64,000 nt of DNA. Origin: Phoronis australis (taxonomy: Eukaryota; Animalia; Phoronida). Both the position numbers and the translations under genes were made by a program. Under the pieces are notes generated by a model. That model searched no databases, was not told the DNA's origin, and saw only the letters and a list, made by a program, of their open reading frames with translations. Positions 1 to 64,000 of the stretch are shown one piece after another (within the stretch, counting starts at the first letter, position 1; each line of letters starts with the position of its first letter). The stretch is from NCBI GenBank assembly GCA_002633005.1, contig NMRA01000771.1, positions 93,104 through 157,103 of the forward strand, read 5' to 3'.

Positions 1-335
1 CAATTGCTTCTCACACCCTCATGACCCTGCACTTTCACTTATCTGGTTTTATACTTAATATACTGAAGTCCTGATCAGAGATCTGGTCAGTAACTGGCCA
101 CCCGTCTCACCAATATAGTTGTCACTACACTCACCACACTTGTATTGGTAGACCACATCACACCTCTCGAAGGGGGTGACACATCGTTAACTGATGGAAG
201 GATGGACAGAACAGTGTTTAACGGTTTGTGAAAAGACTTGATGTTGTGTTTACAGTAGATAGTCTGAATCCTTACGGAGATGCCTGTGACGTAGGGAATA
301 CACACAGGGAAGTTGATGATAGGAGGATCGGGTAC
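1..335 (-). mobile_element. Penelope-like retroelement fragment (linker/GIY-YIG endonuclease region), decayed
   Basis: ORF 87-305 reads CIPYVTGIS...KSFHKPLNT. The reverse complement matches ~810-1210 (e.g. CAAGTGTGGTGAGTGTA.TGACAACTATAT.GGTGAGACGGGT). Confidence 0.75.
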
Positions 336-374
336 AGTTCTACCATCAGATCCGAGGAGTGCCCATGGGGTCTC

Positions 375-1260
375 TGATCACACCCTTCATTGCTAACATT
401 TTCAAGGAAGATTTTGAGGTTTGTACTATTGCGACAGCGCCAACTCCCACGAAACTGCTATTGATGAATTCAGCGAACACCTCAACAGTCTAGACCCATC
501 AATCCAATTTACCCGGGAACTCGAACAAGATGACACTCTCCCCTTCCTCGACACTTGCATCTGGCTACACGATGATGGTTCCATTTCTATTTAATGCAAG
601 CCTTCGCACGCTGATCAGTATCTCAGCTTTGCATAGAATCACCATCTGTCTACCAAAAGATCAGTAGTATGGACTATACTCAACAGAAATGAAAAACTTG
701 TTTCTGATGACAACAAAAGGGAAGCTGAGGTTCGTAACGTTAAGCAAGCATTCAGTGCCAACAGATATCCTGACTGAATGTTCAATGTACGTAACAAGGA
801 ACGAGTGACCCCCTTGATCCTCCAATCATCAACTTCCCTGTGTGTATTCCTTGTACCAGAGGTGTCTCTGGAGACTATCTATTGTAAACACAACATCAAG
901 TTGTTTCACAAACTGTTTAACACTATTCAGTCCATCCTCCCATCAGCGAAAGCTGAGTCACCCCCCTCGAGAGGTGTGATTTGATTTATGAATCAGAATA
1001 CAAGTGTGGTGAGTGTACTGACAACTATATCGGTGAGACGGGTCACCAGTTATCGACCAGGGATAAGGATCATCGTATTCCCAAGTTTAGACCTATTACT
1101 GCTGTCCAAGAGCATGAGAGAGATTTACGTCACCAGATCTCTGATGAGGACTTCAGTATATTAAGTCTACACCAAAGGAAGTGGAAGCTCAGGGTACGAG
1201 AAACAATTGAGATTTTTGTTATGGGATTCCCCCGACATTAGGGAATACCCGGTACTGTTT
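375..1260 (+). mobile_element. Penelope-like retroelement fragment (RT C-terminus + GIY-YIG), pseudogenised
   Basis: Translates to HLNSLDPSIQFTRELEQDDTLPFLD, then KPSHADQYL, then YKCGECTDNYIGETG..L..R..DH, which are typical Penelope RT-thumb and GIY-YIG motifs. Stops and frameshifts are present. Confidence 0.85.
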
Positions 1261-2480
1261 TCATCGACAGAGGGTGCACCTGGTGGTGAATCAAGTCTGT
1301 GAGATATGGACGAAATGACTGTACACTTACCACATCAAGATACAGTTCTTTGGTTCCAAAAGGGATCTTCACCCAATATTTTCATCACTAAAATGGAACC
1401 CAGCAATAAACATAGTTTCAATATTCTGTATTATCTGCTAATGATTGACAACTGTCCCTCACTTTATTGTAATTTGACTGCAACGCAATGATATGTAATG
1501 CAAACTTCCCTACGGAATATTGACAGGACTGAGAAGAGGTGCGGCAATGGCTATTGAGTTCAAGCACCGCATAGAGTTGTGCTCAAACATTTTTTAATAT
1601 ACTGCGTAAAAGATGATAACAATCCAATTACGTTCCATGGAACAAAATTATTCAGTGCAGCTGAAGGATAGCGGGTGTGCCGGGCACATCTGGAAATTTC
1701 CATTTACATACAGGGCACGCCAAGAATATACTCATTCATTTCCACTAGATCAAACTCTGCGCCGTGCCCAGGCCTTCTGTGTGAACACACCTTGCTATGC
1801 TATGCAAGGTAAACATTGGCATGGGAAAGGTTCACAACCCAGTTTTTGAGTACGAAAATTTATTGCATGATGCTATTGGCAAGCAAGTGTGCATTGATCG
1901 GTTCATACAAAATACCATTATTTGTCTTCCCAAATTCTTGAATAGAATTTATTCCCTTAAACCACAGGGCCCCCGTACATCCAAGGGGAATTTTTGGGCA
2001 TGAGGGGAATTTCGCGTGATTTTTTAACATTTTTAGTGGGGAATGGGGTCAATTTTCAGCCCCAAAATTGAGGGCCGTAAACCAGTTCCTAAGTCAATAA
2101 ACATCCTGTTTATTGCCATATGAAGTGTGACTACATTTCTGGGACACCTTGTATTATCACCAATGCAAATACCTTTTATATTGAATTACTTCATCACTCT
2201 TTTTACAGTCAGTTCTATTATCTATTTTAAAAATCATTCACTGGGTCAGAGAAAAAGCCAGGAGCAATAATTTGTAATCTTGAGACTTGCCTGTAAGCTT
2301 GAAAGTTAGTGCCTTACATTTTAAGCAAGGTAGTTTCTAGCTGTCAGAATAAATATTGATTAAGTAATTAGTAAGAATAGATCTATTTTAAGTTGCCCAA
2401 AATTTGTGCATATGTACTTTTAAATCATGGGGTCAGACTTGTTGACATGTACTTTAATGTCAAAATCTATTTTTAGATGG

Positions 2481-3105
2481 TGTTTACAACTTTGGGTTGT
2501 GGGGTCAAAGTACTCTAGAGATTCTAGAATATTCTGAGAACAAATTGTAACAGCCAATAATGCGAGTGGATATGATCATGTGATTTTTATTAGCCAATCA
2601 CTAAATAAGTAGAATGTTATATTATGGGCTGAAATCAACAAGATAATTAGATGCGCTATAGTAGTTGAAGCATAAAGACTTGCTACAGTGTACAGAAGCA
2701 ATTGTACAACAGAGCCATCTAGTGGAAGATTCTAGAAAGGATCTTGGCAAGGGCAAGGGTTAACAAACAGGAAGTTAACTAAGAGCTTGTCACTTGCATC
2801 ATGGGTAGTAAGATACTACTTAAGTGTTGCGTCATCAGCCAGAGACTGTGACCAGCAAGAAGAATTGCTGGGTAGAAGAAATTGCCTGCAAGTGTTGCAT
2901 CACCAGAGACGGTGACCAGCAAGTACACTGTCGCTATACAGTGTGTGTAGTTCGAAGATTCACCAAGAAGACAGACATCCAACAAGTGGAGAGTCCTATC
3001 TTGGATAGCAGATAAGACATTTGATCGTTTTGGTTGTTTGATTAAAGTAATCTTTAAAAAGGGCGCTAGCGTAGTTACTCTTTGTAGTTGATTACATAAT
3101 TAACA
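2481..3105 (+). mobile_element. possible solo LTR in FMO intron
   Basis: TGTT...AACA ends, CCAAT boxes, ATTAAA near the 3' end, and imperfect flanks (GATGG/ATAGG). No second copy in the window. Confidence 0.25.
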
Positions 3106-3355
3106 ATAGGTTTCATTTGTCCAATTAGGGGTTATCATATAATAAATTGATTACTGAATTTGATTATTCACCCTCCATCTACGCACAATCTCAAAGCATA
3201 GCTACCTTTTAAGCAAACCCACAGTCAATCTCTGACACTAGCAGAAGCATTCAACAAGCATTGTCATAGTTACCTTGGCGTTGTTTCTGCAGATTGGCAT
3301 AAATACAAGTTTTGCTAGGAGAGAAGAACCCTGAAAATGATAATAATCGCCATAC

Positions 3356-3533
3356 CTTAGATGCAACTTTGGATACTTCCAGGGTTATGTCAATGCCTGA
3401 AGGACCAGCTCCCAGCACAACTACCCTCTTCCCGGAGAACTTCTCAGGGTGCCGGTAGCAGTGACTATGCACAACGTCACCACTGAATAAACCAAGGTTC
3501 GGCAGGTCAGGAAAATGTGGCTCAGCAAAATGA
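3356..3533 (-). CDS. flavin-containing monooxygenase, coding exon 4
   Basis: HFAEPHFPDLPNLGLFSGDVVHSHCYRHPEKFSGKRVVVLGAGPSGIDITLEVSKVASK carries the FMO fingerprint FxGxxxHxxxY and the NADPH GxGxxG motif. Boundaries are ttccag acceptor and gtatgg donor. Confidence 0.93.
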
Positions 3534-3941
3534 CTGGAATGTATGGAAAACATTAGTTATGATATCATAATGAATCGTGATCACTAATGAATAAAGTATA
3601 ATGTGTGATGTGGAGCAACATTATGATTAGTAGCAAGTACATACCACATTTCAAACTAGAAGCTCCAACTTGTGTTCAAAGTAAGGTGCAATCGAGAATC
3701 CAAATGTTATACTTTTCATACAGAAAAACTAATGAAGGTGAGTGCATTGGTACTGTTATGATTTTTGTGTAAATTAAGGCAATACAAGACCATAATATGA
3801 ACGCTCTTTTACTTAACCAAAAGTCGGAATCCAAAACAGTGTCAATCAAGGTGGATATTTAGATGCAACATTGGTTCCGAAATAATTTCAAAACCATAAC
3901 CAGAATAAACTTCACTAATGCTTACGACACTTTATACCCAC

Positions 3942-4081
3942 CCATTACAGATCATGATCGCATCAAACTCTTGACATCTCGAAGGTATTCCAGGCTCCTT
4001 CACCAATTTTGTTGTCACGTCCCACAGTGTTGATCCACCAGGCAAAACTCTGGGCTTTACCTGCTCCACTTGAGTAAAGAA
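3942..4081 (-). CDS. flavin-containing monooxygenase, coding exon 3 (not in the ORF track)
   Basis: Manual translation gives FFTQVEQVKPRVLPGGSTLWDVTTKLVKEPGIPSRCQEFDAIMICNG. Boundaries are tttcag acceptor and gtgggt donor, with phases compatible with exons 2 and 4. Confidence 0.9.
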
Positions 4082-4430
4082 CTGAAAGAAGGCAAACACT
4101 CAGGGGTAAGAACTAAAAACAGACAAAAATTTATCTCTCATCCGATTTAACATTTTTAAGTGTTTTAAAGCAGCACTTTCAGCTAAGACATGAAAAAGAA
4201 ACACCCTACTTAAGCTTCAAACTGGACTTCATTGCCACAACTCTGGTTCATTTAGAACTTAACATTGAGACAGAATTGAAGTCATCAAATTTTGGAGACG
4301 TTGGTCAATCAAGTGCTCACTTGTAAACTCTCTCAACATTCTTTATCAGAACCAAAATTAGGTCCTAATATATTACGACAAAAGAAGAGATCAAATTGGA
4401 AGGCGTATTTTCATATTCCAAGGGACACAC

Positions 4431-4569
4431 CTGAATGTACTTCATAAGTGAGTAATGTGAAGTGTAGTCTTCCAAGTACTTCAATACATCTTTATGACCA
4501 ACAAATGATGGCAGGCTCTTGTCAAATGGAAAGTCTGGGAAGGCCATCACTTCCTTGGGAAGATTTGTT
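4431..4569 (-). CDS. flavin-containing monooxygenase, coding exon 2
   Basis: TNLPKEVMAFPDFPFDKSLPSFVGHKDVLKYLEDYTSHYSLMKYIQ, with tgtag acceptor and gtgtgt donor. Confidence 0.93.
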
Positions 4570-7500
4570 CTACAATTTGCAAAATAATGAAAGAACACAA
4601 CAGTAACAACATCAGGAAAGCTTCATGTAGTAACTGTTGTTAACAGACACCAACTGCCCTTGAAACCAGAAAGGTCAACAACTGCAGGATGGATGATCAA
4701 TTTCCACATTGCTAAGGTAGAAAAATGCCTTAAAAGGTTGACCTACTTTTTGAAATGCAGGGATGTTAAAACATTTCTGAGACAAATCAGACAAGTGCTA
4801 AACATTTCATAGAGCCTCAATCAACTTTTTAATTTTATGCCTGCATTGCAACACACAGTAAAACTTCTGTAAAATGTCATTCTCATTCAAATATCAAACT
4901 AATTTTCATGTAAAGTAGTGATTAGCATGTGTACAGCTGTAGCACAAGTGCCCCATGGATGGGCAGCATCGTGGATCAGTACCACCAAATCGGAACTATT
5001 CAAAGAGCTTCAGACCACCCACACTTAATTTGGTGACGGTAACTTTGTGGAAGAAAAAAACTTCATTGAAAACACAACCAAACGTCTTGTTTGAAAGCTT
5101 GATACAGAGTCACTTGTTGTGTAAAAAAATCTTCTTTCTTCAGGTTTGCAGCTATGTAGCAAAACAACGAGAGACATAAAAACAAATTAAAATACTATCA
5201 AGACTGCCTGTCTTATCATCAGGCAATAAGTGGAATGAACATATGCGAAGCGAAATAAACAGTGACATAAATGTGACAACAAGAAGAGGGGCATACAAGT
5301 ATAGAATTTGAATGCAATCACAAGTCAACTGAAACAGAGCCGGCGTGTGGTACACACCAGTGAGCTGCTCATTCAACCCAGGTTTTTCATCGACTGATCA
5401 ATAGCGATTCTACAATCTTTAGCCAAAATGTGTCATTTTCAACATGGCGAATGATGGTATTGTCTACTATTTCTTGCCAAGTTATTTTTCAGCCATATTG
5501 GTGAACAAAATGATCTTGAATGGACCCGCCCTGCAAGTGCATTACAACCGTCGCGAGAAAGAGTCAACGTGGGTCCAATGTTAATTGTTCACGAGAATTA
5601 GGACAAAGTCATTCGTCCATATGACATGTGAATTGGTAAAAAAACATTACATTTGGCCACTGGTCATGATCTTTCACGACTGGGGTTGTTTTTCATGACT
5701 TAATGTTCTCATAATAATTTACTACATTCAATCTATCACCACGTTTGACCACCTAAACCTTATCCCTTACAATCTTCTTAAGCACATGCTTGGTATTCAC
5801 ATAATTATTAGACAAACCGTTCTTATACTAAATATTGTTAGTGGTACTAGGACTACATGGCTACACGCCTGAAGAAAGGAGATTGTTTTGACACTACGAA
5901 CGACTCAGTACCAAGTTTTCAAACAAGAAGTTTAGTCATGTTTTCAATGAAGTTTGTGTTAATGAATGGCTGCTTCTGAACTATATGGAGAAAAAAAATG
6001 GAGAATTACACCTACCACAAAAAAAATTTGGAGCTGGTGTCAAGAATGTCAACGAGTCATTAGGGGCCATTTATGTCGCCCAATGACTCTAAAATCAAAT
6101 ACTTTAGTTAGGCTAAAGAAAGAAGTATAATTGATTCTCGCCTGTTTTCTTGGAAATCAATGCAATGTTTTTTAATTGTCTACAGTATATTTTCAAAATC
6201 TCCTGGTACCAGCTGAAATGGGTGGGGATCCTTCTTTTACATCACTTGCACCAGAGGATGTGACGTCATAACCCCTGGAATGAGCAGTGTAAAAATGGCC
6301 AGTTGCCGCGTGTGCAACTGAATGGAAGGACTGTAGAAGTACTATATTAGTTCAAGCTGGGAGGTGTGGAAAACATCAAAGGCCTCCTAAGGTGTCCCAC
6401 AGCACCATATAATGCAAAAGGTAGATATAGCAACATGACTAAGGTGGTTTAATGAGTGTGGAGCATAATTTAAAAAAGCTTCCAGAGTACGGAGGGCCTA
6501 TGGGATGGCCACCATCTCTACTGGGGCCAGTTGAGATTGCTGGTCTAGATTTTACTCATGATGGATGGAGCTCAATGAGCCATTAGCAGTGCGTAGATAT
6601 AGGTAGGCAATTACATTGCCTGTGTAGGTCGCAGCCAGGTCTATACGCGACGCCTTAGACAGAGCCAAGGTCTCTACTTAGCAGTTGAGACAGTGATACT
6701 CCCATTGGGCCTTCACATGCCCAAAGTTTTTCGGCGAATTAAGCCTCACACATGAATAAACCATCAAAGTCACGTTACCATAAGATACAACATACTCATA
6801 TCCCCTGGCGCGTATACTGTAAAAACAGACAGTTGCCGATTTGGATAACTGAATGAAGGACTGCTCAAAAAAGTTTGTTTACGAGAGTATTGCTTCGAGT
6901 TGGAAGGAATTGAAGACATCGACAGGCTCCTAAGCCAAAAGGTACAAAGGTACTTTTGCCAAAAAGCTTCTGGTGTAAGGTCCTATAATGGGAGCATCAC
7001 CGTTTCAACTGCTTAATACACGAGTATCTTGTTCTAGGTAAGTCTGTGAGTGGTTGGCACTTAAGTCCAGCAATGATCAGATATAGCACCCCCTGCATGA
7101 TTTTGAGAACCATGTTTCATCCACTGAATAATTAATGAGCCCCTTATTAATGGATCGTTATTCAGTGATTGGTTTGTTCTCAAAATCAGGGCCCACTATA
7201 TCTAAGTTCTTACTGTAAAAGATACAGATGCAAGTGTTGTATTGCTGAACAGGTTCACTAGTTATGCCTCACGGAAAGTACTTTAAACAATGTACGGCCA
7301 ATCTGTACGGCTGAAAGCCTAAACAACCAGCTTCCACCAAGGTCCAGATTTGGGCAAATTAAAGACCCTACATAACGGCCAAATGACTTTTGAACATGTT
7401 AAATATCTGTGTCATTGATCGACACAAACATATCATCCCTCCCTTTACTCCTGGCATTAGCTAATTACGTCAATTACTATCGTACGACCCCATCATGAAC

Positions 7501-10489
7501 CCCATTTAGTGCCGAAAAAAAACTTTAGGTGGCGCTCGTTTTAATCGACGCAAATGACGTCATCGTTGGTATCCAAGACGTATCGAACAGTCCGTTGCCA
7601 CAGGAAGCTTACCTTACAGTGTCTGGTGCATATTTCAAGTCACAGATTTTCAAAATTACAACTGTTAGAGACAACCAAGCTCAAATACTATACGACACTT
7701 ATCTCGACACTTCCACGTGCATGTAATATCCTACAACTCACTGTCCCTTGATAGTTTAGCGTCGCCAAAGACAGTAGCGCGTTCTCGGTGGGGACCACTT
7801 ACTCAGTCTAACATCAAATACTTATTCACAAAGACGTCGGGATTTAACGAACAGATTTAACAAACAGGGTCCCTGCATGCATTGGGGGACAGGTTTGCAA
7901 TGAATGGAGATTTGTCGGACCCACGGCGACATCCTGGCGGAATGCGTGTACCGGAGAATTAATTTGTTTGTAGTCGCTCCGTGATAATTACGGGATTATG
8001 TCGGGGAGTAAGTCGGCGTTACACATCTTAACGAAGCGAAAGGCTCACTCGCAGCACGATGAAAAAGAATGACCCGAGACCTTTCGCACTTGGGTTAGAA
8101 AAGTATAGGCATAATACCTTGCAATGGACGGACGTTCAATGAAAAGTACTGCGAAATGGAAGATTAAGAAAATGAAGAAACAACGTTTGGATGGATTAGC
8201 GCCGTGTATGTTCAAGCCAGAGGAATCCGAGTAAAGTGAAACAGAAGGGGAAACTTACCGGCCAATTGTCACGGAACTCGCTACGGACCGTCATTTGAAG
8301 ACAAAGGCATTTTACACAAAGCATACGAAACTTAACCCGTAACCGACGCAGCTAGCTGCACGCCAATTAGAGAGACCTGCAGGAAAATCTAAGTGCGATT
8401 GAAGTGGAAACAAAATATTGAGCACAAAGGACAAAGTTAGCGCTGCGAATAGGTTGTCATATTTAAACTAGTGTTCAATTTGAAAGACCAATCGCACAAG
8501 GCATTTTATACCTTGAAGTCAGGGAAATACGCCGTTCACGTCATAGCACAACCCATCGACATGCTGACTGCACACTTTTTTCAGTGCGTGCCTCCAAAGT
8601 GTACCCAAAGCCGTATTGCCTGACGTTCACGTGCGGGGTTTATAAGTGCACCCTTTCCTGATGTTAGATTTCAAAGAATGTGCCACAAAACTCAAGTTGA
8701 ATCAGCGCTCATCTTATGGTCACGTGCATTCGAGTATATGCGACACCCAAGCACTTAATCGAGCCAAGCCAGTGCAATATTTTATTTAGAACGGCCGCCG
8801 TACTCTTTTGATGTGCGACTTGGGAGGTGTGCACCTCTACGTTCTCACCGGTGGAGCACGTGATACATTGGCTGATGAGTGACAGATGACTCGACATATA
8901 TATGTCGCGCGTGCTGTCCCAGAAAAGAGGGCTTGAGAATTTGTTGTCGACTTACTTTTATTCTGATGCAAGACAAGTTGTGACCGTCGTTTGGCAAGTA
9001 ACAGCCAAGGGTTGTCATCTTTACGTTTGTTTTTTGCGATAAAAAAGAGACGTATGCTACATTCACCCACACCGTTAATTGACGACATATCTGAGCCACG
9101 ATCGTATAAAATGGTACCGACCATGTCACGGTGATTTATTCCCGAGGATATTGTTAGTGGATAATCAAGACATCTTACGTGAAAAATAAGTATTTTTTCC
9201 ACCACAGAGTTCGGTAAGTTTGCCGTAGTCAGATTCAGTACGAAACGTAGCTGTTGTAGGACCTTTTACGTGGGTGCAAATACTTCGAAAATTGGTTCGT
9301 CGTGGGTCGTGAGTGAATTGATGGCAGATCCTATCCGAGATCTACGCCGCTGTTCTGTTCGAAGGGTGTTTTGCCTCACACCATTGTTTTGCTTAGTAAT
9401 ATTGAATTATCAGTCGACATTGATGCCTAACGTCGGCGATGTCTCTAATTCGTGATGTTCCTTGAGCAAAACTACTTTGTTTTTTACTGTCCCAGCAGCC
9501 GATCAGGTGCTCACTACAGGTTGTGGTTAGCGCGGTAATGTGTTGCTCGTTCTCCACGATGATGTCAATAGGCCAGTCTACTGTGATTCGTGGAGAGAAT
9601 AAAAGGGGTTTCTGATGGGGGCACATTAATATGGGGGGCACAAAATCCGTGTGTAGTAATTAGTTAGTGGTTGTGTGGAATAAAACGAAACAAAGATATG
9701 TTGCACAAAAGTACATGTATTTAACATATCTAAAAGGCAGTTGGCTCATTTTATAGGGACTTTAAGTTCCCGGGTTTGGCGATGTTTTTATGGTGGTGTA
9801 CCATCCGGGAAACTATCACACGGACGAATCACAGGACAGCACAAGACAAGTTCAAGGACCGACGAATGATGTTGACTATTACAATACAACTTGTGTCACA
9901 AGCTCCAGTAAAACCTATAAGGGTCTCCTAATTTTTAGGCAATTTGATCACCCTGAATCTACCGTCAAAGGCCCTAAAGTCGTGAGGGCCCTAAAGTCGT
10001 GAACAATCTTATTTCCTCTTCTGCGCGGTCCTGCGACATCTGGCGTTGAAGTTTCCAGCGTTCGTCTGCTTACGAACGTCAAACGAATACCCGGACGTGT
10101 TCGTATTAACAATATGATAACAAACAGTGAGTGAGTGGCTTCTTTTTTCAAATGTATCTTAAAAACAGCATATTTCACTAATTCACTTTTTTGGGCATTT
10201 TTGGGATATATTTTCGAAAATATTTATCGTTCAGATTTACTCAAACACGCGCTCCAGGGGTAGCAATGTATCAAAATGTCCCAGGGTTGATCAAGTTTTG
10301 TAAGGCCAAAACAATAAAATACAGAGCGATAATTGATGCTGGGTTCTTAGCGTTTTACGTGAACAACCTCATTGAAAACGTCTGTGCACATCAAAGTTGG
10401 GTGCAAAACTTATAACAATTTATTTCAATTGAAACTGAATTAATAAACAATGCAATGCATTTTTATGTCATCTAGAGTACACATAGGGT

Positions 10490-12664
10490 ACCTAATTATC
10501 GGACGGAACCTAAATATCGGACATTTCATAGAATCTTACTTGAAGCATAATCTGAGAATTAAATGACACCAATTTTTGTTCCGTTGTAATGCATTCAGTG
10601 TCCGGCACCGTCTCGTTTTTTACAGCGTTGCCTCGTTTTGATTTCACCGAGAGAGGGTGCAATTTAGACCCCCAAGTCAGCCTAAAATGGACGATCGCAT
10701 AAATCGGTTATAAAAGTTGAAAATAAAATCTTTTTCCACAATGAAACCATCTCATTGAACAGAACATATGTCACTGTTCCATTTTTTCGTTTGTTTTTAA
10801 ACTCAAGTCAAACCCCGACCGCGCACGTGCGGGTGTCATATCAAGAAGCCTAAGTGATACTAAAAACTGCAGTGAGTTTGCACGTGCTTTATTCGTCTGC
10901 ACTAATTCATTGAAGCGACTTGGCGCCGTCATCACTGAGATTTCATTTCATGGATAATTTTGTTGCGAATGGACCTGGGTTCTAGCAGCATATATGTCGA
11001 AACACTCGAGCTGAAATTTGGCGACAAGGTGCCCGCGGCCATTACGTGGTTAGTCAGTTTTCCGCGGTGTGGCGTATGGAGAAACATGGTGTCCGATATT
11101 TAGGTTCTCCGTAGTGTTGTGTTTTTTGAAGATCAGTCGGAACATAAATGTGGCTTTCAGTGACAAGATATACACTCCGAAACCCTATAGTCGTCCGCCT
11201 AAGCATAAAACCGGCTTGTTGTCTTACTCACCCAATTATTCCACTTCAAAGTTGTGATCTGAATAGGACTTGATTTAACTCTCACAAATATATAGTATTC
11301 GTTGATTCAAACGTTTTCTTTTACTTAAGCCGAGTTGTTCAACTGTGCATTGGTTTTCGGCAGCCATTTTATAATGACACCTATGGTCGTCATGTGCTGC
11401 CGCCTTTTGAAAGGACAGAAAACCACACAGAAAAAGGCCAAGAAAATAGTGGAAAGTGGTTTACAGCAACTCTACTTCAACCACAAACTGTTTTACTGGT
11501 ATGATATCGATTTTTAAATCGATTAAAATTGATTTAGAATTTCAGTTCTGGAAAATAAATCACAATTGTTTTATTCCAGGCAGACCTTACTTATTTTGTA
11601 TTTGTGACCTCTTTATTTGACTTTTTGCTCTTGTTGTTCTTAACATCACTTATCTCTGCTGTCCTTCTTTTTCTTTTCAGTTTCTCTTCATTCTCTGTTA
11701 ACACCTTGTCAGCCAAAACAGAACTGTAAGCCTTTGAGACTTGGTAGGCGGAAGTTGATCATTGAACCTCGATACAATTGTTCTAATAAATTACCCATAA
11801 TTGTATTGTTTGATTTTTTCTCATCTTTAACAGGCTTCTGCATTCATAAATAAATAAATAAATACCCAAGTTGCATTTGAATTTTATTGCTCAATCTCTT
11901 CTTTTATTTTTGATTATGTCATGCTGTGTTGTATGTAACAAATGCAATATAGTGAAATAAAGTCAATGTTTTACTTTATTGGTGGCCATTCTCTATCAAT
12001 TCAAGTATTTTAATTTTCTTCAAATAAATTCAAAATGCTTTAACCAAAATTTTCAACATAAATGTTGAGTTCAGTACTGTGTTTTGCAATAAAAAAACAA
12101 GTGAACAATATTTTGATGACCAAGGCGTGGGCCGAAACTGTTAAGCACCCAGCGTGTTCCATTTGTCTGCTGCGTTTTTCCTTTGGCCTAACAGATGTCG
12201 GTTAGTGCCTGGGACAAATAGATACATTGCATAAACAATCCCTGGGTTGCTTTTTGTTCCGTCTGAAGAAAATTTAATTTCGAAAATATCTTCTGAAAAT
12301 GAACAAAAAAGTGCATTAGTAAAATCAACAAGTTTTTAAGTGGTCTCAAAAAAACAGTCGGTAAATGCATTAATTTTAGTCTCAGTTCTTCCACGCGTGT
12401 TTCTCCCGAGAGGTTAGTACCTAACGTGCAGACGAGCGTTCCAAATTGGAACGCTAAGTCCCGCGTGGCAGCGCTGCACGCGAAACAAGATGGCGGACGA
12501 CCTTTGGAGACTGACGACGAGAGGTAATCGGACTATAGTAACAGAACAATTCCGTGAAGGTAAATCTTTATTTCAGCAAAGAATTTACAACAATCCGTAA
12601 TGTTTTCAATTAAATATAATGCAAAATGTGCCAAAACGTCCGATAATTAGGTCACTTGACTGTA
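10490..12664. mobile_element. non-autonomous TIR element(s), pogo/Tigger-like ends, in FMO intron 1
   Basis: CCTAATTATCGGAC (~10491) is inverted to GTCCGATAATTAGG...CTGTA (~12638-12664). An inner pair GAACCTAAATATCGGACA (~10506) / TGTCCGATATTTAGGTTC (~11090) is also present. Confidence 0.45.
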
Positions 12665-13059
12665 ACTGTACGCACTGTAGTTGACTTGTGAGGTCTTACT
12701 TCGTGTATTTCCGTCTAACCGAAACGGTCACGACTTTAGGGCCTCATTCAAAATGGCCGCCGATATCAGCGACCGTTTCAAAACTCTGCTTACGGAGACA
12801 AACAAGGATTAAGATTGTCAAAACACGTATATTTGTGATGGCTGACATATGTCCATGACATCTTATGAGCAGTTGCTAACGGACATTGGGTAGTATGACA
12901 ATCGGCACTTATTATGCTTATATTCACGACTTTAGGTCACCGGTGTGTAAATGTACCGCGGCCAATCGAGGCGCAACGTGTTGCCTACCTTATTTTGTAC
13001 TACATGCATCATAACTAGCTAGTACTAACCAAACAAAACAAAACAAAACCATTTCTCAC

Positions 13060-13262
13060 ATTAAACTCTTGTACATGCTGGAGTGTATCGGCAGGCCGTA
13101 TTCATCTGAACCAGTGTTGTCCGAGTAGACCCACGTTCCACCGACACATCCCGTTTGCTCAAAAGCAATAATTTCATAAATCTGCGGTCTTGACGCTAGA
13201 TGACGTAAAGCTACCAAACCAGCGGCGCCACTTCCTACAACTGCTACGCGAATACGTTTCAT
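13060..13262 (-). CDS. flavin-containing monooxygenase, first coding exon; the gene continues beyond the left edge of the window
   Basis: MKRIRVAVVGSGAAGLVALRHL...FEQTGCVGGTWVY...HSSMYKSL carries the FAD-binding GxGxxG and GGTW motifs. The phase-2 gtgaga donor joins exon 2 across an ~8.5 kb intron. Confidence 0.93.
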
Positions 13263-14117
13263 GGCAGGTTGATGTTGCAGGAGTCGCAAAAATCCCAAGG
13301 TGTTGAACTCGACCACCACCTTTTACTATGTAAGCTAGCGAACCCTTACGTGTTGCCAGCCGACTAGAGTGACATCTTTCGTGAGGAGATATGTTGACAC
13401 AAAAACCCTCATCCTAAGGAACCCATATAATACTGTTCGGGGCGCGCGGGCTGGGAAGGGGGGAGGGGGGGGGTCGGTTGCTTTAGAGGCAGTACATGTC
13501 TGGATTTGCAACGGAAGTGGCTTTTGGAGGTGGTGGCTGATGCTGATGATGTAACGACGTCGGTGTACGACGTATAAAAACCAACTGAATGATATAAGAG
13601 TTATATTAACCAAAGTAGGCTATTCGGCATTGAAGCAAACGACATCCAAGTGACTAAAACACATACAAGAAAACTATTTATACACGCTAAGGATATACGT
13701 CATAGCGACACGTGATTAACAGTCATACATTTAAGTGCTACCGCAAACATCTGGTAGAAATTCAATACATGACAGATCGGAGAGGAGCACTGGTCCCGGG
13801 GTTGTTTTGAGAGCAGACCGTTCAAACTGAGCTTCAGTCGGTATGTTTTCGGGGTTATTTGTCGCAACATATATAGCAGTCTTGGTAAAATCTTCAAATG
13901 TCTTGGAAAAGTCTTCAAATGAATTTTAATTCAGTTGACTTAAAAGCCAAAAATGTAAAAACACCAAAGAGTTATAACTGGTATAATACCCTTTGCATGA
14001 GTTGGAGACATTAATTATCGTAAAGTGTTTTTCAAAGTCGGCTCATGAGCACACACTCGTCGGTAATGGTGGGGCTCTTACATTTAGCCTACAGTCAACG
14101 AAATAAAGGAAATTCAG

Positions 14118-14240
14118 CAGGGGCGGATCTACGTTTTCAGTAAGGGGGGGGGGTTTAGGATTCCCGCAAAGGTCGAATCCGAGGCACGTGGCGCCGAGAG
14201 GGGGGAGGTCGGGAGGGGGGTTTCCCCCTCCGTGTAAGAC
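14118..14240 (+). mobile_element. hAT-like MITE terminus (CAGGGGCGGATC type)
   Basis: CAGGGGCGGATCTACGTTTTCAGTAAGGGGGG...TTTAGGATTCCCG recurs in reverse orientation at 33973-34018. Confidence 0.55.
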
Positions 14241-15519
14241 CATTTTTTTGTTTTGTAGCCAAATAGTGAAATTTCCATGCATCCTGGTAAGTTTCTGGCA
14301 CTAATATCATGTCTCTTGAGTTTTTCTTAAGATAATTTAAAACCCTTCTCGATTTCGTCGCATGAACGTGGCTCACAAGTTTCGTGAATCCATATTTGTG
14401 CACATCTGGGTATGAATCACGCCACCAGCAAAAATTTTTGTTGGAAAATCTGCTTATACACACCTTTTTAGCATACGAAAAGTCGTATATGAAAAAGTGT
14501 GGTGTGTGTGGGGGGTTAGACAACTACCAAATATTCAAGAGCATAAGGAGCACCCGACGGGGAGTAAAACATTGAATATCAGATGATCGCGTAACAGCAG
14601 CCTTAAGTTGTTTAAGAACGAAGACCTGTACTGTTAGTCTGGAAATAAGCATGTGTTCTGTCTAATTATGAGAAAAACTGGCAAACGATGGTGCTCTCAG
14701 CTCATAGTATATTATTAAAAGCGACAATAAACAATTAGGTATCACTTCATTAAGCTGAATCACGTTGACCACAATTGAAAAACGTCAAATGTATCTGGAA
14801 ACGAATCAGCTGAAAACAGTTTCAAGAAACCAAAACATTCTGTACATCGTGGTGAAAATATAAACAGGACCAGTTCGCAGAGGGACCAGATGTACACTGA
14901 GAGTACACAAAAAGGCCTGGTCCGTCACGAGACCAAAAGTACACCTGTGCTTATTATCCCTATAAACATAGTTGATCTGTGGCGGGACCAAACAGTACTG
15001 GCTGAGATAGATAGTTTTACAAAGCACACTTTGGTAAAAAAACATCACAAGACTAGTTCGCCGAGGAACCAGAAGTACACTGAAACTCACTATCTACACA
15101 AATCAAGCTGGCCTGGTCCCTCGCGAGACCTAAAGTGTACTATGCAAAAAAGTTTGAATTGAAAACTTCTCTCTAGACACTTTTTAATGCCCAGTGGTTG
15201 CTCATACATGTATTTTATACATCTGGTCGTCAACTGCTGCGAGAGGTTGTCTAGGAAGGGTTTTCGCACCGCTCTGTAGTACTCACTGGAAGAAACAAGT
15301 ATTGAGAACAAATTTAACTACGCACTACGTGAAATCAATTTTGGATATGAAGCAGATAGAGCCAAGTGGAAATACAAACCAGAATCAGTTTTTGTGCGCT
15401 CGTAGACCCTCTGCTGTATTGGGTAAATTTGGCATGACCAAAAATAATTTCTATTTCGTTTTCATTGTACACAAGTATAAAAACCGACATTATGTACAAA
15501 CTGTGTAGAATCATAACTT

Positions 15520-15830
15520 ATTACGTAGGTATTTCTCCAGGAACGTTAGTCCTATCCTGCTGTTGTGTGGACTGCCGAGGAATCGGTATATCGGATCCAA
15601 TGGTTTGCTGCTCTTGGAACCATTCTACCCAGACATCTTCGACGTTTGTTCCCAACGCTTGCACTTCGTCAACTGCTGTGTCAATGAGCTTGTACGCCTC
15701 TACAATGTCAGCATCTCGTTTCGCAGCTCAGTTGGCACTAAGCCCCCTGAGGTTACCAAGTCCATTCAAAAGACTTACAGCATGCGCAACTAAATTTGAT
15801 CCGTTCCTCATGGACTACTTCAAACCTTGA
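15520..15830 (-). pseudogene. hAT transposase relic (THAP12/ZMYM1-like region)
   Basis: Manual translation gives LRGLSAN*AAKRDADIVEAYKLIDTAVDEVQALGTNVEDVWVEWF...IPRQSTQQQDRTNVP, resembling the LS..LQ...D...A...I and PR...Q..R.N.P segments of hAT transposases. Confidence 0.55.
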
Positions 15831-16789
15831 CGATGTATCCCAGGACCCATTTGCATCTCGTGCAATTTTCGAAATAAACGTCCCAGTGTCTGAACGCTGG
15901 AAACCCGAAGTACAAACATCAAATAAATGCCCATGAGCATGGGCGTTTCGTCGGTTGGGCCTTTCTGCGGAAATTCCCAGTATAGAAAACGGCAGTGGTG
16001 CTTATTGCAGGTAGAAAGACGGTAGGTGTTGAGGTCGGCACTAGGGCTCCTTAGGAGGCCCATTGAACATCGCACGAGTCCCGCAAGACTTTGTTGTGAA
16101 AATACAGGCTCCCCGCAATTTCTGGTACTGCAAACTGTTCGCGAATGCGGTCACTTTGTCAATGTGAGTGCCCCCTTGGTCATTTCTTGTATAGACAAAA
16201 CTTGTTAGAGTGCATCTTCAAACAGACTCGCGACCAGACCACGGCGCCCGCCACAATAGCAANGTCCCGCAAGACTTTGTTGTGAAAATACAGGCTCCCC
16301 GCAATTTCTGGTACTGTAAACTGTTCGCGAATGCGGTCACAATGCGGTTGAGTGCCCCCTTGGTCATTCCTTGTATAGACAAAACTTGTTAGAGTGCATC
16401 TTCAAACAGACTCGCGACCAGACCACGGCGCCCGCCACAATAGCAATTCTTCGGAAAACGAGTTTTTTTCAAAAGTATTACATGTACATGTACACCGTAT
16501 GATATTGCGCAAGACAACTTTACTGTACACCACTCAAATTCGAGTTTCAAACGTGTGGGGTGTAATACGATGACAAGGCATGGCAGAATAGAATTCATGA
16601 AGTCATTAGTTTCACTCATAAGGCCGCAAGAATAGACGAAACAGAATCGACTAAACAGCATTGAATTCAGTAAAAATATACAAAACAGCATTGAGTTCAC
16701 GATATGGAATCGACGAATGCACAAGATAGGATTGAATTGTCATACAGTTGGCAAAAGGAGTTCATTAAATGGAATTGAATACACATTTT

Positions 16790-18130
16790 GATGTTTTTTG
16801 CATAACTAACTTTTGTCTAACTTTGCCAGGCCTTGAAGAATTGCCTCTGTAGCCCTTTAGCTGCCATTTTTCCTGTTTATTCCTAATAGGAGAATCAAAG
16901 CGACAAAATAGCAATCTTGTAGTCTACGAATGAGTCGTTGGGAGACGAATTGTGTGTCCTAAGAACCACTGTGCGTTATTTTCTTCTTAAATTGCTTAGT
17001 TTCAGTGTGGACATTCATTAGGCCTACATTCTAATGTCGTGTGCTCAAAAGATTGCAAGGACATGGGATTATGGATCGTAGGCTAGGTATAGCTCCACCA
17101 GTATAGAGCGTGAGCTCATTTTTGAAAGACACACTTCATTAAGACGGGGTGCCCAGATTACTAGACATTCTGCAAGATTGATAATCACAATGTTCGAACA
17201 TCAGCCCACATATTAACGTCAATGCCCTTCGCACACACCATACTCTCAGGTATTCTTTATAGTCGGTGCTATCTTTTTCACAAGTTTGACATCTTCAGTA
17301 ATTAAGTATATATTAGTTGTACGATATTTTAGTCAGATAAAGGTTCGCTCAGATACAAATTGTGTGGTCTAAGGAACCACAGTTGCCATTTCCATTTTTG
17401 TATTAACTAACTTTTGTTTAACTTTGCCAGGCCTTGAAGAATTGCCTCTTAGTTGGGTCGTTGGGAGACGATTTGTGTATCCCAAGAACCACTTTGCGTT
17501 TCTTTTTTATTTCCCTTCAGTCTGCGCATTCACTATGATATTCTAAAATTGTGGACTCAGAAATGGGGACGTTGACTGTAAGCTACTAGGTATAGTCCCA
17601 TCATTAAATAGGAGCACGTGCTCATATAAGCTGACGTTTTGAAAAAGACTTTCCTGCAAATGCCGGTATCGATGACTTACATTCGTTATAATTCATTGAT
17701 GTATGGATTGATTTTGCCGTTTTGTCTATGCTCAGAAAAATTCTAATGATTGGGTGTTATCTTTTCATGCGCGCACCCAGGGGGTGGGGGGGGGGNNNNN
17801 NNNCCCCCCATTTGGCGAAGTGGGCAAGAACGTCCGCCTCTGAGAAACAAAAAGTGAGATAAAAGTCCACTAAACAAGCACAAACGCGCAATTTACGGTG
17901 TGGTGCCCCCGTTTTTTTTTTGTTTTTAGTCCACCCGCTTTTTTGTTACCAAAAGGTCCACATCGTCAGGAATCGGATTCTGAAGGCTGGGTGCGCGCAT
18001 GCTTTTCCCACACGTTTGACATCTTAAATAGACTATTAGATGCACAAGGTCCTCTGCATTCAGAATAAAAGGTTCACTGAGACACAAATTCTGTGATCTA
18101 AGGAACCTCAGTTGTCATTTCCATTTTTTG
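16790..18130. repeat. diverged ~600 bp tandem duplication
   Basis: TAACTAACTTTTGT.TAACTTTGCCAGGCCTTGAAGAATTGCCTCT occurs at ~16803 and ~17404. ATAAA.GGTTC.CT.AGA.ACAAATT occurs at ~17336 and ~18065. Confidence 0.7.
17766..18001. mobile_element. MITE with 15 bp TIR and 5 bp TSD
   Basis: CATGCGCGCACCCAG ... CTGGGTGCGCGCATG flanked by CTTTT on both sides. The paralogous site at ~17270 is empty. Confidence 0.8.
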
Positions 18131-18133
18131 AAT

Positions 18134-18323
18134 CAGTGGCGGATCTACGGGGGGGGGGNGGGTTCACTCTGAAAATATATTTTTTGCATTGTGAATTGCT
18201 GTTATGAAAATCAACGCGTTTCGAGTCTTCGTGGCTCATCGACAAAACCCCGGAGATCAATTGTGCGCGCGCTTCCGACGACACTTCTGAAGTAGCCAAG
18301 CATTTTAGATGGATCCACCGCTG
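18134..18323. mobile_element. hAT-like MITE
   Basis: Imperfect TIRs CAGTGGCGGATC ... GATCCACCGCTG with a poly-G tract inside the left end. Confidence 0.55.
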
Positions 18324-18866
18324 AAAGAGCAGCTCTATAGCTGATTTCTTTAGATAACTAGCTTCTTTACTCTAAGATATGTTTTGATTTGATTAGGGAA
18401 ATACTGTGGTGCCCCCAACCCTGATATTCAGGCGAATTGACGTGCAACGTTTTTACCTCATCTCAACGCCAGAAATTTGTAACATGCACTACTGCGCATG
18501 CGCTAAATCTTGCCAGCAGCCCTCCATAAGAAATACACAAGAGCAGGCTATATAATCAGGAATTTATAAGCGAGGGGAGATAACTGCACAATTTGCCGAT
18601 AGCCTGTCGCATAGAGTGTATGTTAAGATTTGTTACTGCCAAATATCAGCGTCATTGGCGAAAATTTTTCCACGTCTCTTGAAGTTTGAAGTTTGCCCCA
18701 TTCAGGCCTATGTTAACGATCGTCCGGATCTAGCCCATATTTGAGCGTATAGCTCATTTTGAAGTCAAGTTTGTGGCTGAATTCATTTTGCCATCGGATT
18801 TGCCGATAGCGGAGGTGATTACCAGGAGTACTTAGAGGTTGCTGGTCCAAATTTCATGCTGTTTTT

Positions 18867-19136
18867 TGTATGAAAACCTCTTTCAAACACAACTCTGTGT
18901 TACGGTTTTACGTGGGTTTATTCTAGAGATCTACAAGATACATCTATTCACTATGCTGTCTAACTCTCAACTGTAAACTTGTTTGCCAGAACTAAAGATC
19001 ATATATGCTCATGAGTCATAATCAGATTTCAGAGAATTGTTTTGTACATCTTACACAATCTATGATTCTAGCTACTAGTGCCATATAAGGTTATGTTTTG
19101 GACTCTGCAAGTTGAATGAAAACCACGAACATAACA
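18867..19136 (-). repeat. 3' LTR of Gypsy-1 (270 bp)
   Basis: Appears identical to 24368-24635 apart from a 2 bp AT indel near 19001. Confidence 0.97.
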
Positions 19137-19149
19137 TCCTCCCTTCTCT
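19137..19149 (-). promoter_or_regulatory. polypurine tract of Gypsy-1
   Basis: AGAGAAGGGAGGA on the minus strand directly abuts the 3' LTR. Confidence 0.9.
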
Positions 19150-19560
19150 GAAAGTTCTTACTCATGGTCCAGTGTTTATATCTAAAGTTCTCCAGTCTGT
19201 CTTCAGGCACAGTGCATGTCATGCAGTGGTGTCTAATTAAGTTAATAGAAAACAGATGTCTTCAGTTTATCATAAGACACAAATTACAGCATAGTAACAA
19301 ATTAGTGTAAACAGTCTGCTTAGTTCAGTTAAGTGATAGTGTCAGTGTTCTGGAATCAAAACAAACACAAGCTGCTAGTGGATCATCGTAGTAAACAGTT
19401 CTGTAGTAAATAACTTCTATGGGTCATCCAGTCAACTCTGGGTGGACTATCAGAGTGACAAGAACAAACAGTGATTGGTATTATTCTGACCAATTTCCTC
19501 ACTGTGTGTATCTCACAGGTGGTTTAATCACTCTCCCAGATCTGGTTGTCACAGGCTGGT

Positions 19561-20323
19561 NNNNNNNNNNNNNNNNNNNNNNNNNNNNNNNNNNNNNNNN
19601 NNNNNNNNNNNNNNNNNNNNNNNNNNNNNNNNNNNNNNNNNNNNNNNNNNNNNNNNNNNNNNNNNNNNNNNNNNNNNNNNNNNNNNNNNNNNNNNNNNNN
19701 NNNNNNNNNNNNNNNNNNNNNNNNNNNNNNNNNNNNNNNNNNNNNNNNNNNNNNNNNNNNNNNNNNNNNNNNNNNNNNNNNNNNNNNNNNNNNNNNNNNN
19801 NNNNNNNNNNNNNNNNNNNNNNNNNNNNNNNNNNNNNNNNNNNNNNNNNNNNNNNNNNNNNNNNNNNNNNNNNNNNNNNNNNNNNNNNNNNNNNNNNNNN
19901 NNNNNNNNNNNNNNNNNNNNNNNNNNNNNNNNNNNNNNNNNNNNNNNNNNNNNNNNNNNNNNNNNNNNNNNNNNNNNNNNNNNNNNNNNNNNNNNNNNNN
20001 NNNNNNNNNNNNNNNNNNNNNNNNNNNNNNNNNNNNNNNNNNNNNNNNNNNNNNNNNNNNNNNNNNNNNNNNNNNNNNNNNNNNNNNNNNNNNNNNNNNN
20101 NNNNNNNNNNNNNNNNNNNNNNNNNNNNNNNNNNNNNNNNNNNNNNNNNNNNNNNNNNNNNNNNNNNNNNNNNNNNNNNNNNNNNNNNNNNNNNNNNNNN
20201 NNNNNNNNNNNNNNNNNNNNNNNNNNNNNNNNNNNNNNNNNNNNNNNNNNNNNNNNNNNNNNNNNNNNNNNNNNNNNNNNNNNNNNNNNNNNNNNNNNNN
20301 NNNNNNNNNNNNNNNNNNNNNNN
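19561..20323. other. assembly gap, probably spurious
   Basis: N run whose left flank (19430-19560) is repeated immediately to its right (20324-20454). Confidence 0.9.
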
Positions 20324-20392
20324 AGTCAACTCTGGGTGGACTATCAGAGTGACAAGAACAAACAGTGATTGGTATTATTCTGACCAATTTCC

Positions 20393-23300
20393 TCACTGTG
20401 TGTATCTCACAGGTGGTTTAATCACTCTCCCAGATCTGGTTGTCACAGGCTGGTCAGGTCTTGCTTCACTTTTGATGGTGTGTGGGTCGGAGCCTTCTTT
20501 GACAGATTTTTCAGCAACCATGTGTTCCGGTTTGTAGACTGCAGGCTCGGCCTGTCTGACTTCTTTTGCTGGCTTTATATGTTGGCGATTTCGGCGAACA
20601 ACACTTGTCGGGGTTTCAATAGAGTACGATCGCTCGTCAAGCCGTTTCAAAACAGTACCTTTGGTCCATTCTTTCTGACCAAGTGTAAAGGGTTGCAATC
20701 GCACAGAATCTCCCTCTTCCAAAACAGGCAACTCTTTTGCGGATTTGTTGTAATAGTGCGCTTGTTTGTGTTGTTGACGCTTCAGGTCGCGATCTGTGTG
20801 CTTTTGACTAACTACTTCAGGTTTGAGTAATGAAGTGGCTGTGGGCAGCAATGTCTTGGTACCATCTACTCATCCATCAAGCGTTGTGCGGGACTAGATA
20901 ACAAACCTTGGGTAGGAGTGTTTCTGTGATCTAGCATAGCTAAATAAACATCACTACCGGAATCTTTACATTTCCTGAATATACGCTTGGCAGTTTTCAC
21001 GGCAGACTCTGCTTTACCGTTGGCTTTACTGTTGCCAGGACTGCTTGTTGCGTGAACAATATCCTATGATTTGCAAAATCTTACAAAATCATGGCACGAA
21101 TATTGCGGACCATTGTCGGACACGATGGTATCTGGAATACCATGTCGCGAGAAGTGTGCTTTGAGCTTCTCAATTACAGCTGTTGCGCTCGTGCTGTAAA
21201 GTCGATCTACTTCCCAGAAATTACTGTAATAGTCAACAACTATCAAATATTCTCTGCCATTGAATGTGAATAAATCTGTTCCAACTTTAGCCCATGGTCT
21301 GTCAGGTAAATCATGGCTCATCAATGGTTCTGGGGGGTTTGCCGTCTCGAATTTTCTGCATGTGTCGCAGCCAGAGATGTAGTCTCTTATCTCTGCTGTC
21401 ATATTCGGCCAGTAGATAGATTCTCTTGCCCGTCTCAGGCATCCATCTATTCCAAGATGTGAGGAGTGAATCTTTTCTTTGAGTATACGCCTTTGGCTGG
21501 CTGGCACCACAACGCGTTCACCTCTAAAAATTATACCATCATGTATAGCTAGCTCATCTCTGATAGAGAAATACGGTTGCGCCAGTGGTGATACTCGTGC
21601 CTTTTCGTCAGGCCAGCCTTCTTGGATGACTGATTTCAAAACAGTCAAACTTTGATCGGCCTCTGTTGCTCTTCTGATTGCTTCCAGTCGTGAATCAGTT
21701 ATTGCGACGAACTGTGTGGCATTCACACATTCAAACTCATTTTTGTTGTGCCCCTCTGTTGTAGGCATATAGGCTCTAGATAAAGTATCAGCGAGATACA
21801 TTTGCTTCCCTTGGCAGTATGTTACCACTAGATCATACTTTTGTAGTCGCATCATCATGCCTTGAAGTCGCTTCGGTGCACAGGCAAGGCTTTTCTTCAT
21901 GATGCTTTCAAGTGGTTTATGATCGCTGATCACATGGGTCGTTCTCCCAAACGTGTACTGGTGGAATTTCTCCACACTCCAGGTTATCGCGAGCATTTCT
22001 TTCTCTAGTTGGGCATAGCGCGTTTCTACGTCACTCAATGCTCTGCTCACAAATGCTAGCGGCTGACCCTCTTGAAGCAGTGCCGCTCCAAGTCCAGTCT
22101 TACTAGCGTCGCACTGGATCGAAAGCTCTTTCGCTGGGTCATAAAATCTCAGTACAGGTGCCTCTGACACAAGTTTCTTCACTTGCGTGAGTGCACTTTC
22201 TTGTGCGTCGGACCACGTCCACGGCACATTCTTGCGTGTCAACTGCCTAATAGGTTCCATCACATCTGACAGTCTAGGTAGGAATTTAGCAAGGTAATTC
22301 ACAAATCCATTCAGTCGTCTAATGCCTTCAATATCGGTTGGTCTTGGCATTTCTTGTACTGCTGTCACTTTCGCAGGGTCAGGCTTCAGACCATCTTGTG
22401 TGACCATGTGTCCAAGAAAAGGTACTGACTTTTGTCGTATTCGCATTTTAGCTCGGTTGAGACGTATTCCAACTTCTCTGCACCGCTGAAATAGTTTTTC
22501 AAGCTTGTTGTCATGGTCCTTAGTGGCTTCTTCGTCGTTGTTGCCGGATCCAAAAATCATCAGGTCATCCGCAACGCATACAACTCCTGGCAAGTCACCA
22601 ACGCAGCTATACAGACGCTTTGCGAACAATTCGCTGCTGACATTTGTACCAAATGGAAGACGTAACCATCGAAATCTACCAAACGGTGTACCAAACGTTG
22701 TCAGGTAAGAAGATTCCTCATCAAGCACCACATGCCAATAGCCGGATTTCAGGTCAACAGTCGAGATAATTCTTGCTTTCGTCAGCTCTGGCAAAACATC
22801 ATCAAGGGTAGGTAAGTAGAAGTGTTCTCTTTTCAGAGCCTTGTTCAAGGGTCGGGGATCTATGCATATTCTGAGATCGCCTGATTTCTTTGTCGCTACC
22901 ACGAGACTGCTTACCCAATCGGTTGGCTTATTCACGGGCGCTAGTACCTTTTGCTCGGTCAGCTTATCTAATTCCAGTTTTAATTTAGGCTTCAACATTG
23001 CTGGAAGGCGTCTGGCAGGCATAACAACTGGAGTTACGGCAGCATCAACTTCCAGGTGTACCACACCAGGTAGTGTTCCAATATCATCATTGAAAATGTC
23101 TGCATATTTCTCAAGCAGATCGCCACGGTTCTCAATGCTACACATATTTTCACTATTCACAGTGATCAGACCCATCTGTTTGCATGCGTCGGCTCCTAGA
23201 ATGGGCGTCAAATTCTCTGACATCACACAGAATTCGAAGTTGTAGCATCTACCATTGGCAGGATTCTCAATTTTGGCTGTACCCTCTCCTAATGGTTTGA

Positions 23301-24282
23301 TTCCTTCTGAACCGCACCACCCGAATAGCTTCTTCGTTGGGGGCTTTAGCCTCATTTTAGGGACATACTTAGCAGGGATTGCATTCACTGATGCACCACA
23401 ATCTATTTGAAAGCGAATATTCTGTCCGTTCACTTTCATTGTCGCATAGATTAGCTTATCAGACTCGACAGCATTTACGTTAACGGAGTTGAGATAGCCA
23501 TCATCACTGTCTTCACCAACAGTGTTCACATTGCGTTTAGGTTTTCTCTTACAAACAGCCGCAAAGTGATTTCGGTTGCCGCATGCTTTGCAGGTTTGTC
23601 CATAAGCCGGACACAATTCTTTGCTCATAGCATGCATTTTGGCACAGAACTGACATTTCTTAATGTTCCTAGCATTCTGCACTTTCTTAGGCTTAGTGCG
23701 CTTAACTGTGTGGACCTCATTCGCATGTGACATTGATTTCAACCTGGCAGCCGTTGCCTCAGTAGCTCTGCACATGTCAATGCACTTGGTCAGGCTCAAA
23801 TCCTGAACCTCTAACAAAGTTTTTCTCAGTTCATCATTGTCAATGCCCGTTACAATTCTGTCTCTGAGCAGGGTGTCTTTCATGCAGTCGCAGAATTGAC
23901 AGTTGCGCTGCAAATGTCGTAGGTTTGTCAAGAAAACATCAAAGGACTCACCTTGCTGCTTCAAAGAGTTGAACAAATACCTTTCATATGTGACGTTGGT
24001 CTGTCCAATGATGTAGTCATCAAAGCGTGTAATGGTTGTTGCAACAGTCTTCTCACCATCGAATGTGAAGCCGTTGTAAATTCTCAGAGCGTCCGTGCCA
24101 ATGCAGTTTAAAAACATTGCCAGTTTATACTCTTCAGGTTGTCCATCGAGCTTTGACAAAAGGGCATAATTAGTCCACTGTTGCCTCCACAGTTCCCACT
24201 GTCCGATTCTGTCAGCGGCGGACAAATCCAGTGTCTGTGGTGGTTTGATTGCGGGTAGGAATTTGTCAGTTCCCTCAGCCAT
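20393..24282 (-). pseudogene. Gypsy-1 gag-pol polyprotein, inactivated in integrase
   Basis: Start MAEGTDKF at 24282, Gag zinc knuckle (CKACGNRNHFAAVC), protease IDCGA, RT VADD, RNase H CDAS, and integrase HSSH..CDTC, DLF, SDNG. A TAG at 21064 lies before the catalytic E region (KAESAVK), and a frameshift occurs near 20860-20875. Confidence 0.93.
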
Positions 24283-24356
24283 GTCAGTATCGGTGTAGAA
24301 TGTCTCCAACACTATAATCAGTGTTCCACTGGCTTTAACTCTAAAACCAATGAGTT

Positions 24357-24367
24357 CGCTGCCACCA
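24357..24367 (-). promoter_or_regulatory. primer-binding site of Gypsy-1 (tRNA-Leu-like)
   Basis: TGGTGGCAGCG immediately inside the 5' LTR. Confidence 0.8.
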
Positions 24368-24635
24368 TGTATGAAAACCTCTTTCAAACACAACTCTGTG
24401 TTACGGTTTTACGTGGGTTTATTCTAGAGATCTACAAGATACATCTATTCACTATGCTGTCTAACTCTCAACTGTAAACTTGTTTGCCAGAACTAAAGAT
24501 CATATGCTCATGAGTCATAATCAGATTTCAGAGAATTGTTTTGTACATCTTACACAATCTATGATTCTAGCTACTAGTGCCATATAAGGTTATGTTTTGG
24601 ACTCTGCAAGTTGAATGAAAACCACGAACATAACA
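24368..24635 (-). repeat. 5' LTR of Gypsy-1 (268 bp)
   Basis: Direct repeat of 18867-19136. Confidence 0.97.
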
Positions 24636-25446
24636 TTTTTCGAAAATTTTTCCACGTCTTGTGTTCAGAAAATGGATCCACGTACAGTGCTGTGAGATTA
24701 AATGTATGGAATTTGCACTCTGTATAGATGAGAGATTACCTCAGAATCGGTAAGAAACTGCTATGTTCATTTTCTCATCCGGTATGAGTTTAGAAATACT
24801 TTCGAAGTTTGAAAAAAGTCGGATTTTATACAGTTTTATGCAGGTTTTTCGCCTGTGAGTTTAGTTGATACTGGTTATCTTCAAAATGTTGTTTCGTCTT
24901 ATTTTAATACTGTTACATTGGAGTGGGTTCCGGACACAAGTATGTATTGGCAAACATCTGAAGATTAATAAAAAGCGCTTTGGCAGCCCGCTTAGGCTGC
25001 ATGAAGCACACGCCGGCTGCCTGGTGTTCAATTCACTTTTGTTGTGCTTATGTGTAGGCGTAGAGCTGTGACCCCAATGACCCAGCTAGCACTGTCATAC
25101 TGTAGACTGTGGCGTTCCAGAAATTCCAAAGACTGTTATTGTAAACTTGACAAGTATTGCTCTGCAGACTATATTGACTTAAGTGGAGCTCACGGTACTG
25201 GCGCCCAAGCTTCCTGACCTTTAACCTTACTATGCGTTGTTACGATTGGTTAGGGACATGGCGCAAAGCGTCACCTAGGGGATCAAGAATGTTTCAAATT
25301 TCTGGCATTGTCTTGAATTCAGTCATATTTTGTTAGCCTATGGACGAGACCAATGTGTCGCATGTGCGCATGCGTTTGAGCTCCCGCCTTTGTCATTGCA
25401 TAAATTAATTCTGCTGTCAAAAGCGAAGCAAGAATTGTTTCTGACA

Positions 25447-25680
25447 ATGTCACAGAGAGAACTGCTGTCAAATATCATTGGTGTTTTGACCGATGCAGTT
25501 GACCAGCTGCAAAATGTGAATAACCAGCCTAATACACGATCCCCGACCCAGCGGATTCTGGTTGCTACTTCGGCACTGAGTGACACTACGACCGCAAACT
25601 TAGCGTCAACTGATGTGAGACCCACCCGTGCCTCCGGCCCCGCCGTTGTTTCAGGCACTGCAGGTGCACCGGGCAACAGG
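25447..25680 (+). CDS. candidate orphan first exon of unknown product
   Basis: An ATG-initiated 78-codon frame (MSQRELLSNIIGVLTDAVDQLQ...) ends exactly at AGG|GTGAGT, with a TGCGCATGCG motif just upstream. No downstream exon was identified. Confidence 0.3.
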
Positions 25681-28600
25681 GTGAGTAGCCTCGTGGATTT
25701 TGGAGAATTAAATCCACTCGGGCTCTAGATAACGGGGATAACGACTTCGCCATGTAATAATCTATATTGTATTTTATTTTCATCACGCCAGTTTAAAATC
25801 ACGCATCAGTAGATCGCAAGCAAAAAATGTCATAAACCAGCAGACGCGAAGTTTCTGTCTATAAAAAGGAATTTTCCCCAGGGTGTCTTCGCTAAGTAAA
25901 GTATACGTGTCATTCTCCGCCTACTCAAAAATGCACATTAGGTTCACGCTGCCTTGGGTATTCATGAAGTGCTGCAGTACTTTCGGGTCGGGGGACACCA
26001 GTGTGTCAACTAGTGCACTAAACAAAAAATAGAGTTTTGTGTTGGTCGTGTGAGGGTGTAAAAGTCTTCATCAATAGCCAGTTTTTGTTCTTAAATGTCG
26101 TAAAGTAAAACGATGATGGGGAGAGCTAAATTCGCCAGCAAGCAACAGAAGCACTACAAAACGTCCACTTTTACGAGTGCTTTCAGGAGTGTTTCAAACG
26201 AAAACAGGTACTACAGACCGTCGAGTATCTATGGCGTAATGTACTATGTATAGATAATTTCTGAGTTTTAAACCGAAACTCTCCGTTGTCCTGGAAAACA
26301 CTTGAGTTTTGTCAACATAGAGACATCGAAATATTTCGTAAACAACATCCCTGTGTTTGCGTTATTTTATGTTGATTTTTCCAAATTTACACTGGTTTAT
26401 GCTGCTTGGCTGTGATTATTCTGGTTATTTACCCTCTATTCAACTGATTCGCACTTTTGTGTCCGTGACACAAAATTACTACTCCCTAAATAATCTTCGT
26501 CAGTTGGTAAAATTTCATTTTCATATTATGTTGTTAAGGATTTATCAGTAATTCGAATCCAGCTGAAGTTTGATAGCCGGTACTTCATGTACGTCGTTCT
26601 TTGTGCAATATTCTGTAAACATATCACTTGCGAGCCGCATTACCATGCAAGTAATGAACGATGATAATAAATTACGTTAGACATCATCGGTCACAAGCTG
26701 AAAAATCCAGGCGTTGAGGATGATTTTCGGGCAGGTTTCTTCCCAGCTGTCTTCCAAAACTTGGTTGGGGAGAAACCCAGATGACACGTGGGTCTCTTTT
26801 GCCTTCAGAGCCCTCTACATCTCCGGCAAACGGCCCTCATTAGTAGTGAGGGTAACCTTCGGTTGCACGCGCGTCCTTTGGGCACATGCCTTACGGGACT
26901 TAATCATGTTTCATATTTCAGATCAGCGTGAAAACCTACCGTACCATATTGATTGCAACCGCTTTCTCACTAGACATCCCAACGTCCTAGTTTTAAGGTG
27001 GTGTCGCGTGAAATTTCTTCCCCGTGAAATTTCTTCCCACTCTGACCCTTTTGCGCATGCGCGGTATTGAGGGGAAGTTATTTCACGTCTAAGGCATGAA
27101 ATTTCTTCCCCCGTGAAATTTCTTCCCAAATGAAGACGGCAAAGCACAGCTATAAAATAAGCCTAAAAATATAAAGTCACTACGTGTGTGATAATGTAAC
27201 GATTTTAGTCAATTGCCATTGTTATGTTAGACATTGGTAAATGAATTATAATTAGATTTACTTCAATTCAGTCGCCGGTCAGTACTGAGGCTTGCGCACG
27301 TATGGCCTAGTATACTTTGCGGGTTGTGATCATGCTTTTGTTTGTTTTATTGTACTATTTAAACTGTATTATGAGCTAATATTACTTATGTTAATAAACC
27401 TGTCACCCTCTGTCTCGCTCTCTCTGTCTCTTTCTCTCTACTTGCGGGGAGGAATCCCGTTAGCTAGGTAGGATCGTGCCCCCGGCCTGCCTAGTGCTGC
27501 CGTGGAGTGCATCCGGACCGGGGAGTCCTCTGTTGAAAGGCACATTAGTAAAAAGCACTTTCAAAAAAGTGACATTCTGTAGACTGTATACTTATAATTG
27601 ATTTATAAGATTAAAATATTTCTGAATTTCATTTCCTGGCCTGGGCGTGGCCCGACCTTAGGCCCGTCGCAGTCCGGTCGGGTGAAGGCGCTCTTCGTCG
27701 TCACACCGATCTGAGTGTTCTTTTTCGCTTGTACTGAATTTCCCTCAAGAATATGTTAGAAATACTCGAATGTGTAAAAATACTCGGTTGGGTATATTCC
27801 CAGTAAGGCATTATCATTTGTTGTGGTACGTAATAAGTTAAAATAATCGACGCCCACCTGTATGACCGAAGGCGATGATCCCGGAGAAAAAAGGTGTCTT
27901 GTGTGAAATAGCGTTCCTACAGAATCAAACGCATCTTTCAGAAAAGTCTTACAAAAATGTACACTAAAAGAAAACACAGAAATTGGAAACCTTGTTTTTT
28001 CCAGGAAATTCAGTTCATAAGATTCGGAAAAAGGGAAAAGTTTTCAAAATCGGTTTAGGAAAGCTCCAGCAAGCGAAATCATGAATTAGCGAGAATCAGG
28101 AAACGTATTAAAAACTCTAAGATCATTTTACGAAATCACACGCCGTGGGAAAAATGGACCATCACAGCTACAATGGGTAAAAGTTGTAGTAAACTATTTA
28201 CACTTTCTTGCTAAGGAAACTGAATTCGAAGATTAAAAATCTTTGAATGCGCCCTGAGCGCGTGGAGCGCTTCGAAAAGGAAGCCGGAGATCAATCCTTG
28301 ATAAACAAGACTATTTTAGTCTGTTATATTCCATAGTGCTGTATATCAAGGAACTTGCAAATATATATGTAGTAGGAATTACTTACTTCATGCGGGAACA
28401 AGACGAACGAGTATCCTGAGTGAATTGAAATAAGGTGCAGATCAAACCATATAATAAACAGTTTTCAATTCGTAGGCCTATCAAAAATGTCTTGATAATT
28501 CGGAAAAACTAAAAACTGTCCAAGAAAATTATTTCTTGACCAAAGAAATTGAAGGCCTTGGTATCTTTAGCAAAACTTGAGAATACAGTACCCTATTTTT

Positions 28601-29259
28601 AATTAAACGTTTTTGAAATATCGCAAAAATGTCAAACTGAAAATAATTCAACGTACTCGAAATGCGATTTTATTCTGGCTGGCACCAGAAAGACTGGAAC
28701 TGACGCTTGTTTCTTTATACAACGAAGGCACAGGGGCCTACTCTTTACGTATATACGGGTGTGTGTGCGAGTGTATAATTAAACAATGCACTATTACAGA
28801 CCCCTAAATTAGTGATATTCCATCGATTTTGACTGAATATTTAATGTTTCCCACTTATTTTCGGGTTACCAATCCAGTTTAAACATGTCCTTCAAGGAAT
28901 TATCTCAGTGCATTGTAAAAATAACTAATTTTTTATAGCCCAGAATTCTTTGTAGGCCCATAAACGAAATGGACCTTACCTAGAAATGTTAAGTGACATA
29001 ATTGAAGTTCAAGAATTATTACAACCTCAATTTTCTGTGTGGAGGTTAACTTGATTCGCCAAAGAATCCCAATCAAAAAATTTTATGACCTATAAGTTTA
29101 TTGGTTAGCAGTGAAACATGCCCAGACAAGTTTTCATTTATTGAGAAGTCAGTAAATATTTTACAAGAAAACAGGTGTTCTATAACTTGATAAAATATGA
29201 AAGCCAAAAACCTAGCATAAATGGAGCCACAGCTAGAATTCGTAAACATTTTTGTACAA

Positions 29260-29860
29260 ACTTAGACCAAAATCGCTTTCAAAATCTTCAATTTTTAGAG
29301 CTCATCTACGAAAGTTGGTACAGTACATATTCATAATGTCTAACTCTTGGAGACAAAACACATGGTATTTAACTTGGTTAACTGTGAGAAGCAAAAAGCT
29401 AACATGACTGGGACCTATTATGAATTTCGCACAAATTTTGCTACATATTCAACCCAATATCGCTTACAAAATCTACAATTTCTGGAGCACATCAGCGAAA
29501 GTTGGTACAGTACATAGTCATCATGTCTAATGAAAGTCTTGGAGACAAAACCACATGTTCCTTAACTTGATTACCTTTGAGAGCTAAAAAACTAGCATGA
29601 CTGAGGCCAATAATGAAATTCGCACAAATTTTAATACATATTCAAACCAAAATCGCTTTCAAAATCAACAATTGTTGGAGCACACCTACGAAACTTGGTA
29701 CAGAACACATTCGTAATGTCTAATGAAAGTCTTGAAGACAAAAACACATAATCCTTAACTTGGTTAAATGTGAGAAGCAAAAAGCTAGGATAACTGAGGC
29801 CGCAATTACTAAGTCCCAAATATTCTAATACGCAACCGCTTTCAAAATCTACAACTCTGA
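29260..29860. repeat. ~190 bp tandem repeat, about 3.2 diverged units
   Basis: CCAA.ATCGCTT.CAAAATC...GAAA.TTGGTACAG.ACA..T...TCTTG.AGACAAAA recurs at ~29268, ~29454 and ~29647, with a partial copy at ~29835. Confidence 0.75.
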
Positions 29861-30174
29861 AATTGTATAAAATATTTTTCTCAATGTGTACTGAAAATTC
29901 AGGGACCATAAACAGATGTTTTCTCACTTGAATATATACGAGAGCCAAAGAACTAGCATTTTTAGGTAACCATTTGAAAACATCAGAAGCGTGTGTGTCG
30001 TAACCTTGAAGAAGACTTGTCCAAACAGCAACGCAGCTGGAAACGAAGAAAATCAGAAGTTAAACAGTACACAAAAAATCAAGAAATCAGCATAATATGT
30101 TGTTATGAATTTCTGATAATGGGACAAATTTCCACTTCTCTTTAAAGAGGCAAGTGAATGCTCGTCAACAATTG

Positions 30175-30799
30175 CTGAATAGTTAGGCTGTGGCCGCGGC
30201 CAATTTTGGGGTAGGCCAAGTTTGGGGGCATTTTGTAGGTGGGCATTGCACGTAGGCTCAGTGAATGTGGTTTGTTTGTATTTGTGAACATGCTGTGAAT
30301 AAAAAAGGCCACTTTCTTGGCTGTAGCTGCACTCTTCTTCAAGATGGCGGCCCCCGGCTGCAATTGTGCATTGTTTGCGACCGAGAAATTGGCTGTGATT
30401 TTAGGTAGCCCTCAAACAAGCAAGAATTGCCAAAAAACTAGTTGGTTGACAGTACTTTTGGACCACATTTTCTGAATCGGTAGGAAATTTGCTTTCAGAC
30501 TCTAAGGTTGGTTTTAGTCGTGCATCGGCAGGGAAGTGGTGTTTTTCGAGTGAAAAGTGCCGATTTTGCATTTTTTGCCCTTATTTGTCTTAGTCTAGCT
30601 TGGTTTTCAGTGGGAATGAAATGGTCAAAAATACAAGAAAGAATAAAGTTTCTGTGCTCATCTGCTGGGCTTTTTATGTGAAATAATTTAAAACATGCCA
30701 TTCTTTGCATCCTGTTTTTGACAGAGTGAAGAAAAGGATACAAATCAAGTGATGTGTGTTTTGCAAGGCAAAACCCAGTGAGAACTGTTCTGTGCCTCC
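30175..30799. repeat. terminal module (LTDR-like), left TIR partly lost
   Basis: Near-identical to 45147-45802. Ends CTGTTCTGTGCCTCC|TTAA and contains the YY1 consensus CAAGATGGCGGC at 30340. Confidence 0.8.
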
Positions 30800-31216
30800 T
30801 TAAAAAAATGGTAAAATTTCAAGTTTGAAATATTTCAAAGTTTTGGCACTAATTCTTCTCTCTGTCACAAATCAAAGTGAGAACAATAGTTTTTGTTGAA
30901 TATTTTTTCATTTTTTTGTAAAAATTTAAGAAAGAATTGTGTGTGACTGTGTACTTGGACCAGCTGGTGGCACAGGAGCCCGGCAGCTGGGTGTAGATGT
31001 GGTGCTTGCGATTAACTTTAGACACTCATTAATGCATTTCAAATGACAATTTAATGTTCATCAGCAACAATGTGCTACAGTGCAATTAAAAACAACTACA
31101 AAACATGCTTTTACAGGTACAACAACCCTCTCTCTGCCATGGCCAGTGCATTCTTCCAAGCTTTTAAGTTCCATTTTTCCAGTTGTCGTTTGGTTTTTGC
31201 TTTGGCTAAAAAACAG

Positions 31217-33082
31217 TTAGTAACTAAGTCCGTAGCTGTGGTCAGTAGCACTAGTCGATGCCATGTTTTCCGTACTGTACACAGATTTGTCAAACATATT
31301 CGTGTTGGCCATCCTCTCCCTTAGGTAGTACCTGGCCTTTTTGTATTGTTGGCTCGACTTTCGTGTGGCATGATAAAGCTTTCTGCAGTCCACATTTCTC
31401 AACTTTCTTTTCATGGCACTGTTTTCAGGCACGGATAGTCCTGATGCCTCGGCCAGCTTCACCGTGGATTTCCCTTGTCCCAGGGTTCTGGAATGTATGG
31501 CTGAATGGCACAGACCCGTGAAATTCCGTGTGTATCGCGAAGTTTTTGGTGCGTATGCATAAACTGCTGCATTTAAACTTTCGCAAATGTTCGTGTTGAA
31601 TAGATACTTCATATCTGCTAGCTGTTCCTGGTTGAAGTAGGAGTTGATTTTTGCTTGAATTGTTTTCAAGTCTTTTTCACTGAGTTCTAGATGCCGGTCA
31701 TAAGGCAAGTGGCTTGTTGTATAGTTGCTATGATGTGCAATGCACACAGATGATAGCTCGCGACATTGCTGGTGCTGTCCTGAAAAACAGCTAGTAACAT
31801 TGTTCACTGCAGCAGCTCCAATTTTTAAAAATTCATCTTTTCCGATTTTTCTGTTTTTTAGGTTGATGAGCTCTTTTTGTACCCTAGATCGCACTGCAGA
31901 TGAAAGTTTCCTCTTATAACCGGTCTTGTTATGTGTCCTGGGCAAACTTTTCAAGTCCGCTTCGTTTACACTCTTTCCCATTCGCCTCAACCTGTGAATG
32001 AAGCATTTGTAGTGTTTGGGTTTTTTTGTTTTTGCACTGTAGAAATCACGGATGGCCTTTGCCTCTTGACTACTGGCATCAGTCGTAATGCTCCTGATAT
32101 TCAGGTCCACACCACTGTTTTCCACTGATCTGAGGCTGGCTTGTAACAGTGTGCGTTCACTTGATGCAATTGATTTTTCAGCTGGGTAGTTTTTGCTGCA
32201 GTCTTCATGCTTGCACCCGGGAATCCTGCAGTGTTTGTTCGCCGTGGCAAGGGCCAGTGGAAGTTTTCGGGTTGTTGTGTGCTCCACAAGTCCCCCGAAG
32301 CTCTGTTTAGCTTTCTCGCAGCCAGCCTGTGGCCTACTGGAGTAGGAAACGTCAAACTGAACGTCTGCAACACCCTCCCCGCCAGCCAGAGTGGTGACTT
32401 TCTTAACGTAGCGCTGGTTCTCAATCATTTGTTCTTCGTTCAATTGAGTTACTGTTTGGCTCATGGCATTCATTTTATTCTGCAGGCTGCGATTGGATGG
32501 TGGCACAATATTCAAGCATGTCAGAATGTTGATTACATCCTCGATTCCCACTTTTGACTTTAGCACAGGCAGTACAGCCTGGCTGTTCAAGGCTCCTGCT
32601 GGTGGCCCAGTCGTCTGCTGCTTGACCTCGTCGGACAATGGCACAGTGGGCGATTTATATTTGCAAACTCTGCAATGCAATGATGCACAGACACATAGTC
32701 CCAGTCTTTTTTCAACAGTTAGTTCTAGTTTTCCAAATTTGCATGCAACCTGATGCACATGTCCCACCAGGCCTGTTAAGCGACGCACGTTAATGATGAT
32801 ATTCTCATCCAGTCCCTTGCTGTCACGAATTTTTCTTTCTTTTTCAGTACTTGGCCTAAACCTGTAAGCTGTCACAGCAGCATCACAGTCAGTTAGGTGG
32901 GTGACATCCTCAGCTTCGAAATGTGTGAGACGCACAGCCTTGCAACCGTCTATTGCTGCCTCGGACTGCCTTGGTATGCTGGAGCTGCAGTGGTCCATGT
33001 TGGAGGGTCTATGTCCTTTTTTAAATTGGCTTTTTCTTCTCCCTCTGCTCCTAGTCAAACTGCGTGTCTTTTCAGGATACAT
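31217..33082 (-). CDS. DDD/E transposase, Kolobok/'Mutator-like' family, intact 621 aa
   Basis: Open 621 aa frame with CxxC motifs and candidate catalytic residues in DVQFDVSY, ITTDASS and NICESLN...APK. It also has KCFIH (CxxH) and a C-terminal DHSY. Confidence 0.8.
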   Translation of the reverse strand: MYPEKTRSLTRSRGRRKSQFKKGHRPSNMDHCSSSIPRQSEAAIDGCKAVRLTHFEAEDVTHLTDCDAAVTAYRFRPSTEKERKIRDSKGLDENIIINVRRLTGLVGHVHQVACKFGKLELTVEKRLGLCVCASLHCRVCKYKSPTVPLSDEVKQQTTGPPAGALNSQAVLPVLKSKVGIEDVINILTCLNIVPPSNRSLQNKMNAMSQTVTQLNEEQMIENQRYVKKVTTLAGGEGVADVQFDVSYSSRPQAGCEKAKQSFGGLVEHTTTRKLPLALATANKHCRIPGCKHEDCSKNYPAEKSIASSERTLLQASLRSVENSGVDLNIRSITTDASSQEAKAIRDFYSAKTKKPKHYKCFIHRLRRMGKSVNEADLKSLPRTHNKTGYKRKLSSAVRSRVQKELINLKNRKIGKDEFLKIGAAAVNNVTSCFSGQHQQCRELSSVCIAHHSNYTTSHLPYDRHLELSEKDLKTIQAKINSYFNQEQLADMKYLFNTNICESLNAAVYAYAPKTSRYTRNFTGLCHSAIHSRTLGQGKSTVKLAEASGLSVPENSAMKRKLRNVDCRKLYHATRKSSQQYKKARYYLRERMANTNMFDKSVYSTENMASTSATDHSYGLSY

Positions 33083-34018
33083 TGTGTGTGCTCACCACTC
33101 AACAGTTATGTTGTGAATGAAACTTGGCTGCCAAATTTCTTGTTCTCATGACTTTTGTGGTTATGCAAATCGACTCTAATAAATATGTCCCCTATACACA
33201 ATGGGCCTTGGTGAGAACATGTTCCACTTGTGGGGTCAGGAAATTAACTTAAATTAAACTTTTATTGTTATTTTCATATGCTAATTTATCAATTTTCCCC
33301 AATTCCCTCAATCAAAAGTCAGTTTAGTGCAAAACAGAGCAAGAAAGTGCATTTGGTGTCTTTGACTGTTAACTGGCCCTAATTCAAAAATCCCAGTTTT
33401 TGGGTGGGCACATGCAATTGGCTTGAAAAATCAAAACCGGTCATCGCTTCAAGTTTTTACTTTGCAAAATAGGTCAGCAGGTGGAACTATTCTGAAAAAA
33501 ATTTGGAAAAATGTGATTTTATTTAAAAAAATGGCAAAATTTCAAGTTTGAAATATTTCAAAGTTTTGGCACTAATTCTTCTCTCTGTCACAAATCAAAG
33601 TGAGAACAATAGTTTTTGTTGAATATTTTTTCATTTTTTTGTAAAAATTTAAGAAAGAATTGTGTGTGACTGTGTACTTGGACCAGCTGGTGGCACACGA
33701 GCCCGGCAGCTGGGTGTAGATGTGGTGCTTGCGATTAACTTTAGACACTCATTAATGCATTTCAAATGACAATTTAATGTCCATCAGCAACAATGTGCTT
33801 CAGTGCAATTAAAAACAACTACAAAACATGCTTTTACAGGTACAACAACCCTCTCTCTGCCATGGCCAGTGCTTTCTTCCAAGCTTTTAAGTATCAGTCC
33901 ACGGATCCACCGACCACTGTACAGCCAACAAGCGGCAAGGTGGGGGGTCAGCCATTCAGATCCATGTTTAGNCGGGAATCCTAAACCCCCCCTTACTGAA
34001 AACGTAGATCCACCCCTG

Positions 34019-35242
34019 AGTAGCACTAGTAGATGCCATGTTTTCCGTACTGTACACAGATTTGTCAAACATATTCGTGTTGGCCATCATCTCCCTTAGG
34101 TAGTACCTGGCCTTTTTGTATTGTTGGCTCGACTTTGGTGTGGCATGATAAAGCTTTCTGCAGTCCACATTTCTCAACTTTTTTTTCATGGCACTGTTTT
34201 CAGGCATGGATAGTCCTGATGCCTCGGCCAGTTTCACCGTGGATTTCCCTTGTCCCAGGGCTCTGGAATGTATGGCTGAATGGCACAGCCCCATGAAATT
34301 CCATGTGTATCGCGAAGTTTTTGCTGCGTATGCATAAACTGCTGCATTTAAACTTTCGCAAATGTTCGTGTTGAATAGATATTTCATATCTGCTAGCTGT
34401 TCCTGGTTGAAGTAGGAGTTGATTTTTGTTTGAATTGTTTTCAAGTCTTTTTCAATGAGTTCTCGATGCCGGTCATAAGGCAAATGGCTTGTTGTATAGT
34501 TGCTATGATGTGCAATGCACACAGATGATAGCTCGCGACATTGCTGGTGCTGTCCTGAAAAACAGCTAGTAACATTGTTCACTGTAGCAGCTCCCAATTT
34601 ATCAAAATTTATCTTTTCCGATTTTTCTGTTTTTTAGGTTGATGAGCTCTTTTTGTACCCTAGATCGCACAGCAGATGAANACATTGTTCACTGCAGCAG
34701 CTCCAATTTTTAAAAATTCATCTTTTCCGATTTTTCTGTTTTTTAGGTTGATGAGCTCTCAGGCTTTTTGTACCCTAGATCGCACAGCAGATGAAAGTTT
34801 CCTCTTATAACCGGTCTTGTTATGTGTCCTGGGCAAACTTTTCAAGTCCGCTTTGTTTACACTCTTTCCCATTCGCCTCAGTCTGAGAATGAAGCATTTG
34901 TAGTGTTTGGGTTTTTTTGTTTTTGCACTGCAGAAATCACGGATGGCCTTCGCCTCTTGACTACTGGCATCAGTCGTAATGCTCCTGATATTCAGGTCCA
35001 CACCACTGTTTTCCACTGATCTGAGCGGCCGGCTTGTAACAGTTTGCGTTCACTTGATGCAATTGATTTTTCAGCTGGGTAGTTTTTACAGCAGTCTTCA
35101 TGCTTGCACCCGGGAATCCTGCAGTGTTTGTTCGCCGTGGCAAGGGCCAGTGAAAGTTTTCGGGTCGTGTGCTCCACAAGTCCCCCGAAGCTCTGTTTAG
35201 CTTTCTCGCAGCCACCCTGTGGCCTACTGGAGTAGGAAACGT
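34019..35242 (-). pseudogene. partial transposase copy
   Basis: ORFs 33968-34597, 34759-35016 and 34992-35177 match the 621 aa protein, with frameshifts. Confidence 0.85.
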
Positions 35243-35243
35243 N

Positions 35244-37020
35244 AAGATTACTGTTGTAAGTAGTCCAGATTTAGTTCAGGAAAATGTTCCTGAACCTATG
35301 GAAACAATAGAAACTACTGGCTCTGCCACATCCGTGGTTGACCAGTCTGTAGCTCCTCCTAGTGGTGACCGAGACTCGCCACCTGTATCTAGTCGTCCTA
35401 GTAAGGCATCTGCATCCTCACCTTCTCCCTCCAAACATAAACCCAAGCCGGGAGATCTGATTTGTCCGCTCTGTAGTTTTTCAGCTGGAGAGGGCCTCTT
35501 ACAGTCACACGCTTTGACAAATCATCTACCGGCAGTTTTTGATGTCGACTCGGTGTGTCATCTCTCATCTAATGAGTTGCAGCATGCCCGTTTCGAAGCA
35601 CTGAAGTCTCTGTTCTGGCAGATTGAAGGGCGGACCATGAACAACTACGAAGATCTTCTTGACCTCGCGGGTTTAGCCGTCCGCCGCGTGGCCAAACTGC
35701 CCCGTGTAACTCTGGAAGACGAGTTACACCTAATGATCTCGTGCCGGGTACTTGGGTGGCCGATGCCAGTTACTCCTTTGTCAATTTCTGGCAGACTGCT
35801 TAACCCTGGCCTGTGCATGCACTGGTTTGTGGTGCTACATCTGATGGCGTGCGTGCCAGAGCCGAACCGTTCGGTGTGGGCCCTGTCTTTCGACTGTGGT
35901 TCAAAACAGTCCTTACCTCCGCCATTTGTAAGTCAATCGACCGCGTCTTCTGCTGTAAAAACTTATGCAAGTGCCGCTCGAGCACCAGTGAAGGCTCCTG
36001 TACTTCCGTCAGCTACAGTACCTCAAGCATTAGAGTCCGCTATAGACTCCCATTTCCATATTGATCGTTTAACAGCAGCCTATCGTTCAAAAGGCAATAT
36101 TTGTAATAACCATTTCCTGTCCATACCGGACCTTACTGATGCGACCCTTCACCGTTCGTCGTCGCATCCTATTAAACTAGTGGGTGGCATCATTGTTTTT
36201 TGCGATCCAGCGGAATACCATCGTCGCTCTATTAACGATTATGTAAGAGCTCTTCCTCAAGGGTTCAAGGCGGTGGTAGGTGTGCACCCAAAACAAGTCA
36301 GCAACTTCTCGGAGGCTGCCAGAACAACACTCTTTCAGCTTCTCTGGGAAACTTCCGTCACTGGTCTTGGCGAAATAGGATTTGAACAGTCCTTGGGTAA
36401 CGAACGTGAACAGGCTCGGTTCATTGAAGATCTGCTCCGGGACTTCGCAAATCTTACTCGTCGCCATGGANTCCGTCGCTGGTCTTGGCGAAATAGGATT
36501 TGAACAGTCCCTGGGTAACGAACGTGAACAGGCTCGGTTCATTGAAGGTCTGCTCCGGGACTTCGCAAATCTTACTCGTCGCCATGGAAGTGTGAAGGAC
36601 AAGACTTTGGTTTTCCATATCCGTTCGGCCTCCCCTGGTTCCCATTATGACTGGGGCTTCCGAACCGTGTTCAACATCATTGCAGATATTCTTCCGTCGA
36701 CCCAAAGGATCCACCTTCACACTTTTACGGGGGATACCAATGCTGTTGTGAATTTTTGCCGACAGTTCCCGAACTGCTATTTCGGGTTCTCTGGCAACTG
36801 CAATACCTTCACAAGATGGCAAGTTGATGCTTTGCGGAAGGTACCTGAAGATCGTCTCCTTTTAGAGACCGACGCTCCTCACTTGTCATTAAAGGAACGC
36901 CCAAATTATCCTCAGTTCGTTGGAGAGGTGGCTGAGGTGGTGGCCAAACATCGCGGCACGACTGTTGCACAAGTCCTTCGACAGACCGCCAGGAACGCCC
37001 GCCGATTGTATAAGCTGTAG
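35244..37020 (+). CDS. Gypsy-2 ORF3: C2H2-like zinc finger region + TatD-family nuclease
   Basis: CPLC..HALTNH, then AIDSHFH, VGVHPK, GLGEIG, LVFHIR, IHLHTF, FGFSG, LLLETDAP and NARRLY. The two track ORFs (35169-36503, 36382-37020) merge once the ~118 bp overlap duplicated around the N at 36471 is removed. The 5' half is near-identical to 59754-60520. Confidence 0.9.
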
Positions 37021-38490
37021 GCTTGTCGACGGTGTTTCCAGCGTTATTTTGTTTTGTGTAGTAGCATAGCGTTATAGTTAAATTTTAATAGTTCACTTGA
37101 AGTAGCAAAAAGCTACCAGTTATTACCTTTAACATTCCTTTTAAAAATTTGTTTTTTTTCAGTCACTTCAAAACAAAAAATAAAAGAGACTGATCCAGGG
37201 ATACTCGTTCGCGGGTAGGTCTGTTCAGTTTCACCAAACTATGCTACCTTATTGTTATCTGTTGTGTTACGTTGATTATCTGTTTCTTTGTTAATTAAGT
37301 TGACAATTAGGGTACTCAACGCTCAGTTTTTTTTATTATTATTAGCTCATTTTGTTTTTTTTCGTTGTTTTGACTTTTTGCCAAAAATTGGCATTTTTCC
37401 TCACATGTTCCATGAGAACATGTTCCACTTGTGGGGTCAGGAAATTAACTTAAATTAAACTTTTATTGTTATTTTCATATGCTAATTTATCAATTTCCCC
37501 CAATTCCCTCAATCAAAAGTCAGTTTAGTGCAAAACAGAGCAAGAAAGTGCATTTGGTGTCTTTGCCTGTTAAATGGCCCTAATTCAAAAATCCAAGTTT
37601 TTGGGTGGGCACATGCAATTGGCTTGAAAAATCAAAACCGGTCATCGCTTCAAGTTTTAACTTTGCAAAATAGGTCAGCAGGTGGAGAGGAACTATTCTG
37701 AAAAAAATTTGGAAAATGTGATTTTATTTAAAAAAAAATGGCAAAATTTCAAGTTTGAAATATTTCAAAGTTTTGGCACTAATTCTTCTCTCTGTCACAA
37801 ATCAAAGTGAGAACAATAGTTTTTGTTGAATATTTTTTCATTTTTTTGTAAAAATTTAAGAAAGAATTGTATGTGACTGTGTACTTGGACCAGCTGGTGG
37901 CACAGGAGCCCGGCAGCTGGGTGTAGATGTGGTGCTTGCGATTAACTNGGTGGGCACATGCAATTGGCTTGAAAAATCAAAACCGGTCATCGCTTCAAGT
38001 TTTTACTTTGCAAAATAGGTCAGCCGGTGGAGAGGAACTATTCTGAAAAAAATTTGGAAAATGTGATTTTATTTAAAAAAAATGGCAAAATTTCAAGTTT
38101 GAAATATTTCAAAGTTTTGGCACTAATTCTTCTCTCTGTCACAAATCAAAGTGAGAACAATAGTTTTTGTTGAATATTTTTTCATTTTTTTGTAAAAATT
38201 TAAGAAAGAATTGTGTGTGACTGTGTACTTGGACCAGCTGGTGGCACAGGAGCCCGGCAGCTGGGTGTAGATGTGGTGCTTGCGATTAAATTTAGACACT
38301 CATTAATGCATTTCAAATGACAATTTAATGTTCATCAGCAACAATGTGCTACAGTGCAATTAAAAACAACTACAAAACATGCTTTTACAGGTACAACAAC
38401 CCTCTCTCTGCCATGGCCAGTGCATTCTTCCAAGCTTTTAAGTTCCATTTTTCCATTTGTCGTTTGGTTTTTGCTTTGGCTAAAAAACAG

Positions 38491-39508
38491 TTAGTAACTA
38501 AGTCCGTAGCTGTGGTCAGTAGCACTAGTAGATGCCGTGTTTTCCATACTGTACACAGATTTGTCAAACATATTCGTGTTGGCCATCCTCTCCCTTAGGT
38601 AGTACCTGGCCTTTTTGTATTGTTGACTCGACTTTCGTGTGGCATGATAAAGCCTTCTGCAGTCCACATTTCTCAACTTTCTTTTCATGGCACTGTTTTC
38701 AGGCGCGGATAGTCCTGATGCCTCGGCCAGCTTCACCGTGGATTTCCCTCGTCACAGGGTTCTGGAATGTATGGCTGAATGGCACAGACCCGTGAAATTC
38801 CATGTGTATCGCGAAGTTTTTGGTGCGTATGCTTAAACTGTTGCATTTAAACTTTCGCAAATGTTCGTGTTGAATAGATACTTCATATCTGCTAGCTGTT
38901 CCTGGTTGAAGTAGGAGTTGATTTTTGTTTGAATTGTTTTCAAGTCTTTTTCACTGAGTTCTAGATGCCGGTCATAACGCAAGTGGCTTGTTGTATAGTT
39001 GCTATGATGTGCAATGCACACAGATGATAGCTCGCGACATTGCTGGTGCTGTCCTGAAAAACAGCTAGTAACATTGTTCACTGCTGCAGCTCCAATTTTT
39101 AAAAATTCATCTTTTCCGATTTTTCTGTTTTTTAGGTTGATGAGCTCTTTTTGTACCCTAGATCGCACTGCAGATGAAAGTTTCTTCTTATAACCGGTCT
39201 TGTTATGTGTCCTGGGCAAACTTTTCAAGTCCGCTTCGTTTACACTCCTTCCCATTCGCCTCAACCTGTGAATGAAGCATTTGTAGTGTTTGGGTTTTTT
39301 GTTTTTTGCACTGTAGAAATCACGGATGGCCTTTGCCTCTTGACTACTGGCATCAGTCGTAATGCTTCTGATATTCAGGTCCACACCACTGTTTTCCACT
39401 GATCTGAGGCTGGCTTGTAACAGTGTGCGTTCACTTGATGCAATTGATTTTTCAGCTGGGTAGTTTTTGCTGCAGTCTTCATGCTTGCACCTGGGAATCC
39501 TGCAGTGT
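38491..39508 (-). pseudogene. partial transposase copy
   Basis: ORFs 38833-39399 and 38491-38736 match the 621 aa protein, with an in-frame stop at 38833. Confidence 0.85.
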
Positions 39509-39582
39509 TACGGATGATTTGCAGGTTAACTGTGTTCATTATGTATTTTAAATGTGAGGTCTTTTGTTTTGCTTAGCGTTAN

Positions 39583-40141
39583 GAGGAAATAGGTTTTTCA
39601 TTTGAGGGGAAATATGCAGTGTAGAAAGATGTTTTTTGAAGACGTGGCTAATTCCGTTAAAACATGGATTGAACATAGTTATGAAAGGTATTCTATTAGT
39701 AGTATTGCCTTTAGTTTTAGTTCTTAAAGATTCATTTCGAGTAATTGAGCGGACTTTGTCAAACTGTTTGTGTATAAGATGCAAGGGGAAATGACGTTGA
39801 ATTAGATACTATCTAATTCAACTAGATACTATCTAATTCAACGTCATTTCCCCTTGCATCTTATACACAAACAGTTTGACAAAGTCCGCTCAATTACTCG
39901 AAATGAATCTTTAAGAACTAAAACTAAGGCAATACTACTAATATAGAACACCTTTCATAACTATGTTCAATCCATGTTTTAACGGAATTAGCCACGTCTT
40001 CAAAAAACATCTTTCTACACTGCATATTTCCCCTCAAATGAAAAACCTATTTCCTCATCCCCGTATAATTTCTTGGAGAAAATGTAAAAATCTAAAAAAT
40101 TATTTAGTTAAAGCTAATATCGACAATATACACCAAACTGA
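39583..40141. mobile_element. Penelope-like fragment present as a fold-back palindrome
   Basis: NRIPFITMFNP...LHISPQMKNLFP..IISWRKCKNLKNYLV resembles the Penelope RT-to-endonuclease linker. 39583-39808 is the reverse complement of ~39830-40056. Confidence 0.65.
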
Positions 40142-40149
40142 NTGTTGGC

Positions 40150-40785
40150 TTTAGTTGTGCATCGGCAAGGAAGTGGTGTTTTTGGGATGAGAAGTGCCAA
40201 TTTTGCATTTCTTTACCCCTATTTTTCTTGGTCTAACTTGGTTTTCAGTGGGAGCGAAAGGGTTAAAAGTACAAGAGAGAATAAAGTTTCTGCGCTCATC
40301 TGTAGGGCTTTTTATGTGAAATAACTGTAAACATGTCATTCTTTGCATCCTGTTTTTGACAGAGTAAAGAAAAGTTGACAAACCAAATGATGTGTGTTTT
40401 GCTGTGCAAAACCCAGTGAGAACTGTTCTGTACCTCCTTAAAAGAAATGGCAAAATTTCAACTTTGAAATATTTCAAAGTTTTGGCACTAATTGTTCTCT
40501 CTGACACAAATCAAAGTCAGGACAATAGTTTTTGTTGACTATTTTTTCATTTTTTTGTAAAAATTGAAGAAAGAATTGTGTGTGACTGTGTACTTGGACC
40601 AGCTGGTGGCACAGGAGCCCGGCAGCTGGGTGTGGATGTGGTGCTTGCGATTAACTTCAGACAATCATTAATGCATTTCAAATGACAATTTAATATTCAT
40701 CAGCAACAGTGTGCTACAGTGCAATTATATGCAACTACAAAATATGATTTTACTGGTACAACAACCCTCTCTCTCTGCCATGGCC
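40150..40785. mobile_element. diverged relative of the Kolobok terminal module plus start of internal segment
   Basis: Aligns to 30515-31145 with many substitutions and retains CTGTTCTGTACCTCC|TTAA at ~40437. Confidence 0.75.
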
Positions 40786-41091
40786 GCAATCGGGCAAATC
40801 ACAATCAAGGTCCATATTCGGTGGTCACTTTTGGTGAAAGATGAAGGATGTCATATAACTGTAAAAGCTGGGTTATTTTAAAGTACCATCATTCCAGGTT
40901 TGCAATCTAAAATATTTTTGCATAAGAACCACCGAATAAAATTTTATGGCTTAATGCATCCCAATTGCATAAAAGCTAGGGTACATACACTACAGCTTGT
41001 GGTCACAGCCCACTTCTATCATGCAAAAATTTATAAGGTAGCTGTTAATTTAGTAAGTTCTTGATCAAATTGAAGACGTATCACATACTAA

Positions 41092-41200
41092 CAGGGCTCG
41101 ACGCTGTTAAAATAGCCAGGTCGCATTTTGCGACTTAGCCAGAATCCCAGGTCGCAGTTCCAAAATCCAGCTCGCATTCATAAATGCCAGGTCGCAAAAT
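41092..41200 (+). mobile_element. hAT-like terminus with subterminal repeats
   Basis: CAGGGCTCG start followed by four CCAG(G/C)TCGCA motifs. Confidence 0.4.
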
Positions 41201-41341
41201 TTTCGCGCCATTTTTACGTGCCAAAGTTGATTTTTAGATCATCGAGAAAATGTTTAGATTTCAGATGACAAATTTCAGATCCCAAAACTGACTTCGTTCA
41301 TGAAGGTACGGCGTTAGCCTATTAATCTTCACGACCGCTAN

Positions 41342-44300
41342 GGCCAGTTTCACCGTGGATTTCCCTTGTCCCAGGGCTCTGGAATGTATGGCTGAATGGC
41401 ACAGCCCCGTGAAATTCTGTGTGTATCGCGAAGTTTTTGGTGCGTATGCATAAACTGCTGCATTTAAACTTTCGCAAATGTTCGTGTTGAATAGATATTT
41501 CATATCTGCTTGCTCTTCCTGGTTGAAGTAGGAGTTGATTTTTGTTTGAATTGTTTTCAAGTCTTTTTCACCGAGTTCTAGATGCCGGTCATAAGGCAAA
41601 TGGGTTGTTGTATAGTTGCTATGATGTGCAATGCACACAGATGATAGCTCGCGACATTGCTGGTGCTGTCCTGAAAATCAGCTAGTAACATTGTTCACTG
41701 CAGCAGCTCCCAATTTTTAAAAATTTATCTTTTCCGATTTTTCTGTTTTTTAGGTTGATGAGCTCTTTTTGTACACTAGATCGCACAGCAGATGAAAGTT
41801 TCCTCTTATAACCGGTCTTGTTATGTGTCCTGGGCAAACTTTTCAAGTCTGCNGCTGGTGCTGTCCTGAAAAACAGCTAGTAACATTGTTCACTGCAGCA
41901 GCTCCAATTTTTAAAAATTCATCTTTTCCTATTTTTCTGTTTTATAGGTTGATGTGCTCTTTTTGTACCCTAGATCGCACTGCAGATGAAAGTTTCCTCT
42001 TATAACGGGTCTTGTTATGTGTCCTGGGCAAACTTTTCAAGTCCGCTTCGTTTACACTCTTTCCCATTCGCCTCAACCTGTCAATGAAGCATTTGTAGTG
42101 TTTGGGTTTTTTGTTTTTGCACTCTAGAAATCACGGATGGCCTTTGCGTCTTGACTACTGGCATCGGTCGTAATGCTCCTGATATTCAGGTCCACACCAC
42201 TGTTTTCCACTGATCTGAGGCTGGCTTGTAACAGTGTGCGTTCACTTGATGCAATTGATTTTTCAGCAGGGTAGTTTTTGCTGCAGTCTTCATGCTTGCA
42301 CCCGGGAATCCTGCAGTGTTTGTTCGCCGTGGCAAGGGCCAGTGGAAGTTTTCGGGTTGTTGTGTACTCCACAAGTCCCCCGAAGCTCTGTTTAGCTTTC
42401 TCGCATCAACCCTGTGGCGTACTGGAGTAGGAAACGTCAAACTGAACGTCTGCAACACCTTCCCCGCCAGCCAGAGTGGTGACTTTCTTAACGTAGCACT
42501 GGTTCTCAATCATTTGTTCTTCGTTCAATTGAGTTACTGTTTGGCTCATGGCATTCATTTTATTCTGCAGGCTGCGATTGGATGGTGGCACAATATTCAA
42601 GCATGTCAGAATGTTGATTACATCCTCGATTCCCACTTTTGACTTTAGCACAGGCAGTACAGCCTGGCTGTTCAAGGTTCCTGCCCGGGTGAGAATTTTA
42701 CACGTTTGACACGCTTTTGAGCGTGTCAAACGTGTAAAAAACGTGTCAAAATTGCCACGTTAACGTGTAAAACGTGTAAAAACATGACACGCTAGCGTGT
42801 CAAACGTGTAAAATTTGGCACGTTAGCGTGTCAAACGTGTAAAATTTGCCACGTTAACGTGTCAAACATGTAAAATTTGACACGCTAGCGTGTCAAACGT
42901 GTAAAATTTGCCACGTTAGCGTGTCAAACGTGTAAAGTTTGCCACGTAAACGTGTCAAACGTGTAAAGTTTGACACGCTAGCATATCAAACGTGTAAAAT
43001 GTGACACGCTACGGTGTCAAACGTGTAAAATTTTACACGCTAGCGTGTCAAACGTGTAAAATTTTGACACGCTAGCGTGTCGAACGTGTAAAATATGATA
43101 GAACTCTTCAATAAAGATACAATTTAAATAGGCTTGGCAGTTCTGAAAAGGCCACTGGGAGGTAATCACCCTATTTGAATGATTAAACATGTTCCCTTAA
43201 TAACATCAAAGAGTTTGCAACAAAAGTTTTCACTGCCTATTCAAATATCCAAATACTGAGTTAGAGTTGGTTTAGCTGTCAGAGAGTGCAGTCGTGTCGG
43301 GAGAGCACTTATGAAGTATGGTTTTCGAGTGTGGCGCAGCTGTAACAGAAGTTTAGTATGTATATACTCTGGTTGACAGTGGCTTGATAAACTTTTCTTG
43401 CAAATGGTCCTTCTTTTTACAGGTAAGTTTGATTTTAACAGAAAACAAAAGTCAGTAGAAACTGTTGACTATGCAGTTAATTAATATATGAAGTTGGAAC
43501 GCCTCTCATCTTCAGTTGTATCTCAATTCATAATGTTGTTGTTATTGGATCAACTCACATTTTGTGTCAGCTTGAATGAGGGTAAGGCATAGAGGTTTGG
43601 GCTGCAAAATCAGCATGAACTCAATGTTATGACAAATGTTGAATCACTCTTGGTAATTCAAAGATGTTACAAAGTGCGTCTGTTCTTTACTTCATAAACT
43701 GTCTTCAAGCAACTGGCCTGACTCAAAAGCTTAGACTTACATGCATATATATAGCAGCTTAAGCACTTCAAATTTGTATGTTGAACCATTTTCTTATCTC
43801 TGTGTTAATGTTATTCTAGATGAAATGAAATTTAGTGACAATAGTATGTGGTAAGAGTTGGATAGTTACATTATCCTTTTAATGATTCTATATCATTATC
43901 ACATTTTGGATTATTTACATCAACAGTAACAATAAACTGTGACTTAAAGAAGAAATCCCTTTATAAATTTGCTTTCAGTATGGATTCCCATGGTGGAAGG
44001 TGAGCTGCTATAAACAAGAACATTATGGCTTGTACACGGCCTCAGGCTAAATGTAGGGTCACTACCATGGCAATGACAGATTACAGGCTAGCGTGTCAAA
44101 AGCGCCACGTTTGACACACTAGGGTGTCAAAAGTGCCACGTTTTTGCCACGTTTTGGCAAGCCACATTCGACACGCTATCGCCACGTTTGACACGCTAGC
44201 GTGTCAAACGTGACGTGCCAAAACGTGCCAAAAACGTGCCACGTTTTTGCCACGTTTTGGCACGCCACGTTCGACACGCTATCGCCACGTTTGACATGCT

Positions 44301-44946
44301 AAGCGTGTCAAACGTGTCAAGAACGTGTCAAAAACGTGTAATTTTCGTTCCAATACTCCACGTTTGACACGCTACATTTTACACGTTTGACACGCCACGT
44401 TTTACACGTTCAACACGTTTTTAGAGCGTTCCGATACTCCACGTTTTTAGAGCGTGTCAAACGTGTCAAATTTTCACCCGGGTGCTGGTGGCCCAGTCGT
44501 CTGCTTCTTGACCTCATCGGACAATGGCACAGTGGGCGATTTTATATTTGCAAACTCTGNGGCAATACAGCCTGGCTGTTCACAGTGGCACAGTGGGCAA
44601 TTATATTTGCAAACTGCAGTGCAATGATGCATAGTCTTTTTTCAACAGTTAGTTCTAGTTTTCCAAATCTGCATGCAACCTGATGCACATGTCCCACCAG
44701 GCCTGTTAAGCGACGCACGTTAATGATGATATTCTCATCCAGTCCCTTGCTGTCACAAATTTTTCTTTCTTTTTCAGTACTTGGCCTAAACCTGTAAGCT
44801 GTCACAGCAGCATCACTGTCGGTTAGGTAGGTGACATCCTCAGTTTGAAATGTGTGAGACGCACAGCCCTGCAACCGTCTATTGCTGCCTCGGGCTGCCT
44901 TGGTATGCTGGAGCTGCAGCAGTCCATGTTGGAGGGACTGTGTCCT
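41342..44946 (-). pseudogene. transposase copy interrupted by a 1.8 kb MITE
   Basis: Sequence matches 31450-33018 on both sides of the 42684-44482 insertion. Confidence 0.85.
42684..44482. mobile_element. non-autonomous EnSpm/CACTA(CMC)-like element
   Basis: TIRs CCCGGGTGAGAATTTTACACGTTTGACACGCT ... AGCGTGTCAAACGTGTCAAATTTTCACCCGGG. The TSD is 2 bp (TG), judged against the empty site at ~32595. Both ends carry ~400 bp arrays of CGTGTCAAACGTGT motifs. Confidence 0.85.
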
Positions 44947-45094
44947 TTTTATGCGCCCACATATTTATATGTGGACGCATTATGCCGTCATCTCTGTCCG
45001 TCCGTCCGGGCGGCGTCCGTCCGGCGTCCGGTGTCCGCTGCTCTATCTCCAAAACCCTTTGACATACGTTCATGAAATTTGGCACATATGTTCC
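44947..45094 (+). mobile_element. Helentron-associated HINE/DINE-1-like element end
   Basis: Inserted in a T-run. It has the hairpin ATGCGCCCACATA-TTT-ATATGTGGACGCAT, a (GTCC)n microsatellite, and then ATCTCCAAAACC...GAAATTTGGCACA. Confidence 0.65.
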
Positions 45095-45146
45095 NTTGAT
45101 TGTGATTTAGCATATAGTTATCAATCCACTCTAGCTTCTTGTCTTA

Positions 45147-45802
45147 GGTGGCACTGAATAGTTAGGCTGCGGCCGCGGCCAATTTGCCAAAATAAAGAAA
45201 TTTTGGGGTAGGCCAAGTTTGGGGGCATTTTGTAGGTGGGCATTGCACGTAGGCTCAGTGAATGTGGTTTGTTTGTATTTGTGAACATGCTGTGAATAAA
45301 AAAAGACCACTTTCTTGGCTGTAGCTGCACTCTTCTTCAAGATGGCGGCCCCCGGCTGCAATTGTGCATTGTTGGGTAGCGACCGAGAAAGTGGCTGTGA
45401 TTTTAGGTAGCCCTCAAACAAGCAAGAATTGCCAAAAAACTAGTTAGTTGACAGTACTTTTGGACCACATTTTCGGAATCGGTAGGAAATTTGCTTTCAG
45501 AGTCTAATGTTGGTTTTAGTCGTGCATCGGCAGGGAAGTGGTGTTTTTCGGGTGAAAAGTGCCGATTTTGCATTTTTTTGCCCTTATTTTTCTTCGTCTA
45601 GCTTGGTTTTCAGTGGGAATGAAATGGTCAAAAATACAAGAAAGAATAAAGTTTCTGTGCTGATCTGCTGGGCTTTTTATGTGAAATAATTGAAAACATG
45701 CCATTCTTTGCATCCTGTTTTTCACAGAGTGAAGAAAAGGTTACAAATCAAGTGATGTGTGTTTTGTTAGGCAAAACCCAGTGAGAACTGTTCTGTGCCT
45801 CC
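45147..45802. repeat. complete terminal module (LTDR-like, ~656 bp) with its own TIRs
   Basis: (A)GGTGGCACTGAATAG ... CTGTTCTGTGCCTCC(T) form a 13/16 inverted match. Flanks are CTTA and TTAA, followed by the internal segment. Ends are accurate to about 1 bp. Confidence 0.8.
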
Positions 45803-46373
45803 TTAAAAAAATGGCAAAATTTCAAGTTTGAAATATTTCAAAGTTTTGGCACTAATTCTTCTCTCTGTCACAAATCAAAGTGAGAACAATAGTTTTTGTT
45901 GAATAGTTTTTCATTTTTTTGTAAAAATTTAAGAAAGAATTGTGTGTGACTGTGTACTAGCTTGGACCAGCTGGTGACACTCATTAATGCATTTCAAATG
46001 ACAATTTAATGTTCATCAGCAACAATGTGCTACAGTGCAATTAAAAACAACTACAAAACATGCTTTTACAGGTACAACAACCCTCTCTCTGCCATGGCCA
46101 GTGCATTCTTCCAAGCTTTTAAGTTCCATTTTTCCAGTTGTCGTTTTGCTTTGGCTAAAAAACAGTTAGTAACTAAGTCCGTAGCTGTGGTCAGTAGCAC
46201 TAGTAGATGCCATGTTTTCCNCAACAATGTGCTACAGTGCAATTAAAAACAACTACAAAACATGCTTTTACAGGTACAACAACCCTCTCTCTGCCATGGG
46301 CAGTGCATTCTTCCAAGCTTTTAATTTCCATTTTTCCAATTGTCGTTTAGTTTTTGCTTTGGCTAAAATACAG

Positions 46374-49300
46374 TTAGTAACTAAGTCCGTAGCTGTGGTC
46401 AGTAGCATTAGTAGATGCCATGTTTTCCGTACTGTACACAGATTTGTCAAACATATTCGTGTTGGCCATCCTCTCCCTTAGGTTGTACCTGGCCTTTTTG
46501 TATTGTTGGCTCGACTTTCGTGTGGCATGATAAAGCTTTCTGCAGTCCACATTTCTCAACTTTTTTTCATGGCACTGTTTTCAGGCACCGATAGTCCTGA
46601 TGCCTTGGCCAGCTTCACCGTCGATTTCCCTTGTCCCAGGGTTCTGGAAGGTATGGCTGAATGGCACAGCCCCGTGAAATTCCGTGTGTATCGCGAAGTT
46701 TTTGGTGCGTATGCATAAACTGCTGCATNTCTGGAATGTATGGCTGAATGGCACAGACCCGTGAAATTCCGTGTGTATCGCGAAGTTTTTGGTGCGTATG
46801 CATAACTGCTGCATTTAAACTTTCGCAAATGTTCGTGTTGAATAGATACTTCATATCTGCTAGCTGTTCCTGGTTGAAGTAGGAGTTGATTTTTGTTTGA
46901 ATTGTTTTCAAGTCTTTTTCACTGAGTTCTAGATGCCGGTCATAAGGCAAGTGGCTTGTTGTATAGTTGCTATGATGTGCAACGCACACAGATGATAGCT
47001 CGCGACATTGCTGGGGCTGTCCTGAAAAACAGCTAGTAACATTGTTCACTGCAGCAGCTCCAATTTTTAAAAATTCATCTTTTCCGATTTTTCTGTTTTT
47101 TAGGTTGATGAGCTCTTTTTGTACCCTAGATCGCACTGCATGTGAAAGTTTCCTCTTATAACCGGTCTTGTTATGTGTCCTGGGCAAACTTTTCAAGTCC
47201 GCTTCGTTTACACTCTTTCCCATTCGCCTCAACCTGTGAATGAAGCATTTGTAGTGTTTGGGTTTTTTTGTTTTTGCACTCCAGAAATCACGGATGGCCT
47301 TTGCCTCTTGACTACTGGCATCAGTCGTAATGCTCCTGATATTCAGGTCCACACCACTGTNTAGCTAGTAACATTGTTCACTGCAGCAGCTCCAATTTTT
47401 AAAAATTCATCTTTTCCGATTTTTCTGTTTTTTAGGTTGATGAGATCTTTTTGTACCCTGGATCGCACAGCAGATGAAAGTTTCCTCTTATAACAAGTCT
47501 TGTTATGTGTCCTGGGCAAACTTTTCAAGTCCGCTTTGTTTACGCTCTTTCCCTTTCTCCTCAGTCTGTGAATGAAGCATTTGTAGTGTTTGGGTTCTTT
47601 TGTTTTTACACTGTAGAAATCACGGATGGCCTTTGCCTCTTGGCTACTGGCATCAGTCGTAATGCTCCTGATATTCAGGTCGACACCACTGTTTTCCACT
47701 GATCCGAGGCTGGCTTGTAACAGTGTGCGTTCACTTGATGCAATTGATTTTTCAGCTGGGTAGTTTTTGCTGCAGTGTTCATGCTTGCACCCGGGAATCC
47801 TGCAGTGTTTGTTCGCCGTGGCAAGGGCCAGTGGAAGTTTTCGGGTTGTTGTGTGCTCCACAAGTCCCCCGANACTGCCACCTCTCTCAGATTTGCTACA
47901 CCAGGGGTGTGCCTAATTTCCGAGGGATCGCTATTTAACTGTCACTCTAATGACGTAGAATCTCAGTTGGTGTTTAACTATCTTATAGAAAATTCTTGCA
48001 TAACCGTGGGCGTGCCCATCCTCCGAGGAATCCCAACTATCACAGAGGTATGCATATCCCCTGGGAATCCTCCGAGGAATCTCAACTATCACAGAAGTAT
48101 GCATATCCCCTGGGAATAATTTAAGACATGCTTGCATGCACGTGGGAAACAGTGCCTCATTATATTACACGATTGGATGGTGGCACAATATTCAAGCATG
48201 TCAGAATGTTGATTACATCCTCGATTCCCACTTTTGACTTTAGCACAGGCAGTACAGCCTGGCTGTTCAAGGCTTTTGCTGGTGACCCAGTCGTCTGCTG
48301 CTTGACCTCATCGGACAATGGCACAGTGGGCGATTTATATTTGCAAACTCTGCAATGCAGTGATGCGTAGATACATAGTCCCAGTCTTTTTTCAACAGTT
48401 AGTTCTAGTTTTCGGAATTTGCATGCAACCTGATGCACATGTCCTACCAGGCCTGTTAAGCGACGCACATTAATGATGATATTCTCATCCAGTCCCTTGC
48501 TGTCACGAATTTTTCTTTCTTTTTCCGTACTTGGCCTAAACCTGTAAGCTGTCACAGCAGAATTCACTGTCAGTTAGGTAGGTGACATCCTTAGATTCGA
48601 AATGTGTGAGACGCACAGCCCTGCAACCATCTATTGCTGCCTCGGACTGCCTTGGTATGCTGGAGCTACAGTGGTACATGTTGGAGGGTCTGTGTCCTTT
48701 TTTAAATTGGCTTTTTCTTCTCCCTCTGCTCCTAGTGAAACTGCGTGTCTTTTCAGGATATATTGTGTGTGCTCACCACTCAACAGTTATGTTGTGAATG
48801 AAACTTGTGTTTTGTGTATCTTGCTTTTAATTGTCAAATAAAGTAGATAGTCACATAACAACATATGACGCGTTACCTACGACACACTTCCTATCCTAGG
48901 AATCGCATGGCATAATACCAATTAAGCTACTGAACTCATAAACAATNGGCCCAGTCGTCTGCTTCTTGACCTCATCGGACAATGGCACAGTGGGCGATTT
49001 ATATTTGCAAACTCTGCAATGCAAGGATGCATAGACACATAGTCCCAGTCCTTTTTCAACAGTTAGTTCTAGTTTTCCAAATTTGCATGCAACCTGATGC
49101 ACATGTCCTACCAGGCCTGTTAAGCGACGCACGTTAATGACGATATTCTCATCCAGTCCCTTGCTGTCACGAATTTTTCTTTCTTTTTCAGTACTTGGCC
49201 TAAACCTGTAAGCTGTCACAGCAGCATCACTGTCAGTTAGGTGGGTGACATCCTCAGCTTCGAAATGTGTGAGACGCAGAGCCTTGCAACCGTCTATTGC

Positions 49301-49424
49301 TGCCTCGGACTGCCTTGGTATGCTGGAGCTGCAGTGGTCCATGTTGAGGGTGTATGTCCCTTTTTAAATTGGCTTTTTCTTCTCCCTCTGCTCCTAGTGA
49401 AACTGCGTGTCTTTTCAGGATACA
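46374..49424 (-). pseudogene. overlapping transposase fragments separated by N-joins
   Basis: ORFs 46615-47352, 47343-47861, 48160-48567 and 48896-49342 match the 621 aa protein. Confidence 0.8.
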
Positions 49425-50417
49425 TTGTGTGTGCTCACCACTCAACAGTTATGTTGTGAATGAAACTTGGCTGCCAAATTTCTTGTTCTCATGACTTTTG
49501 TGGTCATGCAAATCGACTCTAATAAATATGTCCCCTATGCACAATGGGCCTTGGTGAGAACATGTTCCACTTGTGGGGTCAGGAAATTAACTTAAATTAA
49601 ACTTTTATTGTTATTTNTCTCATGACTTTTGTGGTTATGCAAATCGACTCTAATAAATATGTCCCCTATACACAATGGGCCTTGGTGAGAACATATTCCA
49701 CTTGTGTTGTCAGGAAATTAACTTAAATTAAACTTTTATTGTTATTTTCATATGCTAATTTATCAATTTTCCCCAATTCCCTCAATCAAAAGTCAGTTTA
49801 GTGCAAAACAGAGCAAGAAAGTGCATTTGGTGTCTTTGCCTGTTAAATGGCCCTAATTCAAAAATCCCAGTTTTTGGGTGGGCACATGCAATTGGCTTGA
49901 AAAATCAAAACTGGTCATCGCTTCAAGTTTTTACTTTGCAAAATAGGTCAGCAGGTGGAGAGGAACTATTCTGAAAAAAATTGGAAAATGTGATTTTATT
50001 TAAAAAAAATGGCAAAATTTCAAGTTTGAAATATTTCAAAGTTTTGGCACTAATTCTTCTCTCTGTCACAGATCAAAGTGAGAACAATAGTTTTTGTTGA
50101 ATATTTTTTCATTTTTTTGTAAAAATTTAAGAAAGAATTTTGTGTGACTGTGTACTTGGACCAGCTGGTGGCACAGGAGCCCGGCAGTTGGGTGTAGATG
50201 TGGTGCTTGCGATTAACTTTAGACACTCATTAATGCATTTCAAATGACAATTTAATGTTCATCAGCAACAATGTGCTACAGTGCAATTAAAAACAACTAC
50301 AATACATGCTTTTACAGGTACAACAACCCTCTCTCTGCCATGGCCAGTGCATTCTTCCAAGCTTTTAAGTTCCATTTTTCCAGTTGTCGTTTGGTTTTTG
50401 CTTTGGCTAAAAAACAG

Positions 50418-52405
50418 TTAGTAACTAAGTCAGTAGCTGTGGTCAGTAGCACTAGTAGATGCCATGTTTTCCGTACTGTACACAGATTTGTCAAACATAT
50501 TCGTGTTGGCCATCCTCTCCTTTAGGTAGTACCTGGCCTTTTTGTATTGTTGGCTCGACTTTCGTGTGACATGATAAAGCTTTCTGCAGTCCACATTTCT
50601 TAACTTTCTTTTCATGGCACTGTTTTCAGGCACGGATAGTCCTGATGCCTCGGCCAGCTTCACCGTGGATTTCCCTTGTCCCAGGGTTCTGGAATGTATG
50701 GCTGAATGGCACAGACCCTTGAAATTCCGTGTGTATCGCGAAGTTTTTGGTGCGTATGCATAAACTGCTGCATTTAAACTTTCGCAAATGTTCGTGTTGA
50801 ATAGATACTTCATATCTGCTAGCTGTTCCTGGTTGAAGTAGGAGTTGATTTTTGTTTGAATTGTTTTCAAGTCGTTCACTGAGTTCTAGATGCCGGTCAT
50901 AAGGCAAGTGGCTTGTTGTATAGTTGCTATGATGTGCAATGCACACAGATGATAGCTCGCGACATTGCTGGTGCTGTCCTGAAAAACAGCTAGTAACATA
51001 TTGTTCACTGCAGCAGCTCCAATTTTTAAAAATTCATCTTTTCCGATTTTTCTGTTTTTTAGGTTGATGTGCTCTTTTTGTATCCTAGATCGCACTGCAG
51101 ATGAAAGTTTCCTCTTATAACCGGTCTTGTTATGTGTCCTGGGCAAACTTTTCAAGTCCGCTTCGTTTACACTCTTTCCCATTCGCCTCAACCTGTGAAT
51201 GAAGCATTTGTAGTATTTGGGTTTTTTTGTTTTTGCACTGTAGAAATCACGGATGGCCTTTGCCTCTTGACTACTGGCATCAGTCGTAATGCTCCTGATA
51301 TTCAGGTCCACACCACTGTTTTCCACTGATCTGAGGCTGGCTTGTAACAGTGTGCGTTCACTTGATGCAATAGATTTTTCAGCTGGGTAGTTTTTGCTGC
51401 AGTCTTCATGCTTGCACCCGCGAATCCTGCAGTGTTTGTTCGCCGTGGCAAGGGCCAGTGGAAGTTTTCGGGTTGTTGTGTGCTCCACAAGTCCCCCGAA
51501 GCTCTGTTTAGCTTTCTCGCATCCACCCTGTGGTCTACTGGAGTAGGAAACGTCAAACTGAACGTCTGCAACACCTTCCCCGCCAGCCAGAGTGGTGACT
51601 TTCTTAACGTAGCGCTGGTTCTCAATCATTTGTTCTTCATTCAATTGAGTTACTGTTTGGCTTATGGCATTCATTTTATTCTGCAGGCTGCGATTGGATG
51701 GTGGCACAATATTCAAGCATGTCAGAATGTTGATTACATCCTCGATACCCACTTTTGACTTTAGCACAGGCAGTACAGCCTGGCTGTTCAAGGCTCCTGC
51801 TGGTGGCCCAGTCGTCTGCTTCTTNGATTCCCACTTTTGACTTTAGCACAGGCAGTACAGCCTGGCTGTTCAAGGCTCCTGCTGGTGGCCCAGTCGTCTG
51901 CAGCTTGACCTCATCGGACAATGGCACAGTGGGCGATTTATATTTGCAAACTTTGCAATGCAATGATGCGTAGACACATAGTCCCAGTCTTTTTTCAACA
52001 GTTAGTTCTAGTTTTCCAAATTTGCATGCAACCTGATGCACATGTCCTACCAGGCCTGTTAAGCGACGCACGTTAATGATGATATTCTCAGTCCCTTGCT
52101 GTCACGAATTTTTCTTTCTTTTTCAGTACTTGGCCTAAACCTGTAAGCTGTCACAGCAGCATCACTGTCAGTTAGGTACATGTAGGTGATATCCTCAGCT
52201 TCGAAATGTGCGAGTCGCACAGCCCTGCAACCGTCTATTGCTGCCTCGGACTGCCTTGGTATGCTGGAGCTGCAGTGGTCCATGTTGGAGGGTCTGTGTC
52301 CTTTTTTAAATTGGCTTTTCTTCTCCCTCTGCTCCTAGTCAAACTGCGTGTCTTTTCAGGATACATTGTGTGTNTAGTGAAACTGCGTGTCTTTTCAGGA
52401 TACAT
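50418..52405 (-). pseudogene. near full-length frameshifted transposase copy
   Basis: ORFs 50430-50879, 50886-51791, 51676-52071 and 52059-52283 tile the 621 aa protein. Confidence 0.85.
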
Positions 52406-52509
52406 TGTGTGTGCTCACCACTCAACAGTTATGTTGTGAATGAAACTTGGTTGCCAAATTTCTTGTTCTCATGACTTTTGTGGTTATGCAAATCGACTCT
52501 AATAAATAG

Positions 52510-52744
52510 TGTCGTGAACCTAGGTGGGTATTCGTCGTCCAGTTTCCTTGTTCGTATGAGTGTTATGGTCGTCCGGATATAGTTTTTGTCACGTGACTGG
52601 GGAGCTGCCTGCTGGTGTGGACCTTCGCTCTCTCGTGTGTTGTCCTCCATGGCAAGAGGACGTATTTCTGACAGCGTGTTTAAGTCAAGGAATGGACAAG
52701 GGTGAGTAGCCCGAAAGGAACCTAAATAGCCATCATTCACTACA
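52510..52744 (+). repeat. putative 5' LTR of Gypsy-2 (235 bp)
   Basis: Starts TGTCGTGAA where the Kolobok match ends, ends TTCACTACA (imperfect inverted termini), and is followed by a PBS. Only one copy is in the window. Confidence 0.75.
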
Positions 52745-52746
52745 TT

Positions 52747-52760
52747 TGGTGTAGTCGGCG
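52747..52760 (+). promoter_or_regulatory. primer-binding site (tRNA-Ser-like)
   Basis: TGGTGTAGTCGGCG lies two bases after the LTR and resembles the complement of the tRNA-Ser 3' end (TGGCGTAGTCGGCAGG). Confidence 0.75.
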
Positions 52761-53055
52761 GTTACTGCGTGCGTTACTTTCCCTTGTTTCTTTCACCGTG
52801 GCGCGGAATTTAAAGTTTGTTTACTAAATTTTCCGTGCGTCCTGGTACTGCCCCGTGGCGTGGAGGGTGGTAGCTGAAACCATGTGGTTTCAGTTTTGTT
52901 TTCGTTGTGTTGTAGGAGTATACATTTTTCTTTATATATATTATCAGTTTCTTGTTTCATGATTGTTTTTTTTTCTTTTCCAGATAGTTCATGGTATAAT
53001 TTAGTATATTTCAGTAATTCTCCTACGTTGTAGTGCCTTTTAAGCACCAATCATC

Positions 53056-54471
53056 ATGGCGTCCAAGATTCCGATTAATTCTTGTGATGCTGCGACATTA
53101 TTAGACCTTCCGGGTATGACTACTGATGTTGCTACTGCAGTAATCGACTTCAGAGCAATGTCAGCGATTACACCGGAGAATATAACTAAAATACATTCCG
53201 GTTGGAAGCCGACCAAGACGATGCAGAAACACATCGACTTCTCCATCCAGTCTGGTCTGCCAGAAGATTTAGTTAAAGTTGTAGAGTTGGTTGACAGTTA
53301 CGGTAAGGAAACACCATCCAAAACTGTTTCAGCTCTTGTATCATTCCCAAAATTGGCGATGAAATTTACCCCGTCCAAGACCAGCATGGTTAGTGGTGGT
53401 GCTTTTGAAAAATCAACCTCATCTCCACATACTAGCATGTCGTCTAAACCGGCGGGGGGTTCAACTAACTACTTGCAACGTGCTCCACGCAACCTAACTT
53501 TCAGTGGTAAGCTAGGCACTTGGGAAGACTTTTTCTGGAAGTTTGATAATATAGCCAGAGACAACTGTTGGTCTACTCAAAAGTGTCGTACTGAATTAGG
53601 TATGTGCTTAGAGGGAGATGCTTCTCGTTGGTTCGCCAACCATATTAGAGCCTTTCCAGATGCTACTTATAAACAGATCATCAAAGATATGATATATCGC
53701 TTTGGTGCAGAAATCGAGTGTAACGAGGTACACCAACTTAGATTTCAGTCAGCCAAACAAGCTCCTGATGAGTCGCTTGAGCTATGGGCTGACCGTTTAA
53801 CCAGTTTATTTTTATTAGCCTTTCCAGATGCTAGGGACTGTGACAAAGCTCAGGCTGTCCTTCGTTTCTGCTTGGGTTTGAAAGACAGAGAGGTTGCTCA
53901 ATGGACGATCAATAGCAAACCTGAATCAGTCATGGAGGCTTTGAACGCCACTCGTTGGTTTTCAACCACCAAAGACCTAATGACACCATCGAGACCTACC
54001 AAAGCTGTTTCCTTCTGTAGAGAAACTTTTTCAGGTGAAGAGGAGGAAGAAGTCTCGATTCGTCAACTAAGTAAGAAACTCACTCTCAACTTCATTCCTC
54101 GTGGCTCCTTGGAGTCTCGATTAGATGTTCTTGAGGGTAGGTGTAATGATTTAGATACATCAGTTTCATTTCTCAAGACTGATAACATTAAACTTCATAA
54201 GAAAGTCGATGAGTTGAAATCTGACTTGTCCGAATCTCGTGCTGAAGTATCGAGCAATTTTAATAAGTTGTTTGCCATGTTACAGACACAGTCGCCGAAG
54301 CGACCTTCTCCACCTTCACCAAGAGCTTCGCCAGATTCATCTCCGTGGAGACCTTCTAATCTTCCTAGATGTTTCAGGTGCGGTAAGCTGGGGCATTACC
54401 AGTCGAATTGTAGGAGTTCTCCAGTGGCAGCTCGACGTACTTTCCCCAGTGATGAAGATTTAAACGAGTAA
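53056..54471 (+). CDS. Gypsy-2 Gag with N-terminal helix-hairpin-helix-like motif, capsid region, coiled coil and CCHC knuckle
   Basis: IPINSCDAATLLDLPGM...ATAVIDFR at the N-terminus, FSGK..WEDF...L.G.A..W and Q..DESL capsid motifs, and CFRCGKLGHYQSNC. Confidence 0.9.
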   Translation: MASKIPINSCDAATLLDLPGMTTDVATAVIDFRAMSAITPENITKIHSGWKPTKTMQKHIDFSIQSGLPEDLVKVVELVDSYGKETPSKTVSALVSFPKLAMKFTPSKTSMVSGGAFEKSTSSPHTSMSSKPAGGSTNYLQRAPRNLTFSGKLGTWEDFFWKFDNIARDNCWSTQKCRTELGMCLEGDASRWFANHIRAFPDATYKQIIKDMIYRFGAEIECNEVHQLRFQSAKQAPDESLELWADRLTSLFLLAFPDARDCDKAQAVLRFCLGLKDREVAQWTINSKPESVMEALNATRWFSTTKDLMTPSRPTKAVSFCRETFSGEEEEEVSIRQLSKKLTLNFIPRGSLESRLDVLEGRCNDLDTSVSFLKTDNIKLHKKVDELKSDLSESRAEVSSNFNKLFAMLQTQSPKRPSPPSPRASPDSSPWRPSNLPRCFRCGKLGHYQSNCRSSPVAARRTFPSDEDLNE

Positions 54472-54520
54472 GGACTGGGGGCCAAGGTCTAACCCCAGTC
54501 CGTACCAAAACCAAAGACCT
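54459..54520 (+). promoter_or_regulatory. -1 programmed ribosomal frameshift signal (slippery heptamer + H-type pseudoknot)
   Basis: T TTA AAC at 54459, a 6 nt spacer, stem GGACTGGGG/CCCCAGTCC, and loop AGGTCT pairing with AGACCT (54515-54520). Duplicated at 54867. Confidence 0.8.
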
Positions 54521-54866
54521 CCCTGATAGTAAAAAATAGTTGGTCTGTTGGGTTACATGAAGAAACACATGCGTAATTCTTCAAGGCCCCACAGTTCAAC
54601 CAATGGTACAGTTTTTAAAACTGCTGAATCGTGTACTCAGACTAGTGAGTTCCCTGTTGCTTTAACTGATGAAATGGTGTCTTTACATAATTCCGCTAAC
54701 AGTGATAAAGTTTCAGACTCATTGGTTTCCTCGGTTGTGCCTAATGCTTTCATTCCTCAGAATGTTGTAGGNCTAGATGTTTCAGGTGCGGTAAGCTGGG
54801 GCATTACCAGTCGAATTGTAGGAGTTCTCCAGTGGCAGCTCGACGTACATTCCCCAGTGATGAAGA

Positions 54867-57800
54867 TTTAAACGAGTAAGGACTGGGGGACAAGGTCTAA
54901 CCCCAGTCCGTACCAAAACCAAAGACCTCCCTGATAGTAAAAAAATAGTTGGTCTGTTGGGTTACATGAAGAAACACATGCGTAATTCTTCAAGGCCCCA
55001 CAGTTCAACCAATGGTACAGTTCTTAAAACTGCTGAATCGTGTACTCAGACTAGTGAGTTCCCTGTTGCTTTAACTGATGAAATGGTGTCTTTACATAGT
55101 TCCGTTAACAGTGATAAAGTTTCAGACTCATTGGTTTCCTCGGTTGTGCCTAATGCTTTCATTCCTCAGAATGTTGTAGGTAATGTTTTGCCTGATCTCC
55201 CACCATCTCCAGGGGGGCTGTCTCAGGTTCTACCAGCTGAGGCGTGTGGTGTGGACGTTTGCGTTAATCCTACGATTCCAGCTGCAGACGCTGTTTTGCA
55301 AACTATAGAAATAAAGAAAACCGCTTTTGGGAGTATGTACTACATACCTATCATCATCAACGGGACAAGTATCAATGCGGTTATTGATTGTGGTGCGGAT
55401 AGTACTATCATTTCTCACCGGCTGTTTAAATTATTGACTGATGTAGAATTTTTTCATGACATCAATGTCCATACTGCGGGTGAGGATTTATCTATGAAAG
55501 GTTTCCGCACTAAACCTGTCACTTTAATGATCAGTGACCAGTCGCACCAATCTTCAGTAGTTGTGGCCAATATTAGCGATGATTGCCTTTTAGGCCTCGA
55601 TTTACTGAAGCAGTTGAATGCAGTTATTGACATGAAATCAGATTCCATAACTTTCACTAACGAGACTTTAGTTATGAATTATGGCGTACCTAGTAAATAC
55701 CAGCCTTCNACCAATCTTCAGTAGTTGTGGCCAATATTAGCGATGATTGCCTTTTAGGCCTCGATTTACTGAAGCAGTTGAATGCGGTTATTGATATGAA
55801 ATCAGATTCCATAACTTTCACTAACGACACTTTAGTTATGAATTATGGCATACCTAGTAAATACCAGCCTTCTGTTAAGCTGTCAAAAGGTGTGGATATT
55901 CCAGCAAATTCAGTTAAGCGAGTGGACTGTATAACTTGTCCAGTTACAGCTTCCACAGTCTATTTTGAACCAAGCTTAACCGTTGACCCTCGAGTTATGA
56001 TCCCTCGAGCTCTGCTTAATACGGAAAGCTCCCCAGTTTTATTGATTTTTAATTCTTCGGAGCACCATGTCAAGTTGAAGGCTGATTCTGTTTTGGGTTG
56101 TGTAGATTACATGGAGGATTGGGAAAAATGTCCTGTGGATCTGCTACCTACCCTCGAGAGTGGAACTACCGTCAACCAACTGTCTGCCGGTTCTTGTGAT
56201 TCATCTGTTGGTGCAAGTCTAATGGGTGAACTTCTCGAAAAGGTGGACGGTCTGTATAACAAATCTAGAAATTTATTAACTGAAGCACAATCATCTAAAC
56301 TGCATCAGTTACTACTAAATTATTCAGACGTTTTTGCTACAGATGACCTGGATCTGGGTAATTTTACAGCAGTTGAGCATAGTATTGACACAGGCGATGC
56401 TCAACCTATCAAAATGGCCATGCGACGTACACCAAGTTGTTTTGTGGCAGAAGAGGAGAGCCACCTTAATAAGATGCTTAAAGCTGGTGTCATTGTTCCT
56501 TCTTCTAGCGAATGGGCTGCAGCTCCTGTTCCGATTCATAAAAAAACTGACGGTTCAGTTTGTTACTGCATTGATTATAGAAAACTGAATAATGTCACTA
56601 GAAAAGATTCATGGCCTTTACCTCTTATCGATGAGTGTATTGACTTACTGTCCGGTAACAAATGGTTCAGTAAGCTAGATGCCAATTCTGCCTATTGGCA
56701 AGTTAAAATTCGAGAAGAAGATAGAAAAAAAAAACAGCTTTTATAACCAAATATGGGTTATTTGAGTTCAAATCCATGCCATTTGGACTCTGCGGCGCAC
56801 CTTCTACATTTTCCAGAGCAATGAGTTTAGTTCTCAGAGGGTTAAATTGGGACACAGTCCTTGCATTCCTCGATGATATGTTAGTGCTGGGGTCAACCTT
56901 TGAGGAGCACATTGCTAACTTGGAAGAAGTTTTTCAGAGGTTCCGGAAGTTTCAACTCAAATTGAAACCTAAGAAGTGTCTCCTTTTCCAGCAGCGTGTC
57001 GAGTTTTTGGGTAGGTGGGTAGAACCACACGGTTTGGAGATGGGAGACGAAAATATAGAAAAGGTTAAAAACTGGCCGGTTCCTCGAAGTAAGAAGCAAT
57101 GTCAGAGCTTCCTTGGGTTTGCAAACTATCACAGGACCTTCATTAAAGATTTTGCTGAACTTGCAGTCTCCTTATACAAAGTCACTGGAGCTTCCCCTTT
57201 TTCATGGTCACATGAACAGCAAGTGGCCTTTGACAATTTGAAGGAAGCATTGACAGTTCTGACTTTACCGAATTGTTCAGATGAATTTGTGCAAGATTGT
57301 GATGCTTCCGACCTCGCGATTGGAGCTTGTCTCTATCAGGTCCAAAATGGCATAAAACGCGTAATATCTTATGCTAGTTTTGCTCTGGTGGAGGAACAGA
57401 AGCGTTATTGTACCACACGTAAGGAATTGCTGGCAGTCGTTCGTTTCACACACCATTATAGACATTATCTACTCGGACGACAATTTCGTGTCCGAACTGA
57501 TCACAACAGCCTCACATGGTTGATGAACTTTAGATCCCCTAGTGGTCAAATTGCACGTTGGTTATTGCAGCTACAACAGTTCCCTGGGATGAAGATTGAA
57601 TACCGTCCAGGTGCAAAACACGTCAACGCGGATGTGCTCTCACGTATTCCTATGGACAGGTGCAACAATTATATAGTGGGTGTTCAGCCAAGCGATCTTC
57701 CCTGTGGTGGGTGCGGTAAATGCTGGAAATCACATAATGACTGACACAAGTTCTCATCTGAGGTGGATGATTCAACATCACTTGCCTTCCTTCCTAAAGT

Positions 57801-59677
57801 AGACAAATGTGTTGGTACTAGGCAGGTGACCACGAATCCTGGTTACAATCCCAAGCGGATTACTCAGTCACCTTTTCCGTGTGACTGTGACGAGACAGAT
57901 TTTGGTCTGTCCATTACTACTTCAGATGGTGAAGATAATGTAAAGTTTGATCTTAAACCTGATAGCTGTTTTATTTACAACAACACAACATCTCCTAATG
58001 TTCATTTGAATGTTTTGAATATTTCAGCTAAACAGACTGCAGATCCTGATCTTTCGTTCGTTATTAATTGGTTAATTAATCGTGAAGTGCCATCTGATCA
58101 TGATTTATTTCTAGCCAGCCCAGCTGCCAAGTTCTACTGGATTAACAAAGATTGTTTTCAGCGTTGTAATGATGTCCTCTTCTGGAAATCCCCAGAGGGT
58201 GGCCAGCTGTTAACAGTAGTTCCTGCAGTTTTAAAGATGACTGTTCTAGAAATGTGTCATATTATTCCTTCGGCAGCTCACCAGGGTATTGCTAGTACAA
58301 AACTTAAGATTAAGAGTAAGTACTTTTGGTATGGGTTGACCAAAGACGTGCAGCTGTTTATTGCGTCTTGTCCCGCATGTAACAAGAACAAACAGGGTAC
58401 AAGACATGGTCGGTCTCCCATGATTCGTTTTCATGCTGGAGCACCGATGGAACGGGTACACGTTGATTTTCTTGGTCCTCTACCCTTATCTCCACATGGC
58501 AATCAGCATGTGTTGATGATAGTTGATCAATTTACCAAGTGGGTGGAATGTATTCCCCTTCCTTCTCAGACTGCCGAAGTTACAGCTACCACAGCAGTAA
58601 ATGAATTTTTCACGCGTTTCGGGTATCCTTTCCAAATTTTCTCCGATCAGGGGAGGAATTTTGAAAGCAATTTATTTCGGGCTGTTTGTGAACTTTTGCA
58701 TATTCATAAGTCGCGCACAACTTCTTATCGACCCTCCGCAAATGGTCAGGTTGAGCGGTACAATCGAATACTTATGGATGCAGTAAGATGTTACGTCAGT
58801 GATTTTCAGACGGATTGGGATTTATATATTCCACAGATTGCCGGCGCGATCCGCTCTTCAGCAAATCGCCATACTGGGTTGACGCCTAATATGATGATGT
58901 TGGGTCGTGAGGTCACACAGCCGGTTGACCTCATGTTCCCTCTACCGTCTGCTCCGAACAACGTTTCATCTTCAGATTACGTTCTTAAGCTGCAAACAGC
59001 AATTTCAAAAGCGCATGAAGCGGCACGTCGTGTACTGCAAACTAGTCAATCTTCTATGAAAAAAGATTATGACCTTACTATATTTAAACGTGTTTTTCGA
59101 ACAGGCGATCTGGTGTTTATCTTTGACTCAGCTTCAGCAAAGCGTAAGAAGTTATCGTCTCCTTGGAGGGGACCTGGTATTATCACTGAAGTCATTTCAC
59201 CAGCTTTATATAGAATTCGTGTCAAGAATTCTGTGTCCGTGATTCATCATGATCGCATGAAATTATGTAAAACTGGTTATACAGATTTACCTGCTTGGCT
59301 TCAAAGAATAGTTAANTAAGTGTAAGAAGTTATCGTCTCCTTGGAGGGGACCTGGTATTATCACTGAAGTCATTTCACCAGCTTTATATAGAGTTCGTGT
59401 CAAGAATTCTGTGTCAGTGATTCATCATGATCGCATGAAATTATGTAAAACTGGTTATACAGATTTACCTGCCTGGCTTCAAAGAATAGTTAACGTTGTT
59501 AACATCGACACTAGCGCAAATGATCAGTTGTATTGCGTGTGTCGTCAGCCTGACCATGGTGGCCTCATGATTCAATGTGATTCATGTGATGATTGGGTAC
59601 ACGGTGAGTGTGTCAACATTACGGCTGATGATGCTCGTGATATGGACGTTTATTTGTGTCCGCGGTGCAAGCCTTGA
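54867..59677 (+). pseudogene. Gypsy-2 Pol (protease, RT, RNase H, integrase, PHD finger), disrupted
   Basis: IDCGA protease, FLDD RT, CDAS RNase H, H..H/CPAC + VHVDF/SDQG/VERYN integrase, and a C-terminal PHD. There is an A-run frameshift at ~56730, a TGA at 57742, and N-join duplications at 55709 and 59316. Confidence 0.92.
59527..59677 (+). CDS. PHD finger at integrase C-terminus
   Basis: LYCVCRQPDHGGLMIQCDSCDDWVHGECVNITADDARDMDVYLCPRC has the C4HC3 pattern and is in frame with the integrase tail SVIHHDRMKLC. Confidence 0.9.
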
Positions 59678-59700
59678 TTATATCTCTGTTTTTGTTCCAG

Positions 59701-60520
59701 AACCTGTTTTTTCGTGTGTGGATGTTCGTCTGAAGAATAATCCAGACCTACCGAAGATTACTGTCGTAAGTAGTCCAGATGTAGTTCAGGAAAATGTTCC
59801 TGAACCTATGGAAACAGTAGAAACTACTGACTCTGCCACATCCGTGGTTGACCAGTCTGTAGCTCCTCCTAGTGGTGACCGAGACTCGCCACCGGTATCT
59901 AGTCGTCCTAGTGAGGCATCCGCGTCCTCACCTTCTCCTTCCAAACATAAACCCAAGCCGGGAGATCTGATTTGTCCGCTCTGTAGTTTTTCAGCTGGAG
60001 AGGGCCTCCTACGGTCACACGCTCTGACAAATCATCTACCGGCAGTTTTTGATGTCGACTCGGTGTGTCGTCTCTCATCTAATGAGTTGCAGCATGCCCG
60101 CTTCGAAGCACTGAAGTCTCTGTTTTGGCAGATTGAAGGGCGGACCATGAACAACTACGAAGATCTTCTTGACCTCGCAGGTTTAGCCGTCCGCCGCGTT
60201 GCCAAACTGCCCCGTGTAACTCTGGAAGACGAGTTGCACCTAATGATCTCGTGCCGGGTACTGGGGTGGCCGATGCCAGTTACTCCTTTGTCAATTTCTG
60301 GCAGACTGCTTAATCCGGGCCTGTGCATGCACTGGTTTGTGGTGTTACATCTGATGGCTCGTGTGCCGGAGCCGAACCGTTCGGTGTGGGCCCTGTCTTT
60401 CGACTGTGGTTCAAAAGATGTGCAGTCCTTACCTCCGCCGTTGGTAAGTCAATCGACCGCGTCTTCTGCTGTAAAAACTTATGCAAGTGCCGCTCGAGCA
60501 CCATTGAAGGCTCCTGTACT
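59701..60520 (+). CDS. Gypsy-2 ORF3, N-terminal half (continues into TatD in the 35244-37020 copy)
   Basis: Open frame directly after the pol stop, preceded by a polypyrimidine tract and CAG (59683-59700). Near-identical to 35244-36004. Confidence 0.8.
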
Positions 60521-60939
60521 NCAATAAACAACCCTAGAAGGATACCGTATACGGTGCAATTGTGGGCGCATTTCAACGCTCTGCGTTGCTCTTGTTAAGT
60601 ATTTCAGGATTGTATTCAAAAGAAAACATGTAGTTCAAATAGATTTATTTTGACCACACTGGTCAAATATCATCTACATCTCATACAGGTGACGACCACT
60701 GCATCGTGATAAACAAGACAAATGAATTAACAGATCAAGATCCTGAAGCAGATTAATTACAAAAAACATGAACTATCCTATCTTAGAAATACTGCAAAGT
60801 CAGTGTTCTAACTTAAATAAGCCAGTTCATTATCTAATTAGAGCACACCTTGAAAACACAATAATAAAACAAAGAATAGTGCGTTATCACAACTTATGAT
60901 TTCTATGTCAATATTTTAAGTTCAGTTATACTTTATCTT

Positions 60940-62880
60940 GTAACCTTTCATTGTGTGATAGCGTTCAAAAGAGTTAACAGCATGCAGACCAACTTTACAG
61001 TCATGTTTTCCATTTAGTGTTCACCTGCATTCTCTTTTTAAATTTCCTGTCTGAACACACCACACAGTCAGGCCTAACTGTACCTGTGTTCTCCAAAAAA
61101 TGCTGTCCACCGAGACGCATCTCATCAAAAGTCTTTGGTCAGAGCTCTTTCTCTGCGAAGGTTTTGCTGAGCATACCCTTCCACAAGACCTTCCAAAACA
61201 CTCATTTGGAATGCCACCGTATCCATTTTGTGGCCATTGGACTCAAAAAGTATTTTGGCATTAACCAACGCAATCTCACGTAAATGGTGAAAAACATTTA
61301 TATACCACTTGGGGGTACGGTGTGGAAATTCATAATAGCTGCACAACTGATCATTTAAATCAGTGCCACCCATATGTTTATTGTAATGGTCAATCAGAGA
61401 TGGCTTCTTAATTGACCGATATCCTGTTGTAGAATTCCTGCTGCGGAGTTGTTTTTCAACAAAACCTGCCAGGTGAATTGTCGACAGTCCTTGCACAAGT
61501 TTTTTGTCATAGAACTAGGTTGCCAGCAACGCCCCTTTGCGAAAAAATATTGTGTCCTGGCTAGATTTTATTTTGTCTTGAACTCTTCTGGCATACCTTT
61601 ACGGCCGGCGCGAACTGTGCCACAAGCACCAATGTTCTTTGACTTTAACATTGAAAATAAATCGGGCGACGAATAAAAGTTATCAAGGTATACATGATGA
61701 CCCTTGTTTTCATATCCGTCAAGAAGGGATAGTACTACACGACTAGCCAACAGTAAGCCATCATGTTGTCCGGCGTCTTCTTTATCACCATAGACATTTA
61801 TTTTCAACGTGTAGCCAGTGAGACTCTCATTGAGTACCCAGTTTTTAACACCAAAGCTGGTCTTCTTAGAAGGCATAAATTGACGAAAATGTAGCCGTCC
61901 TTTAAAACGTATCATGCTCTTGTCGATGGTCAGGTGAGTGGATGGTTGATAGCTGGCAGCAAAAACTGTATTCAGGTGAGTATATACTGGTCGAATTTTG
62001 AACAGGGGGTCGTAGCCAGCCTCACCTCTTCGTATCTGGTCATTGTTGTTGACAAAGTGTAGCATTGAAATCTACTTCTAGACATAACAGAAAAAAAAAT
62101 TGTTATACAAACTGTGGTGACTCCAGAGGCTTGACATCATAGGTGTTTTCACGAGGCCCATTGCAATGTGCAAGGCAGTAAAAGCTTTCATGTCCGCAAC
62201 GTTAACTGGGACCCACGAGTTCCGTTGGGAATGTTGCTTTAACGGCCTATTTTGGCTGATCCGCTGCTCTGCATAACGATTGGTTTCAATTTTCAAAAGA
62301 TTGAACAATTCGTCATTAAGAAATAACGAGAAGTAGTTCACGGGATCTTCCCGTAAGTACAACTTTTCGACCAACTCCGAGTTCGAACGTCGGACACCAT
62401 ACTGGCACGGGACGATCGCCACGATCTAACTCCCATATATCATTCATTTCCGCAACGACACTGTCCAAATCTTCGTCAGAGTTAGAATCATCAATATCCT
62501 TGAGGTCGAAGCCGTCAAATTCCTCTCCAGAGTCAGAATCATTATAAAAAATGCTTACAATCAAGTCCAAGTCAGTCCCAGAAAGCTGATCGGCAGCCAT
62601 TTTTTGTTGCCGTGGACGCTATACTTTTTCATTGACGAATCGGCTTTCGTTTCACAACTGGGAGTTTGAAATTTAGGAATGAAATTCCTACTACGTTACA
62701 GTTCAACCTCATCTGATTGGTCGTATTTGTTTTGTTTGTTATATAATTCCATCTGATTGGTTTACTATGACCTTCATTGAAGCCACTATAGAAGAGAGGT
62801 CATGGTCGCAATTTTGCGGCTAAAGCACTGAGGGGTCACGCATGTTTTGGTGCAGAAATGTGACCAAAGCACTGAGAGGG
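60940..62880 (-). mobile_element. piggyBac transposon with decayed transposase (PGBD4-like)
   Basis: Terminus TTAA|CCCTCTCAGTGC at 62880. Fragments read ETNRYAEQ, DPLFKIRP, TIDKSMIRFKGR, YLDNFYSS, YNKHMGGTDLNDQ and a C-terminal CVVC. Several frameshifts; the other TIR was not found. Confidence 0.9.
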
Positions 62881-62882
62881 TT

Positions 62883-63585
62883 AAAGGTCCAGTGGTGACG
62901 CTGTCGTTGAACACCTTCTTTTGGGATAAAAAAGGTGAATGCACACCTCTTACAGATAGGTATATATGGTGTTATCGACGCTTAACCAAAATCCTTTGTT
63001 GAGGGCGGACATACTGTCAGTGGTCTTTAACTCTTTGAGGTACCTCACCTTGTCGATTTCTCTGCTGTTATCCTTTACAGCTAAAACGAGATTTACTGTC
63101 GTCTGCTCTCATGTAATAGGTTTTAGAGCAAAGTGCAATGCAGTAGTCTCCTTCGATTTCCAACTTCAACAAACTAGCCATAATAAAAAGTACATTCAAA
63201 TACGCTACAAATTCATCAAGACATTCAGACACCATTATCCGTACAAGTAATAAATTATTAAATGTCTTGACAGAATTAAATGTTCAAAGATCCAGTGGTT
63301 ACGCCATTGTCGAACACCTTCTTTTGGGATAAAAAAGGTTGAATGCACACCTTTCTTGTAGATAGATATATATGGTGTTATCGCCGCCTAATCGAAATCC
63401 TTTATTGAGGGCCGAGATACTCATCATGGGCTGTAGCACTTTGAGGTACCTCGCCTAGTCGATTTCGTTTCTCTGCTGTTTTCCTTTACAGCTAAAACGA
63501 GATTTACTGTCGTCTGCTCCCACGTAATACGTTTTAGAGCAAAGTGTGATGCAGTAGTCCCCTTTGAATTCTAACTTCAATAAAC
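62883..63585. repeat. diverged ~300 bp direct repeat pair (period ~400 bp)
   Basis: AAAG.TCCAGTGGT.ACGC...GAACACCTTCTTTT.GGGATAAAAAAGGT at 62883 and ~63286, aligning to about 63175 and 63585. Confidence 0.8.
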
Positions 63586-64000
63586 CAGGCGTACGCATAG
63601 CTGCCCAGACACATACGTACATACGCCCAATATAATCAACTGACCTTTCTCAAAATTCAATGATTATGTCTCAGTGCTATTCAGAGCAGCTTTAATAACC
63701 AAACCAGATTTAGACAAAAAGCCACTGGAGTTTCTTAAATTAGGTCAAGGAGCTGTAACGGTAAATCCAACTTTATCCTCTGGAGGCCAATGAATGCACT
63801 CGTACAGATTGCACTATGTCATTACATTTCCTTTGAGTACTTCATGCTCCTATATTTGGTAATACGGGATTAGATATCCCGGGAAGTGGACTATTGCTTA
63901 TTCCATCATCGACATGTGCAGCGCCAACGCCATTGTCAGTTCTCCTGCATTTAGTGCTACCGTCGTCAACAACCACGTCGCTACATGACAATTCGTCACA

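Follow-up and report, generated by a model that had tools for sequence, protein, structure and literature searches.

What is the gene for a TatD-type nuclease that follows the pol gene of a Gypsy retrotransposon, and does it belong to the element at all? The question arises in a 64,000-nucleotide stretch of the phoronid Phoronis australis (contig NMRA01000771.1, positions 93,104 to 157,103; hereafter the window), in which an initial annotation saw an LTR lineage that had captured a TatD and carried it in the position of env.

In the window, overlapping pieces follow one another in scrambled order with single Ns at the joints (35243, 36471, 59316 and 60521), and as a result the third open reading frame of the element, ORF3, is split into three segments (Table 1). 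A new ORF had been placed right after the pol stop at 59677, and an ORF3 exon indeed starts at 59701. Its positions 59754-60520, described as near-identical to 35244-36004, match them at 95.4% identity over 767 columns, the two N-terminal copies differing at 29 sites and by a 6-base indel. The length estimated at about 570 residues comes to 573 codons by coordinate arithmetic, and the proposed layout of Ser/Pro linker, CxxC-H-H finger, helical region and TatD holds. Pol and the TatD domain are non-contiguous, the TatD half lying 23 kb from pol, and the link between them therefore rests on data from outside the window. An outside DNA contig bearing the variants of the pol-adjacent copy continues into the TatD domain, which ties that copy to the TatD half.

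Table 1. Positions of the element parts, transcript signals and ORF3 segments in the window.
Feature	Position	Strand	Remarks
5' LTR (TG...CA)	52511..52744	+	ends read from sequence; carries splice donor and ORF3 start codon
ORF3 ATG and first codons in LTR exon	52692..52701	+	donor GT at 52702
Primer-binding-site-like sequence	52747..52759	+	begins two bases past LTR end
gag with CCHC knuckle	53056..54471	+	PF03732 (E 3e-4) and PF00098 (E 5e-4), both just below cut-offs
pol: protease, RT, RNase H, integrase, C-terminal PHD finger	54864..59677	+	PF13975, PF00078, PF17917, PF17921, PF00665, PF22938, PF00628
ORF3 exon, pol-adjacent piece	59701..60520	+	acceptor after pyrimidine tract, Ser/Pro linker, CxxC-H-H finger and helical domain (59952-60416); ends at N 60521
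Second splice donor	59766..59771	+	joins acceptor 37162/37163; canonical sites
ORF3, second copy	35244..36470	+	linker, finger/helical domain, first half of TatD from about 36042 (HxH, HP, catalytic Glu)
ORF3, C-terminal half of TatD	36472..37020	+	His, His and Asp ligands and stop codon; 117-base overlap with previous piece, 97%
3' untranslated region	37021..37412	+	transcribed to about 37214

In a scrambled, N-joined mosaic of this kind, the association of pol with TatD could be an assembly artefact, or reflect a host TatD gene lying by chance beside a Gypsy element. This scarcely credible explanation is refuted by the bridging contig and reads, and by the relatives of the locus. A HMMER scan gave 195 homologues, and a word-index homologue search with the N-terminal half found nothing. 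Among related loci with 2.4 kb or more of upstream DNA, which represent 21 families at 80% nucleotide identity, TatD lies behind a PHD-tipped Gypsy integrase in 23 out of 23, and the 12 closest integrase matches, from three assemblies, all stand on ORF3-bearing contigs. The integrases of the TatD-linked loci and that of the window form one clade (100/100), and 66 of 67 long homologues have the finger/helical domain, which all 120 host TATDN2-type proteins lack. Nor is this TatD a host gene present in one copy, as 13 cluster members in Mya arenaria lie on records of different lengths. The capture of a TatD by a Gypsy lineage, in the position of env, is thus supported by the 23 loci, the bridging contig and the single integrase clade. 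TatD was found in 0 of 20 neighbouring Gypsy lineages fetched, several of them too short to tell, and TatD is therefore an accessory at most.

The hosts of the named homologues are bivalves, echinoderms and a brachiopod. A divergent second type of ORF3 occurs in loci L100-L103 and L108, for which no tie to L114-L120 was established, and 15 pattern matches in IMG/VR yielded none that was confirmed. The named mollusc Gypsy clades (MolGy1-16, CsRN1 and C-clade; PMC6238403) would be recognized by RT/RNase H grouping with their reference sequences. In a TatD tree that included no TATDN1 or TATDN3, ORF3 forms a clade (96/89) apart from host TATDN2 (100/99); the best tree places it outside the animal TATDN2 clade, and a single clade of ORF3 with 14 mollusc TATDN2 was not rejected (AU test, p = 0.34). 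Many ORF3 copies are annotated as host genes, and Tatdn2 is described as safeguarding primordial germ cells (PMC12709183), both of which would suit a cargo kept for the benefit of the host, for example in germ-line DNA repair, with some copies now serving as host genes. We consider this very improbable, for an integrase precedes every testable copy and the hosts retain their own TATDN2.

By Pfam, the window ORFs follow the Ty3/Gypsy order of gag, protease, RT, RNase H and integrase, as do those of long relatives. Pol is itself made of N-joined overlapping pieces, in which the frame breaks near 56725 and an in-frame stop codon occupies 57742-57744, and it terminates with the integrase C-terminus followed by the PHD finger. 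The 5' LTR is seated in a Mutator-like element, its flank (52375-52513) matching a Mutator-like copy at 33052-33189, and the junction to Mutator-like DNA at 37413 corresponds to position 33212 of that copy. The window holds no second LTR copy that would confirm 52511-52744 as a repeat, and the 3' LTR is absent from it. The primer-binding-site-like sequence, which we take to be tRNA-Ser-like, has similar CA-nn-TGG sites in relatives L105, L106 and L107; a fixed primer-binding-site pattern had no match in 20 loci. In L106, a 94-base repeat (98.9%) starts once behind unique flanking sequence and a second time behind a purine run, some 160 bases beyond the stop codon of TatD, the contig ending inside the repeat, and TatD is here placed between polypurine-tract/LTR-like repeats. 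A 1187-base repeat in L105 was rejected as an LTR pair, since the primer-binding site lies inside it and its start is six bases past the ORF3 stop; we interpret it as an overlap from circular assembly, and several other contigs are likewise circular overlaps.

The TatD assignment holds at the level of domain, ligands and fold. PF01026 matches the 35244 piece at positions 1-121 (31.7 bits) and the 36472 piece, up to the stop at 37020, at positions 81-253 (89.9 bits), for a cut-off of 27; it also matches 59 of 60 long homologues at E 0.001. All the motifs named in the initial annotation (DSHFH, GVHP, GEIG, FHIR, HLHTF and ETDAP) are there. The ligands H, H, E, H, H and D, claimed as retained, are kept across the two halves in the window and in 28/28 full-length ORF3s of the tree set, which are only about 30% identical overall; these were chosen on their HxH and ETD motifs, so that those columns agree by construction and the free test is provided by the Glu and the middle pair of His. 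A structure model of the relative P0006, not of the window protein, is a TIM barrel whose top 15 listed Foldseek matches are all TatD-type (E 5e-15 to 4e-11). ORF3 is under purifying selection: dN/dS is 0.14 between the two copies in the window (253 codons; 20 synonymous and 9 replacement changes) and 0.13-0.40 in six TatD-domain pairs, with a value of 0.74 in the TatD overlap of the window, on 34 codons only. TatD proteins of group II are defined by HxH plus E, H, H and D ligands (PMC10085689), and with all metal ligands intact the ORF3 domain is a predicted active nuclease. Accessory proteins made from spliced messages are known to export genomic RNA (Cer1 CERV), and the domain could by analogy be a nucleic-acid-binding or export module in which catalysis is irrelevant; this is decidedly improbable given that the freely tested ligands are invariant at such low overall identity.

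Upstream of TatD, the finger/helical domain (59952-60416) was modelled at a pLDDT of 89. No Pfam family matches the window copy, with only four single-member matches at E 0.04-0.09 among 35 rows; searches gave no usable ESM Atlas match and no viral-structure match at E 0.001. Against 48,161 solved chains the best hit (the Ndc80 CH domain; Z 4.2, rmsd 3.5, 87 aligned residues) neither assigns a fold nor shows novelty. Most relatives have, in addition, an N-terminal helical domain some 100 residues long, which the window ORF3 lacks. In a simple hydropathy scan, no segment reached 1.8 in the window pieces or in any of 16 relatives, their highest 19-residue values being 0.5-1.65. A basic patch precedes the finger in 10 of 16 relatives, a count made without control, and is absent from the linker in the window.

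In errantiviruses and retroviruses, env lies after pol and its mRNA is spliced from a 5' donor, skipping gag-pol. Raw-read runs X6, X7 and X8, from the same species as the window, reveal the same arrangement for ORF3, with a GT..AG joint from 52701 in the 5' LTR to 59701 carried by 37 reads, of which X6 gave 13 and X7 gave 24; the third run, X8, lists no such joint. The LTR exon contains four ATGs, one alone in phase with ORF3. A second splice cuts out nearly all of ORF3 and leaves a 31-codon frame; the loose ends of 14 reads in X6 and 13 in X7 before 37163 equal the sequence ending at 59765. Reads depart from the window sequence at about 37214, at a GT donor-like site (12 and 10 reads). ORF3 is expressed from the sense strand, and in X8 the depth across it is 8-15, compared with 0-6 across gag-pol. 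A strict acceptor test in relatives gave a modest result, with 6 of 16 loci positive against a shuffle mean of 2.7 (32 of 1000 shuffles as high). The Acanthaster gene model, the sole named protein with genomic context in view, joins integrase, PHD and TatD and raised the possibility of pol-ORF3 read-through or fusion, which was set aside as pol has a stop and no pol-to-ORF3 RNA joint is listed. The spliced mRNA, the second splice and the integrase PHD finger had all escaped the initial annotation.

What, then, could such a protein do for the element? The reading we prefer, to which we grant nearly an even chance, is that ORF3, translated from the LTR-spliced mRNA with its ATG supplied by the LTR exon, is a likely nuclear nuclease that acts on the RNA:DNA hybrids or new cDNA ends of the element itself, and thereby aids transposition. 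By analogy with its family (PMC10085689 and PMC10711561), TatD would act as a two-metal 3'-5' exonuclease, an AP-endonuclease or an R-loop RNase. The lack of a membrane segment and the basic patch before the finger suggest nuclear localization, the finger domain would target the nuclease, and the second splice may limit its amount. The element already has its own RNase H, and a second hybrid nuclease is therefore not obviously needed in the particle.

Alternatively, ORF3 could be an anti-silencing factor that trims or destroys piRNAs, their precursors or nascent RNA bound by silencing complexes, its finger aiming it at the loci of the element. The separate expression of ORF3, often above that of gag-pol, would fit such a role, and the PHD finger of the integrase points to chromatin reading. 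Moreover, TATDN2 is reported to be an RNA 3' exonuclease (PMC10711561), a silencing role has been raised for the DEDDy ORF3s of rotifers (PMC5408684), and other Gypsy lineages in the same assembly carry C2H2-finger proteins in the ORF3 slot. We regard this possibility as unlikely; the sequence does not separate it from action on hybrids and cDNA ends, and both could hold. More improbable is a weapon against competitors, in which ORF3 would degrade cDNA or replication intermediates made by other retroelements or by viruses within the same cell. QatD, a group II TatD that cuts single-stranded DNA and AP sites, is described as co-opted for anti-phage defence (PMC13434339), and an ORF3-deleting splice would suit a toxic product. 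Nevertheless, other Gypsy integrase matches exceed 100 in the same host assembly (114 in G001), so that competitors are not excluded, and no mechanism of self-protection is visible.

More broadly, and as a tentative proposal appreciably short of an even chance, an old Gypsy clade of molluscs, brachiopods and echinoderms may carry a dedicated, active TatD with a new zinc-finger/helical targeting domain, expressed from an env-style mRNA and dosed by the second splice, which would clear R-loops or silencing RNA at the element's own copies, as an R-loop nuclease encoded by a retrotransposon; the clade would also be the hidden source of many TATDN2-like genes in the annotations of marine invertebrates. 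That TatD stays intact in a clade with both protostome and deuterostome hosts argues for its usefulness to the element. These ORF3s constitute a new class of accessory enzyme for LTR retrotransposons, and offer a direct test of the idea that R-loops, abasic sites or piRNA silencing are managed by retroelements through enzymes of their own. They also bear on annotation. Apparent expansions of the TatD family are inflated because the clam, scallop, Lingula and urchin genomes list such ORF3s among their host genes, and symbiont MAGs with apparent host DNA list them as bacterial TatD. The initial annotation knew of no Gypsy family with this cargo, and our search of titles and abstract openings, with Repbase and subscription journals outside its scope, likewise found no TatD-bearing retrotransposon; in PMC6962438, TATDN2 occurs as a label in a squid Hox-cluster figure.

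ORF3 shares with env its position after pol, the splice that skips gag-pol and a start codon provided by the 5' exon, but it has no signal peptide or transmembrane segment in a simple hydropathy scan, has an enzyme fold, and is deleted by a further splice. With TatD proteins of group II (TATDN2, TATDN3, YcfH and YjjV; PMC10085689) it has in common the HxH, E, H, H and D ligands. Like TATDN2 it bears a long low-complexity N-terminal extension, and a Cys before the CDP-type motif is found in 25/25 TATDN2 and 24/28 ORF3s, and in 0/8 bacterial rows. In contrast to host TATDN2, ORF3 forms its own clade, is multi-copy and element-borne, and has a finger/helical domain that the host proteins do not. 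QatD of QatABCD is likewise a group II TatD in a setting of genetic conflict, but belongs to a bacterial defence operon and is not retroelement cargo (PMC13434339). The nearest precedent is the DEDDy-exonuclease ORF3 of Juno and Vesta, LTR retrotransposons of bdelloid rotifers, in whose description ORF3s arise from spliced messages (PMC5408684). There, as here, a nuclease gene with intact catalytic residues occupies the env position of a Gypsy-type element, and its function is predicted in both cases. As far as that account goes, the two differ in that the enzyme here is a TatD TIM barrel of PF01026, joined to a finger/helical domain, and in that TatD is fixed across one deep integrase clade in several phyla, whereas the DEDDy ORF3s are patchily distributed within one host group.

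The window, a scaffold of eukaryotic DNA, is assembled from overlapping pieces with a single N at the joins, and its pol and TatD are not contiguous, so their link needed testing with data from outside it. The initial annotation described a reading frame behind the pol stop (ORF3, in the env position), with a near-identical copy continuing into a TatD nuclease, and was accurate: the next coding piece after pol (59754-60520) matches 35244-36004 at 95.4%, and this second copy runs on into TatD, both partial domain matches (see table) passing the Pfam cut-off for PF01026. The reconstructed ORF3 has about 573 codons, close to the estimated 570 residues.

Features located in the window
Feature	Position	Strand	Detail
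Gypsy element	from 52511		gag, protease, RT, RNase H, integrase, C-terminal PHD finger; pol stop 59677 (Pfam and ORFs)
LTR-like TG...CA stretch and PBS-like site	5' start of Gypsy element, from 52511		read from sequence
ORF3, pol-adjacent copy	59701-60520
ORF3, second copy	35244-36470		TatD positions 1-121
ORF3, TatD piece	36472-37020		TatD positions 81-253
Mutator-like transposase	31217-33091	minus	PF20700, E 8e-44; within 30200-33900; element recurs up to 52513 as many N-joined fragments, 95-98% identical
Second, unrelated young Gypsy element	18867-24636	minus	271-base terminal repeats at 99.3%; gap 19561-20323
piggyBac-type transposase pieces	61125-62425	minus	PF13843
Short repeat of very high copy	60522-60597

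Reads and contigs from coded public runs of the same species were aligned to both places. In the DNA run X1, a 799-base contig spans 35732-36353 and 36472-36642, reaching from the region common to both copies into the TatD domain, and carries the 6-base insertion of the pol-adjacent copy plus 8 of 9 listed variants (it was matched to the variant table by its depth value, 31.7); the DNA linkage on which the initial annotation had staked its proposal was thus found. The pol-adjacent allele represents 22 of the 25 read variants listed in 35244-36004 (among the 40 best-supported places), and RNA reads entering at 35244 arrive from sequence ending at 59753 (15 and 12 reads). The sequences to the left of the 5' LTR (52375-52513) and to the right of the TatD piece (37413-37600) both match one Mutator-like element; since their target positions in it (33189 and 33212) are about 25 bases apart, they suggest that both outer ends derive from one insertion, the 3' LTR having probably been deleted together with a little target DNA. 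That the pol-TatD link is an artefact has next to no probability.

A full HMMER scan retrieved 195 ORF3 homologues at E <=0.001 (best 34% identity), including proteins of Mercenaria, Pecten, Argopecten, Mya, Lingula, Diadema and Acanthaster, and TatD was matched in 59 of the 60 longest homologues scanned. In Acanthaster, integrase, PHD and TatD are joined in a single gene model. Two collections scanned by motif yielded 74 loci; the ORF3 profile matched at the motif in 47 of them, which were thereby confirmed, but not in the other 27, one of which, L045, showed pol upstream and an ORF3 match in a later check. Integrase and PHD precede ORF3 on the same strand in each of the 23 confirmed loci that have 2.4 kb or more of upstream sequence, a cut-off set after the table was seen; these represent 21 families at 80% nucleotide identity, from few source assemblies. 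Five loci with 1.8-2.1 kb upstream hold PHD (three), a protease fragment (one) or nothing (one). Together with a Mya cluster of 13 members on records of differing lengths, this pattern is not that of a single-copy host gene adjacent by chance. At locus L106, a purine run lies about 160 bases beyond the TatD stop, and after it the start of the 5' LTR is repeated.

In the reverse direction, 129 integrase matches were obtained in three assemblies, and the best 12 (54-60% identity, 11 contigs) all lie on ORF3-bearing contigs, so relatives do keep ORF3. Both ORF3 and PHD were absent from 20 more distant integrase loci fetched, although for eight of these the sequence beyond the pol stop is shorter than 1.1 kb, too little to judge. 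In an integrase tree of 41 rows (L035, L045 and L132 omitted as too short), the window element groups with 20 TatD carriers in a single clade (support 100/100), carrier L108, of divergent TatD, falling just outside. That the TatD-bearing Gypsy architecture is a real feature is close to certain.

L108 (7518-9032) and L100-L103 represent a divergent second type of TatD ORF3, of about 500 residues, with another motif replacing CDP and a position behind a more distant integrase; it is the sister group in the TatD tree, and may have diverged early or arisen by another capture. Other Gypsy lineages of the same assembly (L124, L126, L128, L130, L133) have post-pol ORFs of 250-500 residues starting with a C2H2-type finger (5 of 12 scanned), and a pre-existing finger ORF of this kind may have acquired the TatD gene. 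G001, the record of L005, is a 9.0-Mb assembly labelled as a bacterial MAG, whose ORF3s are annotated as bacterial TatD; because it holds 114 Gypsy integrase matches, it very likely contains animal host DNA.

In 16 relatives, ORF3 (666-1085 residues) starts with an N-terminal helical domain, which the window family lacks; a long, variable linker leads to a finger/helical domain of about 150 residues, which another linker connects to TatD. The finger/helical domain, modelled confidently (pLDDT 89), has invariant His, His, Pro and Trp; 66 of 67 long homologues contain it, as against none of 120 host TATDN2-type proteins. The TatD domain belongs to group II (HxH) as defined in PMC10085689, and a structure model of one relative matches solved TatD barrels. 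As proposed initially, the six metal ligands are all kept, across the window's two halves and in 28 of 28 full ORF3s, rows selected on two of the ligand motifs. The dN/dS ratio is 0.14 between the window's two copies; 36 TatD coding sequences provided six pairs similar enough for an estimate, which gave 0.13-0.40. These values indicate purifying selection. ORF3 is predicted to be a two-metal nuclease; a non-catalytic role for a domain with such ligands is improbable.

In X6 and X7, RNA runs of which about 18-19% was read in each case, coverage extends over the whole of ORF3; in nearly all pairs the first mate lies on the minus strand, an arrangement that denotes sense transcription in most stranded libraries. 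A GT..AG joint from the LTR to ORF3 (52701 to 59701) is supported by 13 reads in X6 and 24 in X7, and is absent among the joints listed for RNA run X8. The only in-frame start for spliced ORF3, among four ATGs in the LTR exon, is at 52692; a splice from the LTR that supplies the start codon follows the strategy of env. By a strict rule, 6 of 16 relatives have a pyrimidine-tract acceptor no more than 100 bases from the pol stop (shuffles 2.7; control windows 32 of 206), which lends modest support to such a splice being general. Loose read ends (14 and 13 reads) show a second splice, which joins a donor following 59765 to an acceptor at 37162/37163 and deletes nearly all of ORF3. The doubly spliced RNA (59701-59765 plus 37163 onward) has a frame for a 31-residue peptide, including a short motif common to this ORF3 and relatives such as protein P0010; the peptide may be a product or merely the means of discarding the nuclease frame. 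At 37214, RNA reads (12 and 10) exit at a GT donor-like site into sequence absent from the window, and a DNA contig exits at 37218 into a different sequence. Most reads are 90-99% identical to the window; their sources are therefore members of the family in other individuals and need not include this copy. ORF3 is an accessory gene, separately spliced, expressed and under purifying selection, with its active site intact.

In a TatD tree of 63 rows built without TATDN1 and TATDN3 (one Bulinus TATDN2 with an incomplete domain was dropped), the 30 ORF3 rows form one group (96/89), separate from 25 animal TATDN2 (100/99) and 8 bacterial TatDs. The comparison with the host gene proposed initially gave ORF3 a group of its own, nesting with mollusc TATDN2 not being rejected (p-AU 0.34); a shared Cys motif hints at kinship with TATDN2. 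Because the cargo is found in molluscs, a brachiopod and echinoderms, it is either of great age or horizontally spread; that it is kept for host benefit is highly improbable.

Group II TatDs degrade single-stranded DNA starting at its 3' end and incise AP sites (PMC10085689); TATDN2 strips R-loops of their RNA strand (PMC10711561). A hydropathy scan of the window pieces and 16 relatives found no membrane segment in ORF3, 10 of the 16 relatives carry a basic patch, and the finger likely binds nucleic acid; for these reasons, the leading candidate role, held tentatively, is that the predicted nuclease would act in the nucleus on hybrids or cDNA ends belonging to the element itself. An anti-silencing function is possible and distinctly less probable, and an attack on competitors, for which QatD (PMC13434339) offers a comparison, is unlikely. 

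Accessory domains listed in a short review include a chromodomain, a DnaQ-like exonuclease and a viral helicase (PMC6338049). A term search of the main text of a 2026 survey of env-carrying Gypsy elements (PMC13524379) gave no mention of TatD or nuclease, and no paper on TatD in a retrotransposon was found in literature searches, with Repbase, subscription journals and supplements outside their scope; within these sources, we found no earlier description of TatD as Gypsy ORF3 cargo. The tables of mollusc clades in PMC6238403 may help to name this one. ORF3 resembles env in position and splicing but does not belong to env. A nuclease ORF3 in the env position is already known from bdelloids, whose Juno and Vesta elements, with a DEDDy exonuclease as ORF3, provide the closest precedent (PMC5408684).
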